From Dehalococcoidia bacterium (GTDB lineage Bacteria; Chloroflexota; Dehalococcoidia; Lucifugimonadales; UBA3495): a stretch of 64,000 nucleotides of DNA. How positions within the stretch are numbered: position 1 is the stretch's first letter; every line of letters begins with the position of its first letter. The notes beneath the pieces were generated by a model, which worked only from the letters and a program-made list of their open reading frames with translations, was not told the DNA's origin and ran no database searches. The translations under genes and the position numbers were made by a program. The stretch covers positions 264,091 through 328,090 of the forward strand of contig CBDBHA010000001.1 of the NCBI GenBank assembly GCA_965205495.1, in the 5' to 3' direction. Shown here one piece after another: positions 1-64,000 of this stretch.

Positions 1-2229
1 GAGGGAGCCTCAGCGGACATCCCCGGCGAAGGCCTGCTGGACAACGCAGCCAGCATCGAAGCCGTCCGCCGCGACCGCAGCAGGTTCGATGCCGCCGTCC
101 GCGACCTGCCGGAAAGGCAAGGCGAACTCCGGGGGCTGGAAGCCGACTTCGCCAGGAACCTGGGAGACTTGGGCCACCAGTGGGGAGAGGATGAACTGCA
201 AGCCTTCGACACCTCCCTGGTGGTCAGGAATCGGGTGGACGGGTGGAAGGAGCGGATAACCGAAACTGGCGAACACGCCCAACAGGCGCAGTTTCGACTG
301 ACCCAGGAACGGCGGACGCTGCAAGACCACCAGGCGGAAACGCAGGAAGAACGGGACAAGCTGCCGCCGGAATCGCCGCCGCTGGACTCCGCCGGGCTGA
401 CGGAACGGCAGGACACGCTTCGCGCGGCCCGGGGGCGACTGGGCGAGTATGAGCGGCAACGCCAGCACTACGATAGTCTGATAGGTCAACTTAAAGCCCT
501 TACTGCCGCCCAAGAAACGCAGGAAAGGGGTTCGGGCCGCATCAGCCTTCTGCCAATCATTGTGCTGATCGTGGCCGGGGCTGTCCTGTCGGTGGGAGGA
601 ATCCTGCTCGGTGGCGACGCACTGCTTCTGGGTGTTTTTTGCGGGTTGGTTTTGGTGGGCGCAGCCGCAATGCTTTGGTTTTTGGGAAGGCCAACACCGT
701 CTGCCGTGCCGTCGCCAATGGCGACCACACTTGCCCAGCAGGTTGCCGACTTGAAAAGGGACACGCAAACAGCCCGCCAATCGCTGCTGGACTCGGCGGC
801 GGGCCTGGGGCTGGAAGGCCAACCCGACGCCGCGGCGCTGGACTCGTCGGAAGCGCGTCTGGAAGCAGCCCGCAACGCGCTGGAGGCTTGGGACACAGCC
901 AACGCAAGGATTGCAGAAGCGTCCCGTCGGGAGAAAGTCCAGCAACAACGTGTGGAGTCGGCGGAACGGGAGCACGAAGCCGCCGCAGCGGCATCGCAGG
1001 AAGGGCAAGAGGAATGGCGGAAGTGGCTCCTGGAAAGAGGGCTGGACGAGACGCTGACGCCCGATGGGATGACCACGTTTATCGCCCGGGTAGAAACGGC
1101 GCGGAGTTCGCTTTCGGAAGCCCGCCGGATGCGCGAGCGGGTAGCGGCCATCGAATACGACATTCAGGAGTTCCGCGAGCGGGTGGAGCCGCTGGCCGTC
1201 CAGCACAATCTACCGCTGAACCCCGAAGACCGGAGGCAACTGGCGCAGGCGGCCGACGAATTCATCCGGCGGCTGGAAGAGACCCAAACGGCCTTCTCGG
1301 ACCGGGAGCGGGCCGCAGAGCAGGCGAATGAAAACCGGCAAGTCCTGGAGGGCAGGGAGCGCCGGTTGAAGTCGGCGGAGGAGGAAATGGCCGCGCTCTT
1401 GGCCGCTGGTGGCGCGGAAGACGCCGAGGACTTTCGCCGCCGGGCCCGGCAGCACGAGGAACGGCTGGGGTTGGAACGGCGGCGCGACGAGCACCGGCGC
1501 AACCTGGAAAGGTTCAGCGGGCCCGGCGAGCGGTTCGACTCCTTCCGCGAGGCGCTGGCGAAGGCCGACGCCAACCGTCTGGGCGACGAGTCCGCCCGGG
1601 TGTTGGAGCTTCACGCTGAAGTGGACGCCAAGCGCAATGCCCTGCGGGAAGAACGAGGCGGTATAGACACCGAGTTGGCGCAACTCACCGGCGAAGAGGA
1701 ATCGTCGGCCCTCCGCATACGGGGCAGCACGTATGAGGAGCAACTGCGGGAGCACGCCCGCGAGTGGTCCCGGCTCACCATCGCCGAAGCGCTGCTGGAT
1801 AAGACGAGGCAGAAGTTTGAGCAGGAACGCCAACCCAGCGTCATCCGATATGCCCAAGACTTCTTCTCCGGTGTCACCGGCCAGCGATACCAGCGGCTAT
1901 ACGCACCCATAGGGGAACAGACGATAACGGTTACCGACGCGACCGGAGGCAGCAAACAGCCCGCCGAACTGAGCCGGGGCACCCGCGAGCAGCTTTACCT
2001 GGCCCTGCGATTCGGCCTCATCCGGGAGTTCGGGGAACATGCGGAGAGGCTCCCGGTGGTGGTTGACGAGGCGTTGGTGAACTTCGACCCGGAGCGGGCC
2101 CGTCTGGCCGCCGAGTCCTTCGCGCAACTGGCCGAGACCAATCAGGTCCTCGTTTTCACCTGCCACCCCGCCACCGCGGATATGTTCGCCGAGGCCGCTA
2201 ACGCACAGGTGGTTGACCTCAGCCGATAG
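1..2229 (+). CDS. SMC/Rad50-like AAA ATPase with a central transmembrane hairpin (YhaN-like); 5' end lies outside the window
   Basis: Frame 1 is open from nt 1 with no stop before the listed ORF 169..2229. Long E/R/A/L-rich coiled coil. Two hydrophobic helices (LLPIIVLIVAGAVLSVGGILLGG, VFCGLVLVGAAAMLWFLG). C-terminal ABC-type signature and Walker B (LSRGTREQLYLALRFGL ... RLPVVVDEALVNFD). Confidence 0.7.
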   Translation, partial: EGASADIPGEGLLDNAASIEAVRRDRSRFDAAVRDLPERQGELRGLEADFARNLGDLGHQWGEDELQAFDTSLVVRNRVDGWKERITETGEHAQQAQFRLTQERRTLQDHQAETQEERDKLPPESPPLDSAGLTERQDTLRAARGRLGEYERQRQHYDSLIGQLKALTAAQETQERGSGRISLLPIIVLIVAGAVLSVGGILLGGDALLLGVFCGLVLVGAAAMLWFLGRPTPSAVPSPMATTLAQQVADLKRDTQTARQSLLDSAAGLGLEGQPDAAALDSSEARLEAARNALEAWDTANARIAEASRREKVQQQRVESAEREHEAAAAASQEGQEEWRKWLLERGLDETLTPDGMTTFIARVETARSSLSEARRMRERVAAIEYDIQEFRERVEPLAVQHNLPLNPEDRRQLAQAADEFIRRLEETQTAFSDRERAAEQANENRQVLEGRERRLKSAEEEMAALLAAGGAEDAEDFRRRARQHEERLGLERRRDEHRRNLERFSGPGERFDSFREALAKADANRLGDESARVLELHAEVDAKRNALREERGGIDTELAQLTGEEESSALRIRGSTYEEQLREHAREWSRLTIAEALLDKTRQKFEQERQPSVIRYAQDFFSGVTGQRYQRLYAPIGEQTITVTDATGGSKQPAELSRGTREQLYLALRFGLIREFGEHAERLPVVVDEALVNFDPERARLAAESFAQLAETNQVLVFTCHPATADMFAEAANAQVVDLSR

Positions 2230-2242
2230 GAAGTCGCGGCCA

Positions 2243-2401
2243 GTTTAGGAACTATCTTAAAACCCGCCGGTATAATCCCGTCATTCCCGAGAAAGCGGGA
2301 ATCCAGAGAAGTCCATGGGCGAAACGTAACTTCGCCTGGGTGTCGGCTCTGGCCTGCGCCATGATTGTGTTACCGCGCTCGTTTTGAGACAGTTACTAAA
2401 C
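2243..2401. mobile_element. MITE, family B (IS5-end derived), about 159 bp
   Basis: Terminal inverted repeats gtttaggaactatcttaaaac (2243-2263) and gttttgagacagttactaaac (2381-2401). They resemble the right end of the IS5-like remnant at 28274-28292. Carries an internal hairpin module gtcattcccgaGAAAgcgggaatcc. Confidence 0.6.
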
Positions 2402-2503
2402 AGTTTTCAACCCGCCGTTGGTGGGCATCGGCAGCCTGTGGGGGTTGGGGACATAAGCCGGTAATGACGGATTTGGGAACGCCCTGGCAACGCCGGGGCG
2501 CTT

Positions 2504-3220
2504 TTATTTGGCGAGGGCGATGGCCTGGGGGAGGTTTACGTCGCCGGTGTAGAGGGAACGGCCTAGTATGGCGGCTTCTACGCCGGTCTCTTTGAGCTGA
2601 GTTAGGTGGTCGATGGAGGCGATGCCGCCAGAAGCCTGCACGGCCAAGCCGGTTTCCTGGACCAATGCCTGGTTGGCGGCGAGGTTGGGGCCGGTAAGGG
2701 CGCCGTCGCGGGAGATGTCGGTGTAGAGGAGGCGGGGTACTCCCAGGGCAGCCATGTCTTGGGCGAGGCCGCGGACGCTGACTTCGGTGGTTTCGGTCCA
2801 GCCCTTTACGGCGACCCAGCCGTTCCGGGCGTCGAGGGCGACGACCACCCGTTGGCTGCCCTGCTGTTGGCAGAGGTCCCGCACCAAGTCCGGGTTTTGG
2901 ATTGCGGCGGTGCCGATAACGACGCGGTCGACGCCGGAGTTGAGGAGGCTGAGGGCGGTGGCTGAGTCGCGGATGCCGCCGCCAACCTGGACGGGGATAG
3001 CCAGTTGGGAAACGATGGCGGAGATGATGGCGCGGTTGGCGGGGTTGCCCTGGGCAGCGCCGTCCAGGTCTACCAGGTGCAAACGGGGCGCGCCCTGGTC
3101 CTGCCAGGTCTGGGCGACGGCAAGGGGGTCCTGGGAGTAGACGGTCTCCTGGTGGTAATCACCCTGGAAGAGGCGGACGCAGCGGCCTTCTCTAAGGTCA
3201 ATTGATGGGATGACCTCCAC
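2504..3220 (-). CDS. hisA: ProFAR isomerase HisA
   Basis: 238 aa. Typical HisA sequence: IPSIDLREGRCVRL, VGGGIR, GWTE, ASGGI. Sits directly downstream of hisH with a 9-nt gap. GTG start. Confidence 0.9.
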   Translation of the reverse strand: MEVIPSIDLREGRCVRLFQGDYHQETVYSQDPLAVAQTWQDQGAPRLHLVDLDGAAQGNPANRAIISAIVSQLAIPVQVGGGIRDSATALSLLNSGVDRVVIGTAAIQNPDLVRDLCQQQGSQRVVVALDARNGWVAVKGWTETTEVSVRGLAQDMAALGVPRLLYTDISRDGALTGPNLAANQALVQETGLAVQASGGIASIDHLTQLKETGVEAAILGRSLYTGDVNLPQAIALAK

Positions 3221-3229
3221 GAGGGCGGG

Positions 3230-3880
3230 TTACTCGGCGGCGGGGGCGGGTTGGGACTTGTGGCGGGCGGCCAGAGCAGCGAAGTTGCGGTAGATTAGGA
3301 GGCCGATGGAGCCGCTCTTTTCCGGATGGAACTGGGTGGCGGCCATATTGCCGTGGGCGTAGATGCTGCAAAAGGGCACGTTGTATTCGGTGACTCCGGC
3401 GACGGCAGAGGTGTCGTCGGGAGCGGCGAAATAGCTGTGGACGAAGTAGAAGTGGCTGTCCTGGGGGATGCCCTTAAGGATGGGGTGCGGCTGTTGGAGG
3501 GAAACGGTGTTCCAGCCCATGTGGGGGACTTTGAGGCCGGGGGGAAGCTTTTTCACGGTTCCCGGGATGATCCCCAGACAGGGTGCGTCGCCCTCTTCGG
3601 TGTGGTCCAAGAGGAGTTGGAGTCCGAGGCAGACGCCGAGAAAAGGTCTGCCGGAGGCGACGTATTCGCGGAGGGGACCGGCGAAGCCGCGGGAGTTGAG
3701 GGCGTCCATGGCAGCGGGGCCGGAACCGACCCCGGGAAGGATAACGGCGTCGGCGTCGCGGAGCAGGTCCGGGTCGCCGGTGATAATGGGATTGACGCCG
3801 GTGGTTTCCAGGGCCTTGGACACGCTGCGGAGGTTGCCCGACTCATAGTCGACGACAACGATTTTCAAGGAGCCGTTCAC
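3230..3880 (-). CDS. hisH: Imidazole glycerol phosphate synthase, glutamine amidotransferase subunit HisH
   Basis: KIVVVDYESGNLRSV ... LPGVG ... GVCLGLQLL ... HSY motifs of a class-I GATase. The listed ORF extends to 3991, but homology begins at LKIVVVDY. I chose GTG at 3880 as the start; TTG at 3868 is the alternative. Confidence 0.85.
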   Translation of the reverse strand: MNGSLKIVVVDYESGNLRSVSKALETTGVNPIITGDPDLLRDADAVILPGVGSGPAAMDALNSRGFAGPLREYVASGRPFLGVCLGLQLLLDHTEEGDAPCLGIIPGTVKKLPPGLKVPHMGWNTVSLQQPHPILKGIPQDSHFYFVHSYFAAPDDTSAVAGVTEYNVPFCSIYAHGNMAATQFHPEKSGSIGLLIYRNFAALAARHKSQPAPAAE

Positions 3881-3914
3881 GGCTGGCTGGGCGGGAGTCC
3901 GGTGCCGTTCAACG

Positions 3915-4499
3915 CTAGCTGCGGTCGCCGGTGGCGCGCTCGATGGGGAGTTCCCGGTCTTCGTAGCGGGCCAGGACGAAAAGCAGGTCACCGAGGCGGT
4001 TTAGGTAGGTGAGGATCAGGTCGTTGGTCAACCCGCCGCCCTCGGCCAAGGCCACCACGCGCCGCTCGGAGGTTCGGATGATGGTGCGGGCCATGTCGAT
4101 GGCGGAAGACGCGGGGGAACCGCCGGGGAGGACGAAGACGTTGGGCATCTCGAACTCTTCTTCCAGAGAGTCGATGATGGTTTCCTGGTTATCGACCATC
4201 GCCTGGGTTACCGGAGCGAAGTGCTGTTGGAAAAGCTCGTACTTATCGGGTTCGGTGGCAAGCTCGGCGGCGATGGTAAAAAGCTCGCGTTGGAGGTCGC
4301 GGAGGATGTCCTTGACCTTTTGGTCCTTGGAGAGGGAGCGGGCCAAACCCATAGCGGAAACGGCTTCGTCGGTGATGCCGTAGGCTTCGGTGTGGGGGCC
4401 GTTCTTGGAGACCCGGCCGCCGTAGAGCAGGCTGGTTTCGCCCTTGTCGCCGAACTTGGTGTATACCCTTTTGCGGTAGGAAGATGATGAAGAGGTCAA
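3915..4499 (-). CDS. PduO-type ATP:cob(I)alamin adenosyltransferase
   Basis: VYTKFGDKGETSLLYGGRVSK ... LQRELF ... FVLPGGS ... RTIIRTSERR are family hallmarks. TTG start at 4499 lies 8 nt after a GAGG. The longer listed ORF runs into the tandem repeat. Confidence 0.8.
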   Translation of the reverse strand: MTSSSSSYRKRVYTKFGDKGETSLLYGGRVSKNGPHTEAYGITDEAVSAMGLARSLSKDQKVKDILRDLQRELFTIAAELATEPDKYELFQQHFAPVTQAMVDNQETIIDSLEEEFEMPNVFVLPGGSPASSAIDMARTIIRTSERRVVALAEGGGLTNDLILTYLNRLGDLLFVLARYEDRELPIERATGDRS

Positions 4500-4546
4500 G
4501 GCTGCCACCTCGTTAAAACGTGATACCGGCCTGGGTGGTCCGACAA

Positions 4547-4655
4547 GCTCACCACGAACGGTGTAATTGCCGGGAAGCTCACCACGAACGGTGTAATTGC
4601 CGGGAAGCGGTGTAATTGCCGGGAAGCTCACCACGAACGGCGTGGTTGCCGGGAA
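4547..4655. repeat. Tandem array of about 3.6 copies of a 30-nt unit, gctcaccacgaacggtgtaattgccgggaa
   Basis: Units at 4547-4576 and 4577-4606 are identical. A partial unit follows at 4607-4625 and a diverged unit at 4626-4655. The array ends 47 nt upstream of the adenosyltransferase start on the minus strand. Confidence 0.9.
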
Positions 4656-4744
4656 GTGGTCTGGGGCCGGATGGGAGCCGCCGCCGTGGGAAGAGCAATT
4701 GTAGCATAGGGCCGGGGGGGAGGCTATACTGGCGAAAATTGGGG

Positions 4745-4890
4745 CAGGGACTTTTCATTTTCGTTGTGGGGAGATTGCGACGACGAATCCGGGAGCAAAC
4801 CGGGTGGCGGCGGTGGATTTTAGATTCCTCCCTGCGGTCGGAATGACAGGTGGGGGGTCGGAATGACACAGGTGGAGGGGCAGAATGACA
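4745..4890 (+). repeat. Intergenic repeat of about 115 nt ('R115' family) plus extra GGAATGACA units
   Basis: cagggacttttcattttcgttgtggggagattgcgacgacgaatccgggagcaaaccgg..ggattttagattcctccctgcggtcggaatgacagg. Near-identical copies occur at 6932, 53777 and 55347, and in reverse at 57745. Confidence 0.85.
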
Positions 4891-4962
4891 TTGAGCAGGG
4901 AGCTTGAAGCGTTAGTTGGGGAGAATGAAAAGGTTCTGAAAAAGGGAACGAGGTAAAAGAAA

Positions 4963-5721
4963 ATGCCCTCCGAGATACGCGCTATAGGAATTGAAGGCAT
5001 CCCGGAAGTCAAGGATGGGGATGACGTTGCGGCCCAGATAATGGAGGCTGCCGAGGCGCAGGGAACCGTTTTGGAGGACGGGGACATATTGGTGGTGACT
5101 CAGAAAATAGTCTCCAAAGCGGAGGGGCGGGTGGTGAGTATCGACAGCGTGGAGGCGTCGCCGTTGGCGGAGTCGATTTCGGAAGGCCACCGGCGGGACC
5201 CACGGCATACGGAATTGGTGCTGCGGGAGAGTAAGCGGATTGTGCGAATGGACCGGGGAGTGATAATCAGCGAGACTCATCACGGGTTCAACTGCGCCAA
5301 CGCGGGTATTGACGCTTCCAATATACCCGGGGAAGGGACGGTGGCGTTATTGCCAGTGGACCCGGACGCATCGGCCAGGGGGATACGGGGGGCGATAAAA
5401 AGGGCGTTGAACGTTACGGTGGCGGTGATAATTTCGGACACCTTTGGGAGGCCGTGGCGGAACGGGGCTACCGACGTGGCGATTGGGGTGGCGGGAATTG
5501 AACCGATGTTGAGCTACGTGGGGCAGGAAGACAGCTACGGCAACATGATGCACACCACGGTTATTTGCGTGGCGGATGAGCTGGCGGCGGTAGCGGAACT
5601 GGCGGGAGGAAAGGTGGCGGGAGTGCCGGTGGTGGTCGTCAAGGGGTATGCCTTTGAGGAAAGCGACGACGCCGACCATTGGCCGTTGGTGCGGGAGCCG
5701 GACAAGGACTTGTTCCGGTAG
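4963..5721 (+). CDS. cofE: Coenzyme F420:L-glutamate ligase (CofE / FbiB N-domain type)
   Basis: 252 aa. Motifs DGDILVVTQKIVSKAEGR, GFNCANAGID, ISDTFGRPWRNG are typical of CofE. Confidence 0.85.
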   Translation: MPSEIRAIGIEGIPEVKDGDDVAAQIMEAAEAQGTVLEDGDILVVTQKIVSKAEGRVVSIDSVEASPLAESISEGHRRDPRHTELVLRESKRIVRMDRGVIISETHHGFNCANAGIDASNIPGEGTVALLPVDPDASARGIRGAIKRALNVTVAVIISDTFGRPWRNGATDVAIGVAGIEPMLSYVGQEDSYGNMMHTTVICVADELAAVAELAGGKVAGVPVVVVKGYAFEESDDADHWPLVREPDKDLFR

Positions 5722-5730
5722 CGGGCGGGG

Positions 5731-6813
5731 TTAGAAGCCTGGGAAGGGCAGGGTCAACTGCCATTCCTGTTGGAAGGACGATACGCCAACGCCGATAAGA
5801 CGGAAGGCCCGACCGGGGGCCAATTCGCCTTCGGTCAACCGCCAAGCGGTATTGAGGACGGTCTCGCCGGAATCGGTGGGGGCGTTGAGGGTTGCCTGAC
5901 GGGTGAAGGTGGTGAAGTCAGCGAGGCGGAGCTTGACGGAGACGGTCTTGCCGCGCAGGCCCTTGTTTTCCAGGCTTTGGGCGACCCGGTGAGAGAGGCG
6001 GGACAAGACCTGGTAAAGCTCTTCCGAGTCGCTGAGATCGGTGGCGAAGGTGGTTTCAGCACTAACGGACTTGGTATCACGTTGGGTATGGACCGGGTCC
6101 CGTTCCTCGCCCCGGGCCATGGCCCGGACGCCGGGGGCGCGTTTGCCAAAGAGGGCGATGAGGCGGTCGATGGGCAGGGCGGCGAGTTGGGCGACGGTGT
6201 GAATATTTTCGTGGTTAAGGCGTTCCACCGCCTTGGGGCCGATGCCGGGGAGTTTACCGGCGGGTAAGGGGGCCAAGAAGGCGGCTTCTTCTCCGGGGGG
6301 CACCACCACGAGGCCGTTGGGTTTGCGGAGGTCGGAGGCGATTTTGGACACCGTCTTGCAGACGGAAGCGCCGATGGAGATGTCGAGGCCGGCCTGGGAT
6401 TTGACCTGGTCTTTCAGGCGGGCGGCGATGGTGTGGGGGTCGAGGCCACCGGCGGCGACGGGGGAAACGTCGAGGAAGGCTTCGTCGAGGGACAGGGGTT
6501 CGACGTCGGGGGTCAAATCCCGGAAGATGTCCATGATTTGTTGGGAGAGGCCGCGGTAGCGGTCGAAGCGGGGGCGGACGATGATGGCCTGGGGGCAGAG
6601 GCGGACGGCGGTGGCCATGGGCATGGCGGAGTGGGCGCCGAACTTGCGGGCTTCGTAGGAGGCGGTGGCGACGACGCCTCGGGACTGGGGGCTGCCGCCG
6701 ACAAGGACCGGTTTGCCCCGGTATTGGGGGTTGTCCATCTGCTCGACGGCGGCGTAAAAGGCGTCGAGGTCGGCGTGGAGGATGCAGCGTAATTCCGGCT
6801 GGCAGGTGGTCAT
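5731..6813 (-). CDS. dinB: DNA polymerase IV (Y-family)
   Basis: 360 aa. ILHADLDAFYAAVE, PVLVGG, SLDEAFLDV and GIGP helix-hairpin-helix motifs. Confidence 0.9.
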   Translation of the reverse strand: MTTCQPELRCILHADLDAFYAAVEQMDNPQYRGKPVLVGGSPQSRGVVATASYEARKFGAHSAMPMATAVRLCPQAIIVRPRFDRYRGLSQQIMDIFRDLTPDVEPLSLDEAFLDVSPVAAGGLDPHTIAARLKDQVKSQAGLDISIGASVCKTVSKIASDLRKPNGLVVVPPGEEAAFLAPLPAGKLPGIGPKAVERLNHENIHTVAQLAALPIDRLIALFGKRAPGVRAMARGEERDPVHTQRDTKSVSAETTFATDLSDSEELYQVLSRLSHRVAQSLENKGLRGKTVSVKLRLADFTTFTRQATLNAPTDSGETVLNTAWRLTEGELAPGRAFRLIGVGVSSFQQEWQLTLPFPGF

Positions 6814-6931
6814 AGTTTTTGGCGGGGCGATGGGATGGTTGGGGCAATTTTACAACCGTGGGGACGGGAGCGCATCGGGCAAGTTTTAGTAAACAGGGTT
6901 CGTGTTGTGGCCGGGTTGGGTGGGGTGCAGA

Positions 6932-7265
6932 CATGGGGGTTTTGAATTGTCGTTGTGGGGAGTTTGGGACGACGAATCCGGGGGCAAACCGGCTGGCGGC
7001 GATGGATGTTAGATTCCTCCCTGCGGTCGGAATGACAGGTAGGGGTGGCCGGAATGACGCTTTGATGGGTTGAAGGCGAGCTGGGTGGTTAAGTGCGACC
7101 GTCCGTTGGCCCTTCGACGGGCTCAGGGCGAACGGAAGGGGGCCTTGGACGGGCCTGAGTGCGATCCTTCGATGGGCTCAGGATGAGCGGACTGGAGGGT
7201 TGGGGGTGGTTCGATGGGTTCACCACGACCCTTCGATAGGTTCAGGGTGAACGGAAGGGGGCGGC
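6932..7265. repeat. R115 repeat copy followed by three or four units of a second repeat (cccttcgacgggctcagggcgaacgg type)
   Basis: 6932-7060 aligns with 4745-4860. 7085-7265 contains ccttcgacgggctcagggcgaacgg, ccttcgatgggctcaggatgagcgg and ccttcgataggttcagggtgaacgg. Confidence 0.85.
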
Positions 7266-7341
7266 TACTAAAGGGTTACGCAAATAGGCAAGGGATGGTG
7301 GGAAATTCGGCTACAAAACTGGGCGGGTTAGCCGCAAACCG

Positions 7342-7370
7342 TTGCAAGCGCCGGGAGGAGCCGGTAGACT
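7342..7370 (+). promoter_or_regulatory. Candidate sigma70-type promoter for the MFS gene
   Basis: TTGCAA (7342-7347), 17-nt spacer, TAGACT (7365-7370). Confidence 0.3.
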
Positions 7371-7394
7371 AGCCGGGATAATCCCCCATTCGGG

Positions 7395-8798
7395 TTGGCC
7401 CAGGATTGGGATGCCGTCAACGCGGCATTTTTGTTGGGCATCGACCACCCCGGAAAGGCTACACTCCAGTTGGAACCGGCCTCTGAAGCTCAGGAAGCGC
7501 GCCCTAGAATCTACTACGGCTGGTGGATGGTTGCTATCACGTCTGCGATGGCCTTCTTTGCCAGTGGGATATTCTTCCGGGGATTCACCGTTTTCGTACC
7601 GGCCATTCGCGATTCTCTCCAAATCACCCAAGCGCAGACCAACCTGATATTCTCGCTGGCCCGGGCGGAGGGAGGGTTGGAAGGCCCTTTCGCGGGCTGG
7701 CTTATCGACAAACTCGGCAACCGGAAATTGCTAGTGCCGGCTTTGCTGTTGGCGGTGGTTGGTTACTTTGTGCTGGGGCGGTTCGTGACCGGTCTTTGGG
7801 GATTCGTGCTGGTTTACCTGCTGATGGTTTCCCTGGGGAACAGCATAGCGTTTCAGCACGCGCTGTTTGCCGGGATCAACCAATGGTTCCACCGGCGGCG
7901 GTCGCTGGCGATTTCGATACTGGCGGCGGTGTCCTCGTTGGGTGGGTTGACGCTGGTGCCGACGTTGAACTGGGTCATTGAGAACTACAGTTGGCAGGCG
8001 GCGTCGTACCTTTCCGGACTGGGATTTCTGATATTTCTGCTGCCGCTTTGCATCTGGTTTCGGAACCGGCCGGAGGACCTGGGATTGCTGCCGGACGGAG
8101 ACACGCGGCCCCGGACGATGGTGGCCCCGCCGGGCCGTGCCGGGGGGTCGGTGCGGCGGCTGGAGGTGCGGGACTACACCGTTCGCGAAGCGCTGCGGAC
8201 GAGCGCGTATTGGATTTTGTTGGTGGGGGCCGGGCTCCGGCAGGTGGCGACGCTGGGGATTCTGGTAAGCATCGTGCCGATTCTGGAGTTGAAGGGGATG
8301 GGGCGGCAGGAGGCGGCGAACCTGACCGGGTTGATGTTCGGCATCAACTTCTTCTCCCGGTTGATATTGGGGTACATGGGGGACCGGTGGCGCAAATCGC
8401 TGATTCTGGCGGCGACGCTGAGCATTGAGGCGGCGGGGTTTTTCTGCCTGTATTTCGGAGACTGGACCACCGGGTTGGGGATATTCCTGATTTATATGTT
8501 CATCTTCTTCCAGGGGTTGGGGGACGGGGCGGGGATCATCGTTTGGGCGGCGGTGGGGGAATATTACGGCCGGGACCGGTTCGCCAGTCTGCGGGGGTAC
8601 ATCACTTTTTCGCATAGCTGGGCGTTGGTGGTGTCGCCGGTGTACGCCGGTTGGGTGTTTGACCGGTTTGGGAATTTTGACCTGGCGATAATTCCGGGGG
8701 GAATTTGCGCGGGAGTGGCGGCGTTCCTTTTCCTGATTGTGCGGAAACCGCCGCAGTTGACGCGGGCGGAACCGGCGGGGGCGGCAACGGAGGTTTAG
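7395..8798 (+). CDS. MFS transporter
   Basis: 467 aa with about 12 hydrophobic segments and typical MFS loops (GWLIDKLGNRK, GYMGDRWRK). Start is uncertain: TTG at 7395 versus an internal Met. Confidence 0.75.
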   Translation: MAQDWDAVNAAFLLGIDHPGKATLQLEPASEAQEARPRIYYGWWMVAITSAMAFFASGIFFRGFTVFVPAIRDSLQITQAQTNLIFSLARAEGGLEGPFAGWLIDKLGNRKLLVPALLLAVVGYFVLGRFVTGLWGFVLVYLLMVSLGNSIAFQHALFAGINQWFHRRRSLAISILAAVSSLGGLTLVPTLNWVIENYSWQAASYLSGLGFLIFLLPLCIWFRNRPEDLGLLPDGDTRPRTMVAPPGRAGGSVRRLEVRDYTVREALRTSAYWILLVGAGLRQVATLGILVSIVPILELKGMGRQEAANLTGLMFGINFFSRLILGYMGDRWRKSLILAATLSIEAAGFFCLYFGDWTTGLGIFLIYMFIFFQGLGDGAGIIVWAAVGEYYGRDRFASLRGYITFSHSWALVVSPVYAGWVFDRFGNFDLAIIPGGICAGVAAFLFLIVRKPPQLTRAEPAGAATEV

Positions 8799-8811
8799 CG
8801 GGGGCCTTAGC

Positions 8812-9441
8812 ATGAGGAAATTCTTCGCGTTTGTTTCGTTGGTTGGGTTGGTGATGGGGGTTTTGCTGTTTGGCGGGGTGGATCGGACTTACGCCTGTCT
8901 CTGTGCGTTGCCGGGAAGTCCTGCCGAGGAGTTGGAAAGTGCGGCGGCGGTGTTTGCCGGCGAGGTGGTGTCGGTGCGGGAGGCTGAGGCGACTTTGGGG
9001 ATGATTTCTTCGGCGGATCCGACGACGGTGGAATTTCGAACCATCAGAGTCTGGAAGGGGCCGTCCGGCGGGACTCAGACCTTGACCACCGCCCGATCGG
9101 GGATAAGCTGCGGCTTCAGCTTCGTCAAGGGTCGGGAGTACATCGTTTATTCTTATGACGGGTCTACGGTTTATACATGCAGCAGGACGGCGTTGTTAGC
9201 GCTGGCGGCACCGGACCTGGCGGAACTTGGACGAGGTGGGAAGCCCGATGCCGGGGATGGGTCCGGTTCTCCGGCGGGCGGGGGTTGTGGGTTGGGGGGG
9301 GGGGGGGCCGGCGGTAACAGGCTCTGGGGTGGTGGATGTGGCGGTTTTGGGGCTGCTGGTGGGGTTGGTGTGGCTGGGGTTGGGGCGGCGGTAGCGGTAG
9401 GAGATGGGCTAACCACATTGGAAAGTTGGGAATATAGATAA
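8812..9441 (+). CDS. Secreted TIMP-like (N-terminal Cys-x-Cys, OB-fold-like) protein with a Gly-rich tail
   Basis: Signal peptide MRKFFAFVSLVGLVMGVLLFGG..TYA followed by CLCA. Also AAAVFAGEVVSV, IRVWKG, SCGFSFVKGREYIVYS, CSRT. A G14 tract at 9294-9307 makes the C-terminal frame uncertain. Confidence 0.55.
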   Translation: MRKFFAFVSLVGLVMGVLLFGGVDRTYACLCALPGSPAEELESAAAVFAGEVVSVREAEATLGMISSADPTTVEFRTIRVWKGPSGGTQTLTTARSGISCGFSFVKGREYIVYSYDGSTVYTCSRTALLALAAPDLAELGRGGKPDAGDGSGSPAGGGCGLGGGGAGGNRLWGGGCGGFGAAGGVGVAGVGAAVAVGDGLTTLESWEYR

Positions 9442-9491
9442 ACCTTCCCGAAGATATTGTGGCTCGTCTTCATTATCGTTTATCGCGCTGT

Positions 9492-9500
9492 TGCTATAAT
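9492..9500 (+). promoter_or_regulatory. Extended -10 promoter (TGcTATAAT) for the ParA-like/HEPN pair
   Basis: TG at 9492-9493 and a perfect TATAAT at 9495-9500, 28 nt upstream of the ATG at 9529. GGAG RBS lies 7 nt before the ATG. Confidence 0.5.
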
Positions 9501-9528
9501 GGCAACAGGTTTGGCCTGGAGACGGAAT

Positions 9529-10578
9529 ATGACAAAGCGGATCGCCCTGTTCAATCATAAAGGTGGCGTTAGCAAGACAACCACCACCTTCAACCTCGGG
9601 TGGATGCTGGCGGAAAAAGGGCATAGGGTTGTACTTGTGGATGCTGACCCACAATGTAACTTGACCGGGATGGTATTCGGCTTTGGTGGCCCAGAACTTG
9701 AGGACTTCTACGAGAACGAGAAGGGACGCAACCTAAAAGACGGATTGGCTCCGGCATTTGAGTCCAGACCTGAACCTCTTAAGGCGGTAAACTGCGTTCC
9801 GGTTGCTGCGCGGGATGGGCTTTTTCTCCTGCCTGGCCACATCGGGCTATCCGAATACGAAGTCACCTTGGGAATTGCCCAGGAACTCTCCGGTTCGATC
9901 CAGACACTCCAGAATCTGCCGGGTTCTATAGCCCGCCTACTTGAGTTGACAGCCGACAATCATGGAGCGGACTATGTCCTAGTAGACCTTAATCCAAGCC
10001 TTAGTTCATTGAACCAGAACTTGCTGCTGACGAGCGACGGCTTCATCGTTCCAACCAATCCAGACTATTTTTCAGCTATGGCGGTTCAATCACTGGCCAG
10101 AGTCTTGCCAGATTGGGGAAAATGGGCAAAGCGTGCGACACAATTCCACGTCCTGAGGGACGCCGTGTATCCATTTCCCGATGTAACTCCCAAATTCCTG
10201 GGTACCATTGTCCAAAACTACCGTCCCAGAGACGGCAAACCCGCCAGCGCTTTTCAAACGTGGATTGAAAAGATTGACGCGACCGTATCCGATGACTTGT
10301 TTCCACGACTGAAGGAAGCGGATATGACACTTCCTGAACATATCTATGTCGAATGCGGATTAGAGAATCTTTGTCTAGCCAGGATTTCCGACTTCAATTC
10401 TTTAATTGCCAAATCGCAAGAACATCAAACCCCGGTGTATGCGTTGACCCCCGCGCAAATAGCCCAGCGCGGTTCGGTGCTTAGTAAAACGGTAGAGTCG
10501 AGGGATAACTTCAAGGACATATTTTCCGATTTAGCGGATAAGGTCGTCTCTCTAATGGGTCATGCAAATAACCCTTGA
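9529..10578 (+). CDS. ParA/MinD-superfamily P-loop ATPase, about 349 aa with a long C-terminal extension
   Basis: Deviant Walker A: MTKRIALFNHKGGVSKTTTTFNLG. Also VLVDADPQCN and Walker B-like YVLVDLNPS. Start set at the Met preceded by GGAG. Visibly lower GC than the flanks. Confidence 0.8.
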   Translation: MTKRIALFNHKGGVSKTTTTFNLGWMLAEKGHRVVLVDADPQCNLTGMVFGFGGPELEDFYENEKGRNLKDGLAPAFESRPEPLKAVNCVPVAARDGLFLLPGHIGLSEYEVTLGIAQELSGSIQTLQNLPGSIARLLELTADNHGADYVLVDLNPSLSSLNQNLLLTSDGFIVPTNPDYFSAMAVQSLARVLPDWGKWAKRATQFHVLRDAVYPFPDVTPKFLGTIVQNYRPRDGKPASAFQTWIEKIDATVSDDLFPRLKEADMTLPEHIYVECGLENLCLARISDFNSLIAKSQEHQTPVYALTPAQIAQRGSVLSKTVESRDNFKDIFSDLADKVVSLMGHANNP

Positions 10579-11209
10579 ATTATTCCGAGCCAATATCCGG
10601 CGGTCACGGGATCTAGTTAACCTTTTCCTGGCAATGGGCAATCAAACCACGGCAGCATTGGACCTTTCCGACATCCTGCGAGCTGCCCTGGTAATGTCGG
10701 TGAGTGCTTTGGATCACTTTGTTCACGAGATCGTTAGATTGGGTATGCTTGAGGCCTACCAGGGGTACAGGGCTAGAACTGGGGCATTCTTGCAGTTTCC
10801 AGTCACGATTGAAAGTGTGATTGGTTTGCCTTCCAACTTTGAATTCGAGGATCGGTTGGATAGCCACATTAGAGCCCGTCACGGCTATCGAACCTTTCAA
10901 CTGCCGGGCCAAATCGCCGACGCAGTCCGCCTGATCTCGGATGTGGAGTTATGGAACGAATTATCCGGACTTACTGGTATGGAAAGACGAGACTTGACAG
11001 ATACCCTCATTCTTATCGTTCAATGCCGCAATAAAATTGCCCATGAGGCGGACATCATGCCTGACTACGCTGGGCAGTTGGTAAATTCAGATTCGCGCTC
11101 TCCTATAGACGAAAATACCGTGAATCAAGCCGTAGACACCATTGAGCGAATCGCCGAGGGGATTTATGGCTTGGTTTCGTTAACCGATTCGGCCGCATCA
11201 ACTGGCTGA
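10562..11209 (+). CDS. Putative HEPN-domain protein (Rx4H motif RNKIAH)
   Basis: 215 aa. Overlaps the upstream ATPase gene by 17 nt. Helix-rich composition. C-proximal CRNKIAHE (R156..H161, nt 11027-11044) fits the HEPN Rx4-6H motif with a polar residue after R. Confidence 0.55.
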   Translation: MQITLELFRANIRRSRDLVNLFLAMGNQTTAALDLSDILRAALVMSVSALDHFVHEIVRLGMLEAYQGYRARTGAFLQFPVTIESVIGLPSNFEFEDRLDSHIRARHGYRTFQLPGQIADAVRLISDVELWNELSGLTGMERRDLTDTLILIVQCRNKIAHEADIMPDYAGQLVNSDSRSPIDENTVNQAVDTIERIAEGIYGLVSLTDSAASTG

Positions 11210-11240
11210 GTCAACATAATTCACGCTCCAAGGAGGAACT

Positions 11241-12575
11241 ATGGCCACCATTCTTGAAGAGTACATTGCCAAGCACCCGGGGTCGGCTCGGCGGTATGGC
11301 GAGGCCACCCAACTTTTCCCGGGGGGCGTGACCCACGATAACCGGTACGCCGAACCGTTCCCGCTGTACATAACCCACGGTGTCGGGCCGCGAAAGTGGG
11401 ATGTGGATGGGAACGAGTACATCGACTACGTTTCCGGGCACGGGGCATTGATACTGGGGCACTCGCATCCGGCCATCGCCAGCGCAGTCGCGGAGCAGAT
11501 GGGCCGGGGGACGCACCTGGGGGCTTGCACCGATGAAGAGCTACGGTGGGGGCGGGCGATTCAGGTGTTGATGCCGTCGGTGGAGCGGGTGCGGTTTCAC
11601 AGTTCGGGGACCGAAGCGACGTTGATGGCGATGCGGCTGGCCCGGGCGTATACCGGGAAGAACAAGGTAATCAAGTTGCAGGACCATTTTCACGGCTGGC
11701 ATGACTACGCCATGGCCGGTTCGGACCGTGCGGCGCCGGGGATTCCGCCGGAGACCTTTGGCAGCATGGTAATTGTCCCGCCGGGGGACCTGGCGGCGGT
11801 GGAAGACGCGCTGAAGCGGGACCGGGAGATTGCGGCGTTGATCCTGGAGCCGACCGGGGCGCACTACGGGCAGCTTCCTTTTGACGTGCCGGCTTACTTG
11901 AAAGGGCTCAGGGAGCTGACCGAGCAACACGGGGTGGTGCTGATATTTGACGAGGTGGTTACGGGGTTTCGGGCCGCCCCGGGCGGGGCGCAGGAACGGT
12001 ATGGGGTTGCTCCCGACCTTACCACAATGGCCAAGATTGTGGCGGGGGCGCTGCCCGGCGGCGCGGTGGGAGGAAAGGGCGAGATCGTGGACATGATTGC
12101 CTTCCGGGGAGACCCGGAGTGGGACAACCAACGCCGGGTGTACCATCCTGGGACTTTCAACGCCAATCCGTTGTCGGCAGTGGCCGGGGCGACTTGTTTG
12201 GAGATAATCGCGTCGCAACCCATCAACCAGCAGGCCGACGCCGTGGCCGACCGGTTGAAGCGGGGATTGAACGACATTTTTGGCCGGATGGAGGTCCCGG
12301 GTCACGCCCACGGCATCGCGTCGATGATTCACGTGGTGTTGGAAGACTGCGACTGCGACCGGGAAATTTGCACGATGCCCCACCGGCAGATCAAGCAGGC
12401 CACGGCGTCGCCCGCGGTGACGGCGTTCAAGCGGGGTCTGCTGAACCAGGGGGTGGACATAATGGGCCGGGACGCCTTTTTGGTGTCGGCCACCCACACG
12501 GAGGGGGACATCGACCTAACCCTGGAAGCGGTGGAGCGGACGTTGGAACTGGTGCGGGGAGAGGGGCTGGTCTAG
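11241..12575 (+). CDS. Class-III aminotransferase (glutamate-1-semialdehyde aminomutase-like)
   Basis: 444 aa. FPGGV, YIDYVSGHGALILGH, FHSSGTEA, FDEVVTGFR. AAGGAGG RBS. Confidence 0.8.
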   Translation: MATILEEYIAKHPGSARRYGEATQLFPGGVTHDNRYAEPFPLYITHGVGPRKWDVDGNEYIDYVSGHGALILGHSHPAIASAVAEQMGRGTHLGACTDEELRWGRAIQVLMPSVERVRFHSSGTEATLMAMRLARAYTGKNKVIKLQDHFHGWHDYAMAGSDRAAPGIPPETFGSMVIVPPGDLAAVEDALKRDREIAALILEPTGAHYGQLPFDVPAYLKGLRELTEQHGVVLIFDEVVTGFRAAPGGAQERYGVAPDLTTMAKIVAGALPGGAVGGKGEIVDMIAFRGDPEWDNQRRVYHPGTFNANPLSAVAGATCLEIIASQPINQQADAVADRLKRGLNDIFGRMEVPGHAHGIASMIHVVLEDCDCDREICTMPHRQIKQATASPAVTAFKRGLLNQGVDIMGRDAFLVSATHTEGDIDLTLEAVERTLELVRGEGLV

Positions 12576-12604
12576 CTGCTGGGGTTGAAGCGGCGCGTGA
12601 GGGC

Positions 12605-12640
12605 GGACGGGGCATTTTATGTGCCGTCGGTGCTTTTCTG
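12605..12640 (+). terminator. Probable intrinsic terminator
   Basis: Imperfect hairpin ggacggggca/tgccgtcgg followed by tgcttttctg. Confidence 0.4.
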
Positions 12641-12696
12641 CTAGAATCCTGGTGTTTCCCCGGACCTAAAATGCCAACAAAAATGGGAGGTGGTTT

Positions 12697-13422
12697 ATGC
12701 CGTCATTTTGGGAGAATCTTCAAGTAGATGGGCAGGATATGGCGGTTTATTCCAGCGTGCCCAGCGGCTCCGGTCCTTTTCCGGCGGTGGTCATTGCTCA
12801 TCCGGCCAGCGGAGTGGCGGAGTTTACCCAGAGCATCGCCGACCGGCTGGCGGAAGCGGGTTACGCAGCGGCGGCGCCGGACCTGTTCCACCGAGTCACC
12901 GAGGAGATGATGGCCGATGGGACGGCCCGCAACGCCTTTTTGCAGGACGCGGAGATTGTCGCCGACATCAACGCCACGGTGGACTGGCTGCAGGGGCATC
13001 CGGCTATTGTGGGCGAGTCAGTTGGAATAATCGGCTTCTGCATGGGTGGGCGGGTAGCCTGGCTGGCGGGGGCGACCAACCCGCATCTGCAAGCGGTGGT
13101 GCCCTACTACCCGGGCAATCTTTGGGCGGCAAGGGGCGACGGCCGAGAGTCGCCGTATGAGTTGGCCAACGGGATTCAAGCTCCCATGCTGGTCCATTTT
13201 GGGGAGGTGGACGAGAACCCCTCCCAGGACGACATGCGGAAACTGGATGCGGAGTTGGACCGGTTGGGTAAGGCCCACCAGTTTTATACCTATCCAGGGG
13301 CGGGCCATGCTTTCATGGACTTTGGCCAGCCGCCTCGGTACCAGCGGGAGGCCGCCGATGCTTCATGGCCGCGAACGTTGGAGTTTTTCGCGGCGCACCT
13401 GAGCGGGATGGCGGCGGCCTAA
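12697..13422 (+). CDS. Dienelactone hydrolase family protein (paralog 1)
   Basis: 241 aa. GPFPAVV, GFCMGG nucleophile elbow, YPGAGHAF. Confidence 0.8.
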   Translation: MPSFWENLQVDGQDMAVYSSVPSGSGPFPAVVIAHPASGVAEFTQSIADRLAEAGYAAAAPDLFHRVTEEMMADGTARNAFLQDAEIVADINATVDWLQGHPAIVGESVGIIGFCMGGRVAWLAGATNPHLQAVVPYYPGNLWAARGDGRESPYELANGIQAPMLVHFGEVDENPSQDDMRKLDAELDRLGKAHQFYTYPGAGHAFMDFGQPPRYQREAADASWPRTLEFFAAHLSGMAAA

Positions 13423-13477
13423 CCCGGCAGCCGGGCCGGGGAAAAGTTGCAGATAATTGGAGTAGGAGGGTAACCGT

Positions 13478-14209
13478 ATGCCATCTTTCTGGGAGAAGCT
13501 TGAAGTAGACGGCAGTGAAATGGACCTTTACGCCAGCGTGCCCAGCGGGTCGGGGCCATTTCCGGCGGTGATAGTCAGCCAGCATGGTGGAGGGGTGGAC
13601 CAGTTCATTCAGACCATCTGCGACCGGCTGGCCGAGGCGGGATATGCCGGGGTTGCGCCGAGCCTGTACCACCGGGTTGCGCCGGAGGTTTTGGGTGGGG
13701 ACCCGCGGCCCAGCCCCTGGGACGTGCTCAACGACCCGGAGACCATCGCCGATATTGGGGCGACGGTGGAGTTTTTGCGGGCCCATCCGGGGATTGACGG
13801 GGAGCGCATTGGCATTACCGGGTTCTGCATGGGGGGACGGGAAGCCTGGCTGGGGGCGGCTACCAACCCGCACATCAAGGCCGCCGCGCCCTACTACGGC
13901 GGGAACATTCTGGTGCCCTGGGGTTCGGGAACGCAGTCGCCTTTCGAGTTGGCCGGCGGCATCAAGTGTCCGGTGCTGTTCCACTTTGGAGAACTGGACG
14001 TTAACCCTTCGCCGGACGACATGAAGACCTTTGACGATGAACTGGCGCGACTGGGGATTCCCCACACGTTCTTCACGTACCCAGGAGCGAACCATGCTTT
14101 TATGGACTTCACGGCGGGGCGGTTCCACCAGGAATCTTCGGATACATCCTGGCCGCGGACGCTGGAGTTTTTCGACCAACACCTAAAGGGGGCGGCGGTG
14201 GCCAGCTAG
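13478..14209 (+). CDS. Dienelactone hydrolase family protein (paralog 2)
   Basis: 243 aa. Collinear with paralog 1 (MPSFWEKLEVDG.., GFCMGG, YPGANHAF). Confidence 0.8.
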   Translation: MPSFWEKLEVDGSEMDLYASVPSGSGPFPAVIVSQHGGGVDQFIQTICDRLAEAGYAGVAPSLYHRVAPEVLGGDPRPSPWDVLNDPETIADIGATVEFLRAHPGIDGERIGITGFCMGGREAWLGAATNPHIKAAAPYYGGNILVPWGSGTQSPFELAGGIKCPVLFHFGELDVNPSPDDMKTFDDELARLGIPHTFFTYPGANHAFMDFTAGRFHQESSDTSWPRTLEFFDQHLKGAAVAS

Positions 14210-14278
14210 CCTGGCTTGCGGTTGCCGGGATAACCGACCAAGGGGAATTGACGAACCGTTTAATGAGAGGACGTTGTA

Positions 14279-14788
14279 ATGGCAAGAGTATCTTATAACC
14301 TGGAAGACAAGGACGACCTTAAGGCGCTGGGGACCTCGGGCTGGCGGCGAGCCATGGGGCTGGTGCCCGGCGAGCCGAACCAAGGTCTGGTGGCGGAATT
14401 GAAGGAGACGCCGGCCCGGACCGCCGACTATGACGATTCGGGGTGGGACAAGGACGTGGACATTCAAGACCGGCTGTCGACGGGCTTGACCTTTGCCTGG
14501 TACCGGATCAATGTGACCGTTCCCGCCGACGCGAAGGGGGAGAGCATGGATGGCCGCCGGTGCTGGTTTGAGACCAACGTGGACAACTACGGCGAGGTCT
14601 ACATCGACGGGGCCATCGACCGGAACCAGGGAGTGGTAACGGGGAACAACGTGGGGAAGCGGCTTATAGTGGCGGACCCGGCGACTCCCGGCGCCACCCA
14701 CACCATCGCGGTGCTGGTGGGGAACGCCCCTCTGGGAGAGCCGGTGGGCACCATTTTCATGCGTTACGCCACGCTGGCTTTTGAGTAA
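14279..14788 (+). CDS. Hypothetical protein, galactose-binding-domain-like jelly roll
   Basis: 169 aa. DDSGW ... FAWYRINVTVP ... NVDNYGEVYIDG resembles a GH2 sugar-binding-type module. Confidence 0.5.
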   Translation: MARVSYNLEDKDDLKALGTSGWRRAMGLVPGEPNQGLVAELKETPARTADYDDSGWDKDVDIQDRLSTGLTFAWYRINVTVPADAKGESMDGRRCWFETNVDNYGEVYIDGAIDRNQGVVTGNNVGKRLIVADPATPGATHTIAVLVGNAPLGEPVGTIFMRYATLAFE

Positions 14789-14903
14789 CCGTTAACTCGG
14801 CGGGTCCGGTCCGGCTTCTCCGGTGGGGGAAGGTACGGGCCGGACCGCAATTATGGCCCCTAAGCAAGAAACCGCGGCCCTGGAGCCGCCGGAGCAGATT
14901 GTT

Positions 14904-16388
14904 ATGACCAGCAGGTCCTTTGCGGGTAAGGTAAGCGCTCCCGAGTTTCCCGACGGGTTGGAATGGGTCAACACGGACCGTCCGTTGACGCTAGCTGAGC
15001 TGCGGGGAAAGATAGTCATTCTGGACTTTTGGACCTACTGTTGAATCAACTGCGTTCATGTGTTTCCGCAGTTGCGGAAAATCGAAGAGAAGTACGTCAA
15101 TGAATTGGCGGTAATTGGGGTCCACTCGGCCAAGTTCCCCAACGAGAAAGAGAAGGAAAATCTTTACAAGGCGGTGCAGCGGAACGAGCTGCGGCACCCG
15201 GTTTTGAACGACTCGGAGTTTCAGGTATGGAAGCAGTACGCGTGCCGGGCCTGGCCGACGATGATGTTCATCGACCCGGAAGGGAAGGTCATCGGCAAGC
15301 ACGAAGGAGAGATTGCCTTCGAGTCGTTGGACCAATTGATAACCAACATGGTGTCGGAATTTGACGCCGAAGGGTTGATTCGCCGGACTTCGTTGGGGTT
15401 GGCGGTGGATGACGCGCCGGCGGAGCTGCTCTCCTTCCCGGGCAAGGTCCTGGCGGATGGGGCGTCGGAGAGATTGTTCATCGCCGACACCAACCACAAC
15501 CGGGTCCTGGTTACGTCGTTGGACGGCCAGGTGCAGCAGGTGTTGGGTTCGGGCAGAGTGGGGTTGGACGATGGAAGCGGGGGAGTGGCCACGTTCAACC
15601 ACCCCCAGGGGATGGCGCTGGACGGGGATACGCTGTACGTGGCGGATGCGGAGAATCATGCCATCCGCCGGGTGGATCTAGCGGCGGGGCAGGTTGCTAC
15701 CATCGCAGGGAACGGGAACCAGGGTCACCAGCGGGAGGGCCGGGGGCCCGGCTTGCAGATGGAGTTGAACTCGCCCTGGGACTTGGTGTACCACGATCAG
15801 GCGTTGTACATCGCCATGGCCGGCACCCACCAGCTTTGGTCGATGACGCTGGGAAACCAGCAGGTGGGGCCCTACGCCGGGACCGGCGGGGAGAACATCA
15901 CCAACGGGCCGCTGGCCACCGCGACGCTGGCGCAACCCAGCGGGATAACCACCGACGGCGAAAAGCTGTACTTTGTTGACAGCGAGACCAGCTCGGTGCG
16001 GTCGGCGGACCTGGACCCCAACGGGCGGGTGGCGACCATAGTGGGGCTGGACCTTTTTGTATTCGGGGACCAGGACGGGGCCGACCACAACGTGCGGTTG
16101 CAGCACCCCCAGGGGATTGCCTGGCTGGACGGGACCATCTATATCGCGGACACCTACAACCACAAAGTTAAGCGGGTGTTGCCGCAGACGCGGAGCGTTT
16201 TTACCCTGTTGGGCACCGGACAGGCGGGGATGGAGGACGGGCCGGGGAAGCAAGCGAGGTTTTCCGAACCCAGCGGGTTGAGCTTTGCGGGCGGGAAACT
16301 GTTCATCGCCGACACCAACAACCATGCCGTTCGGGTGGCCGACCTGGAGGCGGACCGGGTGTGGACCCTGGAGATAAGCGGGCTTTAA
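14904..16388 (+). CDS. Thioredoxin-fold + NHL-repeat protein (NHLRC2-like), with an in-frame TGA (15042-15044) read as selenocysteine
   Basis: ORFs 14823..15044 and 15060..16388 are in the same frame, separated only by TGA. Context DFWTYC-TGA-INC corresponds to the family CxxC redox motif. Downstream [12 protein letters not shown] and repeated NHL blades (FNHPQG, LNSPWD, LAQPSG, LQHPQG, FSEPSG). Start could be 14853 or 14904; GGAG lies 9 nt before 14904. Confidence 0.7.
15047..15074 (+). promoter_or_regulatory. Candidate bacterial SECIS hairpin
   Basis: Perfect 8-bp stem caactgcg (15047-15054) / cgcagttg (15067-15074) with a 12-nt loop ttcatgtgtttc. It begins 3 nt after the TGA. Confidence 0.5.
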
Positions 16389-16520
16389 CGGTTATGGGGC
16401 CGCCGGGGGCCAGGGGCTTGGATGCAGCTTAAAGTCCTGGGAACGGCGGCAAGCCCGATGAGGTACAATGGCCGGACTTAACTGCTGACCCCATTCTGCG
16501 CCCCGGGAGACGGCCTCTTC

Positions 16521-17783
16521 TTGGCAGCCCGCGGACCAACCAACGTACCGGCCCTGGCGGTCTTGCAAGACCGGGACTTCCGCGCCATGTGGTACGCGGG
16601 TGGGGTGCACGAAGTTTCCCGGCGCATGGAGCTGCTCATCCTGAGCTGGCTCATTTTGCAGACCACCGATTCGCCCTTTATGTTGGGGCTGGTGTTGGTC
16701 TTCAACAACGTTCCCCGTCCCGTTTTTTCCCTCTTTTCCGGGCTGGTGGCCGACCGGTTCAGCCGGTACCGGGTCTTGATGTTGTCCCAAACCTTCAACA
16801 CCCTGGTGGCGGGGACGGTGCTGCTGCTCATCGTGATGGAAAACATTGAGCCGTGGCACGTTTTTTTTGCGGTGTTCATGCAGGGGTTAACCAAGTCTTT
16901 GGAGGACCCGTCACGGCGGACGGCCATCATGGACATTGTGGGGGAGCGGCGGTTGGTCAACGCGTTGTCCCTGGACCAGATGAGCAACACCATCGGCAAG
17001 ATGTCGGGGCCGCTGCTCGGGGGCGTGCTGGTGGACGCTGCCGGATACAACGGGGCCTATATTTTGGTAGTGGTGGCAAACCTGGCAGCCCTGGGTTTTC
17101 TGGCCAGGGTGAGGATTCCCTTTTACCGGAGGGTGGTGGGGCAGGTTGAACCGGTGTGGCGGAGCTTGGCCTTCAGCCTGCGGCACGCTCTTCACCACCC
17201 GGCGTTGTTGGCGATGCTTTACGTGACCATTGTGATGAACGCACTGGCCTTTCCGGTGCAGCAGTTCATCCCGGCAATTGGCCGGGACCACCTGATGGTG
17301 GGTGCGTCGTTGGTGGGGCTTTTGGCGGCGGCGGAAGGTGTGGGGCAGATGATCGGAGCCGCGTTGATGGCGATGACCCGCAACCTGCAATACCACGGGC
17401 GGGTCTTCATGATTGGGTCAACCATCGTTCTGATTATGGCGATTATGTTTGTGTGGTCGCCCTGGTACGCATTGTCGTTTTCATTGCTGACCATTGCCGG
17501 GGTGGGGCAGGCGGGGTTTGGGACGATGCAGAGCAGCATCACGATGCTTTCGGCGCCCCGGGAACTGCGGGGAAGGATGATGGGGCTGATGAGCTTCTGC
17601 ATTGGAGTGGGGACACCGTTGGGCACCTTGGAGATTGGGGCGGTGGCGGCGGCGTTCAGCACCCCCTGGGCGATTACGGTTAATGCCGTTGCGGGGCTGG
17701 TCCTGCTGCTGCCGGCGTTGTTTTTCACGCCCCTAGTTTGGCGGCCAACGGCGCAACCGGAGGCGGCGACAGTCCGGGAATAG
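16521..17783 (+). CDS. MFS transporter
   Basis: 420 aa, 12 predicted TM segments. N-terminal FRAMW..SWLIL pattern as in enterobactin-exporter-like MFS proteins. TTG start. Confidence 0.75.
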   Translation: MAARGPTNVPALAVLQDRDFRAMWYAGGVHEVSRRMELLILSWLILQTTDSPFMLGLVLVFNNVPRPVFSLFSGLVADRFSRYRVLMLSQTFNTLVAGTVLLLIVMENIEPWHVFFAVFMQGLTKSLEDPSRRTAIMDIVGERRLVNALSLDQMSNTIGKMSGPLLGGVLVDAAGYNGAYILVVVANLAALGFLARVRIPFYRRVVGQVEPVWRSLAFSLRHALHHPALLAMLYVTIVMNALAFPVQQFIPAIGRDHLMVGASLVGLLAAAEGVGQMIGAALMAMTRNLQYHGRVFMIGSTIVLIMAIMFVWSPWYALSFSLLTIAGVGQAGFGTMQSSITMLSAPRELRGRMMGLMSFCIGVGTPLGTLEIGAVAAAFSTPWAITVNAVAGLVLLLPALFFTPLVWRPTAQPEAATVRE

Positions 17784-17957
17784 TAAGTGTTCAGGGTTAA
17801 GGAGTCATTCCGTGCCCCTGCCGTCATTCCCGCGAAAGCGGGAATCCAGAAATGACGAGGATAAGCAACCTTGTCTGCTGCAAAGGGCTCTGGATTCCGG
17901 CTCAAGGCCGGAATGACGGTTTAGGGTCAGGATGACTCAGCAACTCTGAACACTTAC
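17783..17957. mobile_element. MITE, family A (IS66-end derived), 175 bp, with perfect 8-bp TSD cgggaata
   Basis: TIRs gtaagtgttcag.. (17783) and ..ctgaacacttac (ends 17957). TSD at 17775-17782 and 17958-17965. Internal hairpin module gtcattcccgcGAAAgcgggaatccag. Confidence 0.85.
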
Positions 17958-18073
17958 CGGGAATAGGCGGTTGTTGCAGACGTGGGTTGGAGGGGTTATA
18001 TTCTCGGCTTGGGGGCGGGAGAATTGGGACCGTTGGAGAGGGAGTTACGACTTTAGCCGACTGGCCGGGACGG

Positions 18074-18628
18074 ATGCAGGAGATGGCGGAGTTTGTCGGG
18101 CTTTCGGCAGAGGAACGGGAGCTGATCCGGGAAACGTCGCCGCTGCTGTTGAAGCACGCCGACGAATTGACGGCGGCGATTTACGATCATTTCTTGAAAT
18201 TCCCCGACGCGGCCAGGTTTTTCTTGACCGAAGAGGGGGAGGTGGACCAGGAGCGGATCGACCGGCGGAAGCACAGCCTGGTGCGCTGGGTGTTGGGGTC
18301 GATTGATTTTGACATTGAGGGGGACTTTTCGGTGTTCCTGCTGGCCATCGGGTTGGTGCACAGCCATCCCGGGTCGCATCGGGCGCACCTTGGGTCGGTG
18401 CCCAGCCGGTTTATGATTGGGACCATGTCCTTCGCGCAGACGGCGTTTACCCAATTGCTGCTGGAGGAGATGGAGGACAAGGAAACGGCGTTACGGGCGG
18501 CGGTTGCTTGGAACAAGCAATTCATGGTGCAACTGGACGTGCTGCTGGCGGGATACGTGACGGAGCGGCCCATTGAACCGGAAAGGGCCGGAACGAGCGG
18601 GGGTGAGATTCCCCGGGAAAACGGTTGA
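18074..18628 (+). CDS. Protoglobin / globin-sensor-domain-like protein
   Basis: FVGLSAEERELIRETSPLL..HADELTAAIYDHFLKFPDAARFF..H..L..W, as in protoglobin-family sensor globins. Start set at MQEMAEF. Confidence 0.6.
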   Translation: MQEMAEFVGLSAEERELIRETSPLLLKHADELTAAIYDHFLKFPDAARFFLTEEGEVDQERIDRRKHSLVRWVLGSIDFDIEGDFSVFLLAIGLVHSHPGSHRAHLGSVPSRFMIGTMSFAQTAFTQLLLEEMEDKETALRAAVAWNKQFMVQLDVLLAGYVTERPIEPERAGTSGGEIPRENG

Positions 18629-18656
18629 TAATTAGAAAACATTTTAGGAGGCGGCC

Positions 18657-19088
18657 ATGACCAAGGTGCTGGTAATTCAGGGAGCGGGTATGAACATGAG
18701 GGGGAAGGTGCAGTTGGAGGTCTTCGGGCCGAACACGCTGGAGCAGATCAACGAGCAGGTGATGGGGTACGCGGAAGGGTTGGGGATTGACGTGGAGATA
18801 TTCCACTCCAACGTGGAAGGAGAAGTGGTTAACGCGCTGTACGACGCCCATGACGGGGACGTGGACGCGGCGTTAATCAACCCGGCGAGTTACACCACGG
18901 GCACCGGTCCGTTGAAGGCGGCGATAGCCCAGGTGCGGTTCCCAGTAATAGAGGTACACGCTTCCAACCCGACATCCCGGGGGACGGTTTCGCAGGTGCA
19001 GCCGGTGAGCAAGGGTTCGGTGTACGGGTTTGGGGTGTATGGCTATTACCTGGCCCTGGAGGCGGTCAAGCACATGACCGAAGATTAA
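18657..19088 (+). CDS. aroQ: Type II 3-dehydroquinate dehydratase
   Basis: 143 aa. VLVIQGAGMNMRG, FHSNVEGE, INPASYT, IEVHASN pattern. AGGAGG RBS. Confidence 0.7.
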   Translation: MTKVLVIQGAGMNMRGKVQLEVFGPNTLEQINEQVMGYAEGLGIDVEIFHSNVEGEVVNALYDAHDGDVDAALINPASYTTGTGPLKAAIAQVRFPVIEVHASNPTSRGTVSQVQPVSKGSVYGFGVYGYYLALEAVKHMTED

Positions 19089-19120
19089 GCCTGGGGAAGG
19101 AGACTGGCGAATGATGTTCG

Positions 19121-19141
19121 GGGCGGGTCCAAGACCCGCCC
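19121..19141. terminator. GC-rich hairpin between convergent genes
   Basis: gggcgggtc-caa-gacccgccc, a perfect 9-bp stem. No clear U-tract. Confidence 0.4.
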
Positions 19142-19180
19142 TGTGCTTGGGCCGGTGAGGAATGCCGATGGGCGGAGGAG

Positions 19181-19372
19181 TTATTCGCAGCGGAGGCAGC
19201 GAACTTCGGTAAAGACCTCGTCGTGAATGCCGGGGTTGACGATCATGTAGTCCATGACGATGCGGAGGGCTTTGCCCTGGGAACCGACGTCGTACTTTTC
19301 CATGACTGAGTTGAGGAGGCCGATGTGTTCCGCGTTGAGGTCGACGGGGAGTTCGGTCTTGGTTCCAGCCAT
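19181..19372 (-). CDS. Small hypothetical protein (possible ribbon-helix-helix fold)
   Basis: 63 aa. ATG preceded by AGGAG. Beta-alpha-alpha-like pattern ELPVDL / AEHIGLLNSVMEKY / GKALRIVMDYM. Confidence 0.45.
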   Translation of the reverse strand: MAGTKTELPVDLNAEHIGLLNSVMEKYDVGSQGKALRIVMDYMIVNPGIHDEVFTEVRCLRCE

Positions 19373-19455
19373 AATGATTTGCTCCTGTCGTTTTTAGAGG
19401 GTTGGTGGTGAGAAGGCCCATAGCAGGTTGGGCACAGCGGATAGGGATTCGGAAA

Positions 19456-19734
19456 TTACTTGAAGAAAAGGGCAATTATACCGGTGAACGAAGTTACCCA
19501 CGAGCCCGCAACCATAATTGTCAGAGTGTTGAACCGGCTGTTTGATTCGGCCCTGAGTTCGCTTATCTCAGTCTTTACTTCGTCCCTGAGCCCCTTAATC
19601 TCGGTGTTCGTATCAGAGCGGAGGACATGGATTTCCTCACGCACCCCGATAATGGACTGATGCAGGTCGCCCAGCCGGTGATCGATCTGCTCCAGGGCAC
19701 CTTCAAGGCGGCTGACCCGGTCTTCGAGGGTCAT
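19456..19734 (-). CDS. Small coiled-coil protein with a C-terminal membrane anchor
   Basis: 92 aa from MTLEDRVSRLEG. Heptad-like repeats, then MVAGSWVTSFTGIIALFF. GGAG lies 6 nt upstream. The longer listed ORF overlaps the tRNA and argC. Confidence 0.5.
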   Translation of the reverse strand: MTLEDRVSRLEGALEQIDHRLGDLHQSIIGVREEIHVLRSDTNTEIKGLRDEVKTEISELRAESNSRFNTLTIMVAGSWVTSFTGIIALFFK

Positions 19735-19763
19735 CGTATCGCTCCGGTTCCCGCCGTAGAGTT

Positions 19764-19841
19764 TGGTACCCCGGAAGGGCTTCGATCCCTTGATCTCCAC
19801 CTTGAAAGGGTGGCGTCCTAACCTGGCTAGACGACCGGGGC
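19764..19841 (-). tRNA. tRNA-Glu (anticodon UUC)
   Basis: Reverse complement folds as a cloverleaf. Acceptor gccccgg/ccggggt (G1-U72), D arm gtct..ggac, anticodon stem ccacc/ggtgg with loop cTTTCaa, T arm aaggg-atcgaag-ccctt, then A-CCA. Confidence 0.8.
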
Positions 19842-19862
19842 ACGGGAATATTTTACAATAAA

Positions 19863-20888
19863 CTAGGGATAGACCGCCACCGCCGCGAGGGCCAGGTCTT
19901 CGGGGAAACCGCACATTAGGTTCATGTTTTGGACGGCCTGGCCGGCGGCTCCCTTGACCAGGTTGTCGATGCAGGAGATGACGATGAGGCGGCCGGTGCG
20001 TTGGTCGACGGTGGGGTAGACCAGGCATTGGTTGTTGCCCAGGGTCTGCTTGGTCTGGGGGGGTTGGGGAGTTACGACCACGAAGGGGTCGTCCCGGTAG
20101 AAGTCCTGGTAGCGTTCCCGAATTTTGGCGGCGGCATCGCCGCCCAACACGTCGGGGCGCAACTTGGCGTAGCAGGAACTGAGGATGCCCCGGGTCATGG
20201 GGATGAGGTGGGTCAGGAAGGTTATCTGGAGGTCGTCCTGGGAGAGGGCTTGCAGTTCTTGCTGGATTTCAGGGAGGTGGCGGTGGCCGCCGACCGAGTA
20301 GGCCATGACGTTTTCGTTGACTTCGGAGTAGTGGGTGGTGAGGGCCAGGCTGCGGCCGGCGCCGGAGATGCCGGACTTGCTGTCGATGATGATGTTTTCG
20401 TCGATAAAACCCTGCTGGACGGCCGGAGCGAGGGCCAGGATGGCGCTGGTGGGGTAGCAGCCCGGGTTGGCGACTAGCTTGGCGTCCTTGACCTCCTCGT
20501 GGTGGAGCTCGGTGAGGCCGTAGACGGCGTCTTCCAGGTAGGAAGGGTCGGGATGGTCGACGCCGTACCACCGGGTATATTCGTCGGCCTGTTTCAGGCG
20601 GAAATCGGCGCTGATGTCCACCGTTTTGATCCCCTGTTCCAGGAGGGGGATGCAGGCTTCGGCGCTGGCTTTGTGGGGGAGGGCGGAGAAAACCAAGTCC
20701 AGGTCGCCTTCCAGTTCGGGAGTGATGGTCAAGTCCAGGGTTTGCAGGTGGGGGAAGACCTCACCCAGGGACTGACCGGCGGCGCTGCGGCCGGTGACGG
20801 AGACGATTTCCACTTCCGGGTGTTGGAAGAGGATGCGGGCCAGTTCGGAGCCCGCGTAGCCTGTGACGTTGATGATGCCTATTTTCAT
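19863..20888 (-). CDS. argC: N-acetyl-gamma-glutamyl-phosphate reductase
   Basis: 341 aa. MKIGIINVTGYAGSEL and GCYPTS active-site region. Start overlaps the nth stop (ATGA). Confidence 0.9.
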   Translation of the reverse strand: MKIGIINVTGYAGSELARILFQHPEVEIVSVTGRSAAGQSLGEVFPHLQTLDLTITPELEGDLDLVFSALPHKASAEACIPLLEQGIKTVDISADFRLKQADEYTRWYGVDHPDPSYLEDAVYGLTELHHEEVKDAKLVANPGCYPTSAILALAPAVQQGFIDENIIIDSKSGISGAGRSLALTTHYSEVNENVMAYSVGGHRHLPEIQQELQALSQDDLQITFLTHLIPMTRGILSSCYAKLRPDVLGGDAAAKIRERYQDFYRDDPFVVVTPQPPQTKQTLGNNQCLVYPTVDQRTGRLIVISCIDNLVKGAAGQAVQNMNLMCGFPEDLALAAVAVYP

Positions 20889-21697
20889 TTTTTGCGCTCC
20901 CGCGTTTTAGGTGTGTGGGGAAGCTGTTGCAGCTTTTCTTTGCCCGTGCGCTTGCTCTGGCGTTTTGGGGGCGGGGCCGCGGGAGGTGCATCTTCCGGCG
21001 GCCCCATCATTCGGTCCCGAGCGGGGCATCCGAAACCGATGACGCATTCCTCGCAAAGGGGGCGTTGGGCCTTGCAGACCTGACGCCCGTGGGTGATGAC
21101 GGCGACGTGGAAGGGGAAGACCTGGGCGGGTTCCACGGCGGCTTCCAGGATGTCGTGGGCCTTGTCGGCGTTGACCTTGGGTCCGATGAGGGCCAGCCGT
21201 TGGCAGACCCGGAAGATGTGGGTGTCGACGGCCATGGCCGGCATTCCCAAGGAGAAGTTCAGGATGATGCCGGCGGACTTGGGGCCGATGCCCTTGAGTT
21301 GGCGCAGCCAGGCCTTGGCCTCGGCGAGAGGCATCTCGGCCAGGAAGGTCAGGTCGAGGGAGTCCTGGTTCAGGTCGAGGATTTGGGTGAGGACTTGCTT
21401 GATGCGGGGGGCCTTAATCTTGGCCAGGCCGCCGATGCTGATAGCGGACTCGATGTCTGGGATACCGGCCTGGGCGACGGCTTGCAGGGAGCCGAAACGC
21501 TGCATAAGTTGACGGAAGGCGCGTTCGGAGTTGGTGTCGGAAGTGTGCTGGGAGAGGATGGTAAAGACAAGCTCGTGGGCCGGGTCCAAGCGGGGTTCAT
21601 CGGGGAAAGGGCCGTACTGCTCGGTAAGCAACCGTATGATTTCCGGTATTTCAATCCCCGGAGTAGGGGCCTCTTGGACGGGAGGTTTCGCAGGCAT
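20885..21697 (-). CDS. nth: Endonuclease III-like HhH-GPD DNA glycosylase with an Fe-S cluster loop
   Basis: HhH (LKGIGPKSAG), catalytic D region and C-x6-C-x2-C-x5-C (CKAQRPLCEECVIGFGC). Lys/Arg-rich C-terminal tail. Confidence 0.8.
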   Translation of the reverse strand: MPAKPPVQEAPTPGIEIPEIIRLLTEQYGPFPDEPRLDPAHELVFTILSQHTSDTNSERAFRQLMQRFGSLQAVAQAGIPDIESAISIGGLAKIKAPRIKQVLTQILDLNQDSLDLTFLAEMPLAEAKAWLRQLKGIGPKSAGIILNFSLGMPAMAVDTHIFRVCQRLALIGPKVNADKAHDILEAAVEPAQVFPFHVAVITHGRQVCKAQRPLCEECVIGFGCPARDRMMGPPEDAPPAAPPPKRQSKRTGKEKLQQLPHTPKTRERKK

Positions 21698-22055
21698 TCA
21701 GGAACCGCTATCGGAATGAGACATTAGACGCCGATTCTAGCATTCTTGGGGGAGAAGGCTCAAGGGATGGAGATGGGTTGCTGGGGTGTTTCGGTTTAGG
21801 CTGGGGGTGGTTGGTGTTGGCGGTCGGTGTTGGAGGCCCCGTGGTGATTGTGGGGAGGGTGGAATTGGGGGTTGGAGATTGTGTTGGGCCGGGATTTTAG
21901 ACCCCTCGCTATGTCGGGGTGACCCTGCGACGGGTTCAGGGCGAACGGACGGGGAGTCGGGGTGACAAGTTTAAGGGGCCGGGAGGGCCGGTGATTGATT
22001 TGGCCCAGTTATAACCGGCTGGCCCGGTCGATGGGCGGGGCGGTCTGGTCAGCGG

Positions 22056-22955
22056 TTAGGAACCGCCGTGGGCGTCGTCGCGTTGGGAGCGGAGGAAAAG
22101 CTCCAACTCCCGGACCACCTCGGAGGGGTCGGGCATTTCGCTGGAAGCGGCTTTTTCGTCGTAGCGGTCTTCCAGTTTCTTGATGTATTCCCGCAACTGT
22201 TCGTCCTGGTCGACGGCCTTGACCACTTCGGCGTCGAAGGTGTCGGCGGCGGCGGCCAACTCGGTGAGGTCGAAGGGGATTTCGAGCAAGGAGACCAGAT
22301 GCTTGGCCAGGTTGTAGCTAATGCGGTAATTGGGGGCGGCCTGTAGGTAATGGGGGGTGTTGCCCCAGAGGGATGCGTAGGCGAGGCCCTGCTTGAGGCA
22401 GGCGTCCATGACGGCGGTGCTGATGCCGGTGGGGCCCTGGTAGTTGGACTGGGTTACGCTGGCGGATTCCAGGGCTTTTTGGATGTTGGGCTGGGTGGAG
22501 GAGCCGGTCAAGCGGACGGGGCGGGTATGGGGTATGGCGTCCAAGAGGGCGCCGACGTGAATGACGTTTTTAACGCCGGACTGTTTGGCCAGTTCGGCGA
22601 CGATATTGGAGAAGGTGCGCCAGCGGAGGTTGGGCTCGACGCCGAGGAGGAACATGAGGCCGTTGGAGCCGGAGCCTTCTTGGCCGGGCCAGTAGTAGAA
22701 CTCGTTGGCGGGCCAGTGGATACGGCGGCGGCCGTCCCGCGTGCGGCTGGAGCGGGGGCGTTCCTTGGTGAAGACGAAGAACTCTTCGGGGTCGATTTCG
22801 GCGAACTTGGTAGCGCCGAGTTTACGGAGGAGATATTTGATGGTATTGGTGGCGCTCTCGGCGGCGTCGGGCCAGCCGGCGTAGGCGATGAGCATGTTTT
22901 CCAATTTGATTGGTGGGGACTCGTGGATGGTCAGAAAGTCGGAAAGGGGTGACAC
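22056..22955 (-). CDS. PAC2-family (proteasome-assembly-chaperone-like) protein
   Basis: LIAYAGWPDA.., FLLGVEPNLRW, GPTGIS. GTG start at 22955 with a GAGGAG 6 nt upstream. Confidence 0.6.
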   Translation of the reverse strand: MSPLSDFLTIHESPPIKLENMLIAYAGWPDAAESATNTIKYLLRKLGATKFAEIDPEEFFVFTKERPRSSRTRDGRRRIHWPANEFYYWPGQEGSGSNGLMFLLGVEPNLRWRTFSNIVAELAKQSGVKNVIHVGALLDAIPHTRPVRLTGSSTQPNIQKALESASVTQSNYQGPTGISTAVMDACLKQGLAYASLWGNTPHYLQAAPNYRISYNLAKHLVSLLEIPFDLTELAAAADTFDAEVVKAVDQDEQLREYIKKLEDRYDEKAASSEMPDPSEVVRELELFLRSQRDDAHGGS

Positions 22956-23077
22956 TGGTCTCTCCTCTAGGCAGGCGAGGCTGACAGAATCCGCGGCCGA
23001 AGTCAGTTTAGCATCACCCTGGGAATGCCACAACAAAAAACAGATAACACGGAGCAATCGCGTTTTAATTTCTCACG

Positions 23078-23207
23078 ATGTCATTCTGACGGAGCGGAGC
23101 GGAGGAAGAATCTAAAATCCTTGGGGTGAGACGCTTTGCGATACCGGACAACCCTTGCCCCGAGGGATTTCAGATTCCTCGCTCCGCTCGGAATGACAAT
23201 TAGGGGA
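23078..23207. repeat. Inverted pair of gtcattc..ggaagaatctaaaat hairpin-repeat units
   Basis: Left arm gtcattctgacggagcggagcggaggaagaatctaaaatcc. Right arm ggatttcagattcctcgctccgctcggaatgac. About 50-nt spacer. Confidence 0.8.
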
Positions 23208-23297
23208 TGCCGGTGATTCAAACGCGATTGACCTGAGCTAACACTTTGGGGACTTGGATACCCAGAAATGGGGCATTTGGGGGAATTGGACGGTGGG

Positions 23298-23678
23298 TTA
23301 AGCCAAGGCCCGGCCCAGGAGGAGGCCGATATAGGCGGCTGCTAGACCCAGGACCAGGTTGCCCAGGATGCTGGCGGCGGCCCGGACCAATTCTCCGTCT
23401 TCCACCAGGCGGACGGATTCCAGGCTGAGGGTGGAGAAGGTGGTATAGCCGCCGAGGAATCCCACCGCGACGAGACTTCTCCCCCAGTTGCCGGATAGTG
23501 GTTTTTCACCCCCCAGGGCCAAGGCGATGAACAGGCCCAGAAGAAAGGAGCCGGTGACGTTGACGATGAAGGTGCCCATGACCGTTGTGGGGCCAAGGTA
23601 GGAGGCGGCCAACCGTCCCACGCCGTAGCGGAGGACGGAGCCCCCGGCGCCGCCGAGGGCTACCAACAGCCAGGCCAT
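23298..23678 (-). CDS. crcB: Fluoride ion channel CrcB/FluC
   Basis: 126 aa. GGAGGSVLRY, TFIVNVTGSF, GFLGGYTTFST. Confidence 0.9.
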   Translation of the reverse strand: MAWLLVALGGAGGSVLRYGVGRLAASYLGPTTVMGTFIVNVTGSFLLGLFIALALGGEKPLSGNWGRSLVAVGFLGGYTTFSTLSLESVRLVEDGELVRAAASILGNLVLGLAAAYIGLLLGRALA

Positions 23679-23734
23679 TCTACGTTTGCCGGGTGGACCG
23701 GCCGCGGGATTGGGGCACGGTGCGGGGTTTCAGG

Positions 23735-24910
23735 TTAGGCCCAGACGCCGCGTTCGTTGAGGGTGTTTTCATCCAGTTCCACCCCCCAGCCGGGCCGGTC
23801 CAGGAGGGTAAGCTCGCCGTTCTTGATTTCGGGGCGGACGGTGAATAGCTCCTCCCAGATGGGGTCGCGGTCGGCGGTGGGGAAGGTCTCGACGATTTCG
23901 CCCACGGGGAGGCCGGCGACGAGGTGGCCGTGGACCTGGGGGTCGTGGTGGGGAGCCAGGCGGACGTTTTGCATGGCGCACATGCCGGCGACCTTGAGGC
24001 ATTCGGTGATGCCGGCGGCACGGGTGCAGTCGAATTGCATGACTTTGACGCCGCCCCGGATGATGAGGTCGCGGGCGTCCCAGCGGTGGGCGCAGTTTTC
24101 GCCGGAAGCGATGGGGATGGAGGTAGCGGCGGCGACCTGGCCGAGGCCCTCGACCCGGTCGTACCAGTGGACCGGTTCTTCCAGCCAGCGGATGCCGAAG
24201 GGTTCCAGTAGTTGGGCGGCGCGGATGGCGGTGGGGACGTCGTAGCCTTCGTTGACGTCCAACATCAGGTCGACGCCGTCGCCTACCGATTCACGGACGG
24301 CCTTGACCCGGGCGACGTCTTCTTCGACGGGAACGTGGCCGATCTTGAGCTTGATGGCGTTGTAGCCCATGTCCACGTAGGTCTCGCATTCCTGGACGAG
24401 GTCGGCGGTGGTCTTGCCGTCCTGGTAGTAGCCGCCGGTGACGTAGCAGGGGATGGTGCTGCGGGTGCCGCCGAGGAGTTGGTAGATAGGCATGTTGGCG
24501 GCCTTACCCTTGATGTCCCAAAGAGCGATGTCAACGCCGGCGATGGCGGTCATCATTTGAGGACGGCCCCAACCGGCGACGGCCCAACCGACCTGGTGGT
24601 TGAGGTTGAACATGAGGTCCCAGAGCCGCTCGTTATCGCGGGGGTCTTCCCCGATGAGGAGGGGTTTAAGGACGTCGGCGACCAGGCGGGCGGCGCCGGC
24701 GGCCTGGCGGTTGCCAGCGGCGTCCTGGGTGTATAGGCCGGGGAAGGGGGCCCCCTGGCTGTGGGCTTCGCCGACGCCGTAGATTCCTTCGTCGGTATGG
24801 ATACGGACGACCAGTTCGTTGACCCGGCCGATGGTGCGGAGGGCGGTCCAGAACTCCTTTTCGGGCGGCGGCCAGACCAGGACGATGGCTTCGATGTCGG
24901 TGATTTTCAT
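23735..24910 (-). CDS. Enolase-superfamily enzyme (mandelate racemase/muconate lactonizing family)
   Basis: 391 aa. MKITDIEA..VRIHTDEGIYGVGEA, KLKIG, DVNEGY, EEP, ASGE metal-ligand pattern. Confidence 0.85.
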   Translation of the reverse strand: MKITDIEAIVLVWPPPEKEFWTALRTIGRVNELVVRIHTDEGIYGVGEAHSQGAPFPGLYTQDAAGNRQAAGAARLVADVLKPLLIGEDPRDNERLWDLMFNLNHQVGWAVAGWGRPQMMTAIAGVDIALWDIKGKAANMPIYQLLGGTRSTIPCYVTGGYYQDGKTTADLVQECETYVDMGYNAIKLKIGHVPVEEDVARVKAVRESVGDGVDLMLDVNEGYDVPTAIRAAQLLEPFGIRWLEEPVHWYDRVEGLGQVAAATSIPIASGENCAHRWDARDLIIRGGVKVMQFDCTRAAGITECLKVAGMCAMQNVRLAPHHDPQVHGHLVAGLPVGEIVETFPTADRDPIWEELFTVRPEIKNGELTLLDRPGWGVELDENTLNERGVWA

Positions 24911-24950
24911 TGGGACTCCTGGTGATGGGTTTTAGGGTTGGGGCGCGCAA

Positions 24951-25814
24951 TCAGCCGCGGACGATGATACCGGAGCCGCGGGTCTTCATGGACCTGCTGT
25001 AGACGGAGGTGCGGGCGGTGAAGTACATGGTGGAGTTGTTGGGGCCGCCCCAGGCGCAGTTGGCGGGTATTTCGGGGAGGCGGATGATGCCGAGGTGGGA
25101 GCCGTCGGGGTCGAAGACCCAGCAGCCGCCGGGGCCGGTGCAGTAGACGCGGCCCTGGGCGTCGACTTTCATGCCGTCGGGGACACCGTCGGGTTCTTCG
25201 GAGGACATATCGGCGAAGCGGCGGCCGTTGGAGACGGTGCCGTCGGCGTTGACGTCGTAGACGTTAATCTGCATGGCGTCGCGGGTATTGGCGACGTAGA
25301 GACGGGACTCGTCGGGGGAGAAGGCGAGGCCGTTGGGGTATTGGGTGTCGCCGAGGACGGCGGTGACGGAGCCATCGGAGGCGATGCGGTGGACGCCGCT
25401 GAAGTCGATTTCACGCTCCTCCGGGGGAATGCGGCCGTTGGGGTTGGTGAAGTAGAGGCTGCCGTCGGACTTGCAGACGATGTCGTTGGGGCGGTGGAGG
25501 CGTTTGCCGTCCCAATTGTCGGTGAGGACGGTGATGGAGCCGTCGGGTTCCATGCGGGTGATGCGGCGGTTGTCGCCCTCGCACATGACGAGGCGGCCGG
25601 AGAGGTCAAAGGTCAAGCCGTTGGAACCGCCGCTGTTGTCGCGGAAGGTCTCGGGTTGCCTGCCGGGGATGACCCGGTGGATCGTGCTGGTGCGGATATC
25701 TACGAAGAGGAGGCTGCCGTCGGAGCGCCAGAGGGGGCCTTCGGTGAACTGGAAGCCGGTGGCTACGAGGTAGGTGTCGTTGGACGCCAGGACTTCGTCT
25801 AGTCTATCGGGCAT
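24951..25814 (-). CDS. SMP-30/gluconolactonase/LRE-family protein
   Basis: FTEGPLW, LLFVDI, PNDIVC, PNGLAFSPDE, PDGMKVD. Start at MPDRLDE with a GAGGGGGG RBS. 40 nt upstream of the enolase-family gene. Confidence 0.85.
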   Translation of the reverse strand: MPDRLDEVLASNDTYLVATGFQFTEGPLWRSDGSLLFVDIRTSTIHRVIPGRQPETFRDNSGGSNGLTFDLSGRLVMCEGDNRRITRMEPDGSITVLTDNWDGKRLHRPNDIVCKSDGSLYFTNPNGRIPPEEREIDFSGVHRIASDGSVTAVLGDTQYPNGLAFSPDESRLYVANTRDAMQINVYDVNADGTVSNGRRFADMSSEEPDGVPDGMKVDAQGRVYCTGPGGCWVFDPDGSHLGIIRLPEIPANCAWGGPNNSTMYFTARTSVYSRSMKTRGSGIIVRG

Positions 25815-25933
25815 TGGCCCCCCTCGGTTGAACGATTGTGGGAGTGGCTGGGAAATCCGGCGGCCCGATTGGAGTATAAAACGCGGCGGGGGGCACTTCA
25901 ACCGAGGCTTTTTTTTGGTTCTTGCCTCTGGGG

Positions 25934-26065
25934 GTTTAGAAACTATCTTAAAACTTGGCGAGCAGCCCAATCCGTCGTGCCGGTGAAGGCCGGAATCAAG
26001 GACCTCGGCTAGCGATCGGTGGAATTTCAACAAACTTAGTGAGTTTTGAGATAATTATTTAGAAC
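25934..26065. mobile_element. MITE, family B, about 132 bp
   Basis: TIRs gtttagaaactatcttaaaac (25934-25954) and gttttgagataattatttagaac (26043-26065). Confidence 0.6.
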
Positions 26066-26168
26066 CACGAGATAGGCTTCAACCACGATGAAGCCGAAAA
26101 AGAGTATGGCAAGATCCAAGGTCAGGTAATGCCGGGGATCAACTATGGTGATGGGTGGTGGCATCTGC

Positions 26169-26558
26169 TTACCGATGCCTCAAATCTTCAACCGCTATAC
26201 GGACTAGATTCCATAGAAAAAGAACCAATAGCAGTAGAGCTGCTGGATCGTAAAGGTGACCTATCCCCAAGAACGCCGGAATAATCAGCAAGATATGGGC
26301 TGCCAGTAGTGCCAGGGCCGCTATTGCAAAAAGAAGGGAGCGGCCTTTTGTGCAGCTCCATCTGATACAGAAGCCGCTGGCCGCTCCGGGTAGCCCAATC
26401 AAAGCATACGGGAAAGTGTTACCGAAGTTCACGCTGGGGTTGTCTTTATAAAGCGAAGCCAGCAGAGCGAGCAGAGCCATCAGCAGGAAGAGTGCTGAAA
26501 CGCCAAGAGCAAATAGTCCCGCTACCGTGGCAGCGGTGGGTAGACACCCGTGGCCCAT
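26169..26558 (-). CDS. Hypothetical integral membrane protein (4 TM)
   Basis: 129 aa with four hydrophobic segments. Lies in a lower-GC region; one line I counted is about 52%. Confidence 0.5.
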   Translation of the reverse strand: MGHGCLPTAATVAGLFALGVSALFLLMALLALLASLYKDNPSVNFGNTFPYALIGLPGAASGFCIRWSCTKGRSLLFAIAALALLAAHILLIIPAFLGIGHLYDPAALLLLVLFLWNLVRIAVEDLRHR

Positions 26559-26581
26559 TTCAGACAGACCGGCTCGTCAGA

Positions 26582-27421
26582 TCAATAGGGATACCTGTCG
26601 CGAGCGCAATTCCAATGCACTGGGCCCGGGGGGTCACCTGTGTGGTAGCATTCGAAATCCCAACTTCCGGGCCATGCCCAGAAAATGGCACTCTGCCAGT
26701 TCTCGGAATTGGGGATGGCATAATTATCAAATTCACCATCGGTCTGAACATATACTGACCCAGGACCGGAAGGCGACCAAGTATAGTAACACGAAATTAT
26801 ATACCACCCAGTGATGAAAGCCCGGCATCGCGTGTTCCTGTCATGGCCTCCACCTACTGTATTGCCGTAGTCGTAGTAGTGCATAAACGCAGTTGTCCTC
26901 GTAAGGTCAATCGAGATGGGTTCTTGTAATGAGGACCGGGCTCCCCCTCGAAATTCATGCGACGTGGCCCCTATGCCATGCCCGGAATGACTTGTCTTAC
27001 TCGACCCATCTTCTTTTGCGCTGGCCTCGGTTCCACCAGCGTCGTCATGAGTCGGGTCATCCAGGGCGTCCGCGCTAAATGCCACCTTTTGCACTGTTAC
27101 CGAGCAGTCGTCGTTCATAGCTATCCTGATCTGCCCGCTTCTATGCGAATCAGTCAGGCCCTCACCTCGGACTGTCATGAAAGGCAGTTCGCACTCCCCA
27201 TCTTGCTTGGGGGTTTTCTCCTTTACGGTAGCGCCTTCAGCGATTTCCGTTTTCTTTCCGTCAATTATGATGTATGCCTTTGGACCAGTTACGTCTTCGG
27301 TGTCCCCTTGATTACCCGTCTGGGCCGTGGCAGTGCCGCCGATAAAAAGGGTAACCGCGAATGCGAGGAGTGCCACAGTAAGCACCCCGTAGACGAAATA
27401 CCTGTTTTTGTGACCAGTCAA
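26582..27421 (-). CDS. Hypothetical secreted/anchored protein
   Basis: 279 aa. N-terminal signal-anchor YFVYGVLTVALLAFAVTLFIGGTATA. Cys/Trp/Tyr-rich C-terminal domain. No family recognised. Confidence 0.5.
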   Translation of the reverse strand: MTGHKNRYFVYGVLTVALLAFAVTLFIGGTATAQTGNQGDTEDVTGPKAYIIIDGKKTEIAEGATVKEKTPKQDGECELPFMTVRGEGLTDSHRSGQIRIAMNDDCSVTVQKVAFSADALDDPTHDDAGGTEASAKEDGSSKTSHSGHGIGATSHEFRGGARSSLQEPISIDLTRTTAFMHYYDYGNTVGGGHDRNTRCRAFITGWYIISCYYTWSPSGPGSVYVQTDGEFDNYAIPNSENWQSAIFWAWPGSWDFECYHTGDPPGPVHWNCARDRYPY

Positions 27422-27526
27422 TTTTCACCTCAAATATTTTCAGGATCCCCGGTGTGAACGGGCACCTCATCTTGACGTTCTGCTCGCGTAATCTTCCTGC
27501 CGAGCGCACAGAGCCATATAGGCGAG

Positions 27527-28292
27527 TTAATGGATTGTCAAACTGCCAATTCCTACGCAATAACCACTCTCAACAACGGTTATCATCGACTTTGAATACG
27601 TTCGCCAGATTTATATTAGAGCGAAAATCGCCGTCAACTAAAACGACGTACTTAAAAAAGTCCATAGGCACAATTTCAGACATCGCCACAGCTCCACGAT
27701 CACATCTTTCAGGGCCTTTTCATCACCATCCACCGGACCTTCCAGCACTGGGTAGAGCGTGGGGTGCTGGAGGGTGTCTGGGCGGTCCTGATCGAAGAAT
27801 GCTGGGAGTTGGACGGCGTGAACTGGGAATGGCAGTCGGCGGATTGCTCTATGGGCAGAGCACGTTTTGGGGGGCACTATTGGACGAGATCCCACCGACC
27901 GGGGCAAGGCTGGTAGCAAGAAACTCATCCTGGTCGACGCAGCCGGCGGCCCCCCCTTGGAGAACATGGTAGTGGCGCGCCCGCCCCCGCTCAAAACCTG
28001 TGCCTGGACAAGGGATATGACAATCCCGCCGGCCACGGGACTGTTGCCGCCTTTCAGTACTGTGGGCATATCCGGCGCATTGCGGAGAAGAAGCTGGACC
28101 GATAAGTCCAGAAAACCTGCCCCGCCCGACGGTGGGTGGTGGAACGCACCCTGGGCTGGCTGTCCAAGTGCCGGGCGATACTGGTGCGCTACGACAAGAA
28201 GCCGGCCAATTACTTGGGCCTGCTTCAGCTAGCTTGTGCCCTCATCTGGTATCGTCGTCAACGCCGCCTCACTGTTTTGAGATAGTTACTAA
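27527..28292 (+). mobile_element. Degraded IS5-family insertion sequence; transposase is a pseudogene with frameshifts and an internal deletion
   Basis: Transposase fragments lie in three frames: VLEGVWAVLIEECWELDGVNWEWQSADCSMGRARFGG, DPTDRGKAGSKKLILVDAAGGP, LDKGYDNPA, RWVVERTLGWLSKCRAILVRYDKKPANYLGLLQLACALIWYRR*. Right end gttttgagatagttactaa at 28274-28292. Confidence 0.75.
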
Positions 28293-28416
28293 GAAACTAT
28301 CTCAAAATCAACTGGCCCTCCTGATATGCGGGCATCGCTGACCGAAGCCCATAGATTCCCGCCTTGATGGGAATGACGGGTTGGGTGCCGCGCCACGTTT
28401 TGAGATAGTCTCTTAG
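28289..28416. mobile_element. MITE, family B, abutting the IS5-like right end head-to-head
   Basis: ctaagaaactatctcaaaat ... gttttgagatagtctcttag (28397-28416). Together with the IS end it forms the palindrome ttttgagatagtt-actaag-aaactatctcaaaa. Confidence 0.55.
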
Positions 28417-28463
28417 TGGTGGGGTAAAATGGTCGGGTTGATTTTACTTTTGGGAGTTGGCCG

Positions 28464-28649
28464 GTGACCGTTGAGGAGAGGGTACGGGTGATTTTGAATG
28501 CGTTGTCGGAGGTGAGGTCGTGCCAGCAGTGCGGGACCAGGGTCCGGTTTGGGGACCTGGACTGTCCTCATTGCGGGATGGACCTGGACGACGAGTTGCG
28601 GGAGTGGGCTTTGGACCTTTTGGGCAAGCTGGGGATGGCGCGGGAATAG
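28464..28649 (+). CDS. Small zinc-ribbon protein
   Basis: 61 aa. CQQC..x13..CPHC. GTG start 7 nt after GGGAG. Confidence 0.4.
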   Translation: MTVEERVRVILNALSEVRSCQQCGTRVRFGDLDCPHCGMDLDDELREWALDLLGKLGMARE

Positions 28650-28661
28650 AGGGGCTGGGGC

Positions 28662-29663
28662 GTAACTGTTCAGAGTTGAGGGGAAAGGAGCAGTTGGCGG
28701 CAAGCTTGGAGGGGGTTCAGGTCCTGGGCGCGCCAGGTGCCGAAGAGGGAAGCCAGGGTCATCTTGCGCGCGGTTCCCTGCTCCGAGCGGGTGCCGCCGC
28801 TGATTTTCCGGCTGACCACCAGGGGCCGCAGGCTCCTTTCCGCTGCGTTGTTGTCCGACGGAGTATCCGGCACCGCCACGAAGACAAACAGTTCCTTGAT
28901 GTACTTTTCGATGCGCCGGCACAGCTTGCCCTGGACCGCCGCTGGGTCGTCGAGGAAGGGTTGGCAGCAGGCCAGCAGCGCCCGCTCCAACTTACCCTGG
29001 GCCAACCGGCGTTGCTGCGCCCTGCGGTGGGTGCAGTCTTTCGCCATGCTCCATAGCCGATGGACCTCCTCGGCCCACCGGGCCAGTTCTTGGTCCTTGG
29101 GGTAGAAAGCCTTCAGGTCATGAATGTCCCGCAGCAGATGAACCCAGCAGCGCTGCTTGGGGCCGTCGTAGTGGTGGTAGGCGGCCCTCTTCCCGCAGGG
29201 CAGCGATCAAGCTGAGCAAATTGACGCCCAACCGCTGCTTCCCCAGGGCCACGCCCGCCAGGTCCGCCGGGGGCACCCGGCGTTGCTCACATAGCGGGCG
29301 AATCCGGGCGATAAAGACGTGCTCGGCAACCTGGACGGGAACCACGGGAATATCAATGACTTCCCGGGTGCGCTGTATCCAACCGCCAGCCAGGCCGGCG
29401 CCACACTCCGGACAGGACTCCAGGACGTGCTCCACCCGATGGGTGGGAGTCATGCGCTGGCGGGCGAAGCCGTGGGGCCGGGGCTTCCTGGGCCCTTTCT
29501 CCCTGGCGGGCCGCTGGCCCAATTTGGGCTTGATGCCGGGCATTCCCCGCAGGCCGGCAGGCTTGGCCTTTCCTCCCAGGATCTCAATCCGCCGCTGCAA
29601 CTGGGCGATGATATCCAACAAGACTTCCCGAGGGGCGGTGTTCAGGTCAAGGCTGGTTCCCAT
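28662..29663 (-). pseudogene. IS66-family element remnant; transposase lacks the central DDE region
   Basis: N-terminal part (29118..29663) has the Zn-finger CPECGAGL. C-terminal part (28670..29047) has NNAAERSLRPLVVSRKISGGTRS. The parts are in different frames and total about 306 aa, versus roughly 500 aa expected for this family. Terminal IR gtaactgttcagagttgagggg at 28662-28683. Confidence 0.75.
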
Positions 29664-29928
29664 ATCCTAGTAGTCAGTCAACCCTGAAATAGGAGGTCTT
29701 CCAGCAGTAATACCGTGTCCTACGCCTGATGAGGATTTCTTCCCGGCCAGTGTAAAACTGTTAAAACTCGGTTGACTGACTACTTGGTTCACCATAACAG
29801 AAAAACTGTTGCTCTCTGCTCTTTCGGCGACTTCCCGACATTTCACCTCACCAACTCTGATCAGTTACATGGCCGCCCGCTTCCTATGATAGGATCACCT
29901 GATAAGATCACCTCGTTCATCCCCAGGG

Positions 29929-30339
29929 ATGTCACTCGTGAGTGCAAGGGTTTACAAGGCCATTCTGATTACCGGCTACGCCATCGGAATCCTTATATTC
30001 CTACCTGCCTGTGTGAAAGCAGGACCGGGCATCTTCTACGTTCCCCTAGAGGAATTCGCACCCGAGTTTAACAGACTCATCGAATGGAAATTGGGCCTGG
30101 ACGAACGCCGAGCAAAAGGCTGCCGTCAGGAAATCAAGGAATCAGGCATTGATGTGGAATCTTACCGCGCCACGTTCAATGATCAACTCACCGCCGAAAA
30201 CTACCTGGACGCTCAGACCACTATCGAGAACCTCTTGGGGGAGGTCAGGTACTACGACCAGCGGGTGCGCCACGCCAGGTGTCCCCTGCATCTACCCGAG
30301 GCCAAGTATCAAATTCCCGCTCCCGCTTATCCACCATAA
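29929..30339 (+). CDS. Hypothetical lipoprotein
   Basis: 136 aa. Lipobox-like LIFLPAC after a hydrophobic segment. Confidence 0.45.
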   Translation: MSLVSARVYKAILITGYAIGILIFLPACVKAGPGIFYVPLEEFAPEFNRLIEWKLGLDERRAKGCRQEIKESGIDVESYRATFNDQLTAENYLDAQTTIENLLGEVRYYDQRVRHARCPLHLPEAKYQIPAPAYPP

Positions 30340-30345
30340 AACAAA

Positions 30346-30373
30346 AGGCTCCGGGCTGGCTTGCCCGGAGCCT
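30346..30373. terminator. Bidirectional hairpin terminator between convergent genes
   Basis: aggctccgggc-tggctt-gcccggagcct, a perfect 11-bp stem. Confidence 0.55.
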
Positions 30374-30402
30374 GGATTAAGATAGCCTTCCCGGCCCGGG
30401 GT

Positions 30403-30993
30403 TCAGGAAGCGCTCGGATCGTAGGGAATCTCGTTCTCTATAGCGTCCTGAAACTTCTCCCTAAGCCGGTTGGCGTCCGCGCTGTTCAGAACCTCTTCCG
30501 GCCTGGCTTGGTCGGGCACGTCCAACAGGAGATTGCCGTAGCCCGGCACAAGGGTCTCCCATCCCCTCTTGGTATATGTGCGAGTGACGAAAAGGTAAGA
30601 CTTTCCGGGTTCAAGAAGATTGGGGTCGCCCTCCATGCGGAACTCGCCACCGTCGCGCCGAGAGCCGCCCTGCTGGTTGACCGTCACGGTTTCCGAGACG
30701 TCGCCCTTCAGGGTCTCCAGAACGGTAACGCTGAACTGCGTCTGCGGCAGGCCCATCTCGTTGTCCTGCCCGTTGTTCTTACTAACCTGCCCAAAGAACA
30801 CGTCATCGGCAACTCCGACCAGCTTGCGGTCATTGGAGAGGTCCGTAATCGATGAACCGTGGCCGACGGACGCAACGCCCTGACCTGCAAAACCGAAAGT
30901 GAAAATCTGCCATCCTGCCAGAGCCAGTAGGGCAAGGGACAAGAATCCCAGGCCCAACCAAAGGGTCTGCCTGCGTCGAACTAAAGATTTCAT
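30403..30993 (-). CDS. Membrane-anchored hypothetical protein, partner of the metzincin
   Basis: MKSLVRRRQTLWLGLGFLSLALLALAG signal-anchor. Beta-rich ectodomain (VFFGQV.., FSVTVLETLKGDV, LEPGKSYLFVT). Start placed at the ATG at 30993. Confidence 0.55.
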   Translation of the reverse strand: MKSLVRRRQTLWLGLGFLSLALLALAGWQIFTFGFAGQGVASVGHGSSITDLSNDRKLVGVADDVFFGQVSKNNGQDNEMGLPQTQFSVTVLETLKGDVSETVTVNQQGGSRRDGGEFRMEGDPNLLEPGKSYLFVTRTYTKRGWETLVPGYGNLLLDVPDQARPEEVLNSADANRLREKFQDAIENEIPYDPSAS

Positions 30994-30998
30994 CCTAA

Positions 30999-31523
30999 CT
31001 ACCCCCATAAATTGCTTCGTAGTCCACCGTTTCGTGGCTGCCCAAGTCTCCGCAGTGGGACTGCGCGGTTGTAGTACACGTAATTGTCGTTCGACGGCGA
31101 GTGTTGCAACCCGTGAGCGTGACCCAACTCATGAGTACCTACATTCTTCGTGACGCAGGAACTGTAATTTGCCATCACGTAGGTGTTCATGTAGATGCTA
31201 TCCACCCCAACTGGCGTGTAGTAATAGAGACCCGCCCAGGTGACACCGGTATTGTACCAGTCCTCCCACTTGAGGTCGTTAACTGTCAGCCAGGTGTTCG
31301 GCAACACTTCCACACAGTCGTTACTACCATTAATGCCTTCCCACTTGGCCTCGGCGAATAACCGCTCCGTGTCGTAGCTCGTGTAGTCCTTGTACCTGAT
31401 CTCGCAATCGTCCACCGCAGAATGGCCCAGGTAGTGGGCCTGGGCAACGGAGGAGGTCCCCACCCACACGGCAAACGACAAAACGAAAATCGCTATGCTC
31501 GTCCATTTTAATGAAAGTTCCAT
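30999..31523 (-). CDS. Small secreted zinc metalloprotease (metzincin, HExxHxxGxxH); probable C-terminal frameshift
   Basis: Signal peptide MELSLKWTSIAIFVLSFAVWVGTSSVAQA. Catalytic motif HELGHAHGLQH. An alternative frame ends ..DYEAIYGGS* (stop at 30995-30997), which resembles the matrixin D..I..LYG ending. Confidence 0.65.
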   Translation of the reverse strand: MELSLKWTSIAIFVLSFAVWVGTSSVAQAHYLGHSAVDDCEIRYKDYTSYDTERLFAEAKWEGINGSNDCVEVLPNTWLTVNDLKWEDWYNTGVTWAGLYYYTPVGVDSIYMNTYVMANYSSCVTKNVGTHELGHAHGLQHSPSNDNYVYYNRAVPLRRLGQPRNGGLRSNLWG

Positions 31524-31662
31524 GTTTTCCGGTCTCCTTTAATTTGAATGTAATCCTGGTACCCCAAGTGCTCAGCTTACATCTCCCTGCACCTCCTCTT
31601 AGCGTTCGGCTGGCGTAATTTTCACGCCAAGCGGACAGCACCATAAAGAGTGGTTAAAGAGT

Positions 31663-31856
31663 GGTTAATGAGATGTCAAACAGCCAATTCCTACGCAATG
31701 AACTCTCTCAACAACGTTTATCCTCAACTAGGAGCGCTTTCAACAGATTTATATTGGAGCAAAAATAGCCAAAAACCGAAACAACGTATGTCAAATGTTC
31801 CTTGGGCACCAATCTGTTACATCACCAAAGCCTCACGATCACTTTTTTGCAGGGCG
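31663..31856 (+). repeat. Second copy of the IS5-like left-end segment (about 195 nt, roughly three-quarters identical to 27527-27720)
   Basis: Alignable by eye: gttaatgagatgtcaaacagccaattcctacgcaat...cacgatcacttttttgcagggc. Interrupted at 31856 by a family-A element. A possible IS right-end remnant ggtttgagataagctag lies at 32477-32493. Confidence 0.7.
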
Positions 31857-32451
31857 TAACTATTCAGATTCAAGGGGTCATTCCCTGCCCCAACCGTCAT
31901 TCCGCTTCCGCGGGAATCCAGAAATGGCGAGGATAAGCAACCCTGTCTGCTGCAAAGGGTTCTGGATTCGGGCTCAAGGCCGGAGTATCTGTGTCGAATG
32001 TCAATAGTTAATCAGGGTGCCGGGGCGTAGTCCTGTATCCATAGGGTTCCTGCCCACCCCGCCGCGGTCCCTGTCATCCTCCACGGGATTCCTACCCAGC
32101 CCGACGCAGTTCCTGTCATTCCGAACGGAGAGAGGAATCTAAAATTACTCGGCTCGACCATCGTTCCAGGGCAGGAACGGGATGCGGCGGGGGAGGAATG
32201 AGACCGTTTAAGGCATGGGCATTGGTTACTTGTCCGGTAGGCTTGGATGGGGGTCCCCGGCGTAATGGCCTGCTATTGGCGGCCGGGTCCTGGGGGCAAG
32301 GGTTTTCGATTCCTCCCGATGGTCGGAATGACAGAAAGATGGTCGGGATGACAGGGAGATGGCCGGAATACTTGGAGAAGGGTGGAGTGATAAGGGAAGG
32401 TCGGGATGACGGCGCGGCCCCGGGAACCCCTCATCAAGTCTGAACAGTTGC
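31856..32451. mobile_element. Long (about 596 bp), probably nested or composite member of MITE family A
   Basis: Left end gtaactattcagattcaagggg. Right end ctcatcaagtctgaacagttgc. Contains hairpin modules and GGAATGACAG units. Flanks tgcagggc / gctggggc are not a clean TSD. Confidence 0.5.
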
Positions 32452-32544
32452 GCTGGGGCCGGTTGAAGGGCTTTTGGGTTTGAGATAAGCTAGCGAGCAA
32501 CGTCCGGGTTGGCAGACCCGGCTTTTTGGTATCGGGAGAGTTCC

Positions 32545-35451
32545 ATGACCACAACAGCGGCCCGCCGGATGCAGGGACGGCAACGGGAAGAACTAGCTGA
32601 GGAAATCCGGCGGCGGGTTAGCGGGGAGGTGCGGTTCGACCCGTTTTCCAGAGTGCTGTACAGCACCGACGCCAGCATCTACCAGATGGAGCCGGTGGGG
32701 GTGGTGATACCCCGGGACGCCGAGGACATTTTGGCGGTGATGGAAGTGGCCCGGGACAATCAGGTGCCGGTGCTTCCCAGATCCGGCGGCACCAGTTTGG
32801 CGGGCCAGTCGGTCAACCATGCCATAGTCATGGACTTCAGCAAATATATGAACCAACTGCTGGAGGTGAATGAGGAGGAGGGGTGGGCCCGGGTGCAGCC
32901 GGGGATTGTGCTGGACCAGTTGAACCGGCAGTTATTGCCTTACAACCTGATGTACGCGCCGGACCCGACCACGGCCAACCGGGCCTGCGTGGGGGGCGGC
33001 ATCGGCAACAACACCTGCGGGGCGCATTCAGTCATCTATGGGAAGACGTTGGACCACGTTAAAGAGTTGAACGTGATTCTTTCCGACGCTTCACCGGCCC
33101 ACTTGCGGGAATTGGAAGGGCGGGAACTGGAGAATATTTTAGAGGGGAGTGGGCTGGAGTCGGACATCTACCGCAACGTTTTGCGGGTGGCGAGGGAGCA
33201 CATACCGGAGATTGAGGCGCGGTACCCGAAGATCATGCGCCGGGTGAGCGGGTACAACCTGGACGATTTCACGGGTTCCGGGCCGGTAAACCTGGCGCGG
33301 ATGGCGGTGGGGTCGGAAGGGACGCTGTGTGTGACCACCGAAGCCAAGGTAAACCTGGTGCCCCGTCCCTTGATGACCAGCCTGGCCGTGCTGCATTTCC
33401 GCGACCTGTTCGTGGCCTGCGAGGCCATCCCGGAAATCTTGAAGCATGATCCATCATCCATCGAGATTTTGGACCGGATGGTGTTGGAGCGGTCCCGGGA
33501 GTCCTTCGGCCATTCCCAAAGCCTGTCCTTCCTGGAGGGAGAGCCCGGGTCCCTGCTGCTCACCGAGTTTTACGGCGAGTCGGAAGCGGAACTTACCGCC
33601 AAAATGGACGCGCTGCGGGCCGATATGTACAGCAAGCGGCTGGCCTACGCCTGCGTCAACCTGCTGGACCGGGGAGCCCAAGCGATGGTCTGGAACCTGC
33701 GGAAAGGCGGCCTGGGGCTGTTGATGAGCACGAAGGGCGACGCTAAGCCCATCCCCTTTGTTGAGGATACGGCGGTTGACCCGGACCGGTTGGGGCCGTT
33801 TATCCGCCAGTTTGATGAGATTGTCCGCAACCACGACACCGAAGCGGGGTACTACGGGCACGCCAGTGTTGGGTGTATGCACATCCGTCCGCTGGTCAGC
33901 CTGAAGAACGCCGAGGGCGTGAGCAAAATGGTGTCCATCGCTGACGAGATCAGCGACCTGGTGAAGGAGTTCGGCGGTTCGCTGAGCGGGGAGCACGGCG
34001 ACGGCATAGTCCGCGGCGTCTACACCGAGAAGATGTTTGGACCGGAGATGTACCAGGCGTTCCGGGAGGTCAAGAAGATCTTCGATCCCCAGGGGATTAT
34101 GAATCCCGGGAAGATTGTCGATTGTCCGCCGATGACGGAGAACCTGCGTTACGGCCCGCGATACAACGCCGCTTCGGTTTCGACCGTCCTGGATTTTTCT
34201 CCGGATGCCAACTACGCGGGGGCGGTGGAGATGTGCAACGGGATGGGGGCGTGCCGGAAGCTGGAGGGGTCCATGTGTCCCTCGTTCATGGCAACGCGGG
34301 ACGAGGAACATTCAACGCGAGGACGGGCCAACCTGCTGCGGGCGGCGTTGTCGGGGCGGCTTCCCGAAGGGAGTTTCACCAGCCGCCGGTTGTACGAGGC
34401 GTTGGACCTTTGCCTGGAATGCAAGGCCTGCAAGACGGAATGCGAGTCCGGGGTGGACATGGCCAAGCTGAAGTACGAGTTTCTGGACAAGTACCACCAG
34501 GCCAACAAGGCGCCGTTGCGGGCCAAGATTTTCGGGCACATCAACGCAATAAACAAGTTGGGCAGCCGGTTCGCGCCTTTTTCCAACTGGGCGGCGGCGA
34601 GTCCGGTGGGAAAATTGGTATCCAGCAGATTGGTGGGGATACACCCCAAGCGTCAAATGCCCCGGTTTGCGGGGCAGTCCTTTGAACAGTGGTTCCGGCG
34701 CAATCGTGGGGCGGGCCTGGCAGCGGGTAAGCGGGGGACGGTGGCGTTGTTCAACGACACTTTCATGAACTACAACCATCCGCAGGTTGGGATTGCGGCG
34801 GTGGAGTTGCTGGAGGCGGCGGGGTACAACGTAGAACTTGCCACCCAGGGTTGCTGCGGGCGTCCGTTGATTTCCAAGGGGTTCTTGGGAGAGGCGGTAG
34901 CGGCGGCGCGGGCGAATGTCGAGATGCTCTACGAGTTTGCCAAGGACGATATTCCAATAATTGGGTGCGAGCCGAGCTGTTTGCTGACCTTCCGGGACGA
35001 GTACCCGGAACTGGTTAAAGATGGGAAGGCGGTCAAGGTGGCGGAAAACAGCTTCTTGATCGACGAGTTCCTGGCGGCGCTGGCGGAACGGGGAGAGTTG
35101 GAGTTGAAGTGGGGCGGTCTGGAGAAGAAGGTACTGTTCCACGGGCATTGCCACCAGAAGTCGTTGGTTGGGACGGCGAGTTCGTTGCAGGTGCTGGGGC
35201 TGCCGCCCAATTACCAAGTTGAGCTAATCAACGCGGGTTGCTGCGGGATGGCGGGGTCGTTCGGGTTTGAAAAAGAGCACTACGACGTTTCCATGACCAT
35301 CGGCCAGCAGGCATTGTTTCCGGCCATTGAGGCCAAGGGGCCAGAGTGGGAGGTGGCGGTAATGGGAATCTCGTGCCGGCAACAGGTGGAGCACGGAACG
35401 GGAAGGCGGGCGCGGCACCTGGCGGAAGTTCTGCGGGACGCGCTGGCGTAG
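32545..35451 (+). CDS. FAD-linked oxidase fused to a 4Fe-4S/CCG (GlcD-GlcF-like) domain oxidoreductase
   Basis: 968 aa from MTTTAARR with a GGAG RBS. FAD-binding PCMH region (PRSGGTSLAGQS), 2x CxxCxxC ferredoxin motifs (CLECKACKTEC), C-terminal CCG repeats (GCCG, AGCCGMAGSFG). Confidence 0.85.
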   Translation: MTTTAARRMQGRQREELAEEIRRRVSGEVRFDPFSRVLYSTDASIYQMEPVGVVIPRDAEDILAVMEVARDNQVPVLPRSGGTSLAGQSVNHAIVMDFSKYMNQLLEVNEEEGWARVQPGIVLDQLNRQLLPYNLMYAPDPTTANRACVGGGIGNNTCGAHSVIYGKTLDHVKELNVILSDASPAHLRELEGRELENILEGSGLESDIYRNVLRVAREHIPEIEARYPKIMRRVSGYNLDDFTGSGPVNLARMAVGSEGTLCVTTEAKVNLVPRPLMTSLAVLHFRDLFVACEAIPEILKHDPSSIEILDRMVLERSRESFGHSQSLSFLEGEPGSLLLTEFYGESEAELTAKMDALRADMYSKRLAYACVNLLDRGAQAMVWNLRKGGLGLLMSTKGDAKPIPFVEDTAVDPDRLGPFIRQFDEIVRNHDTEAGYYGHASVGCMHIRPLVSLKNAEGVSKMVSIADEISDLVKEFGGSLSGEHGDGIVRGVYTEKMFGPEMYQAFREVKKIFDPQGIMNPGKIVDCPPMTENLRYGPRYNAASVSTVLDFSPDANYAGAVEMCNGMGACRKLEGSMCPSFMATRDEEHSTRGRANLLRAALSGRLPEGSFTSRRLYEALDLCLECKACKTECESGVDMAKLKYEFLDKYHQANKAPLRAKIFGHINAINKLGSRFAPFSNWAAASPVGKLVSSRLVGIHPKRQMPRFAGQSFEQWFRRNRGAGLAAGKRGTVALFNDTFMNYNHPQVGIAAVELLEAAGYNVELATQGCCGRPLISKGFLGEAVAAARANVEMLYEFAKDDIPIIGCEPSCLLTFRDEYPELVKDGKAVKVAENSFLIDEFLAALAERGELELKWGGLEKKVLFHGHCHQKSLVGTASSLQVLGLPPNYQVELINAGCCGMAGSFGFEKEHYDVSMTIGQQALFPAIEAKGPEWEVAVMGISCRQQVEHGTGRRARHLAEVLRDALA

Positions 35452-35462
35452 GCGCTTTCCAG

Positions 35463-36851
35463 TCATGGGCCGGGTGGGTCCATCCAGTGGACCGTGAACC
35501 CGTAATTACGGGCTAACACGGCAAAGTCGACGATGTTGATGTGCCCGTCGGAGTCACCGTCGCCGAAGGGGAGGGTCACCTGGGGAATGGTGAGAGTTTC
35601 TCCGGGGTTGATCAATACGCCGGGCATGACCACGGGGAGGAAACCGGGGGCGCGGACTTCCAAGTCCAGGGTGCCGGCGGGAATCATGCCGTGGAAAGAG
35701 CCGTCCGGGTTGGCGAAAAAGCGGAGGTCTCCGGCGGCGAGGTAAGCCCCCGAGCTGGAGGACTGGTAGTCGAGCAGGACCGTGCCACGGACTTCGCCGT
35801 TTTGGAAGGGGTCTTTCAAGGCGTTGGAGGTCCCGAAGGTGGCGTTGGCGACGAAGATTTTTAAAAGGGCGTTGCCGTTGGATTCGATGTTGGGTTGGGC
35901 CAAGCTTGATTGGGCGGTGACGGCGTGGCCGCTGATGAAGAGGGCGGTTACCGGGGAACGCTGGGTGGTGATTTGGTTTGCGGAGAGTCCTCCGAAATAG
36001 GTTGCGTCGGGAACTCCCTGATTATCTTCGCCGCCAATGGTAATCTGGGGCGGGCCAGCAATGGTGACGGGGGTGGTCATGGTTAAGGAGTCGTTGTCGG
36101 GGTTTTGGTCGTCAGCAAGGATCACCCTGGCGGTGAGGTAATGGTCGCCCGGGGCTGTTGATCCGGTGTCCCACTGGAGGCTGAGGGTAGTCGTTGCCCC
36201 AGGGTCTAGGGTCAATAGGTCACCGATGACGTATATTCCGGAGGATTCGAGACCTAGCCGATACTCGAAGGTCGCCACTTTCGAGCCGTGGTTAGCGATA
36301 GTTACGTTAATGAAGACGGTGGCCTCGGGTTCGACTTCGGTAGTGGGGCCGGTGATGTCGGTGACGGCGGCGTCCACGGTCTGGGGCGGGTAGGCAATGG
36401 TGACGGGGGTGGTCATGGTTAAGGAGTCGTTATCGGGGTTTTGGTCGCCGTACAGGAGTACCTTAGCGGTTAGGTAATGGTCGCCCGGGAGTGTTGTTCC
36501 GGTGTTCCACTGGAGGGTTATTGTAGTGGCCGCTCCTGGCTTCAAGGTTGCCCCTCCGCCGTTAACGGGCGGACCAGGAAAAGTTAGGAAAAGGCCGATT
36601 TGACAGGTCTTGGTTTCAGTGCCCAGGTTGGCGATGGTTACGTCGATGAAGACGGCGTCCCCGGGTTCGACTTCGGTGGTGGGGCCGGTGATGTCGGTAA
36701 CGGCCGCGTCCACGGTGATTGAGGCAGCTTGGTTGGGGTGGTGGACGGCGTTAAGGGTCTGGGGCAGGTAGATTGCGCTTTCTGCCGGGGCGGGGGTTAG
36801 CGCGAAAGAGACGGTCAAGGCCGCCGTGCCCAAGTACCCCAACCACTTCAC
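35463..36851 (-). CDS. Secreted protein with duplicated CARDB-like modules and a dockerin-like Ca-binding C-terminus
   Basis: Signal peptide MKWLGYLGTAALTVSFALTPAPAES. An internal repeat of about 115 aa (VDAAVTDITGPTTEVEP..TIAN..GDHYLTA.V.L..DQNPDNDSLTMTTPVTIA) occurs twice. C-terminal GDGDSDGHINIVDFAVLARNYG. Confidence 0.65.
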   Translation of the reverse strand: MKWLGYLGTAALTVSFALTPAPAESAIYLPQTLNAVHHPNQAASITVDAAVTDITGPTTEVEPGDAVFIDVTIANLGTETKTCQIGLFLTFPGPPVNGGGATLKPGAATTITLQWNTGTTLPGDHYLTAKVLLYGDQNPDNDSLTMTTPVTIAYPPQTVDAAVTDITGPTTEVEPEATVFINVTIANHGSKVATFEYRLGLESSGIYVIGDLLTLDPGATTTLSLQWDTGSTAPGDHYLTARVILADDQNPDNDSLTMTTPVTIAGPPQITIGGEDNQGVPDATYFGGLSANQITTQRSPVTALFISGHAVTAQSSLAQPNIESNGNALLKIFVANATFGTSNALKDPFQNGEVRGTVLLDYQSSSSGAYLAAGDLRFFANPDGSFHGMIPAGTLDLEVRAPGFLPVVMPGVLINPGETLTIPQVTLPFGDGDSDGHINIVDFAVLARNYGFTVHWMDPPGP

Positions 36852-36889
36852 ACCTATCCTCCCACCTGTAACGAGTGTCCGGCCCGCTG

Positions 36890-37852
36890 TTACCGGTCCG
36901 GGGTGTAGACCAGCATCACCATGGCGCCGGAAGCGCCGATGTTGTGCCCGTAGTGTTCCAAATTCATGGAGTGGGCGGTGCGCTGATTAAAGGACGACAA
37001 TTCGGCGCGGGTGTGGTTCCAACCCGGGCCGCAACGGTCGTCGTTCACATCGCCGTCGTCCAGGTCCACCCGGGTGCAGGACCCGCTGTCCTCGGTGGTC
37101 CAGGAGGATACGGAGACCTCGTCGACGGTGAAGGATTCGGGGACTGCGAAAGAAACGACCTCGGTGCCGACTAAGCCGCGCGCGGAGGCCATCATCAAGA
37201 AGTTGGTGGCGAGGGGGAACTCCCAGTGGTAATAACCCAAAGTTTCCGTTTGGGGAGTGACCGGGTCTTGGCGGAGAGTTCCTTGGACCACCGCGTTGAT
37301 GGCGTCCAAGAGGACGGTGTGGCTAACGTCGGTTAACTCGGGTTCATTAGTATCCAAGTCTTTGGCCTGCCAGGCTTGGGAAGAGGGGGTGCCTCTGGGG
37401 AAATAGGCCACCACCCAACCCTGGACATCGTAATAGAGGTTGACCTGGGTGGTTAGGCCGGCGATGTTGTCAATGAAAAGGGAGGTTACGGAATGGGAGC
37501 CGCCGGTGTCCTGCAGGGCGGGAGTGCCGGAGACCAGAGAGCTTTCCAAGGAGGCGCCGTGAAGGGCCTGGTCAACCAGGTCCTTGTCCAGTCCAAAATC
37601 GTTTTGGACGGTTGGGACGCGGTAATAGGCGGAAAAGCCGGCGTTGCCGCTGGGGAAGGCGTTGCTGGTGGACTGGAGGGCTTGGCGGGCTTCGGCGGTC
37701 AACGCGAGCGCGAACCGAGGGGGGCCGTTTTCTTGATGGAGGTCGGCGACGGTTTGAGGGTTGAAGAAGAGGGCCAAGAGCGCGGCCCCGAGGGTTACGG
37801 CGGCTAATAAAGCCAACTTGCCAACCGGGTTGCGTCCGGAGATAATCCGCAT
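36890..37852 (-). CDS. Hypothetical secreted protein
   Basis: 320 aa from MRIISGRNPVGKLALLAAVTLGAALLALF. No family recognised. Confidence 0.5.
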   Translation of the reverse strand: MRIISGRNPVGKLALLAAVTLGAALLALFFNPQTVADLHQENGPPRFALALTAEARQALQSTSNAFPSGNAGFSAYYRVPTVQNDFGLDKDLVDQALHGASLESSLVSGTPALQDTGGSHSVTSLFIDNIAGLTTQVNLYYDVQGWVVAYFPRGTPSSQAWQAKDLDTNEPELTDVSHTVLLDAINAVVQGTLRQDPVTPQTETLGYYHWEFPLATNFLMMASARGLVGTEVVSFAVPESFTVDEVSVSSWTTEDSGSCTRVDLDDGDVNDDRCGPGWNHTRAELSSFNQRTAHSMNLEHYGHNIGASGAMVMLVYTPDR

Positions 37853-38139
37853 CCCATCACACCCCACACGATGCTTGCGAGGCCCCACGCCTCACCACCC
37901 GGAATGTAAAACGATTGGCGGGAGTTGTCAAGGGGCGTTTGTAAATTGGCGGGGCAATTATCGGATTAACAAACCTACCCCTTGACGAGATTATAGCAGG
38001 GCTACGGTCATTCGGAATATAGGGTAGTCAATTCATCGAGTCTTGGGCAGGACGGGCATTCGTGCCCCCTTGTCGGCTCGATGGTGGATCCGGGTGACCG
38101 TAGCAAGTGCCTGTATCCTGCACCACAAGGGGGTTCCTC

Positions 38140-38898
38140 ATGGCAATTGCTGGTATGGTCCTGGGCATCGTGGCGATTATCTTCGCGTTTGTCCCAGTAG
38201 TGGGTGCGTTTATATCCTTTCCCTGCATCGGGGTTGGATTGCCGCTCGCCATCGTGGGTTTCTTGAGGAATCGCAAAGCCGGACTGGGAACAGGAATGGC
38301 TATCGCCGGGATTGCTACAAATGCTGTTGCACTGCTTATCGTCATTATCTGGTTGGCGGCTGTTGGAGCTGCGTTGAGCGAATTTAGTGATGAGATCGAC
38401 ACAGGGAATGGTGGGAACTTCGGGACCGGCGGCATTGCAGTTCCGGCTTTTGGTGGTATTGACCGGAGCGTTAAAGACAACGTAGGGATGATGGGGCCAC
38501 GTCCCACTGATGGGGAGATTCAGCGCGCTTGCCAAGCCCTACGCCGCGCAGAGTGGGATTTTATGTCCCTGGGAATGAGCACTGATGCTCGGTCTTTGAT
38601 GATAGCGGCATCCATCACACATTTGCATCCGGAGACCGGCTTGTGGACTATTGCGATAGTAAATAACGACACGGTCTGTAAGTGCTCAGGGTTAAGGAGT
38701 CATTCCGTTCCCCTGCCGTCATTCCCGCGAAAGCGGGAATCCAGAAATGGCGAGGATAAGCAACCTTGTCTTCTGCAAAGGGGCTCTGGATTCCGGCTCA
38801 AAGCCTTCCCCGTACCCGATACGGGGGCCGGAATGACGGTTCGGCCGCGGGAACGGCTCATCAAGTCTGAACTGTTACCACGGTCTGACGATAATTGA
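38140..38898 (+). CDS. DUF4190-like small membrane protein; C-terminus replaced and extended by a MITE insertion
   Basis: MAIAGMVLGIVAIIFAFVPVVG..LAIVGFLRNRKAG..GMAIAGIATNAVALLIVII. The last 73 codons are encoded by the MITE at 38678-38887 plus its flank. Confidence 0.6.
   Translation: MAIAGMVLGIVAIIFAFVPVVGAFISFPCIGVGLPLAIVGFLRNRKAGLGTGMAIAGIATNAVALLIVIIWLAAVGAALSEFSDEIDTGNGGNFGTGGIAVPAFGGIDRSVKDNVGMMGPRPTDGEIQRACQALRRAEWDFMSLGMSTDARSLMIAASITHLHPETGLWTIAIVNNDTVCKCSGLRSHSVPLPSFPRKRESRNGEDKQPCLLQRGSGFRLKAFPVPDTGAGMTVRPRERLIKSELLPRSDDN
38678..38887. mobile_element. MITE, family A, 210 bp, with perfect 8-bp TSD cacggtct
   Basis: TIRs gtaagtgctcaggg.. and ..caagtctgaactgttac. TSD at 38670-38677 and 38888-38895. 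Confidence 0.85.
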
Positions 38899-39048
38899 TA
38901 TTCCCCATCAAGGCGGGATATGATAGTGTCGTTGCCCACAATTTGGGCAGAAACATTAGGCAATAGCACAAGGCAAGCAGGGAGGGGAATACCAGCGGGA
39001 GGAGCCGGAGTCCCGCTCGTAATTTACGCGATAAACAGCAGGTGGAGT

Positions 39049-39345
39049 ATGCTGAAAAAGCCTTTGGACCCGATTGCCAACTCGGAAGACTTGGCGACTA
39101 TTGGCGTTTATCTGGATCAGTTCAAGAAGGACACGATGTTCCTGAACGACCATCGGCTTGACTGGACCGAGCAATACCCCGACCAGTGGGTGGTGGTATT
39201 TGGGGAGGAACTTGTGGCGAGAGGGGGGACGGTTGAATCCGCCCTGTGTGCTGCTGAGGAGAAAGATGTCCCCATTCACCTCGCCGCGCTGGAGTACCTG
39301 TCGGGCGAACCCGTCGCCATGATTCTACTTGGGGTTGCTTGTTGA
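39049..39345 (+). CDS. Small DUF5678-like protein (antitoxin-like partner)
   Basis: 98 aa. GGTGGAG RBS. ..YPDQWVVVFGEELVARGGTVESAL.. pattern. Its stop overlaps the start of the next gene. Confidence 0.5.
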   Translation: MLKKPLDPIANSEDLATIGVYLDQFKKDTMFLNDHRLDWTEQYPDQWVVVFGEELVARGGTVESALCAAEEKDVPIHLAALEYLSGEPVAMILLGVAC

Positions 39346-39812
39346 TCCAAGGATATTACGCTGCCCTGCCAGGACTACGCCCGCCCGCACCTTACGTGCG
39401 GGCTTTTGTTGCGTTGCCTGGAGTACGGTTGGGAGGGAACATTGATTTCCTGATTGACACAGGTGCGGACGTTACGTGCCTGCACCCTGGAGATATTGCC
39501 GCCCTTGGGGTGGACGCCAGCATCTTTGATCCTAATACCAGGGTGCAGCACTCGGGAGTGGGGGGAGGTCTGTATTACTATTCCATAGAATCCGCGTTGG
39601 TCTTTGGAGAAGCCGGCGACTGGGTCGTCTGGGCCAACCGGATCAATGTCTGTGATATATGGACCGAGCCCCTCGACCCACTCATCATTCAGCTACCTTC
39701 CTTGATCGGCAGAAACTTCCTGAACCTGTGTGACGTTCGAGCCGATCCCTCCAACAATATTCTTCTCATAGATCCACACCCGCAGGTGGGGTTGATCTTT
39801 CCGGGCAAATAG
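39339..39812 (+). CDS. Retropepsin-like (clan AA) aspartic protease
   Basis: 157 aa. FLIDTGADVTCL (D-T-G-A active-site motif) and C-terminal LIGRNFL. TTG start overlaps the upstream stop. Confidence 0.65.
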   Translation: MLIQGYYAALPGLRPPAPYVRAFVALPGVRLGGNIDFLIDTGADVTCLHPGDIAALGVDASIFDPNTRVQHSGVGGGLYYYSIESALVFGEAGDWVVWANRINVCDIWTEPLDPLIIQLPSLIGRNFLNLCDVRADPSNNILLIDPHPQVGLIFPGK

Positions 39813-40099
39813 CACCGTATAATCCTCTAACCTTTTGCAGAATGGAAGCAGTCATGGCAGGGAGTGACCAGCCGGTAAAGATAAACATTACCTTCCCGGA
39901 AGCCATCCGCTTCTTTGCCAACTTCAAGCCTAAGAGTAAGGATTCTCCTGCTGGGGAGTCTTGCACTACCAAGTCAGCCGGCCCTGAGTCTGACGCACCA
40001 GCTCCGCAAACCGCTCCCCGTCGGTGACCTGCCGGCGGTTGGCCCGGAGTCAAACTCCCGCAGGAACATCCCCAGGTGTTCATCGCTGACGTGGTGGTT

Positions 40100-40212
40100 C
40101 GTGGTTCGACAAGCTCACCATGATGGCTTAGGATGATCATTTGACGGGTTCAGGATGAATTTTTGACGGGCTCAGGGCGATCCTTTGACGGGGCTAAGGA
40201 TGAGTGGGCTGG
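40100..40212. repeat. Cluster of ttcgacaagctcaccatga / tgacgggctcagggcga repeat units
   Basis: ttcgacaagctcaccatgatgg, ttgacgggttcaggatgaat, ttgacgggctcagggcgatc, ttgacggggctaaggatgagtgg. Confidence 0.75.
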
Positions 40213-40398
40213 AAGCGGCATTTGGGGAGAATGGAATGGTACTGGGTCAATTGAATAGGGTTTTTCGATTCCCCAGGTAGAGGCCGGTTGGAGTTGGAGG
40301 GCTGGCTGGCATCTCCAGGGTAATTGACGCGGGGGATGGAATGGAGGGTTGGGGATTGGGAGACAATTGAATTCCCCCGGTTAGGTGAAGGGGAAACG

Positions 40399-41814
40399 TC
40401 AGGAAGTTGGGGGGCGGTGTTGAATCCAGGGGTGGGCCTGCTCGAAGGCGGCGGAAGCCTGTAAGACCTGGGCCTCGGAGCCCTTGGGCCCAACGATGTG
40501 CAGGCCGATGGGCATACCGTCGGAGGAGAAGCCGCAGGGAACGCTGGAAGCCGTTTGGCCGGTCATGTTGATTGGGAAGGTGAAGGGGAGGTAGCCCCAG
40601 AAGGGGTTGACTTCCTTGCCGCCGATGACGGAAGGGCGCTGGCCGATGGGGAAGGCGGGGACGGCCATGGTGGGGGTGAGCAGGAGGTCGTAGTCGTCGA
40701 AGAAAAGCTCCAGCTGGCGGCGGAGTTGGTCGACACGAAGGAGGGCGCGGGAAAAGTCGGCGGCGGTGAGGGTGGCGGCGTACTCAAGAGTGCTGCGGAC
40801 GTAGTGGGTCAGTTCGCTGGAGTTTTGCTCCAGCAACTGGCTATATGAGGTGTAGGTGCCGGTGGCGAAGATGTCGAAGAAAGCTGGGAAGGGGTCTTCC
40901 AGAGTGAGGTTGGTCTCCTCGACAGAGGCGCCGAGTTCGGTGAAGACCTGAGCGGCTTGAGAAGTGACCTGGACCACTTCCGGGTCCACGCCGGCGTAGC
41001 CGAGGTCGCTGCTCCAGGCGATGCGCCAGCCCTGGACGCCGTTGTTCAGGTTGGCCGAGTAGTCGTCGGGGGTTTCCCGCAGGGAGGTGACGTCCCGGGG
41101 ATCGTGACCGGCCAAGACCTGGAGCAGGAGGGCGGTGTCGGCGACGGTGCGGGACATGGGGCCGGACTGGGAGAACTGGTTGGAGGCGGGTTGGCCGTAA
41201 CCGCCGTAGCGGGGGACGCGGCCCTGGGAGGGCTTGATGCCAAAAACGCCGCTGAAACTGGCGGGGATGCGGATGGAGCCGCCGCCGTCGCTGCCGGTGG
41301 CCAGGGTGCAGAGACCGGCAACCAGGGCGGCGCCGGCCCCGCCGCTGGAGCCGCCGGGAGTGCGTTCGGTGTTCCAGGGGTTGCGGCAGGGTTCGCCAAG
41401 CTCGTTTTCGGTGGTGCCGGACTGACCGAACTCGGGGGTGTTGGTCTTGCCCAGGATGATGGCCCCGGCCCGGCGGACCCGTTCCACCACGGCGGAGTCG
41501 ATGTCGGGGACGCGGTCTTTGAAGACGGCGGAACCCATGGTGGACCGGAGGCCGCGGGTTAGCTCCAGGTCTTTGATGGAGATGGGGATGCCGTGCAGGG
41601 GGCCGACGGGTTGACCCTGGTTGACGGCATCCTGGGCCTGGCGGGCCTGTTGGAGGGCGTCGTCTTGGCAGAGGGTTAGGTAGGCGTTGAGTTGCGGGTC
41701 GAGGTCCTCGATTCGCTGGTAGAATAGTTCGGTCAGCTCGACGATAGAGACTTCCTTGGCGTCGATGAGTTGGCGGAGGTTGGTGGCGGAAGCGAAAGCC
41801 AGTTCGTTGTCCAT
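40399..41814 (-). CDS. Amidase-signature family amidase
   Basis: 471 aa. [11 protein letters not shown] and GSDGGGSIRIPA signature. Confidence 0.85.
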   Translation of the reverse strand: MDNELAFASATNLRQLIDAKEVSIVELTELFYQRIEDLDPQLNAYLTLCQDDALQQARQAQDAVNQGQPVGPLHGIPISIKDLELTRGLRSTMGSAVFKDRVPDIDSAVVERVRRAGAIILGKTNTPEFGQSGTTENELGEPCRNPWNTERTPGGSSGGAGAALVAGLCTLATGSDGGGSIRIPASFSGVFGIKPSQGRVPRYGGYGQPASNQFSQSGPMSRTVADTALLLQVLAGHDPRDVTSLRETPDDYSANLNNGVQGWRIAWSSDLGYAGVDPEVVQVTSQAAQVFTELGASVEETNLTLEDPFPAFFDIFATGTYTSYSQLLEQNSSELTHYVRSTLEYAATLTAADFSRALLRVDQLRRQLELFFDDYDLLLTPTMAVPAFPIGQRPSVIGGKEVNPFWGYLPFTFPINMTGQTASSVPCGFSSDGMPIGLHIVGPKGSEAQVLQASAAFEQAHPWIQHRPPTS

Positions 41815-41926
41815 GAGGCAATCTCCGGTTGGTCTGGGGTGGATTGCAGGTTGGCGACAGTATAAGGTTTAAGCCGCGTCAGGGGAATTATTGGCATTGG
41901 CGCGGCCTGGATAGGGAGGGCTAATC

Positions 41927-42922
41927 TTGGTGTTGGCAGGGCTTATAGCCAATCCGGCGGCCAGCAAGGATATCCGGCGGCTGGTGGCCCAGGGGCGGGT
42001 GATTCCCGACTGGGAGAAGGTGAACACGGTGCGGCGGGTGATGCTGGGCCTGGAGGCGATGGGGGTGGAACGGGTGTTGGCGATGCCGGACAGTTCCCGT
42101 TTGTGCCAGAGGGCGCGGGACTATGCGCGGCTGTCGGTGGAGCTTTCGATGCTTGAGATGTCCATGGGCTATGACGCGGGGGACACGAGCCGGGCGGCGG
42201 CGTTGATGGGAGAGATGGGGGTGGACTGCCTGGTGACGCTGGGGGGCGACGGTACCAACCGGGCGGTTACCAAGGGGTGCCGGACCATTCCATTGGTGGC
42301 GATTTCCACCGGCACCAACAACGTTTTTCCGGCGATGGTGGAGGGGACGCTGGCGGGGATGGCCGCCGGGCTGGTGGCGTCGGGGAAGGTGGCTTTAGAA
42401 GCTGTGTCGCAAGAGAGCAAGATCTGGGAAGTGTATGTTGACGGGGAATACCGGGACCTGGCGTTGGTGGACGTGGCCATCTCGCGGGAGCGGTTCGTCG
42501 CGTCGCGGGCTATCTGGGACCTGGACACGCTTTACGAAGTGTATTTGACTCGGGCGGAACCGGCCAGCATTGGGCTGTCGTCCGTTGGGGGGCAGTTGGA
42601 GCCGGTTTCCAGCGCCGATGACGCCGGGCTGTGGTATGTTTTGGGGAGGGAGTCAGCGGGCAACAGCGTCGTAGCTTCGATAGCTCCCGGCGTGGTGGAA
42701 CGGGTGGGGATCAGCGGGTTCCGGCGTCTGGAGTTGGAGCAGCCAGTGGAGCTGGAGCGGCGGCATTGCACGGTGGCGTTGGACGGGGAGCGGGAGTTTG
42801 CCGTGAACCCGGAACAGCAAGTAACGCTGGTCTTGAAACGCAACGGGCCGCGGGTGGTTGACGTTGGGGAAGCGCTGCGGCAGGCGGCGCGGCAGGGAGC
42901 GTTGCGGTCATTGGAGGCGTAA
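41927..42922 (+). CDS. ATP-NAD kinase / diacylglycerol kinase-fold family protein
   Basis: 331 aa. LVTLGGDGTNR motif. TTG start 6 nt after GGGAGGG. Confidence 0.65.
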   Translation: MVLAGLIANPAASKDIRRLVAQGRVIPDWEKVNTVRRVMLGLEAMGVERVLAMPDSSRLCQRARDYARLSVELSMLEMSMGYDAGDTSRAAALMGEMGVDCLVTLGGDGTNRAVTKGCRTIPLVAISTGTNNVFPAMVEGTLAGMAAGLVASGKVALEAVSQESKIWEVYVDGEYRDLALVDVAISRERFVASRAIWDLDTLYEVYLTRAEPASIGLSSVGGQLEPVSSADDAGLWYVLGRESAGNSVVASIAPGVVERVGISGFRRLELEQPVELERRHCTVALDGEREFAVNPEQQVTLVLKRNGPRVVDVGEALRQAARQGALRSLEA

Positions 42923-43043
42923 ACCGGCCCAATTCCGTCCTCCGTTGCGCTGGAATAAGGGGGCCTCACCTCTTTAACATAAGGGTGAATCTCGCCGGTC
43001 TTCGGGTTTTTCCCCGGAGAGTCCGGGCGGCGCTGGGTGAGGG

Positions 43044-43931
43044 ATGGTTACTGAGCTTCAAGATAAACGGCTGACCATCGGTTCGGAACGGACCTGCTCC
43101 TGTCCCCCGAAACACATCAATTGTCTGACCGCCAAGGAGTGGATTACCTCTCAATTGGGGGTCTGGAAGTTCTCCTACGAGTCCCGGGACGTTAGGGACA
43201 AGTCGTTGCATCCCGCCACGTTCCCCATATCGCTGGCGAAACAGTGCATTTCGCTTTTTTCTCACCAGGGAGAGCTGGTGCTGGACCCCTTTAGCGGCAG
43301 CGGGACCACGCTGGTGGCGGCGCAAGACCTGGGCCGGAACGGGGTTGGTTTTGACCTGAAACCTGAGTATGTCAACCTGGCGGAGTCGCGTTTGGGCGGC
43401 GGAACGGGGGGCGGGCAAGCGCGGCAATGCGCCGAGTGCGGGGACGCCCGGGAGATTGGGGAATACCTGGAAAACGACTCGGTAAGCCTGCTGTTGACGT
43501 CGCCGCCCTACGCCAATTTGCTGAACCGGCCAAGGATGAACAAGAGCCGGCGCAGCAACCAACGGGACAACGGGCAGCTGAATAAGGTGGAGCAGTACAG
43601 CCAAGACCGGCGGGACCTGGGAACGATGTCCCTGGAAGAATACCAGCAGGCCATTGCGGAAATCTTTGGCGGGCTGCTGCCGCTGCTGAAAGAGAAGGCC
43701 CATTGTGTTATCAACGTGCCGGATATGTGGTGGGAAAACCGGCGGGTAACGATACATATGTCGGTGGTGGACGCGCTCAGGGAAGTGGGTTACGAGTTGC
43801 GGAACACGATAATCTGGGACCGGACCAACATCGTGAACCGGATTGGGATTTTTGGGTGGCCGTCCAACTACATAACCATGGGGACTACGTTTGAGTACCT
43901 GCTGGACTTCTGGAAGCCGCCGGCGTCGTGA
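43044..43931 (+). CDS. DNA methyltransferase (N4-C/N6-A family, SPPY motif), apparently solitary
   Basis: HPATFP..VLDPFSGSGTTLVAA (AdoMet motif I region) precedes LLLTSPPYANL (motif IV). No endonuclease gene is adjacent. Confidence 0.75.
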   Translation: MVTELQDKRLTIGSERTCSCPPKHINCLTAKEWITSQLGVWKFSYESRDVRDKSLHPATFPISLAKQCISLFSHQGELVLDPFSGSGTTLVAAQDLGRNGVGFDLKPEYVNLAESRLGGGTGGGQARQCAECGDAREIGEYLENDSVSLLLTSPPYANLLNRPRMNKSRRSNQRDNGQLNKVEQYSQDRRDLGTMSLEEYQQAIAEIFGGLLPLLKEKAHCVINVPDMWWENRRVTIHMSVVDALREVGYELRNTIIWDRTNIVNRIGIFGWPSNYITMGTTFEYLLDFWKPPAS

Positions 43932-44027
43932 CCGTTTCACCGGAAGGCGATAGTCTGTTACGCTCTTGGGAGTCATTGCCTGGGAGCGTTTTTTCTTGAG
44001 GGTTGAAGTTCAAGGGTTGAGGCCGGT

Positions 44028-44768
44028 TTGCTGTCGGGGATAGAGCTGGTCATCGGCTTGCTGGCGGTCTTCGTGGGGGCCACCGTCATGGGGACGGTGA
44101 GCTTTGGGATGGGGCTGGTGGTGGCGCCGGTGTTGCTGCTGTTTTTGGAGCCGCAGTCGGCGGTGGTGACGGTGAACGTCATCATCGGGTTGGTATGTGC
44201 CTGCGTGCTATTTCAGACCCGAAGGAATTTGGACCTGCGGCGGGTGGGGCCGATGGCGCTGGGGGGGTTGATAGCGGTGCCGTTGGGGGTGTTGGCCCTT
44301 AGCGTGGCGAATCCCACGCTGCTGCGGATAACCATTGCGGCGGTAATTTTGGTATTGGGGGTTTTCCACCTGTTCGACATACCCATACCGATGACCGGGC
44401 GGAGGTATTCCGGACCGGTTTTTGGGTTCTTCTGTTCCTTGTCCATTACCACCCTGAGCATTGGCGGGCCGCTGGCGGCGATTTACGTGATGGCGCAACA
44501 GTGGTCGTCGGACACCATGCGGGCTTCGTTGTCGTTCTTCTTCCTGACGACCTACCTATTGGCCTTCGGGTTGTACGTTTGGGCCGGACTGGTGACGGTA
44601 GAGACGCTGGCGAATATCGGGCTGCTGGCGCCGGGGCTGCTGGCGGGATTTGGGGTGGCGACGTTGATTGTGAAGCGGATCAACGAGCGGGTTTTCCGAT
44701 ACGCGGCTATCGGGGTAATCCTTACGGGCAGCACGGTCTTGCTGGTGAGAGAAGTGACGCCGTTGTGA
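44028..44768 (+). CDS. TauE/SafE-family anion exporter membrane protein
   Basis: 246 aa, about 8 TM segments, Gly-rich helices typical of TauE/SafE. Confidence 0.65.
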   Translation: MLSGIELVIGLLAVFVGATVMGTVSFGMGLVVAPVLLLFLEPQSAVVTVNVIIGLVCACVLFQTRRNLDLRRVGPMALGGLIAVPLGVLALSVANPTLLRITIAAVILVLGVFHLFDIPIPMTGRRYSGPVFGFFCSLSITTLSIGGPLAAIYVMAQQWSSDTMRASLSFFFLTTYLLAFGLYVWAGLVTVETLANIGLLAPGLLAGFGVATLIVKRINERVFRYAAIGVILTGSTVLLVREVTPL

Positions 44769-44796
44769 GGGAAGTGACGGAGGGGGAACGGGCAAG

Positions 44797-44838
44797 AACC
44801 GGGCCGGCGTTAACGCCGGCCCGGTTTTGTCTTGTTTT
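44797..44838. terminator. Bidirectional intrinsic terminator
   Basis: aaccgggccggcg-ttaa-cgccggcccggtt (13-bp stem) followed by ttgtcttgtttt. Lies between convergent genes. Confidence 0.8.
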
Positions 44839-44845
44839 GGGGGAT

Positions 44846-45766
44846 TTAGCCGTTGAGGTCGTGGAATGCGGCCAGGGCGGCGGTGATGCCATCGCCGACG
44901 GCTGCTCCCAACTGGCGGGTGGACTCGGCGCGGATGTCGCCGCAAGCGTAGACGGTGGGCAGGTTGGTGCGCATGTGGACGTCGGTGAAAAGATGGCCGA
45001 GGGGGTCCATATCCAGGATGCCCTTCAGGTAGTCGGAATTGGGGTGGAAGCCGACGTAGATGAAGGCGGCGGCGGTGGGGTAATCGTATACCTCGCCGCT
45101 CTTCAGGTCCTTGACGCGGGCGGCTTCAAGGACGTCGTTGCCGACGAACTCTTCAACGACGTGGCTCCAGAGCCACTTGTACTTCGGGTTGGCGAAGGCG
45201 CGTTCCTGAAGGACGGGGGTGGCGCGAAGCTCGTCGCGGCGGTGGATTACGGTAACGGAGTTGACGATGCCGGAGAGGTAGAAGCTCTCATCCAAAGCGG
45301 CGTCGCCGCCGCCGACCACCACCACGTCCTGGCCTCGGAAGAAGTTGCCGTCGCAAACGGCGCAGTAGGAGACGCCGCGGCCGCTGTACTCGTCCTCGCC
45401 GGGGGTGCCGAGCTTGTTATGGCTGCCGCCAGTGGCGATGATGAGTGACTTGGCGGTGTAGGTCTTTTCGTCGGTGTGGACGACTTTGATGGGTTTGTCG
45501 AGATCCTCGACGCTTTCAACTTCAGCGTAATGGATGGTGGTGCCGAAGCGGACGGTTTGCTCCTCCATCATCTGGGCCAATTCCTGGCCTTTGACGCCCT
45601 GGGGGAAGCCGGGGTAGTTGTCAATTTCGTCGGTAATCAGCAGTTGGCCGCCGACGCCCAACGACTCGATGAGTACGGTCTTCATCATCGCCCGGGTAGT
45701 GTAAAGACTGGCGGCCAAGCCGGCGGCGCCGGCCCCAAGGATGATGACGTCGTGTTCGGGTTCCAT
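44846..45766 (-). CDS. trxB: Thioredoxin-disulfide reductase
   Basis: 306 aa. GAGAAG FAD site, CAVCDG redox centre, VVGGGDAA NADPH site, ACGD. Confidence 0.9.
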   Translation of the reverse strand: MEPEHDVIILGAGAAGLAASLYTTRAMMKTVLIESLGVGGQLLITDEIDNYPGFPQGVKGQELAQMMEEQTVRFGTTIHYAEVESVEDLDKPIKVVHTDEKTYTAKSLIIATGGSHNKLGTPGEDEYSGRGVSYCAVCDGNFFRGQDVVVVGGGDAALDESFYLSGIVNSVTVIHRRDELRATPVLQERAFANPKYKWLWSHVVEEFVGNDVLEAARVKDLKSGEVYDYPTAAAFIYVGFHPNSDYLKGILDMDPLGHLFTDVHMRTNLPTVYACGDIRAESTRQLGAAVGDGITAALAAFHDLNG

Positions 45767-45809
45767 TAAACAGTGTTCCTCCTGTTGGTGAAATTACGGT
45801 TTGCGGGGT

Positions 45810-46754
45810 TCAGGCGGCGGTCTCGGCAGCCTGGCGGAAGAAGGCGGCAGTCTGCTCCAGGCCCTCTTGAAGGCTGACTTTGGGCGACCAGCCGAGTTCC
45901 TTGGCGGCGAGGGTGCAATCGAGGCTGATGCGGTAGACTTCGCCCGGGCGGATGGCCAGGTGCTCGGCGTCCCAACGGTAGCCGATGATGGAGCGGAGAA
46001 CCTGGAAGATTTGGTTGACGGTGGTGCCCTGACCGGTGCCGATGTTGAAGGCCTGGTCGTTGCCCTCCTCCATTGCCTTGAGGTTGGCGTCCACCACGTC
46101 GCCCACGTAAACGAAATCGCGTTCCTGGTCGCCGTCGCCGTAAACGGTGGGCTGCTTCCCCTGCAGCATGGCCTGGGTGAAGATGGCGACCACACCGGAC
46201 TCGCCGTGCGGGTCCTGGCGGGGGCCGTAAACGTTTCCGTAGCGGAGGATGGTGTAGTTCAATTGGTAACGGCGGCCGTAAAGTTCGACGTATTGCTCGG
46301 CCAGGTACTTGGACATGCCGTAGGGAGAGAGGGGGCGGATGGGGGTATCTTCGGGGCAGGGGACGGTGGCGGGGTTGCCGTAGAGGGCGCCGCCGGTGGA
46401 GGAGTAGATAATCTTGTCCACTCCGGAGCGGCGGATGGCTTCCAGCAGGCGGAGGGTACCGATGACGTTGCTTTGGCCGTCCTGGACCGGGTCCTGGGTG
46501 GAACGGCTGACGCTGGTCTGGGCGGCCAGGTGGAAAACGATGTCGGGCTGTTCGCGGTGGATGATGTCCTGTACGGCGGGGCGGGTGATGTCCTGGTGGT
46601 AGAAGGTGGCCCGGTGGTCGAGGTTCCGCAGTTTGCCGGTGCTGAGGTCGTCGATGATGGCGACTTTGTGGCCTTCATTGAGCAATCCGCTGACTAGGTG
46701 GGAACCGATGAATCCGGCGCCGCCGGTCACGAGGACCGTTTTGGTTTCGGTCAT
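45810..46754 (-). CDS. NAD-dependent epimerase/dehydratase (UDP-glucose 4-epimerase-like)
   Basis: VLVTGGAGFIGSH, YxxxK (YGMSKYLAE). Start at MTETKTV. The longer listed ORF runs into the IS element. Confidence 0.8.
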   Translation of the reverse strand: MTETKTVLVTGGAGFIGSHLVSGLLNEGHKVAIIDDLSTGKLRNLDHRATFYHQDITRPAVQDIIHREQPDIVFHLAAQTSVSRSTQDPVQDGQSNVIGTLRLLEAIRRSGVDKIIYSSTGGALYGNPATVPCPEDTPIRPLSPYGMSKYLAEQYVELYGRRYQLNYTILRYGNVYGPRQDPHGESGVVAIFTQAMLQGKQPTVYGDGDQERDFVYVGDVVDANLKAMEEGNDQAFNIGTGQGTTVNQIFQVLRSIIGYRWDAEHLAIRPGEVYRISLDCTLAAKELGWSPKVSLQEGLEQTAAFFRQAAETAA

Positions 46755-46832
46755 GCAAGCCTCGGGAGTAAACTTACCGAAACATGATACTCCTAGAGGG
46801 GGGATTTGGAAAATGGCGGTGTGGTCCGTAAC

Positions 46833-48105
46833 CAGGGTCTTTTCATTCTCCGGCAGTATAAGCAATGCCGAGCAGGGCGAAGGCTTGGGAGACCTGCGCC
46901 GGGTGACGGCGCAGGGCAGCGGCTACGTTGTTATGGCCCGCCCAACGCACCAAGGTGGTCGTCAGGTTGCGTAATGCTGCCATCACCTGGGGCGCGCTAC
47001 CGGTTCTCACCTGAGAACGGTCTTCGTCAAAGGTGACGTCCCTTACCCAGTGCACCCGGTTTTCGATGTGCCAGTGCTCCCGAAGTATCTCCAATAGACG
47101 GTCCGCTCCGGCAGCGGTTGGAGAGAGACTGGTCACCGCATAGCTCACCGCCACCTGACTCCGGCCTTTCACTATGCGCCGCCGCTCCAGCCGGCACACC
47201 TGTCGCAGGTGCGGCCACGCTTCCCCCACCGTTCCGGCGCTGCCCGCATAGCCGTTTAACTCCGGGTCGGCCAAGGCCCACAGTTCCCGACGCTCCCGCC
47301 GTCCGTGACGCTGCTTTGGCCGGGCATCCACCCACGCCGTCAGCGTTGCCCCGCGCACCCGCCACTCCTGCTCCTGCCACGGGGACACCCTTGGCCCGTT
47401 GCCTTCCTCAGTTTCCAGTGGGGGAAAATGCTTCCACCAAGTCTTGGTGCAAAGTGGGCTGATTCTCTTTCACCGGCAACAGGTAGTCCCCGCCCCCGGC
47501 CACAATCTGCTGGCACACTTCCCGTTGCCTCAACAGAGCGTCTGCCACCACTACCCGGCCTTCCAGAGGGACCTGCCCCAGCACTTTTCTGGCCGCCGCC
47601 AACTCCTGACCCTTGCCTGGCGCGGCTACTTGGGCCAACACCGCCCCGCTTCCGGCAGCATAGGCTGACACCAGATGCACCCCGGGTATCTCTTGCCCGT
47701 GTATCCCCCGCAGGGTCTTGCCGTCCAGGGACAGCGCCTCCCCACGCTCTAGCCCACTGTTGATCAGCCATTCCCGCAACACCGCCTCGAAGGCGTCCAC
47801 GTCCAGGTCTTTGAACACCCGGTGGAAGGTGGCTACACCGGGCGTCTTCCCCAGCCTGAACCCCAGGAGTTGCCCCGTGGCGACTCCGTGGTCACGCCCC
47901 CACTGGGCTATGGCGTACAAGCTGCGGGCGCCGCACAGCATGGCGCAAACGGCCAGGCTCAGAATTGCCCCCAACTGGTGACGCCGGCCCTGGCTCTTGC
48001 GGTGGTCCGGGACCCGGTCCAAAGCTTCTCTTAACTCCATCATCCTCACCTCCCAGCTCTATTGCTTAAACTTTAAAACTTGTTTCAGAAAATGAAAAGA
48101 CCCTG
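46833..48105 (-). mobile_element. ISAs1-family insertion sequence, transposase split by one frameshift
   Basis: IRs cagggtcttttcattctc (46833-46850) and agaaaatgaaaagaccctg (48087-48105). ORFs 47408..48049 (DHRKSQGRRHQLGAILSLAVCAMLCGARS.., GKTLRG, VKENQPTL) and 46843..47388 (HWHIENRVHWVRDVTFDEDRS) are in different frames. Confidence 0.8.
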
Positions 48106-48198
48106 TATGGTATGCCCTTAGCTTGCCAAGGCCAAGGCAAACTTGTTACATTAGAACTGTTTATTTGCACTCCTCTTCACAACTGCTGGTGAGCCTCT

Positions 48199-51100
48199 TT
48201 GGTGTTTTGTAACTGCTTATTCCACCGCGTTGCCCGGCCCTGGCCCGCAGCCTTGTTTGCCGCGTTTTTATTGTTGCCGTTGCTGGGGTTGGTTTCGTTT
48301 AATCCGAGCCCGGTGGAGGCTGTTACTGGTACCTTTGATGTGACCCCCACCAGCGGCCCGCCGGGAACCAGGGTTTCTATCAACGGTTCCGGTTTTGGTA
48401 ACAACACGAGCTTGACCATTAAGTTTGGAAGTGATAATAGAACAGTTTCCTCCTTTGGCAGGTCAGGTGCGCGCGGAGACATCCAAGGAAGGGTCTACAT
48501 TCCCGACCTTCCCCGGGGCTCCATCACGATTACCATAGCAGGAAGCAATACTGTAACCACCGGAAACACCGATGAGGGTACCCAAATAACAAGACAAGAG
48601 CAATATACAGGTTCAGCGGGTTTTAGGGTTGAACCCAAGGCGGAAATATCCTCGACTACCGGCCCCGTGGGGCACTCGGTCACCGTCTCCGGCCGGGGGT
48701 TCGACGCTGGTGAACGCCCTTCCGTAAAGTTCGACGGCAAAGTCGTGGCGACCCCCAACCCCCGGGATAACGGCAAGCTACCCAGCGTCGCTTTCCAAGT
48801 GCCCGCGGTTCCCGCCGGGGATTATGAGATCACCGTGGGAGACGTTGACGCTGGCACCTTTACGGTCACTTCCCAGTTCACGGTAATTCCGCAACGGGGG
48901 CCTCCGGGGACCACCATACAGGTCAGCGGCACCGGCTACATGTCCGGCGGTACCGTGACCATGATGATCGACAACGAACACTTGGACCCGTTGCGGGCGG
49001 ACCAGCACGGAGTATTGACCGGCTCGGTGCAGATCCCGGTCCTTTCCGGGGGGCGGAAAATCATCACCGCCACCGCCACGGCGGCCGGTTCGGTCCAAGC
49101 CACCTTCGAGGTCACGCCCACGCTGGTCATTGAACCGGAGAATGCCACCCCCGGGGCGCTGGTCCACGTCAGCGGCACGGCGTTCCGGGCGAACGAAACG
49201 GGGATCCAGGTAAAGTTCAACACCACCACCGTGGCCTCGGGCATTGCGGCCGACGACAAGGGAGTATGGAGCGCGGACTTCACCGTGCCGGCCACGACTT
49301 CGGGACGGCACAACGTCACGGCAACCGGGTCCTCGACCAAGAGCCGGGTACCCACCCGGCGGTTGACCGTTGGCAGCGGCATCCGGCTGGAGACACCCAG
49401 CGGGCCGCCGGGGACGCTCATTGTGATTCATGGGTCAGGCGTCCGGGCCAACGAGAGCATGGCCATCGATGTTGGCGGGGGCTTGGCGGTTGCGGAGACC
49501 ACCGCCGGGGCAAGCGGGACCTGGCGGCTCGAGATCCCGGCTCCGGCGGCCCCGCGCGGGCCGTTGACGATTTCGGCCAAGGGCGTAACTGGCGAGGCCA
49601 ACACGGTGGTTTTCAACATCACCTCGAGAATTGAAATCTCGGCAAGCCAGGGGCAGCCGGGTTCCACCGTGACCGTGACCGGCGATGGATTCACCGCCAA
49701 CAAGGCGGGCATCCCGATACTTTTCTACTCGGAGATAGTGGCGTCGGCCAACGCCGATTCCCAGGGGTCATTCACCGCCAACATCACCATACCCGCCGTT
49801 CCCCGGGGCAGCTACCCGGTCCGGGTCAGCGGCTCCAGCGCGGACCTTCAAGCCACCTACTCAGTGAGCGCCGCCCTGTCGGTCAACGTGCAGGAAGCGG
49901 CTACCGGCGATCCGGTCACCGTGTCGGGCGACGGCTTCGCCGCCAACGAGACGGGGATTGTCATCAAGCTGGGGGAGACCACCGCGGCGCAGGGGATCGC
50001 GGCCAACGCCTCGGGTTCGTGGACCAACACCTTCCACCTGCCGCCCCTACCGGCGAATACCTACAACCTGACCGTCGCCGGAACGCAGACCGGGAACGGG
50101 CAGGTGCCGGTGCTGGCCTTGAAAACTCTCAGCCGGGCGATAGTTACCCCCGCCTCCGGGATTATCGGCTCCACGGCCACCGTGACCGGTCAGGGTTTCA
50201 GCGCCAGCGACCAGACCATTACCCTGGCCTACGATGGCGTTACGGTGGTCACCGGGATTGCCGCGGACCCGACCGGGGGCTTCAGCGTGTCTTTCCAGGT
50301 CCCCCTTTCCGCCGGCGGTGACCATGTCGTTGAGGTGTTCGGGGCCAACCAGGTGACCAGCACCCGGGCCGGTTTCGAGGTGATTCCGTCGGTCGCCCTG
50401 GGCGAGGACACCGGCATCGCCGCCGATCCGGTGACCCTGTTGGGTTACGGGTTTGGGGCTAACGAGAACAACATACAGCTCTCCTTCGGGTCGGTTCTGG
50501 TGGACGACGGGGTGACCGCCGACGCCAGCGGCCATTTTGAAGCGGAGTTCCAGATACCCTCGGCGCCGGCGGGCAAGTACGCGGTCAACGCCGTGGGGTC
50601 CACCGGGAACGCCGCGGTGCCCGCCCCGGACTCATTTGAGGTCAAGTCCAACATCTCACTGAGCGAGAGTGCGGGCCATGTTGGAATGACCTTGCAGTTG
50701 CAGGGCACCGGGTTCAGTCCCCAGTCCAACATTGCCGTGGCGTTTGGGACGCTGATCCAGGAAACGATTCTGTCGGACGAGACCGGCGGGTTCATCTGGC
50801 AGGTGACGGCGCCGATGTCCGCCGGGGGCGAGCATCCGATATCGGCCCAGGACAACCGGGGCAACCGGCTGCAAGTGCCTTTCGCGCTGGAGACCGACCC
50901 GCCGGCGGCGCCGGCGCTGCGTTCGCCGGACAACGGCAGCCGCAGCGGTTTCTTTGGCGGGTTCCAGCCGGTCACCCGGTGGACGCCGGTAGAGGACCCC
51001 AGCGGCGTGACCTACAACCTACAGGTGGCCGACGACGCCGAGTTCTTCGACCCAATCGTGGAGCAAAAGGGGTTGGCCAACCCCACCTATCCCTTCACCG

Positions 51101-52296
51101 AAACCCAGGCGTTGGAGCGGGGAACCTACTATTGGCGGGTGCAGGCGGTGGACCAGGCCGGCAACGAAGGGCCTTACTCCCCCGTGTTCGAGATGAATTC
51201 CGGCCTCGTTCCGGTGTGGTTGTTTTCGGTAATAGTGCTGTTTGGGCTGCTGGCTTCCAGCGGGGGAGCATACGCGGTGTATACCAAGGTATCGCGGGCC
51301 CGTAGAGTGGTGCAAGAGCCCACGGCCTTCCCGGAATTTGTCCGGATTTCGCGCCCGGAAATCGCCGGCCCGGCCCAAACTCCGGGCCAGCCGACGTCGT
51401 CGACGCCGGCGCTGTCCGCGCCGCAGTCTCCGCCGCCCCAGGCCCAGTCTGCGCCGCCGCAGCAACCACACGCTTACCCGCCGCCGCAGTCATTCCCGCC
51501 GCAACCGGGGGCCCAACCTTCGCCGCCAAGGGGACGGCAATCAACGCCGCCCCAGAGGCCCAATCCCTTCCGGCGCGGCGGGGGCCCGCCAACGGGTGGG
51601 GTTTCTCCCGAGCAACAGGCCCGGGTCCAACTGGTGGTCGATTTTGTCCGTTCCATCCCGCTGCTGAATGTTGGTACCGACCTGCGGTGGTTGGAGGAAG
51701 TTATCGAGCCCTTCGGCGGTCCCGACCCCGGCGTGTACAGCCGGGTATTGCAGGGCGACCTGGAACCGGTGTACCAACCGGCCTGGTTACAGCATCCCAC
51801 CTACCAGCAGCTCCAGGGCGAACCTTCGGCAACGCCATTCGTGGACGGGTTGGAGACCTATATCGAGGCGGTCAACGACTGCGCCGCCTTCACGTTGATC
51901 GTCCTGCGGCGGATTTCCCAGGACCTGGGCTCCACCGGGCCCTCCGACGCCATGGCCCTCTACGAGTGGCCCTTCGTCCTGTCGGTGGGGCAGAGCGTGG
52001 TCGCGTGGTTCCGGGGGACATACCTGGCGCAACCCTCGGCGCGGGACTACCTGCTCCAGCCGATGGCCGACGGGTCTTCGTTGGCGGCCCTTTACGGCGC
52101 GGCCAACGCTCCCTTCGCCGGGTTGATTGCCGAAGGGATGCCCGAAGAAGACTTGCTGTTCGTTCGGGACCTGCACATCCAACTGCGGAACACGTACCGG
52201 GCGGACGACGATGCCCGCGCGGTGGCGGCCAAGTTGACGTCCATTGAGTCCTTGCGGGAGCAGATTCAGCGGAATATTGGGCAGATGGGCGGCTAA
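48199..52296 (+). CDS. Giant type-I membrane protein: signal peptide, about 10 IPT/TIG-like repeats, FN3-like module, TM helix, Pro/Gln-rich linker and an unknown cytoplasmic domain
   Basis: 1365 aa. Recurrent G.PG..V.V.G.GF...E.......G pattern. TM VWLFSVIVLFGLLASSGGAYAVY. PPQ-rich segment. C-terminal domain of about 250 aa with no recognisable motif. Start codon uncertain (TTG 48199 or GTG 48202). Confidence 0.7.
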   Translation: MVFCNCLFHRVARPWPAALFAAFLLLPLLGLVSFNPSPVEAVTGTFDVTPTSGPPGTRVSINGSGFGNNTSLTIKFGSDNRTVSSFGRSGARGDIQGRVYIPDLPRGSITITIAGSNTVTTGNTDEGTQITRQEQYTGSAGFRVEPKAEISSTTGPVGHSVTVSGRGFDAGERPSVKFDGKVVATPNPRDNGKLPSVAFQVPAVPAGDYEITVGDVDAGTFTVTSQFTVIPQRGPPGTTIQVSGTGYMSGGTVTMMIDNEHLDPLRADQHGVLTGSVQIPVLSGGRKIITATATAAGSVQATFEVTPTLVIEPENATPGALVHVSGTAFRANETGIQVKFNTTTVASGIAADDKGVWSADFTVPATTSGRHNVTATGSSTKSRVPTRRLTVGSGIRLETPSGPPGTLIVIHGSGVRANESMAIDVGGGLAVAETTAGASGTWRLEIPAPAAPRGPLTISAKGVTGEANTVVFNITSRIEISASQGQPGSTVTVTGDGFTANKAGIPILFYSEIVASANADSQGSFTANITIPAVPRGSYPVRVSGSSADLQATYSVSAALSVNVQEAATGDPVTVSGDGFAANETGIVIKLGETTAAQGIAANASGSWTNTFHLPPLPANTYNLTVAGTQTGNGQVPVLALKTLSRAIVTPASGIIGSTATVTGQGFSASDQTITLAYDGVTVVTGIAADPTGGFSVSFQVPLSAGGDHVVEVFGANQVTSTRAGFEVIPSVALGEDTGIAADPVTLLGYGFGANENNIQLSFGSVLVDDGVTADASGHFEAEFQIPSAPAGKYAVNAVGSTGNAAVPAPDSFEVKSNISLSESAGHVGMTLQLQGTGFSPQSNIAVAFGTLIQETILSDETGGFIWQVTAPMSAGGEHPISAQDNRGNRLQVPFALETDPPAAPALRSPDNGSRSGFFGGFQPVTRWTPVEDPSGVTYNLQVADDAEFFDPIVEQKGLANPTYPFTETQALERGTYYWRVQAVDQAGNEGPYSPVFEMNSGLVPVWLFSVIVLFGLLASSGGAYAVYTKVSRARRVVQEPTAFPEFVRISRPEIAGPAQTPGQPTSSTPALSAPQSPPPQAQSAPPQQPHAYPPPQSFPPQPGAQPSPPRGRQSTPPQRPNPFRRGGGPPTGGVSPEQQARVQLVVDFVRSIPLLNVGTDLRWLEEVIEPFGGPDPGVYSRVLQGDLEPVYQPAWLQHPTYQQLQGEPSATPFVDGLETYIEAVNDCAAFTLIVLRRISQDLGSTGPSDAMALYEWPFVLSVGQSVVAWFRGTYLAQPSARDYLLQPMADGSSLAALYGAANAPFAGLIAEGMPEEDLLFVRDLHIQLRNTYRADDDARAVAAKLTSIESLREQIQRNIGQMGG

Positions 52297-52327
52297 GGAA
52301 GCCGCCCGCCCGGGCCTCGGACGTTGG

Positions 52328-52370
52328 AAAGCCCCGTCTCTTGCCGGCAGGAGACGGGGCTTTGATTTGC
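52328..52370. terminator. Bidirectional intrinsic terminator
   Basis: aaagccccgtctc-ttgccggcag-gagacggggcttt, then gatttg. Confidence 0.75.
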
Positions 52371-52389
52371 CTCGGCAGGGTTTAAAGGT

Positions 52390-53097
52390 TTAGGCGAAAA
52401 TCCCCAGGGGGTTGAAGGAACTGGGGACATCGGTTACGTCCATTTGGTCCTTCCGCTTCATGTAGCCCACCACCAGGTACGTGAGGGGGGTGGCCAACGT
52501 CTCGTAGACGATCTTGGTAATCCACTGGGCCACGGCCGCGGCGAACAAACTGGTGCCGCTCCAATCGCCGCCGACCCCGAAGGCGATGTAGATGAAGATG
52601 AAGGAGTCCAACCCCTGGCCGACGACCGTGGAGCCGATGGTGCGGACCCAGAGGTACCTGCTTTGCATCTTGTATTTGAGGAGGGCCAGGATGGTGGAGT
52701 TGGAGAACTCGCCGATCAGGTAGGCGACGAAGGAGGCCAGGAGAATCCAGGGGAGTTGCCCGAGGATGGTGTCGTAGGCGCCCTGGTTTTCCCAAAACCC
52801 GGCGGCGGGAATCAGGCCGGTTATCAACAAGCCGATGACCACCAGCAGGTTGGCCCCGAAGCCCAGCCAGATGACGCCCCGGGCGATGCGGAAGCCGTAA
52901 ACCTCGGTCAGCACGTCGCCGACGATATAGCTGATGGGGAAGATAATAATGGAAGCGGGGAGGATAACCGAAGCGCTGCCCAGGAACTCGAAGGGCAGGG
53001 TGAGGAGCTGAATGGGCTTGACCGCAATGATGTTGGACAGGATGAGGACCGTGATGAAGAGGGCAACGATGATGATGAAATTTCCCGAGAAACGCAT
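52390..53097 (-). CDS. yhhQ: Queuosine-precursor transporter (YhhQ/DUF165 family)
   Basis: 235 aa. SNIIAVK, FPISYIVGDVLTEVYG. 3 nt downstream of queF. Confidence 0.8.
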   Translation of the reverse strand: MRFSGNFIIIVALFITVLILSNIIAVKPIQLLTLPFEFLGSASVILPASIIIFPISYIVGDVLTEVYGFRIARGVIWLGFGANLLVVIGLLITGLIPAAGFWENQGAYDTILGQLPWILLASFVAYLIGEFSNSTILALLKYKMQSRYLWVRTIGSTVVGQGLDSFIFIYIAFGVGGDWSGTSLFAAAVAQWITKIVYETLATPLTYLVVGYMKRKDQMDVTDVPSSFNPLGIFA

Positions 53098-53100
53098 TAG

Positions 53101-53535
53101 CTAGTCACCTTCCTGCCGGTACTGGGTCGAAACCGAAGTGTGAATGCCGCCGCGGACCTTGTAGTCCAGCGTCACCTTCATGCGGCGGGGCTGGCACAGG
53201 GCTACGAGGTCGTCCAGGATGCGGGTTGCGGCGTGTTCCTGGACGATGCCCACATCGCGGTAGGACAAGAGGTAATACTTCAGGGACTTGAGCTCGATGC
53301 AGCTATGGGCGGGAACGTAGCTGATGTAAAGGACGCCGTAGTCGGGCAGGCCGGTCCAGGGACAAACGGCGGTGAATTCGTCGGTGTCGATGGCAACCTC
53401 GGCTTCCTGGTGGGGGTATTCGTACTCGAAGGCCAGGAGGCACCCGGCGTCGATGGCGGACTCGTCCTTCCATTCCAGTTGTTGGTCCAGGTCGCGGTAG
53501 CGTTGTTGGAGTTCAGGGATGGTGGCCACTGGCAC
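53101..53535 (-). CDS. queF: NADPH-dependent 7-cyano-7-deazaguanine reductase
   Basis: 144 aa. EFTAVCPWTGLPDYG and IELKSLKYYLLSYR..QEH motifs. GTG start (53535 or 53529) next to GAGGAGG. Confidence 0.85.
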   Translation of the reverse strand: MPVATIPELQQRYRDLDQQLEWKDESAIDAGCLLAFEYEYPHQEAEVAIDTDEFTAVCPWTGLPDYGVLYISYVPAHSCIELKSLKYYLLSYRDVGIVQEHAATRILDDLVALCQPRRMKVTLDYKVRGGIHTSVSTQYRQEGD

Positions 53536-53561
53536 CTCCTCAGTCTCGGATTAGTGACAAT

Positions 53562-53591
53562 ATGATAGGTTGCGTTTCCGGGCGGTGTCAA
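53562..53591 (-). promoter_or_regulatory. Candidate sigma70-type promoter for queF-yhhQ
   Basis: On the minus strand: TTGACA (53591-53586), 18-nt spacer, TATCAT (53567-53562). Confidence 0.5.
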
Positions 53592-53599
53592 AGCGGCGG

Positions 53600-54130
53600 G
53601 GGGTGGTTCGACAGATTTTCACGGAGGCCGTTCCGACCCTCCCGCCTGTCATTCCGAACCGTAGGGAGGAATCTAAAATGGTCAGGGAGAAACCAACGTT
53701 CGGAATGGCTGGGATTCCTGGATTCCCGCCTGCGCGGGAATGACGGTGGGTGTTGGTAGGGACTTTGCAATTGTCCCAGGGTCTTTTGATTGTGGTTGTT
53801 GGGAGGTTGGGAGGACGATTGCGGGGGCAAACTGGCTGGGGGCGGGGGATTTTAGATTCCTCCCTACGGTTCGGAATGACAGGTGGGGGGTTCGGAATGA
53901 CAGCTTGGGGGGTTCGGAATGACAGGTAGGGGGGTTCGGAATGACAGGTAGGGGGGGTCGGAATGACAGGTAGGGGGCCGGAATCCAGAATGGTCAGGGA
54001 GGGACCAGCGTTCGAAATGCCCCGGATTCCTGGATTCCCGCCTGCGCGGGAATGACGGTGGGTGTGCGCGGGAATGACGATGGGTGTTGGTGGGGACTTT
54101 GCAATTGTCCTGGGGCGTTTGCCGCTGCAC
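53600..54130. repeat. Dense repeat cluster of about 530 bp. It holds hairpin modules, one R115 copy and five tandem 22-nt GGTTCGGAATGACAGGTAGGGG units (53868-53977)
   Basis: Reverse unit at 53625-53680. ggattcccgcctgcgcgggaatgacgg at 53715 and 54030 (duplicated). R115 from 53777. Tandem units read directly from the sequence. Confidence 0.85.
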
Positions 54131-54206
54131 TTGGTTTTTGCTAGACTAGCCCGGTTCCCGCAGCCAAGTTTGGGGAACGCCCCAACCTGAACCGAGAGGA
54201 GCCATA

Positions 54207-54821
54207 ATGATTTACGAAGTACGGACGTACACCTTGAAGCCCGGCGGAACGGCCCAGTTCGAGGCCAACTTCGCCGAGGCGTTGCCCCACCGCGTAAAGT
54301 ACTCCCCGTTGGGAGCCTTCTGGCACACCGACATCGGCCCGTTGAACCAGGTCATCCACGTCTGGCCCTACGAGGACCTGGACGAGCGCACCCGCATCCG
54401 CGAAGAGGCCGCCAAAGACCCCAATTGGCCCCCCCGGAGCGACGGACTGATTTTGAACATGGAGTCGGAGATTTTCATTCCGGCCGACTTCATGCGGCCC
54501 ATGGGCGACCGGGCCCTGGGCAACGTCTATGAAATGCGGAGCTACACCTACCAGCCTGGCACCATGGGCGAGGTCCTCAAGCGCTGGGCCGCCGCCGTTC
54601 CTCACCGGGAAGAGTATTCTCCCCTGGCCGCCGGCATGTATACCGAGCTGGGCGGACTGAACAAGTGGGTCCATATCTGGCCCTACAAGGACCTGGAAGA
54701 GCGCAACCAGATCCGTGAAGAGGCCAGCAAGAACGAGCATTGGCCGCCGCCGACCCGGGAGTTCCTGGTTAAGCAGGAGAACAAGATCATGATGCCCGCC
54801 GCCTTCTCCCCCATGCACTAG
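54207..54821 (+). CDS. NIPSNAP-family protein (two NIPSNAP repeats)
   Basis: MIYEVRTYTLKPG..VWPYEDLDER and a second YEMRSYTYQPG..IWPYKDLEER. Confidence 0.8.
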   Translation: MIYEVRTYTLKPGGTAQFEANFAEALPHRVKYSPLGAFWHTDIGPLNQVIHVWPYEDLDERTRIREEAAKDPNWPPRSDGLILNMESEIFIPADFMRPMGDRALGNVYEMRSYTYQPGTMGEVLKRWAAAVPHREEYSPLAAGMYTELGGLNKWVHIWPYKDLEERNQIREEASKNEHWPPPTREFLVKQENKIMMPAAFSPMH

Positions 54822-54861
54822 ACCCAAAAGGCGGGTTTTCCAGCGTTCCACGGCAGAATTC

Positions 54862-54887
54862 AAGAGGGCGGGGCAACCTGCCCTCTT
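54862..54887 (+). terminator. Hairpin downstream of the NIPSNAP gene
   Basis: aagagggc-ggggcaacct-gccctctt, 8-bp stem. Weak U-tract. Confidence 0.35.
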
Positions 54888-54902
54888 GTCCCATTAGCGA
54901 GG

Positions 54903-55319
54903 GTGCGTATGCAATCAGACCTTCCGGCAGATCTTCCCGACAACGAGGCCGTGAAAGCGGCCAACGAGCGATTTTACCAAGCCTTCGGCGCGTTGGACCT
55001 GGACGGAATGGCCGCCGCGTGGGACAACTCGGAAGAGGCGATGTGCGTCCATCCCGGCTGGTCTCCGCTGGTGGGGTGGGGCCGCATTGAGGAAAGCTGG
55101 CAGGGCATCTTCGACCACGCCACCCTAATGCACTTCAACGTGCAGTACGTCAACGTGGTGGTCAAGGGCGACACCGGCTGGGTTACCTGCGTTGAGAACA
55201 TCACCAGCGTCCTGCAAGGCCGGGCCAACAACTTCGGCGTTTTGGCGACCAACATCTTTCTACGCACCGCCGACGGCTGGCGCATGACCGCCCACCACGC
55301 CTCGCCCCGTTTGCAATAG
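54903..55319 (+). CDS. SnoaL/NTF2-like (DUF4440-type) protein
   Basis: 138 aa. AANERFYQAF..D.DGM..W ... W..T.HH pattern. Confidence 0.6.
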   Translation: MRMQSDLPADLPDNEAVKAANERFYQAFGALDLDGMAAAWDNSEEAMCVHPGWSPLVGWGRIEESWQGIFDHATLMHFNVQYVNVVVKGDTGWVTCVENITSVLQGRANNFGVLATNIFLRTADGWRMTAHHASPRLQ

Positions 55320-55346
55320 TCCCGTCTTTGCTTCTCTCCGTCCGGC

Positions 55347-55457
55347 CTGGGGCTTTTTTTTGATGTTGGGGGGAGTTTGGGACGATGAATCAGGGGGCGA
55401 AACGGCTGGGGGCGATGGATTTTAGATTCCTCCCTACGGTTCGGAATGACAGGTAGG
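55347..55457 (+). repeat. R115 repeat copy
   Basis: ctggggcttttttttgatgttggggggagtttgggacgatgaatcagggggcgaaacggctgggggcgatggattttagattcctccctacggttcggaatgacagg. Confidence 0.85.
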
Positions 55458-55484
55458 GAATGAATTCCAGCGAGGACTTTACCC

Positions 55485-56720
55485 ATGACCACCGACGCTT
55501 CCGGTCTATCCCGGACCGACAAGAACCTGTGGGACGCCATCGTTGGGGAGGCTCTGGCCTACCTGCAATACAACGCCTTCGCCCACCGGGCCCTGGAAGA
55601 GGGGCACCCCGAGGTGGCGCAGGTGTTCCAGGAAGTGGCCGGCGCCGAGACCATCCACGGGATGAACCACCTTCGGGTGGCGGGTTCCATCGGCAGCACG
55701 GCGGAGAATCTAAGGAAAGTGACCGCCGGGGAGGTCAAGGAATTCAGCGCCTCCTACCCGAGAATGGTCCAGGCCGCCCTGAGCGACGGACGGCAGGACG
55801 CGGCGGATTCCTTCGGCCTGGCGCTGGAGCGGGAACGCCACCACCAGGAGGTGTTCTCCCGGGCGTTGGAACAGTTGCAGGAAAAGACAGGGGCCCAGGT
55901 TGCTGCTGAAACCCGGTCAACACCTACTCCCGCCGGCGGCCCCACGCCTTTGTCGGCGCGGCTGCCTTCCGGGTCGGGGCTGGGGAGCCTGGACTTGCAG
56001 ACCTACACCGCCGCGGTGATGGAGGTGGACCGGGAACGGTTCCGGGTCGCCAACCTGGGGCGGCTGCGGGAAGTGGTCTTCGGTGCCCAGGACGGGATTT
56101 TGAGCACCGTTGCGCTGGTGACATCGGTGGCGGTGGCGGTGGGCAGCAACTCGACGGTGCTGGTGGCGGGATTGGCGGCGGCCCTGGCGGGGATGGTCTC
56201 CATGGCCACCGGCGCGTATCTGGGGTCGCGGGCGGAACAGGACGTGCAACGGGCCGAGATAGCCCGGGAGGCGCGGGAGTTGGAGGAGTCCCCGGAAGAG
56301 GAGTTCGCCGAATTGGTGGTGGTGTTCCAACGGGAGGGCCGGACCTACGAAGAAGCCCGGCAGTTGGCGGACGAAATTGCCCAGGACAAGGAGCTTTGGC
56401 TCAACACGCTGGTGGAAAAAGAGTTGGGAATCAGCGCGCGGGATACGTCTAACCCAGTCAACGACGCGCTGGTGATGGGGGCGTCGTTCATATTGGCGGC
56501 GGCCATTCCCATAGTGCCTTATTTTTTCCTGGTGGGCTGGTCCGCCATCGGAATCTCGGTGGCGGCGGGCCTGGCGGGGCTGTTTGTATTGGGCGTGGGG
56601 AAGGGGCGGTTGGTGCAACGGTCGCCGCTGCTGCAAGGGTTGGAGATATTGGGGATTGGGGCGGTATCGGCGGGAATCGGGTTTCTGTTGGGGGACGGAA
56701 TCCCCCGTCTGGTTACCTGA
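55485..56720 (+). CDS. Rubrerythrin/ferritin-like domain fused to a VIT1/CCC1-family iron transporter
   Basis: N-terminal GEALAYLQYNAF..E..H..H. C-terminal VFGAQDGILSTVALV and a five-TM VIT1 pattern. Confidence 0.75.
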   Translation: MTTDASGLSRTDKNLWDAIVGEALAYLQYNAFAHRALEEGHPEVAQVFQEVAGAETIHGMNHLRVAGSIGSTAENLRKVTAGEVKEFSASYPRMVQAALSDGRQDAADSFGLALERERHHQEVFSRALEQLQEKTGAQVAAETRSTPTPAGGPTPLSARLPSGSGLGSLDLQTYTAAVMEVDRERFRVANLGRLREVVFGAQDGILSTVALVTSVAVAVGSNSTVLVAGLAAALAGMVSMATGAYLGSRAEQDVQRAEIAREARELEESPEEEFAELVVVFQREGRTYEEARQLADEIAQDKELWLNTLVEKELGISARDTSNPVNDALVMGASFILAAAIPIVPYFFLVGWSAIGISVAAGLAGLFVLGVGKGRLVQRSPLLQGLEILGIGAVSAGIGFLLGDGIPRLVT

Positions 56721-56733
56721 TTTAGCCTTTTTC

Positions 56734-57636
56734 TTAACCCACCCGGGCGTAGTGCTCTCGAACCGCCGTCAGGAAGTCCGCCGGGTTGTCTCCCGCGACC
56801 AGGTGTCCCGCCCGGGGGACCGTGGTGATGGAGCAATTGGGGATGACTTCCCGCATCTTCTGCATGGTCTCGTCGGCGAAGATGTCGCTGTCGCCGCCGC
56901 GCACCACCAGGGTGGGGCAGTCGATCTTGGATACCGCTTCCCAAAGCTGTTCGGCGGACCATTGGGGCGAGTTCTGGCCTGGAGTCCGCAGGAGCTTGTC
57001 GTACTTCCAGGTCCAGACGCCGTCGGGCCGTTCGCGGATGCTGTACTTCAGCGCGCCCAGGGTCTGCTCCCGGGTGCGGCCGGTGTATTCCTGGACCCGG
57101 TCGGCGAATTCCTCAAAGGAGTGGAGCTCGTCGGGCAGCTCCCGGAAGTTTTGGATGCGGTTGCGGCCCCGGGGCTGGGACACCGGGCCGGTGTCGACGA
57201 TGACGAGGGACTTGAGGGTGTTGGGGTGGCGGGAGGCCCAAACGTAGCTGTTGCGGCCTCCCATGGAATGGCCGATGAGGTGGAAGCCGGTCAATCCCAG
57301 GGCATCCACGAAACCGTCGATGTCCTGCTGGTGGGCCTCTAAGGAGTAGTCGCCCTGGGGGGCCCAATCGCTGTCGCCGTGGCCCCGCTGGTCCAGGGCG
57401 ATGATGTGGTAGTCGACCGAGAGAGAGAGGCTGACGAAGTCCCAGCTATGGGCCTGCTGGGAGCCGCCGTGGAACATAACCACCAGGGGGTTGGAAGAGT
57501 GGCCCCACTCCAGGTAGTGGAAATTCATTCCGTTGACCTGCACCTGCCGGTCCACCGGCTCGTTTTCGACGGTGAAGGGGACACCCTTCTGGCGGGCCGC
57601 TTCATGCAGGGTGAAACCGAGGGAATGAGAAGCCAT
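56734..57636 (-). CDS. Alpha/beta-fold hydrolase
   Basis: MFHGGSQQAHSW, nucleophile elbow GHSMGG, C-terminal AGHLV. Start with AGGAGG 6 nt upstream. Confidence 0.8.
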   Translation of the reverse strand: MASHSLGFTLHEAARQKGVPFTVENEPVDRQVQVNGMNFHYLEWGHSSNPLVVMFHGGSQQAHSWDFVSLSLSVDYHIIALDQRGHGDSDWAPQGDYSLEAHQQDIDGFVDALGLTGFHLIGHSMGGRNSYVWASRHPNTLKSLVIVDTGPVSQPRGRNRIQNFRELPDELHSFEEFADRVQEYTGRTREQTLGALKYSIRERPDGVWTWKYDKLLRTPGQNSPQWSAEQLWEAVSKIDCPTLVVRGGDSDIFADETMQKMREVIPNCSITTVPRAGHLVAGDNPADFLTAVREHYARVG

Positions 57637-57699
57637 TGGGGACCTCCTGGCGGGCTGGAAATTCAACCCCATGATAACGCAAGTGTCAAGGAAACCGGG

Positions 57700-58170
57700 G
57701 TGGAAAACGGGTTTTTTGGGTTTCCCCCCGACCCCTCCCTCTGTCACCCCGACCCCCCTACCTGTCATTCCGAACCCCCTCTGTCATTCCGAACCGTAGG
57801 GAGGAATCTAAAATCCATCGCTGATAGCCGGTTTGACCCTGGATTCGTCTTCGCAAACTCCCCACAACGACAATGAAAATGCCCCGCCCCGGTCAACTTA
57901 CCGGTTCCATCCCAGGGCAAACCAGGGTCTTTTGATTCTTCAGGGGAAGGCCGGTTGGCATCCCCGTAGTAACTGTGGCAAGGGCTGGATTCCGGGGTTG
58001 GGGATTGTGTTGGGCAGGGATTTTAGATTCCTCCCTACGGTTCGGAATGACAGGTAGGGGTGGTGGAATGCCCCTTCGACCGGGCTCAGGACGAACCCTC
58101 GGCGGGCTCAGGATGAGCCGGGGGCCGGAATGACGGGTTAATGTCAGGATGGCTCATCAATTCTGAACAC
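57700..58170. repeat. Repeat cluster: reverse R115 copy (about 57745-57890), further units, gctcagg repeats and a family-A TIR-like end (..tctgaacactcac at 58158-58170)
   Basis: Read directly: cctgtcattccgaaccgtagggaggaatctaaaatcc...caatgaaaatgcccc; gggattttagattcctccctacggttcggaatgacagg at 58017; cgggctcaggacgaac / cgggctcaggatgagc. Confidence 0.8.
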
Positions 58171-58217
58171 TCACTGATGGGTTTACCGAAGGTGGATGGG
58201 TCGGATAAGCTGTATCC

Positions 58218-58472
58218 ATGACAAAGCGGCTGCAAGTTCGGCTCAATGATGAAGAATACGAAGAGATCCAAGTCCTGGCCAGCCGCCGACGGATGAGCAT
58301 GGCAGAATGGGTCCGGCAAGCATTGCGTTCCGCTTTGGACGACCGGTCCGAGGCGGTGAGAACCAAGTTGTGCGCTATTGCCGAAGCGTCGCGTCACCAG
58401 TTCCCCACCGCCGATATTGACCTGATGCTTCAAGAAATCGAGACGGGCCGGCGGCTGGGTTGCGATTCATAG
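58218..58472 (+). CDS. Ribbon-helix-helix (CopG/VapB-like) antitoxin-type protein, no toxin gene adjacent
   Basis: 84 aa. MTKRLQVRLNDEEYEEIQVLASRRRMSMAEWVRQAL is a classic RHH N-terminus. Confidence 0.65.
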   Translation: MTKRLQVRLNDEEYEEIQVLASRRRMSMAEWVRQALRSALDDRSEAVRTKLCAIAEASRHQFPTADIDLMLQEIETGRRLGCDS

Positions 58473-58637
58473 GGGCGACGTTTGCCCTGGGGTAGAACGG
58501 GCAAGTTGACCGCGCGCCCCGCAGGTTTCCTTTCCCCAGGCGCGGTGCTATAGTAGACTTCGTTCAAAATTTCCCTTGGCCATATTGGCCAGCGTCACCG
58601 GTCTTTTCCCCGGTTGTACTTAAGGAGTCTTTCGTCC

Positions 58638-59297
58638 ATGACCACCGAGGCGGTTAAACTGGAACTGGAGCCCAGGGAAGTGCTGGGCAAAAAGGTCAAG
58701 CAACTGCGGCGTACCGGAGTGGTTCCGGTGCACCTATACGGGCCGGGGGTCGAGTCCCGGTCTCTGCAATGCCAGCAGCGGGAGGTGGTGCGGGCCCTGG
58801 CCCGCTCCGGCGGCACCACCCCCATCATGATTACGGTTAAAGGCGCGTCGGCCGAGCTTCTGACCTTCGCCCGGGAGGTCCAGTGGCATCCGGTGCGGGG
58901 CGACATTCTCCACGTTGATTTCCTGGCCGTCCGCGCCACGCAACGGATGGCGGCCCAGGTGCCCATCACGCTGGTTGGTGAGTCGCCCGGAGCGCGGGAC
59001 GCGGGCGGGACCGCGATGCAGCAGCTAAGGGAGCTATCAATCGAGGCCCTTCCGATGGAGATTCCCTCCGAGATTGAGTTGGACCTGGCGCTGTTGACCG
59101 ACCCGGAAGGGGCGTTGCGGGCCGGCGACATCACTCTTTTGGGCAACGTCACCTTGCTTACCGACCCTGAAGTCGTGGTGGTGCGGATTGAAGTGACCCG
59201 CGCCGAAGAGCCGGTGGGGGCTCCGGAAGATGTCGGCGGGGCCCAGGCCCCGGAAGGCGGACCAGCCGAAGAGCCCGGCAGCGAAGAAGGCGCGTAG
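58638..59297 (+). CDS. rplY: 50S ribosomal protein L25/Ctc
   Basis: LELEPREVLGKKVKQLRRTGVVPVHLYG..HPVRGDILHVDF. Acidic C-terminal tail. Confidence 0.85.
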   Translation: MTTEAVKLELEPREVLGKKVKQLRRTGVVPVHLYGPGVESRSLQCQQREVVRALARSGGTTPIMITVKGASAELLTFAREVQWHPVRGDILHVDFLAVRATQRMAAQVPITLVGESPGARDAGGTAMQQLRELSIEALPMEIPSEIELDLALLTDPEGALRAGDITLLGNVTLLTDPEVVVVRIEVTRAEEPVGAPEDVGGAQAPEGGPAEEPGSEEGA

Positions 59298-59399
59298 CGG
59301 ACTTCTCCTGGGGTTGGGATGCCAAACCCTTCCTCCGGGGACCGGTCAACCCTATCTCACCGGCAAGTTTGGGCGTTTGCCCCAATTGGGAGGCCAATA

Positions 59400-60164
59400 A
59401 TGTATCTGGTCTACATGGGAGAATCGGGCGATACCGGCACCAGCCTGGCTGATGCCAACCAGACGCACCACGTGCATACCGGCTTGCTGGTCCACGAACA
59501 GCAGTGCATCTCCATGAACGGCGAGTTTAACGCTCTTTGCCGCCGCCATTTCGGCAGCCCGTTGGGCGAGTCGGGGATACCCCGGGAGTTGCGGGCCGGG
59601 CCGATCTACCAGGGAACCGGGTTCTACTCCTCCTGGAGTCCCCAAAAGCGGGCCGAGCTGCTCCAGGACTGCCTCAACATTCTGATGCGGCGGGAGACCC
59701 CCGCTATCGTCGCCTACATCGACAAGAAGGAGTTTTCCGAGGCTAAGGCCGGCGGGGCCAGCCCCTACGCCTACCTGGGCAGTCCCTCGGAAATTACCAT
59801 CAGCAAGTTCCTGTTGGCGCTGAATATGTACGTTGATGAGATAGCGGTCACCGACCCGAACCATGACGTCATGGCCGACGTTCCCATTCGGGATTACAGC
59901 CTGGTGGTGGCGGGCCAGGGCAAGTCCATTGCCCCGTCCTTCATGAACCAGTTCCTGCGGAACGAAGTGGAAGTCCCCACCCCCGCGGTGCTGGAGAACT
60001 TCTGCTATGTGGCGGCGGAACATTCGGCGCCCACCCAGTTGGCCAATATGTGCTCCTACTTCATCCGCCGGTGGCTGCACGACCCGGACGGCGCGCATTC
60101 CTACTTCGATGCGCTTCAGCGTACGCGGGTGATCCAGGTTATCTACCCGGTCCAGTTTTACTAG
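59400..60164 (+). CDS. DUF3800-family protein
   Basis: MYLVYMGESGDTG N-terminus typical of DUF3800. GGGAGG RBS 6 nt upstream. Confidence 0.6.
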   Translation: MYLVYMGESGDTGTSLADANQTHHVHTGLLVHEQQCISMNGEFNALCRRHFGSPLGESGIPRELRAGPIYQGTGFYSSWSPQKRAELLQDCLNILMRRETPAIVAYIDKKEFSEAKAGGASPYAYLGSPSEITISKFLLALNMYVDEIAVTDPNHDVMADVPIRDYSLVVAGQGKSIAPSFMNQFLRNEVEVPTPAVLENFCYVAAEHSAPTQLANMCSYFIRRWLHDPDGAHSYFDALQRTRVIQVIYPVQFY

Positions 60165-60479
60165 GACCGTTCCGGGCCGAGCCCGGAATGGTTGATGATT
60201 TATGCGCCCTCGGCCTGAATTTGGCCGAGGGCTTTTACATGGAACGGGACAACCGGCGCGGGGTCTTTCCATTGTCACCCCGAATGCAGCGAGGGCTCTA
60301 AAGTCTTGGCCGTAAATCAATGGGGGTTTGTCTGGGAGATTTCAGACCCTTCGGCTGCGCTCAGGGTGATATTAAAAAGGAGCGAGGGAAAGCGTAGTAA
60401 AATGGTAAGGGCACTCATCTACCTATGATAATTGGGTTCCGGAGCCGTAGGTTACAACGCCTTTGGGAAAGAACAGGAA

Positions 60480-60737
60480 ATGCCGATGAAATATCCACCT
60501 CATCCGGGCCGGTCCATTCTTCGAGATTGCATCGAACCGTTGGGTTTGACCGTGGATGAGACGGCTGGAAAGTTGGAAGTCAGCCCGGAAGAGCTTCGAA
60601 GGGTTATCGACGGAGAGGCAGGAATAACCTTTGCCTTGGCCGTCAGTCTGGACAAGTTGTTTGGCTGCGGAGCATCTACCTGGTATCAATTGCAAGCGCA
60701 GCATGACGAGGCGCAGGAGCGGTTCGGATACCGATGA
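60480..60737 (+). CDS. HigA-type/XRE helix-turn-helix protein (antitoxin- or controller-like)
   Basis: PHPGRSILRDCIEPLGLTVDETAGKLEVSPEELRRVIDGEAGIT..LAVSLDKLFG..STWYQLQAQHD. Start uncertain (60432, 60480 or 60486). Confidence 0.7.
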   Translation: MPMKYPPHPGRSILRDCIEPLGLTVDETAGKLEVSPEELRRVIDGEAGITFALAVSLDKLFGCGASTWYQLQAQHDEAQERFGYR

Positions 60738-61066
60738 TTTATCAGCCTGCTTCTGAGGATGCTCCACAATTAGTAGCTGGCATCCTCCTTAAGACATACG
60801 TTGAATGGAGTGCCGAATCAGACGAATATATTGGCCGTATCGATTCTGCGGAATGGAATCGGGAGATTCAGAAGTTGTACGCAGGCAAAGAAGTGATGAA
60901 TGCCCTTTATGCTGGCCTGCGGGAGCAACATTCTTTGCCCGAATTTGATGCAGAGAAATTGGTTGATTCCGATTCGGAATATCATGCTTCTGTTCTCAAG
61001 GAAGCCGAGAAGCTTCTTCGAAAAGGAACGGCTTCCGTAGCTGCATCAGCGCTGGCCGGAGTCTAA
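60734..61066 (+). CDS. Hypothetical protein
   Basis: 110 aa. ATGA overlap with the HTH gene. Lower GC. No motif recognised. Confidence 0.45.
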   Translation: MIYQPASEDAPQLVAGILLKTYVEWSAESDEYIGRIDSAEWNREIQKLYAGKEVMNALYAGLREQHSLPEFDAEKLVDSDSEYHASVLKEAEKLLRKGTASVAASALAGV

Positions 61067-61071
61067 CCACC

Positions 61072-62679
61072 ATGCCCAACACGCTTTACTACGGGGATAA
61101 CCTGCGAGTCCTCCGCGACCATATCCCCGACGAGTCGGTGGACCTGGTCTACCTGGACCCGCCCTTTAACTCCAACGCCTCTTACAACGTGCTGTTCCGG
61201 GAGAAGTCCGGGGAGGACTCTCCGGCCCAGATAAAGGCCTTCACCGATACCTGGGAGTGGACGGTGGGGACGGAGCGCACCTTTGAGCAGGACATCATCC
61301 TGCACCCGGGGACGCCTTCGGCGGTGAAGGACATGATTGCCGCCTTCCGCCAGTTCATCGGCCAGAACGCGATGATGGCCTACCTGGTGATGATGACGCC
61401 CCGCCTGGTGGAACTGCGGCGGGTGCTCAAGCCCACCGGCAGCCTTTACCTGCATTGCGACCCGACCGCCAGCCATTACTTGAAGCTGTTGTTGGATTCT
61501 GTGTTTGGGAAAGAAAATTTCTCCAACGAAATTACTTGGGTTAGGTCGTTGCCGCACAATGATGCGCATAGATTCGGGCGAAGCAGGGATTCCATTCTTC
61601 TTTACACTCGTTCCCATCAGGCTCACTTCAATTCTCAATTCCGCCCTCAGAAAGAATCAAGTGTAAGGGCCCATTACCGGGAAGGTAGTGATGGAAGAAT
61701 GTATAGGCTGGCTTCGTTGCTGGCACCCGGTGGTCGAGGACCCAGATATGAATTCAAGGGATTGGAGCGCAACTGGCGCTTTACCGAAGAGAACATGGAA
61801 AAACTTGAGGCCGACGGCAGAATTTGGTTCTAGCCGGGTAAGGTACCTCAGAGGATTCTTTATTTGGAGGAGTCCAAGGGTGCTTTAGTGCAAGATCATT
61901 GGGACGACATAAGCCCCATGAACGCTATGTCCAAAGAGCGCCTCGGCTACCCCACGCAGAAGCCCGAAGCACTATTGGAACGCATCATCCAAGCGTCATC
62001 GAACGAGGGGGACGTGGTGCTGGACCCTTTCTGCGGCTGTGGGACGGCGGTGGCGGCGGCGCAGAAACTAAACCGCCAGTGGATGGGCATTGACGTTACC
62101 CACCTGGCAGTGGCCCTGATGAAAAACCGCCTCAAGACTGGTTTCAACCTGGAGCCGGGGACGGACTATCAGGTGGTGGGCGAACCTCGGGACGTGGGCA
62201 GCGCCCGCACCCTTTGGGAACAGGACCCCTACCAGTTCCAGTTCTGGGCCATTTCCCTGCTGGAAGCCCAGCCGCAGGCGGAACAGCGGCGGGGCGCTGA
62301 CCGGGGCATCGACGGGGTAATCTACTTCGTGGACGGCTCCCGCCGGACGCCGGAAAAGGTGGTTATTCAGGTCAAGGGCGGGCGGGTGTCCTCCCCGCAA
62401 ATCCGCGACCTCAAGGGCGTGGTGGAGCGGGAAAAGGCGGCCCTCGGGTTGTTCATTCCCCTGGACGGCCCCACCCGGGACATGCGGACCGAGGCCGGCG
62501 GCGGCGGATTTTTCCACTCGGAGCTTTGGCAGAAGGACTACCCGAAAATCCAGATTCGGACAATTGGGGAGATGCTGTCGGACTCGGGCTTCTACCTGCC
62601 GCCCAGCACGTCGGCCGCCTATCAAGCCGCCCCGCGAGTCCGCTCTTCCCAAGGACGGCAGGAGGCGTTGGACGTTTAA
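61072..62679 (+). pseudogene. Beta-class N6-adenine DNA methyltransferase fused to an Mrr-like restriction-endonuclease domain, interrupted by one in-frame TAG (61831-61833)
   Basis: ORFs 61072..61833 and 61864..62679 share a frame. N-terminal part has motif IV YLDPPFNS. The part after the TAG has [20 protein letters not shown] (motif I) and then [19 protein letters not shown] (D..QxK nuclease core). Confidence 0.75.
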
Positions 62680-62685
62680 CGCCAC

Positions 62686-62715
62686 TGGACAGTCCCGCCG
62701 CCCAACATCTATAAT
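62686..62715 (+). promoter_or_regulatory. Possible promoter upstream of tRNA-Ser
   Basis: TGGACA (62686-62691), 18-nt spacer, TATAAT (62710-62715). Confidence 0.3.
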
Positions 62716-62796
62716 TGCGCCCCAAGGCTGAACCCCGTCCACGTTTGGCCGCCGTGGTTTTGACATCCCAACAACCGCCAATTGCCCCATTGCGCT

Positions 62797-62886
62797 GGAG
62801 AGGTGCCGGAGTGGACGAACGGGCGCGACTGGAAATCGCGTAGGGGTTAACGCCTCTCGCGGGTTCGAATCCCGCCCTCTCCGCCA
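62797..62886 (+). tRNA. tRNA-Ser (anticodon GGA)
   Basis: Acceptor ggagagg/cctctcc. Anticodon stem cgcga/tcgcg with loop cTGGAaa. Long variable arm. T arm gcggg-ttcgaat-cccgc. G-CCA end. Confidence 0.9.
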
Positions 62887-63230
62887 GGTTATCAGCTTTT
62901 ATAAGCGTGGATAGCCAGTTATTGAGACTGCGGCTGAACTATATATACCACTTTATATACCATCGAATGAACGGTGATTTTGAGGGTTCCGGCTCTTCAT
63001 CCTCCACATCTCCAGAATGACTATATCTCTAATTTGCACCAGAACAGCATTGTTGTTTGTGTCCGCACCCGTTCCGGTGATCCCTTAATCTCCACCCTCC
63101 CACTGGTTCACCTGTTTGCCCAATGTGACCTACATCGGTCACGGCCGCGGCAGATGTCTTTTCACCCGCCTCCCACTTGCCCGGCCTGGGTTCAGCCCGA
63201 TTATGATTGGGACCACACACAGAAGCTCAC

Positions 63231-63669
63231 CTAAACTAAAGCCAAGGTGGGATGTACATTTAAGTGGCGATGATGATCAGCTGGGTTGCGCTGGTGAATC
63301 CCTCTCATCCGTACTTGGAGAATGACCCGGCTCCGTCGTCTGCCCCCCACCATCTGCGCATTTCACCTTGGCTTTAGTTTAGTATTACAACGACGCTTCG
63401 CCAGGAAGGGATCCTGAGCGCCTCTTCATGGCGACCTTCCGTAACTGTTCAGACTTGAGGGGAATCGGCAGGGCAATCGCATTTGAGGCTAATATCCCCT
63501 CGGGTACCAACTGTAAAAGTTTTGCGCAGCTTTTTCAAAAGCGGGTCCCCCGCCCTCAAGTCTGAACAGTTACGACCTTCCTACGCGCTTGACAGCTTTG
63601 TGACCTTGCCTTCTGCGAAGCGATTTCCGGGCAAAAACTGACCAAATCGAGGAAGCGTCGTTGTAATAC
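63231..63669. repeat. Two adjacent hairpin/MITE-like elements with perfect 18-19-nt terminal inverted repeats
   Basis: Element X: ctaaactaaagccaaggtg (63231-63249) / caccttggctttagtttag (63364-63382). Element Y: gtattacaacgacgcttc (63382-63399) / gaagcgtcgttgtaatac (63652-63669). Y contains the family-A MITE. Confidence 0.8.
63441..63573. mobile_element. MITE, family A, 133 bp, with perfect 8-bp TSD gaccttcc
   Basis: TIRs gtaactgttcagacttgagggg / ccctcaagtctgaacagttac (21/22 match). TSD at 63433-63440 and 63574-63581. Confidence 0.9.
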
Positions 63670-63846
63670 TAGCGCGGTTCCCGAGGAGACGGCGACGCCA
63701 GCCCAGCGCCCGGCCGCGTTATTTCTTGTGGTCGGCTGTCACTGGTGGCAAAAGAATTGCAGTCAACAGGGGGCTGAATCCGTTTTTGTTCCACTAAAGC
63801 GGCAAGCCGGGCTATAATTCGAAGTAACTTAAGGGAAGGTGACGAT

Positions 63847-64000
63847 ATGGTAACTGCCATCAGCGACGATATGTTTACCCACGAGGCAATCGCCGATCCC
63901 TATGCCTATTACGGGCAGCTTCGGGAGGAGGACCCGGTCCACTGGAACGAACTGTACCAGGTCTGGGTGATCACCCGCCACGAAGATCTGGTGTGGCTGA
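63847..64000 (+). CDS. Cytochrome P450, N-terminal fragment; 3' end lies outside the window
   Basis: MVTAISDDMFTHEAIADPYAYYGQLREEDPVHWNELYQVWVITRHEDLVWL is a typical bacterial CYP N-terminus (DPY..Y..LR...PV.W......W.VTR..D). Not in the ORF track because there is no stop within the window. Confidence 0.7.
   Translation, partial: MVTAISDDMFTHEAIADPYAYYGQLREEDPVHWNELYQVWVITRHEDLVWL

Follow-up and report, generated by a model that had tools for sequence, protein, structure and literature searches.

A two-gene cassette of a ParA-type ATPase and a HEPN-domain protein in a Dehalococcoidia chromosome, a candidate mobile conflict module

The locus considered here raises the question of what a ParA-like ATPase and a HEPN-motif protein, encoded by two overlapping genes, accomplish together. 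HEPN RNases are recurrent effectors in toxin-antitoxin, abortive-infection and CRISPR-associated systems and, to our knowledge, the known regulators of HEPN proteins are nucleotidyltransferases, CARF sensors or fused domains. A ParA/MinD ATPase acting as the obligate regulator of a HEPN protein would, if true, add a mechanistically distinct switch, relying on ATP-dependent dimerisation and possibly coupled to the nucleoid. In the current work, the two genes were analyzed within a window of 64,000 nt (the whole stretch of DNA under study, from contig CBDBHA010000001.1 of a Dehalococcoidia bacterium) and compared with homologous loci in genomes, phages and plasmids.

Layout and composition of the locus

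The features of the locus are compiled in Table 1. The ORF holding gene 1 spans positions 9457-10578, and the overlap reported by the initial annotation between the two co-oriented genes was recovered upon re-reading of the sequence. The identical overlap recurs across many phyla (59 of the 75 related loci compared) and suggests, as far as can be read from sequence, that translation of gene 1 and gene 2 is coupled.

Table 1 Features of the ATPase-HEPN cassette, with positions given in the window
Feature	Position	Strand	Description
Palindrome CTGTTGC-TATAATG-GCAACAG	9488-9508	+	7-bp arms; encloses the extended -10 match
Extended -10 match TGCTATAAT	9492-9500	+	read from sequence
Ribosome-binding site GGAG	9518-9521	+	7 nt before the gene 1 ATG
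Gene 1	9529-10578	+	ATG at 9529; protein starts MTKRIALFNHKGGVSKTT; 349 aa
Deviant Walker A NHKGGVSKTT	9553-9582	+	residues 9-18; signature Lys K11, P-loop Lys K16
Hypervariable 3' third of gene 1	10242-10541	+	residues ~240-335; recombination tract relative to a near-identical strain
Gene 1 stop/gene 2 start overlap	10562-10578	+	17 nt, read from sequence
Gene 2	10562-11209	+	ATG at 10562; stop at 11207-11209; 215 aa
HEPN catalytic motif R156-N-K-I-A-H161 (Rx4H)	11027-11044	+	followed by E162 and D164

The pair had also been described as lower in GC content than its surroundings, which is borne out by segments of 500 nt: the GC fraction is 0.47-0.53 across the pair versus 0.60-0.66 in the flanks (a difference of ≈10-15 GC points), with a GC skew of ≈0 within the pair versus +0.1 to +0.4 outside. 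Regarding upstream signals, the annotated ribosome-binding site is present, and GGAG, GAGG or AGGA is located at most 20 nt from the start codon in 51 of the 75 related loci. The claim that the pair possesses its own promoter stands only in part: the extended -10 match is in place, but it is a match to a motif and was not called by a consensus promoter scan because a -35 element is lacking. Within the 120 nt preceding gene 1, the palindrome enclosing it ranks first among the inverted repeats, and the two together may serve the pair as promoter and operator. Among the 75 related loci compared, the pattern TGnTAnnnT is found upstream in 16 (versus 9.6 ± 2.9 in shuffled sequences), the palindrome of the window is not conserved, no conserved upstream operator or promoter was detected, and the inverted repeats do not exceed those of shuffled sequences in strength. 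For the ORF upstream of the pair, the label ‘TIMP-like’ is without Pfam support.

Identity of the two gene products

The product of gene 1 is a ParA/MinD-type (SIMIBI) P-loop ATPase, as had been proposed from its KGGVSKTT sequence, and Pfam matches, fold and invariant motif residues agree in this respect. It matches the Pfam models AAA_31 (1.9e-27) and CbiA (1.8e-14) and PHROG 164 (‘ParA-like partition protein’), and its AlphaFold model (pLDDT 87, pTM 0.90) was aligned by Foldseek over 330-345 columns with Soj, ParA, McdA, MinD and 3pg5 (E-values of 1e-12 to 1e-8). The best structural match, 3pg5 (DIP2308; E 3e-12), is likewise the closest protein of solved structure when sequences are compared (3e-23). 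In the ATPase alignment (A2), residues K11, G12, G13, K16, T17 and T18 are invariant, as are D38 and D40 (Walker A') and D153 (Walker B), while HKGGVSKTT is found in 61 of 75 loci. The C-terminal half of the protein had been regarded as unrelated to ParA, a view that is contradicted by alignment of the whole protein with ParA/Soj structures; according to the predicted model, gene 1 encodes one ParA fold with helical insertions, ParA/Soj-like over its whole length. A reading of gene 1 as a two-domain ATPase was ruled out by this structure comparison.

Type Ib ParA proteins (Soj, ParF, McdA) and the uncharacterised DIP2308 share with gene 1 the fold, the deviant Walker A and a D-x-D-P-Q motif, whose DPQCN variant is common to gene 1 and 3pg5. 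In contrast to type Ib ParA proteins, gene 1 lacks a ParB, ParG or McdB-like partner and a centromere, is effectively obligately paired with a HEPN gene, and encodes ≈90 extra residues (with insertions at residues ~46-70, 190-215 and 240-280, and a long C-terminal helix). The hypervariable tract listed in Table 1 corresponds to the segment of highest entropy across the family, and comparison with the near-identical strain (contig L189) revealed 43 nt differences within its 300 nt, versus differences of 0.2-1.5% in the flanking genes; in the same comparison, the dS of the whole ParA gene is 0.175 versus ≈0.035 for its neighbours.

The product of gene 2 is a stand-alone HEPN-domain protein of the RiboL-PSP-HEPN family. 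Its HEPN identity, first suggested by a short motif near the C-terminus, is upheld by a profile match to Pfam PF18735 (HEPN_RiboL-PSP) of 34.7 bits, above the gathering threshold of 28.4 and covering model positions 4-186 of 191, and by scores of 52.7, 37.8 and 37.7 bits obtained against the same model for the Pf phage, Pf5 and Burkholderia homologs, respectively. Wherever a listed database homolog has a precomputed Pfam entry, this entry includes PF18735 (three shorter homologs have none), and gene 2 also matches PHROG 13503 at 6e-29. Among the other HEPN-clan Pfam models none matched gene 2 except, below threshold, HEPN_Swt1 (E = 0.056); an NCBIfam scan produced no matches, and no DNA-binding domain was recognized in the Pfam scan. 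Profile searching retrieved 1577 clusters at 50% identity, nearly all of ≈200 aa and single-domain, a description that applies to the top 150 representatives.

The C-terminal sequence CRNKIAHE (residues 155-162, nt 11024-11047) had been interpreted as the Rx4H catalytic signature, in agreement with the finding that R156, H161, E162 and D164 are invariant across 32 homologs and are kept in phage and plasmid homologs of 26-30% identity. The form RRN[KQ]I[AV]HE is present in 71 of 75 loci, and C155 (11024-11026) represents a lineage-specific change from the nearly invariant Arg R155 which leaves the canonical R156 intact. The invariant residues of gene 2 are mostly charged, with the addition of S48 and S126, and do not include a Tyr. 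The gene 2 model is all-helical (pLDDT 82), and its best and recurrent PDB matches are HepT toxins (foremost the chains 6m6u, 7bxo, 5yep and 7ae6), with a probability of up to 0.97 and a target-normalised TM-score of 0.5-0.6, but with weak E-values of 0.2-2. A sequence-profile search of the PDB with the HEPN alignment returned nothing but a spurious coiled-coil match, and a fold search of BFVD with the gene 2 model gave no significant match. Gene 2 is a predicted RNase effector or toxin, with presumed RNase activity and toxicity.

Pairing, distribution and mobility

In 79 of the 80 genome loci, the HEPN gene directly follows an ATPase gene, which is full-length in 75 of them, in pieces in three and cut by a contig end in one; the remaining locus is on a contig without DNA upstream. 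A ParA homolog likewise precedes the HEPN gene in each of the 27 loci from phages and plasmids, including those with a HEPN identity of only 26-40%. These counts confirm that the two genes are co-conserved as neighbours, as had been predicted. No orphan HEPN gene was encountered among the 106 loci having upstream sequence, the two proteins co-diverge (mirror-tree r = 0.73; mean identity of 59.5% for the ATPase versus 50.8% for the HEPN protein), and their pairing is effectively obligate. ParA-HEPN fusion proteins were not found, longer matches representing tails, insertions or mis-called starts. Four loci combine a degenerate Walker A with an intact HEPN motif, and pseudogenisation of the pair is occasional. 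On viral contigs, ORFs located 3' of more distant ParA-clade members were considered as other effectors, and were rejected as being unrelated phage genes or spurious.

The reported absence of parB and of parS-like repeats was likewise confirmed, as the gene downstream of the ATPase gene is the HEPN gene, no conserved third gene was found around the related loci, and no parS-like or iteron repeat arrays occur within positions 8700-11500. This absence of repeats bears on a quite improbable reading in which the pair is a system for partition or positioning, with gene 1 encoding a true ParA and gene 2 a cargo adaptor that takes the place of ParB or McdB; phage or plasmid DNA, or a protein cargo, would be segregated, and gene 2 would not function as a nuclease. 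Such a system would account for the order of a ParA gene followed by a small overlapping partner (as in parAB operons), for the PHROGs label of the ATPase family, for the presence of homologs on episomally replicating Pf phages and plasmids, and for phage ATPases of a sister clade that are without HEPN; furthermore, R232/R234 may correspond to the DNA-binding Arg189 of Soj, as judged from a manual alignment. However, a partition role is difficult to reconcile not only with the missing repeats but also with a HEPN catalytic motif that is invariant down to ≈26% identity, with the mostly chromosomal location of the copies, amid housekeeping genes of at least ten phyla, where a replicon to partition is missing, and with a gene 2 product in which a DNA-binding domain is not recognizable.

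Hundreds to thousands of homologs exist for both ORFs, and the family comprises ≈1,000-1,600 clusters at 50% identity. Within the stretches inspected of a collection of 185,579 species, at least 454 loci were confirmed, and the family is present in at least 454 species genomes. The hosts span at least ten phyla, including Chloroflexota, Poribacteria, cyanobacteria, Planctomycetota, Acidobacteriota and Proteobacteria, and most copies are chromosomal and situated amid housekeeping genes. Homologous pairs are also carried by Pf filamentous phages, including Pf5 of Pseudomonas aeruginosa PA14 (in which the pair consists of PA14_49030 plus an unannotated ORF), and by Burkholderia glumae conjugative plasmids (replicons of 170-280 kb), while on larger viral contigs CI/CII-type (prophage repressor) regulators are found near the pair.

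The GC content of the cassette is below that of its flanks in 71 of 72 loci, and low GC is a family-wide trait. The cassette behaves as mobile accessory DNA, and in this sense the initial annotation of an acquired insert is supported by carriage on phages and plasmids and by low GC; it is nevertheless too simple, given the family-wide nature of the low GC and the finding that the pair occupies the corresponding site in the chromosome of a related Dehalococcoidia member (flanking genes 83-91% identical, pair 67-68% identical). A recent insertion is rejected because of this syntenic copy. Retention of the pair at one site in related Dehalococcoidia, together with the many chromosomal copies that adjoin core metabolic genes, would fit a housekeeping factor for RNA processing that is assisted by an ATPase chaperone and acts outside any conflict. 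This explanation is hardly probable when set against the patchy distribution implied by the above count of at least 454 loci, a GC content systematically under that of the host, divergence of the pair that is faster than that of its flanks with swapping of alleles, carriage on phages and plasmids, and pseudogenisation now and then.

In a sample of 145 neighbours from 37 genome loci, only a handful of genes match defence models, namely those of a type III restriction-modification pair, DrmD and mads genes, the rest being housekeeping genes. With chromosomal neighbours mostly of the housekeeping type, enrichment of the pair in defence islands is not supported by this sample. In PADLOC-DB 2.0, gene 2 is without a match and gene 1 matches PDC-M28B at the P-loop only (residues 2-40); distant homologs of both proteins likewise match no system beyond the P-loop.

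Proposed function and comparison with known systems

The two genes are kept together across phyla, phages and plasmids, and the pair therefore looks like a toxin-antitoxin or anti-phage module. We consider it reasonably probable that the two genes form a conflict module that is complete in itself and moves horizontally, and in which an ATPase controls a HEPN RNase in a toxin-antitoxin-like manner, probably serving abortive infection or superinfection exclusion. Gene 2 would supply the HEPN endoribonuclease effector, which the ATPase, produced in a fixed proportion through translational coupling, would bind and control. Alternating between a monomer and an ATP-sandwich dimer as ParA proteins do, the ATPase would keep the HEPN protein inactive until a trigger alters its nucleotide or partner state; candidate triggers are a component of a phage or plasmid that enters the cell, cassette loss, and an altered state of ATP or of the nucleoid. 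The HEPN protein, being freed or licensed, would then form an active dimer and cleave RNA, resulting in arrest of the cell or of the invader. Physical interaction between the two proteins and the direction of control are inferred in this scheme, and the ATPase may act as a sensor, regulator or antitoxin. Against a conflict module of this type, the ATPase exceeds the putative toxin in both size and conservation, which a labile antitoxin of the classical kind would not do, and the four loci with a degenerate Walker A beside an intact HEPN motif argue against ATP binding being needed simply for neutralisation of the toxin. The mostly housekeeping neighbourhood on chromosomes, the PADLOC matches confined to the P-loop and the weak structural match of the HEPN model to solved HEPN proteins likewise count against it.

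A further proposal, which we put forward tentatively and regard as rather doubtful, is that a partition-type ParA was exapted as the sensor or switch of an immune RNase, its variable, recombining C-terminal surface reading nucleotide, nucleoid or invader state and licensing RNA cleavage by the HEPN protein. If true, this would define a new class of prophage- or plasmid-borne defence or exclusion system, present also in Pf5 of PA14. If the pair were merely an addiction module, it would still provide the first documented ParA-type antitoxin.

The module had been presented as a candidate novel one, a claim that requires narrowing since a ParA/Soj-HEPN dyad has been predicted, albeit for another HEPN family (MAE_18760), in a computational study in which the ATPase of the dyad was predicted to be the antitoxin (Anantharaman et al. 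2013, Biol Direct 8:15, PMC3710099). A ParA/Soj-type SIMIBI ATPase gene that is adjacent to and co-oriented with a gene for a stand-alone Rx4-6H HEPN protein is common to both dyads, as is the antitoxin position of the ATPase, and both dyads are predictions only. They differ in their HEPN family (PF18735 here versus MAE_18760), as set apart by Pfam models and the published description, and the structural match between the gene 2 model and a phage MAE-28990/MAE-18760-like HEPN protein is weak (E 0.29, TM 0.44). A Pfam model is presumed here to cover MAE_18760, as the name of this phage protein also implies. For the RiboL-PSP family, the table of the 2013 study gives ‘fused to L-PSP; operon with ParB’ (PMC3710099) and thus does not name ParA, whereas gene 2 is stand-alone and its neighbour is ParA rather than ParB.

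HEPN proteins are also the toxins of the MNT-HEPN toxin-antitoxin systems (PMC3710099). The present pair resembles MntA-HepT in that a HEPN RNase toxin, predicted in the present case, is encoded downstream of a nucleotide-using partner that would control it, yet this partner has a ParA fold instead of being a minimal nucleotidyltransferase, HEPN proteins of the gene 2 type are of ≈200 aa with extra helices compared with ≈130 aa for HepT, the HEPN proteins share no sequence-level similarity, and AMPylation chemistry is not expected here. MntA AMPylates HepT, and BY-kinases are related phosphorylating enzymes. It is conceivable, if unlikely, that the pair is a type VII-like toxin-antitoxin system in which the ParA-like enzyme covalently modifies the HEPN protein (e.g. 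by phosphorylation) without sequestration. Direct phosphorylation is one option raised by Anantharaman et al. 2013 (PMC3710099), and such a mechanism would be in keeping with a strictly conserved ATPase active site, with the ATPase being the better conserved partner (as an enzyme would be), and with the modification-regulated HepT toxins being the nearest structural neighbours of the HEPN model. It is opposed by the ParA/Soj fold of gene 1 with the signature Lys of dimerising ATPases, by the lack in gene 1 of a visible tyrosine-cluster tail of the BY-kinase type and in the HEPN protein of an invariant Tyr, and by the Walker A-degenerate copies beside an intact HEPN, which would be lethal if modification were needed for neutralisation.

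PARIS (AriA/AriB), Septu (PtuA/PtuB) and Gabija are compact cassettes found on prophages and satellites, and each combines a nuclease effector with an NTPase by which this effector is restrained or licensed. Their ATPases are of the ABC/SMC/OLD type and their effectors are Toprim/HNH DNases or tRNases, in contrast to the ParA/MinD ATPase and HEPN protein of the present pair, for which PADLOC gave no match to PARIS, Septu or Gabija.

The literature on HEPN proteins with ParA/Soj ATPases, PF18735, Pf phages and the PA14 locus yielded no functional study, and no experiment on toxicity, RNase activity or phage resistance was found there for any member, which agrees with the earlier statement that no such pair is functionally characterised. 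The occurrence of a homologous pair in Pf prophages of P. aeruginosa makes the conflict-module hypothesis testable in a genetically tractable pathogen, and the Pf copies may be of relevance to Pf biology, to competition between phages and to the maintenance of prophages.

As a minor observation, the architecture of the locus, bicistronic and overlapping with the putative neutraliser encoded first, is consistent with that of toxin-antitoxin systems.

Layout of the two genes and identity of their products

Both open reading frames were located where the initial annotation had placed them, including the 17-nt overlap of gene 1 with gene 2 (see table). Of the upstream signals proposed there as the pair's own extended -10 promoter and ribosome binding site, both motifs are present, but the -10 match at 9492-9500 was not reported by a consensus promoter scan of the window. 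The palindrome at 9488-9508 could be an operator for autoregulation; it is not conserved in related loci, whose upstream regions were compared. The lower GC content of the pair was borne out in 500-nt windows (0.47-0.53 across the pair versus 0.60-0.66 on either side). GC skew, which is positive nearly throughout positions 1-24000 of the window with the cumulative skew climbing steadily, is approximately zero inside the pair, a second compositional hint of a cassette history unlike that of its surroundings.

Features of the pair, its surroundings and its relatives on Pseudomonas filamentous phages (window coordinates unless a related contig is named)
Feature	Position	Strand	Remarks
Gene 1 (ParA-type ATPase)	start ATG 9529, within mechanical ORF 9457-10578	+	349 aa, N-terminus MTKRIALFNHKGGVSKTT...
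Gene 2 (HEPN)	10562-11209	+	215 aa
Extended -10 match TGCTATAAT	9492-9500	+	motif match only
GGAG	9518-9521	+	7 nt 5' of gene 1 ATG
Palindrome CTGTTGC-TATAATG-GCAACAG	9488-9508	+	7-bp arms; encloses and centres on -10 match
ORF initially called TIMP-like	8812-9441		signal-peptide-like N-terminus, Gly-rich C-terminal tail
Pf5-type HEPN ORF	L084 5001-5528 (AY324828)		unannotated in record; adjoins ParA-like Orf317 (PA14_49030)
Phage WX-TY HEPN	L086 3700-4308		full 202 aa

Profile searches, as suggested in the initial annotation, agree with its assignment of both proteins. Gene 1 encodes a ParA/MinD-type ATPase (Pfam AAA_31, 1.9e-27; CbiA, 1.8e-14) in which the signature lysine K11, the P-loop K16, D38 and D40 of Walker A' and D153 of Walker B are invariant in the alignment. 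Its AlphaFold model (pLDDT 87, pTM 0.90) aligns with the structures of Soj, ParA, McdA and MinD across 330-345 columns, and the notion of an unrelated C-terminal half was therefore rejected; the extra length consists of helical insertions and a long C-terminal helix. The best structural match, and by sequence the closest solved relative (3e-23), is the uncharacterised C. diphtheriae protein DIP2308 (3pg5), a structural-genomics entry that has a DPQCN motif and insertions in common with the gene 1 product. That the pair is a true partition or positioning system, with the gene 2 product as a HEPN-like adaptor, ranks second in credibility among three alternatives to the conflict module favoured below; no repeat arrays were found flanking the pair in the window, in line with the earlier remark that parS-like repeats are absent.

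Gene 2 covers nearly the whole Pfam model HEPN_RiboL-PSP (PF18735) at 34.7 bits, above the gathering score of 28.4, and also matches PHROG 13503, whose function is unknown. Alignment of 32 homologs shows R156, H161, E162 and D164 of its motif CRNKIAHEAD to be invariant, with C155 taking the place of a nearly invariant arginine. By profile and motif, we accept gene 2 as a HEPN protein. The fold evidence is consistent with this assignment but weak: the AlphaFold model is all helical (pLDDT 82), HepT toxins of MntA-HepT systems are the PDB structures closest to it and recur among its matches, with high probabilities but non-significant E-values, and a sequence-profile search of the PDB gave no match. 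Among 1.84 billion representatives, a family profile recovered 1577 clusters at E <= 1e-3 and 959 at E <= 1e-10, and gene 2 is typical of this family, whose members are about 200 aa long and stand-alone.

Obligate pairing and rapid divergence

A locus scan with one genome per species yielded at least 454 confirmed loci, the best 80 of which were retained; these derive from Dehalococcoidia, Poribacteria, Binatia, cyanobacteria, Planctomycetota, Acidobacteriota, Alphaproteobacteria, Desulfobacterota, Myxococcota, Spirochaetia and others. Co-conservation of the two genes, which had been named as a check, was confirmed by tblastn, as a gene 1 homolog lies directly upstream of the HEPN gene in 79 of these 80 loci. 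Of these 79 homologs, 75 are full-length, three are split or degraded (L052, L060, L069) and one is truncated by the end of its contig (L079); the sole exception among the 80 loci is a contig that starts within the HEPN gene (L065). The same 17-nt overlap occurs in 59 of 75 measured loci, and pairwise distances computed for one protein correlate with those for the other (r = 0.73). Clustering of three genes per side revealed no family common to more than seven loci, and therefore no third component: the pair is an obligate unit without further parts.

The pair also diverges fast and exchanges alleles. Relative to a near-identical strain, the flanks show 0.2-1.5% nucleotide divergence (dS ~0.035) versus 6.1% for the whole ATPase gene (dS 0.175). 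Here, 43 differences fall in 10242-10541, a tract ~14% divergent that comprises the 3' third of gene 1 (ATPase residues ~240-335) and coincides with the most variable segment of the family. This tract resembles a segment imported by recombination, and the surface it affects is the one most likely to determine specificity.

Mobile carriage and chromosomal setting

The pair is carried on mobile elements. Distant but clear homologs of both genes (ATPase 43-46%, HEPN 26-31% identical), adjacent in the same order and mostly abutting or overlapping, were found on Burkholderia glumae conjugative plasmids and on Pseudomonas filamentous Pf phages, represented by phage WX-TY and by the Pf5-type prophage record AY324828. 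The HEPN homolog from each of these three sources scores above the PF18735 threshold. The AY324828 product, at 175 aa, ends just past RNSIVHEAD, ~400 nt from att2, and may be inactive or have had its end changed by integration. The P. aeruginosa copy is common, its exact sequence being present on 196 contigs, and its annotation goes no further than 'HEPN domain-containing protein' and 'ParA family protein'. Another 24 viral contigs encode the HEPN protein, each with the ATPase directly upstream, and CI/CII-type regulators and a P2 gpA-like nickase are among the neighbours in the larger ones. Other viral contigs (L124-L188) frequently carry ParA-clade relatives at 36-48% identity, for which no HEPN and no consistent downstream partner was found. 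The ATPases linked to HEPN therefore represent a subclade within mobile-element-borne ParA proteins, and these relatives constitute a sister clade, made up of phage ParA-like ATPases that are solo or have other partners.

The pair has a lower GC content than its flanks in 71 of 72 loci, the mean difference being 9.6 points, and its GC nonetheless follows that of the host (r = 0.80). Chromosomal neighbours are mostly housekeeping genes (MFS transporters, aconitase, tRNA synthetases, Hsp70) and only a few match defence models; residence in defence islands, a check named in the initial annotation, is thus not established. A housekeeping role of the pair in RNA processing is the least credible of the three alternatives. 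In OY762444, a chromosome from a related member of the Dehalococcoidia, the pair is found at the same site, between an MFS transporter and a class-III aminotransferase, with flanking proteins 83-91% identical to those of the window versus only 67-68% for the pair. The upstream ORF at 8812-9441 has no Pfam match to support its TIMP-like label; missing from the syntenic locus L083 and 606 rather than 630 nt long in the near-identical strain (L189), it is the more recent or more variable insert at the site. Separately, tandem paralogous dienelactone-hydrolase genes (12697-13422 and 13478-14209, ~58-61% identical to each other) are kept as a tandem in related genomes.

Proposed mechanism and its precedents

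The evidence best supports a two-component conflict module, in which a predicted HEPN RNase would be the effector, controlled by a dedicated ParA-type ATPase that translational coupling would supply in a fixed ratio. The features described in the initial annotation are confirmed, and its interpretation is supported in part. The protein identities with conserved catalytic residues, the obligate pairing, the mobile carriage and the fast divergence with allele exchange are established; RNase activity and toxicity of the HEPN protein, its binding by the ATPase and its release or activation by a trigger are inferred. Of the two partners, the ATPase is the larger one and the more conserved (mean identity 59.5% versus 50.8%), and a few loci combine a degenerate Walker A with an intact HEPN motif (L012, L030, L036 and L057, with HKEGVGKT, HKGDVSKT, NRGGVGKT and HKAGVSKT). 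These observations, from a small sample where MAG errors are possible, agree better with activation that depends on ATP, or with an ATPase that restrains the HEPN protein structurally and independently of ATP, than with ATP-dependent neutralisation. Such copies, like at least one HEPN gene with an internal stop (L020), may reflect lineage decay or assembly errors. Enzymatic, type VII-like modification of the HEPN protein by the ATPase is the most credible of the three alternatives to the conflict module.

Anantharaman et al. 2013 (PMC3710099) listed a 'Ribo L-PSP-HEPN' with its motif, 'fused to endoRNase L-PSP; operon with ParB', and separately a dyad in which a HEPN protein of the MAE_18760 family is paired with a ParA/Soj ATPase, the latter a predicted antitoxin acting via nucleotide-dependent conformational change or phosphorylation. 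The idea of a ParA-HEPN pairing is therefore already in print as a prediction, and our literature search found no experiments on it. The present pair likewise joins a ParA-type ATPase to a HEPN protein, but its HEPN family differs; it is the kind of module predicted computationally in 2013, realised with a different HEPN family. One review names PF18735 as the HEPN domain of PD-T4-2, PD-T4-5, PD-T7-3 and ApeA, whose PADLOC models do not match gene 2. The family is widespread and uncatalogued, and its breadth adds to the interest of a pair in which a ParA-type regulator is unusual for HEPN effectors. Literature searches found no mention of HEPN together with Pf phages, and PA14_49030 is described only as 'a protein with a predicted ParA nucleotide-binding domain', its function being 'under study' (PMC7379572, PMC3820363). 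Because a homolog resides in Pf5 of P. aeruginosa PA14, the pair is directly testable.

Follow-up and report, generated by a model that had tools for sequence, protein, structure and literature searches.

Background

In mammals NHLRC2 is an essential protein of unknown biochemical activity (PMC6107167). Proteins of the NHLRC2 type carry a CC(I/V)NC active-site motif, placed at the N-terminal end of the thioredoxin helix and with a cis-Pro next to it, and the NHL propeller of the NHLRC2/SOQ1 family is six-bladed (PMC6107167). The C-terminal domain is not strictly family-defining, because it is described as non-conserved: it is missing from one group of homologs, and bacterial homologs without it are on record (PMC6107167). 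In Arabidopsis SOQ1, where the motif has been described as well, function is abolished by either of the replacements C431S and C434S (bioRxiv 10.1101/2021.03.16.435614).

The rules for bacterial SECIS elements applied here were taken from PMC13188914, in which the bSECISearch consensus model is summarised. They specify an apical loop of 3–9 nt with a G in loop position 1 or 2, usually followed by G or U, an upper stem of 4–16 bp, a minimum free energy of at most -7.5 kcal/mol, and a distance of 16–37 nt from the UGA to this loop. Here we describe a gene of the NHLRC2/SOQ1 family that contains an in-frame TGA and that most likely encodes a real selenoprotein of the ordinary kind, missed by public annotation.

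Gene structure and family assignment

The window, that is, the whole stretch of DNA analysed (64,000 nucleotides), contains on its forward strand a reading frame at approximately 14904–16388 whose sole interruption is a TGA at 15042–15044. As an earlier note on this DNA had stated, the ORFs 14823–15044 and 15060–16388 share one frame with this TGA as their only separator, and translation gives the local reading D-F-W-T-Y-C-TGA-I-N-C that it had reported. The likely start is the ATG at 14904, from which the window protein is matched by the N-terminus of a relative's upstream ORF; a possible Shine-Dalgarno sequence, GGAG (14891–14894, forward strand), can be read in the sequence 9 nt before it. 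Other in-frame starts are possible at ATG 14853 and GTG 14823, and tblastn homology with close relatives starts at residue 15–18 (511-aa numbering). Read from 14904 to the TAA stop codon at 16386–16388, the predicted selenoprotein gene would encode 494 amino acids, with selenocysteine (Sec) at residue 47 (U47; U64 when counted from ATG 14853). Of the 47 genes predicted in the window, 15 end in TGA, so that the codon is not globally reassigned, and a scan of the window for other genes with an in-frame TGA found none with a coding signature on both sides.

Pfam matches on residues 40–160 (Thioredoxin_8, AhpC-TSA and Redoxin), together with the SOQ1 alignment, delimit a thioredoxin-like domain of the TlpA/redoxin type at 14973–15332, which includes the cis-Pro motif AWPT, aligned with SWPT of SOQ1. 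An NHL-repeat β-propeller domain, whose blades were not counted here, occupies 15429–16382 (Pfam NHL, 1.3e-28), and residues 193–510 are matched by chains of SOQ1 (7djm) and NHLRC2 (6g7w) that contain the NHL domain. HMMER aligns the protein with SOQ1 (7djj) in a single alignment over residues 28–510 (E 1e-125), unbroken across the TGA, which bears out the earlier claim that homology runs on past this codon; the match to human NHLRC2 (6gc1) covers residues 26–506, the propeller included (E 4e-117). The residue encoded by TGA aligns with C431 of SOQ1 and C90 of NHLRC2, the second Cys of CCINC, and in the 7djj alignment the redox motif C-U-I-N-C (15039–15053) corresponds to C430–C434 of SOQ1 and to residues 89–93 of NHLRC2. 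The C-terminal β-stranded domain is absent: the protein stops directly behind the propeller, and its residue 506 lies opposite position 576 of the 6gc1 chain, which has 579 residues. On these alignments, with both domains in place and the motif accompanied by its juxtaposed cis-Pro, the protein is judged to be orthologous to SOQ1 and NHLRC2. It has no obvious signal peptide and is therefore probably cytoplasmic.

The earlier note had predicted that ORF callers would split the gene in two, and this is what public annotation contains. In the chromosome of a relative, described below, the gene is annotated as a 46-aa ORF and a 444-aa ORF, about 115 of the best 120 listed protein-database relatives begin just past the TGA, and every close public entry among the matches listed is split or truncated.

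Selenocysteine and cysteine forms among relatives

The alignment of orthologs, proposed in the earlier note as a check, places TGA at the same CCINC column in 133 loci with 121 distinct 93-nt segments, most of these loci being named Dehalococcoidia or SAR202, versus TGC or TGT in 67 other loci, which come from other phyla and from some Dehalococcoidia. The proposal of an intact gene with a Sec/Cys pair at CxxC, in which TGA replaces the N-terminal Cys to give UxxC, is upheld by this alternation, with the U lying inside CCINC. A crude neighbour-joining estimate gives at least seven independent switches between Sec and Cys.

The conservation on both sides of the UGA is that of coding sequence read in a single frame. 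Downstream, an ORF of 440–583 codons is kept in 83 of the 92 TGA loci whose ORF ends within the contig, and about 6 of the 92, from metagenomes, look frameshifted. Variability at the three codon positions is 0.21/0.145/0.435 upstream of the TGA and follows the downstream pattern of 0.27/0.21/0.43, which argues that the upstream part is translated in this frame.

The putative SECIS element

The predicted SECIS core lies on the forward strand at 15063–15080, where UUUCCGC (15063–15069) and GCGGAAA (15074–15080) enclose the loop AGUU (15070–15073), within codons for F-P-Q-L-R-K. This hairpin conforms to all four rules, with a 4-nt loop, a 7-bp stem, a spacing of 25 nt (15045–15069) and a folding energy of -9.5 kcal/mol for 15061–15082 (z = -3.98); the loop A-G-U-U also satisfies the G rule, and GUU fills alignment columns 36–38 in 97 of 116 sequences. 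Across the alignment 85% of cells are paired and compensatory changes occur in six of the seven pairs. Compensatory cells number 69, compared with 19.8 in shuffles, and the observed values were reached by 0 of 500 shuffles, although these statistics, like the Mann-Whitney p-values, overstate independence because the sequences are related. A hairpin that conforms to the rules occurs in 86% of Sec forms, against 10% of Cys forms. The folding energy of the segment +12 to +54 is -11.7 kcal/mol in Sec forms versus -5.0 in Cys forms, and third-position variability in the hairpin codons is 0.30 versus 0.47.

In several clades this site is taken by hairpins of other shapes, such as CCAGAGC-UGGAC-GCUCUGG and CUGCC-GGUCCUG-GGCAG. 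RNAalifold returned no consensus structure for all 116 sequences, since hairpin classes of different registers are mixed among them; on the 97-sequence GUU subset it recovers 15063–15080, completely only with a relaxed non-compatibility penalty. Single-sequence folds of 49–70 nt have unremarkable energies (z = -0.66 and -0.96), and thermodynamics alone is therefore uninformative.

From the sequence data a mechanism of the following kind can be proposed. With the ribosome at UGA 15042–15044, the in-coding hairpin UUUCCGC-AGUU-GCGGAAA would recruit SelB with Sec-tRNA(Sec), and Sec would enter the chain as the attacking partner in the U-I-N-C redox pair, to be resolved via a selenenylsulfide by the Cys three residues on. 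The gene would thereby yield one cytoplasmic protein of about 494 amino acids and ~54 kDa, in which a thioredoxin-like domain is followed by an NHL β-propeller without a C-terminal domain.

Selenium machinery and alternative readings

In the window, ARAGORN, Rfam, tblastn and Pfam on 30 ORFs, which are part of the ORFs present, detected no tRNA-Sec, selA, selB or selD; ARAGORN and Rfam returned only tRNA-Glu and tRNA-Ser. ARAGORN detected no tRNA-Sec in any of the collected loci. When E. coli SelA, SelB and SelD were compared by tblastn with 1.28 Mb of these loci, the sole real match was a SelD on contig L173, where the TGA form of the gene and a Sec-type selD are 4.6 kb apart; the 'SelB' matches were EF-Tu and were rejected. 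On the 3,302,831-bp Dehalococcoidia chromosome to which the TGA-form locus L004 belongs there is a selD gene as well; its catalytic column (SHCAG-TGA-AAK) is occupied by an in-frame TGA, and it has a hairpin with a GUU loop. For relatives, the evidence on Sec machinery covers selD in these two cases only.

The SECIS proposed in the earlier note was another hairpin, a stem of 8 bp (caactgcg/cgcagttg) with a 12-nt loop, which does exist on the forward strand at 15047–15054/15067–15074 (ttcatgtgtttc) and begins at the third nucleotide after the TGA. That the gene is a selenoprotein gene in which this hairpin is the SECIS, or in which the two hairpins act together, appears improbable. The 8-bp stem is perfect and, folded alone, as stable as the other (-10.0 kcal/mol, z = -3.73), 81% of cells are pairable at it across the 116 sequences, and the minimum-free-energy fold of one locus (L053) chooses it; but its covariation does not exceed that of shuffles (only 4 compensatory cells), and no RNAalifold run picked it. 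Its 5' arm consists of the protein-fixed I-N-C codons and its 3' arm is shared with the other hairpin, and in the classes without CAGUUG (PELEAL, PVLAR, PDLRK) the pairing is lost while a hairpin at the later position is retained. Three of the four rules are broken as well, as the loop is of 12 nt, its first two positions contain no G, and it lies 10 nt from the UGA instead of 16–37 nt. Moreover, a stem 3 nt after the UGA would, on established knowledge, be expected to be melted inside the ribosome with the UGA in the A site. The earlier note had asked for a hairpin kept only in TGA-containing orthologs, an expectation that agrees with 15063–15080 (86% versus 10%). The structure at 15047–15074 is an alternative fold that excludes the SECIS core, probably a by-product, and the SECIS is probably the overlapping hairpin at 15063–15080. 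In a single sequence the two hairpins are equally stable, and only the comparative data picked the SECIS.

Two further readings dispense with selenium. If the locus were a pseudogene or the TGA a sequencing error, the TGA being a true stop, at most an N-terminally truncated protein starting at GTG 15060 would be made; gene callers do annotate such a product, and a few metagenomic copies carry frameshifts. This can scarcely be reconciled with the same TGA in 121 distinct sequences at 50–100% protein identity with intact frames, with coding constraint in this frame on the 35 codons upstream of it, or with a covarying hairpin that goes with TGA forms only; a protein starting at 15060 would also be without strand β1 and, in its entirety, the redox motif of the thioredoxin fold. 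Alternatively, the UGA might be recoded to a residue other than Sec. In some bacteria, tRNA(Sec)-like tRNAs have been described that deliver Cys to UGA with the aid of SelB, and near-cognate read-through would yield Trp or Cys; the inserted residue cannot be told from sequence data. We consider recoding of this kind highly unlikely, since the selD of L173 and of the relative's chromosome, with its own UGA at the catalytic Cys column, argues for real use of selenium, and a redox-active Cys column is the classic situation of a Sec/Cys pair. The selenoprotein reading, with the SECIS at 15063–15080, is the one that we adopt, with a probability which we put at roughly 0.9.

Implications

It is possible, at a little under even odds in our estimate, that Sec-containing orthologs of NHLRC2 and SOQ1 form an uncatalogued selenoprotein family that is widespread in Chloroflexota (Dehalococcoidia/SAR202) and in related lineages from soil and sea. 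The searched literature on NHL, NHLRC2 or SAR202 with selenocysteine makes no mention of a Sec form of the NHLRC2/SOQ1 family, and neither NHL nor redoxin occurs in the main text of the selenoprotein survey from Global Ocean Sampling (GOS), of Peng 2016 or of the deep-Sep paper. None of the NCBIfam selenoprotein models reaches its cut-off on this protein (best matches: ResA, 54.9 bits against 170; WAxxUGC_long, 22 against 300). A protein search with the N-terminal 103 amino acids, which has little discriminating power, returned only short fragments of Cys forms and no close full-length entry annotated with Sec.

Where Sec and Cys alternate naturally at one position, this classically marks a catalytic redox residue. 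If the selenoprotein reading is correct, the repeated occurrence of Sec in place of the second CCINC cysteine would mark this position (Cys90 of NHLRC2, Cys431 of SOQ1) as the catalytic redox nucleophile, pointing independently to the same C431-type cysteine as the mutagenesis of SOQ1. It would also argue that NHLRC2, the protein mutated in FINCA disease, is truly a thiol-redox enzyme, even though it is inactive in an insulin-reduction assay. For annotation, at least dozens and apparently hundreds of public entries under the names 'alkyl hydroperoxide reductase', 'YncE' or 'hypothetical protein' lack the first ~46 residues and with them the active site; they would be repaired by a family model that includes a Sec rule. 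SAR202/Dehalococcoidia, an abundant marine lineage, would gain a selenoprotein besides its Sec-type SelD.

Comparison with known systems

The protein resembles NHLRC2 and SOQ1 in the succession of a TlpA-like thioredoxin domain and an NHL propeller and in the motif DFWTYC-C/U-INC with cis-Pro WPT. It differs from NHLRC2 (6GC1) and SOQ1 in that the second Cys of CCINC is encoded here by TGA, as predicted Sec, and in lacking the C-terminal β-stranded domain, and from SOQ1 also in having neither the HAD domain nor the transmembrane helix. The hairpin at 15063–15080 agrees with the bacterial SECIS consensus of bSECISearch in its 4-nt loop with G and then U at positions 2–3, its 7-bp stem and its 25-nt spacing; it has no sequence similarity to the SECIS of E. 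coli fdhF, and a bulged U is not evident in it.

A catalogued 'Redoxin family protein, PF08534, UxxC' (HEU0032618.1, MBA3499694.1) may or may not belong to this family. With known selenoproteins that carry Sec at the CxxC of a thioredoxin fold, the protein shares the predicted Sec at the N-terminal Cys position, a putative coding-region SECIS just downstream, and Cys orthologs in other lineages, whereas it differs from them in the fusion of the thioredoxin domain to an NHL propeller and in the extra Cys directly before the Sec (C-U-x-x-C).

Gene structure and protein family

The NHLRC2/SOQ1-like gene at about 14904–16388 of the forward strand, in which a thioredoxin (Trx) domain precedes an NHL propeller, is very probably (about 0.9) a selenocysteine (Sec)-decoding gene, as predicted from its sequence and that of its relatives. 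The ORFs and their translation bear out the proposal of the earlier note that 14823–15044 and 15060–16388 lie in one frame divided only by TGA 15042–15044, and its main interpretation, a Sec-containing NHL-thioredoxin protein, is upheld with the SECIS reassigned to 15063–15080. The likely start codon is ATG 14904 (+), which matches the start of the upstream ORF called in a relative with 70% identity, has GGAG in front of it at 14891–14894 (+), and lies near the point where tblastn homology to close relatives likewise begins; the product is thus likely to have 494 amino acids with Sec at residue 47. The genetic code is standard: TGA is the terminator of 15 of the window's 47 predicted genes, and the gene itself closes with TAA.

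Homology searches were performed with the fused product, the TGA being replaced by Cys. Residues 40–160 match the Pfam families Thioredoxin_8, AhpC-TSA and Redoxin, and the NHL repeats are recognized by Pfam at 1.3e-28. Among solved structures the best matches are Arabidopsis SOQ1, in its lumenal Trx-like/NHL region (7djj, E 1e-125), and human NHLRC2 (6gc1, E 4e-117). The SOQ1 alignment covers residues 28–510 in a single stretch, so that homology does run on past the TGA as had been claimed. Both proteins contain DFWTYCCINC, and the TGA aligns with the second Cys, giving C-U-I-N-C, in agreement with its predicted place at the N-terminal Cys of the C-x-x-C motif. In NHLRC2, an essential protein whose function is not known and which is inactive in an insulin-reduction assay, CCINC (residues 89–93) lies at the N-terminal end of the Trx helix, within a propeller-facing cleft and beside the conserved cis-Pro (PMC6107167). 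SOQ1 function is abolished by either C431S or C434S (bioRxiv 10.1101/2021.03.16.435614); from the alignment, the TGA stands for the C431-type residue. Unlike NHLRC2, the predicted protein stops where the propeller ends, without the C-terminal domain, a shorter architecture that has been described for one group of homologs (PMC6107167).

Conservation of the TGA codon

As the earlier note anticipated, ORF callers split the gene: in a 3,302,831-bp Dehalococcoidia chromosome it appears as a 46-aa ORF and a 444-aa ORF. About 115 of the best 120 protein-database relatives (67–100% identity), many named Chloroflexi, SAR202 or Dehalococcoidia, are entries of 436–459 aa that cover 85–87% of the query, all called from a start just past the TGA. 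Aligned orthologs from the best 80 loci in GTDB species genomes have TGA at this column in 12 cases (11 Dehalococcoidia/SAR202 and one Chloroflexia) and TGC or TGT in 67, the hosts of the Cys forms comprising Acidobacteriota, Planctomycetota including anammox bacteria, Armatimonadota, Binatia, Latescibacterota, Ignavibacteria and three Chloroflexota. A pattern scan of metagenomes for the TGA form added at least 120 contigs, bringing this form (hereafter Sec form) to at least 133 loci, 121 of them distinct.

The coding sequence is maintained on both sides of the TGA. In 92 TGA loci the downstream ORF ends inside the contig, and 83 of these keep an ORF of 440–583 codons and about six look frameshifted; frameshifts are common in metagenome assemblies. 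Variability by codon position is 0.21/0.145/0.435 over the 35 codons that precede the TGA, which indicates coding constraint there in the same frame, and 0.27/0.21/0.43 downstream. In a neighbour-joining tree of 144 full-length proteins, which is crude and not robust, Sec forms are spread over about 15 clades, and parsimony on this tree requires at least seven Sec/Cys switches, a number that, with the same reservation, agrees with the dynamic Sec/Cys exchange already known. Two of the 92 loci, on metagenome contigs Ga0114923_10006453 and Ga0255057_10000079, encode a U-I-N-C thioredoxin domain that stops 100 codons past the Sec with identical tails (...TTLPLSITTH-TAA) and no in-frame NHL propeller; this is a Trx-only selenoprotein variant that stands alone, or else a frameshift common to both.

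Candidate SECIS hairpins

Two hairpins compete for the role of SECIS. The perfect 8-bp stem caactgcg/cgcagttg put forward in the earlier note (hairpin A) is present at 15047–15054/15067–15074 (+), with a 12-nt loop located 10 nt from the UGA; hairpin B, at 15063–15069/15074–15080 (+), has 7 bp and an AGUU loop (15070–15073) located 25 nt from the UGA. Nucleotides 15067–15074 are common to both, which makes the two structures mutually exclusive. The minimum-free-energy fold of the region is hairpin B, but folded alone A and B have energies of -10.0 and -9.5 kcal/mol, respectively, and single-sequence energies cannot separate them. Published rules for bacterial SECIS elements prescribe a 3–9-nt loop on a 4–16-bp stem, a G at loop position 1 or 2 (the next base being mostly G or U), a UGA-to-loop distance of 16–37 nt, and an energy no higher than -7.5 kcal/mol (PMC13188914). 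Hairpin B satisfies all four, and A fails the first three: loop size, loop G and spacing. Starting 3 nt past the UGA, A would lie inside the ribosome while the UGA occupies the A site; B, starting 18 nt past it, would be free to fold.

Covariation was counted in 116 distinct TGA-form sequences aligned without gaps; these are phylogenetically related, so that the statistics are not independent tests. The proportion of paired cells is similar (81% for A, 85% for B), but A has four compensatory cells against 1.6 ± 1.0 expected, a value reached by 22 of 500 shuffles, and B has 69 against 19.8 expected, reached by none of 500. Six of the seven pairs of B change on both sides, as in the compensated stems CUCCCGC/GCGGGAG, CUGCCGC/GCGGCAG, CUCGCGC/GCGCGAG and UGCCCGC-GUU-GCGGGCG, and its covariation score of 0.283 exceeds the 0.152 of shuffles and the maximum of 0.155 given by slid partners. 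The 5' arm of A consists of the invariant I-N-C codons. Clades without CAGUUG have lost A and carry a different hairpin at the position of B (for example CCAGAGC-UGGAC-GCUCUGG, CCUCC-CGGAGCU-GGAGG or GUUCUGCC-GGUCCUG-GGCAGGAU). RNAalifold found no consensus structure for all 116 sequences; for the 97 with a GUU loop it found B and never A. With three rules failed and so few compensatory cells, hairpin A is probably not the SECIS, and the assignment passes to hairpin B.

A hairpin at this position is tied to the TGA: one of at least 5 bp that conforms to the loop-G and spacing rules is carried by 86% of Sec forms against 10% of Cys forms, and the fold energy of positions +12 to +54 is -11.7 versus -5.0 kcal/mol. 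Over the hairpin the protein reads F/L-P-Q-L-R-K/E in Sec forms and I-P-D-L-K-K in Cys forms, and third-position variability of these codons is 0.30 versus 0.47, indicating that the RNA structure constrains the protein sequence. One Dehalococcoidia Cys form (L076) has a strong fold just past the Cys codon (-20.5 kcal/mol, GUGCUUCC...GGAAGUAC, 63 nt from the TGC), which may be a relic SECIS from a recent Sec-to-Cys switch.

Selenocysteine machinery and gene neighbourhood

Within the window, no tRNA-Sec was found, and no sel genes emerged from Pfam analysis of 30 ORFs or from tblastn with the SelA, SelB and SelD proteins of E. coli, which is the weakest point of the case. Partial support for the Sec trait comes from selD in relatives. 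A marine-metagenome contig (L173) carries the TGA form and, 4.6 kb apart, an intact selD (5622–6668, -) in which a TGA falls in frame at the column of the catalytic Cys17 (SHCAG-U-AAKF); a second locus, L203, has a selD gene of the same kind (9881–10927, +; SHCAG-U-AAK). Both have an 8-bp GUU-loop hairpin 30 nt downstream of the selD TGA. The best 120 database relatives of the L173 SelD are all N-terminally truncated (306–328 aa), from which Sec-type SelD, a long-known selenoprotein family (PMC1794560), seems to be widespread and mis-annotated in this lineage. One of them (P0358), whose upstream sequence reads MPSSELRLTELSHCAG-TGA-AAKISLEDL, is encoded on the same 3,302,831-bp chromosome as a TGA-form locus. 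For a Sec-type SelD to work, UGA must be read as Sec in its organism.

Directly upstream of the gene are two tandem dienelactone-hydrolase genes (12697–13422 and 13478–14209) and a 169-aa ORF without Pfam match (14279–14788). About 20 Sec-form loci, all showing the SECIS codon patterns that typify the window's clade, keep this order, and none of the Cys-form loci does. The arrangement resembles lineage-specific synteny more than a clear functional link. Downstream lie genes for an MFS transporter (16521–17783) and a protoglobin-family protein (17987–18628). A 306-aa Pyr_redox_2 pyridine nucleotide-disulphide oxidoreductase of thioredoxin-reductase size (44846–45766, -), about 30 kb away and not linked, is a possible supplier of reductant. 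Elsewhere, ORFs within 9457–11209, 26582–27421 and 38107–39812, one of them for a ParA-like ATPase (AAA_31), have a third-position GC of 0.53–0.62, far below the 0.75–0.85 of the remaining window; these segments may have been acquired horizontally. Two N6_N4_Mtase DNA methylase genes (43044–43931 and 61864–62679), the latter fused to an Mrr-like restriction endonuclease domain, are probably restriction-modification components. A 980-aa FAD-linked oxidase fused with 4Fe-4S and CCG (GlpC-like) domains (32509–35451) has no in-frame TGA, and a 1365-aa protein (48199–52296) matches the IPT/TIG domain.

Relation to known selenoproteins

The literature searched contains no link of NHL, NHLRC2 or SOQ1 with selenocysteine, a 2026 prokaryotic selenoprotein catalogue makes no mention of NHL, and no NCBIfam selenoprotein model attains its cut-off for this protein. 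On the basis of these data, an NHLRC2/SOQ1-type selenoprotein family appears to be new, with the proviso that the catalogue's generic 'Redoxin family protein, PF08534, UxxC' might include it. The position of Sec points, on evolutionary grounds, to the residue that is catalytic in NHLRC2 and SOQ1, and the result repairs a widespread mis-annotation. The mechanism itself would be ordinary, with the SECIS inside the coding sequence as in known UxxC thioredoxin-fold selenoproteins.
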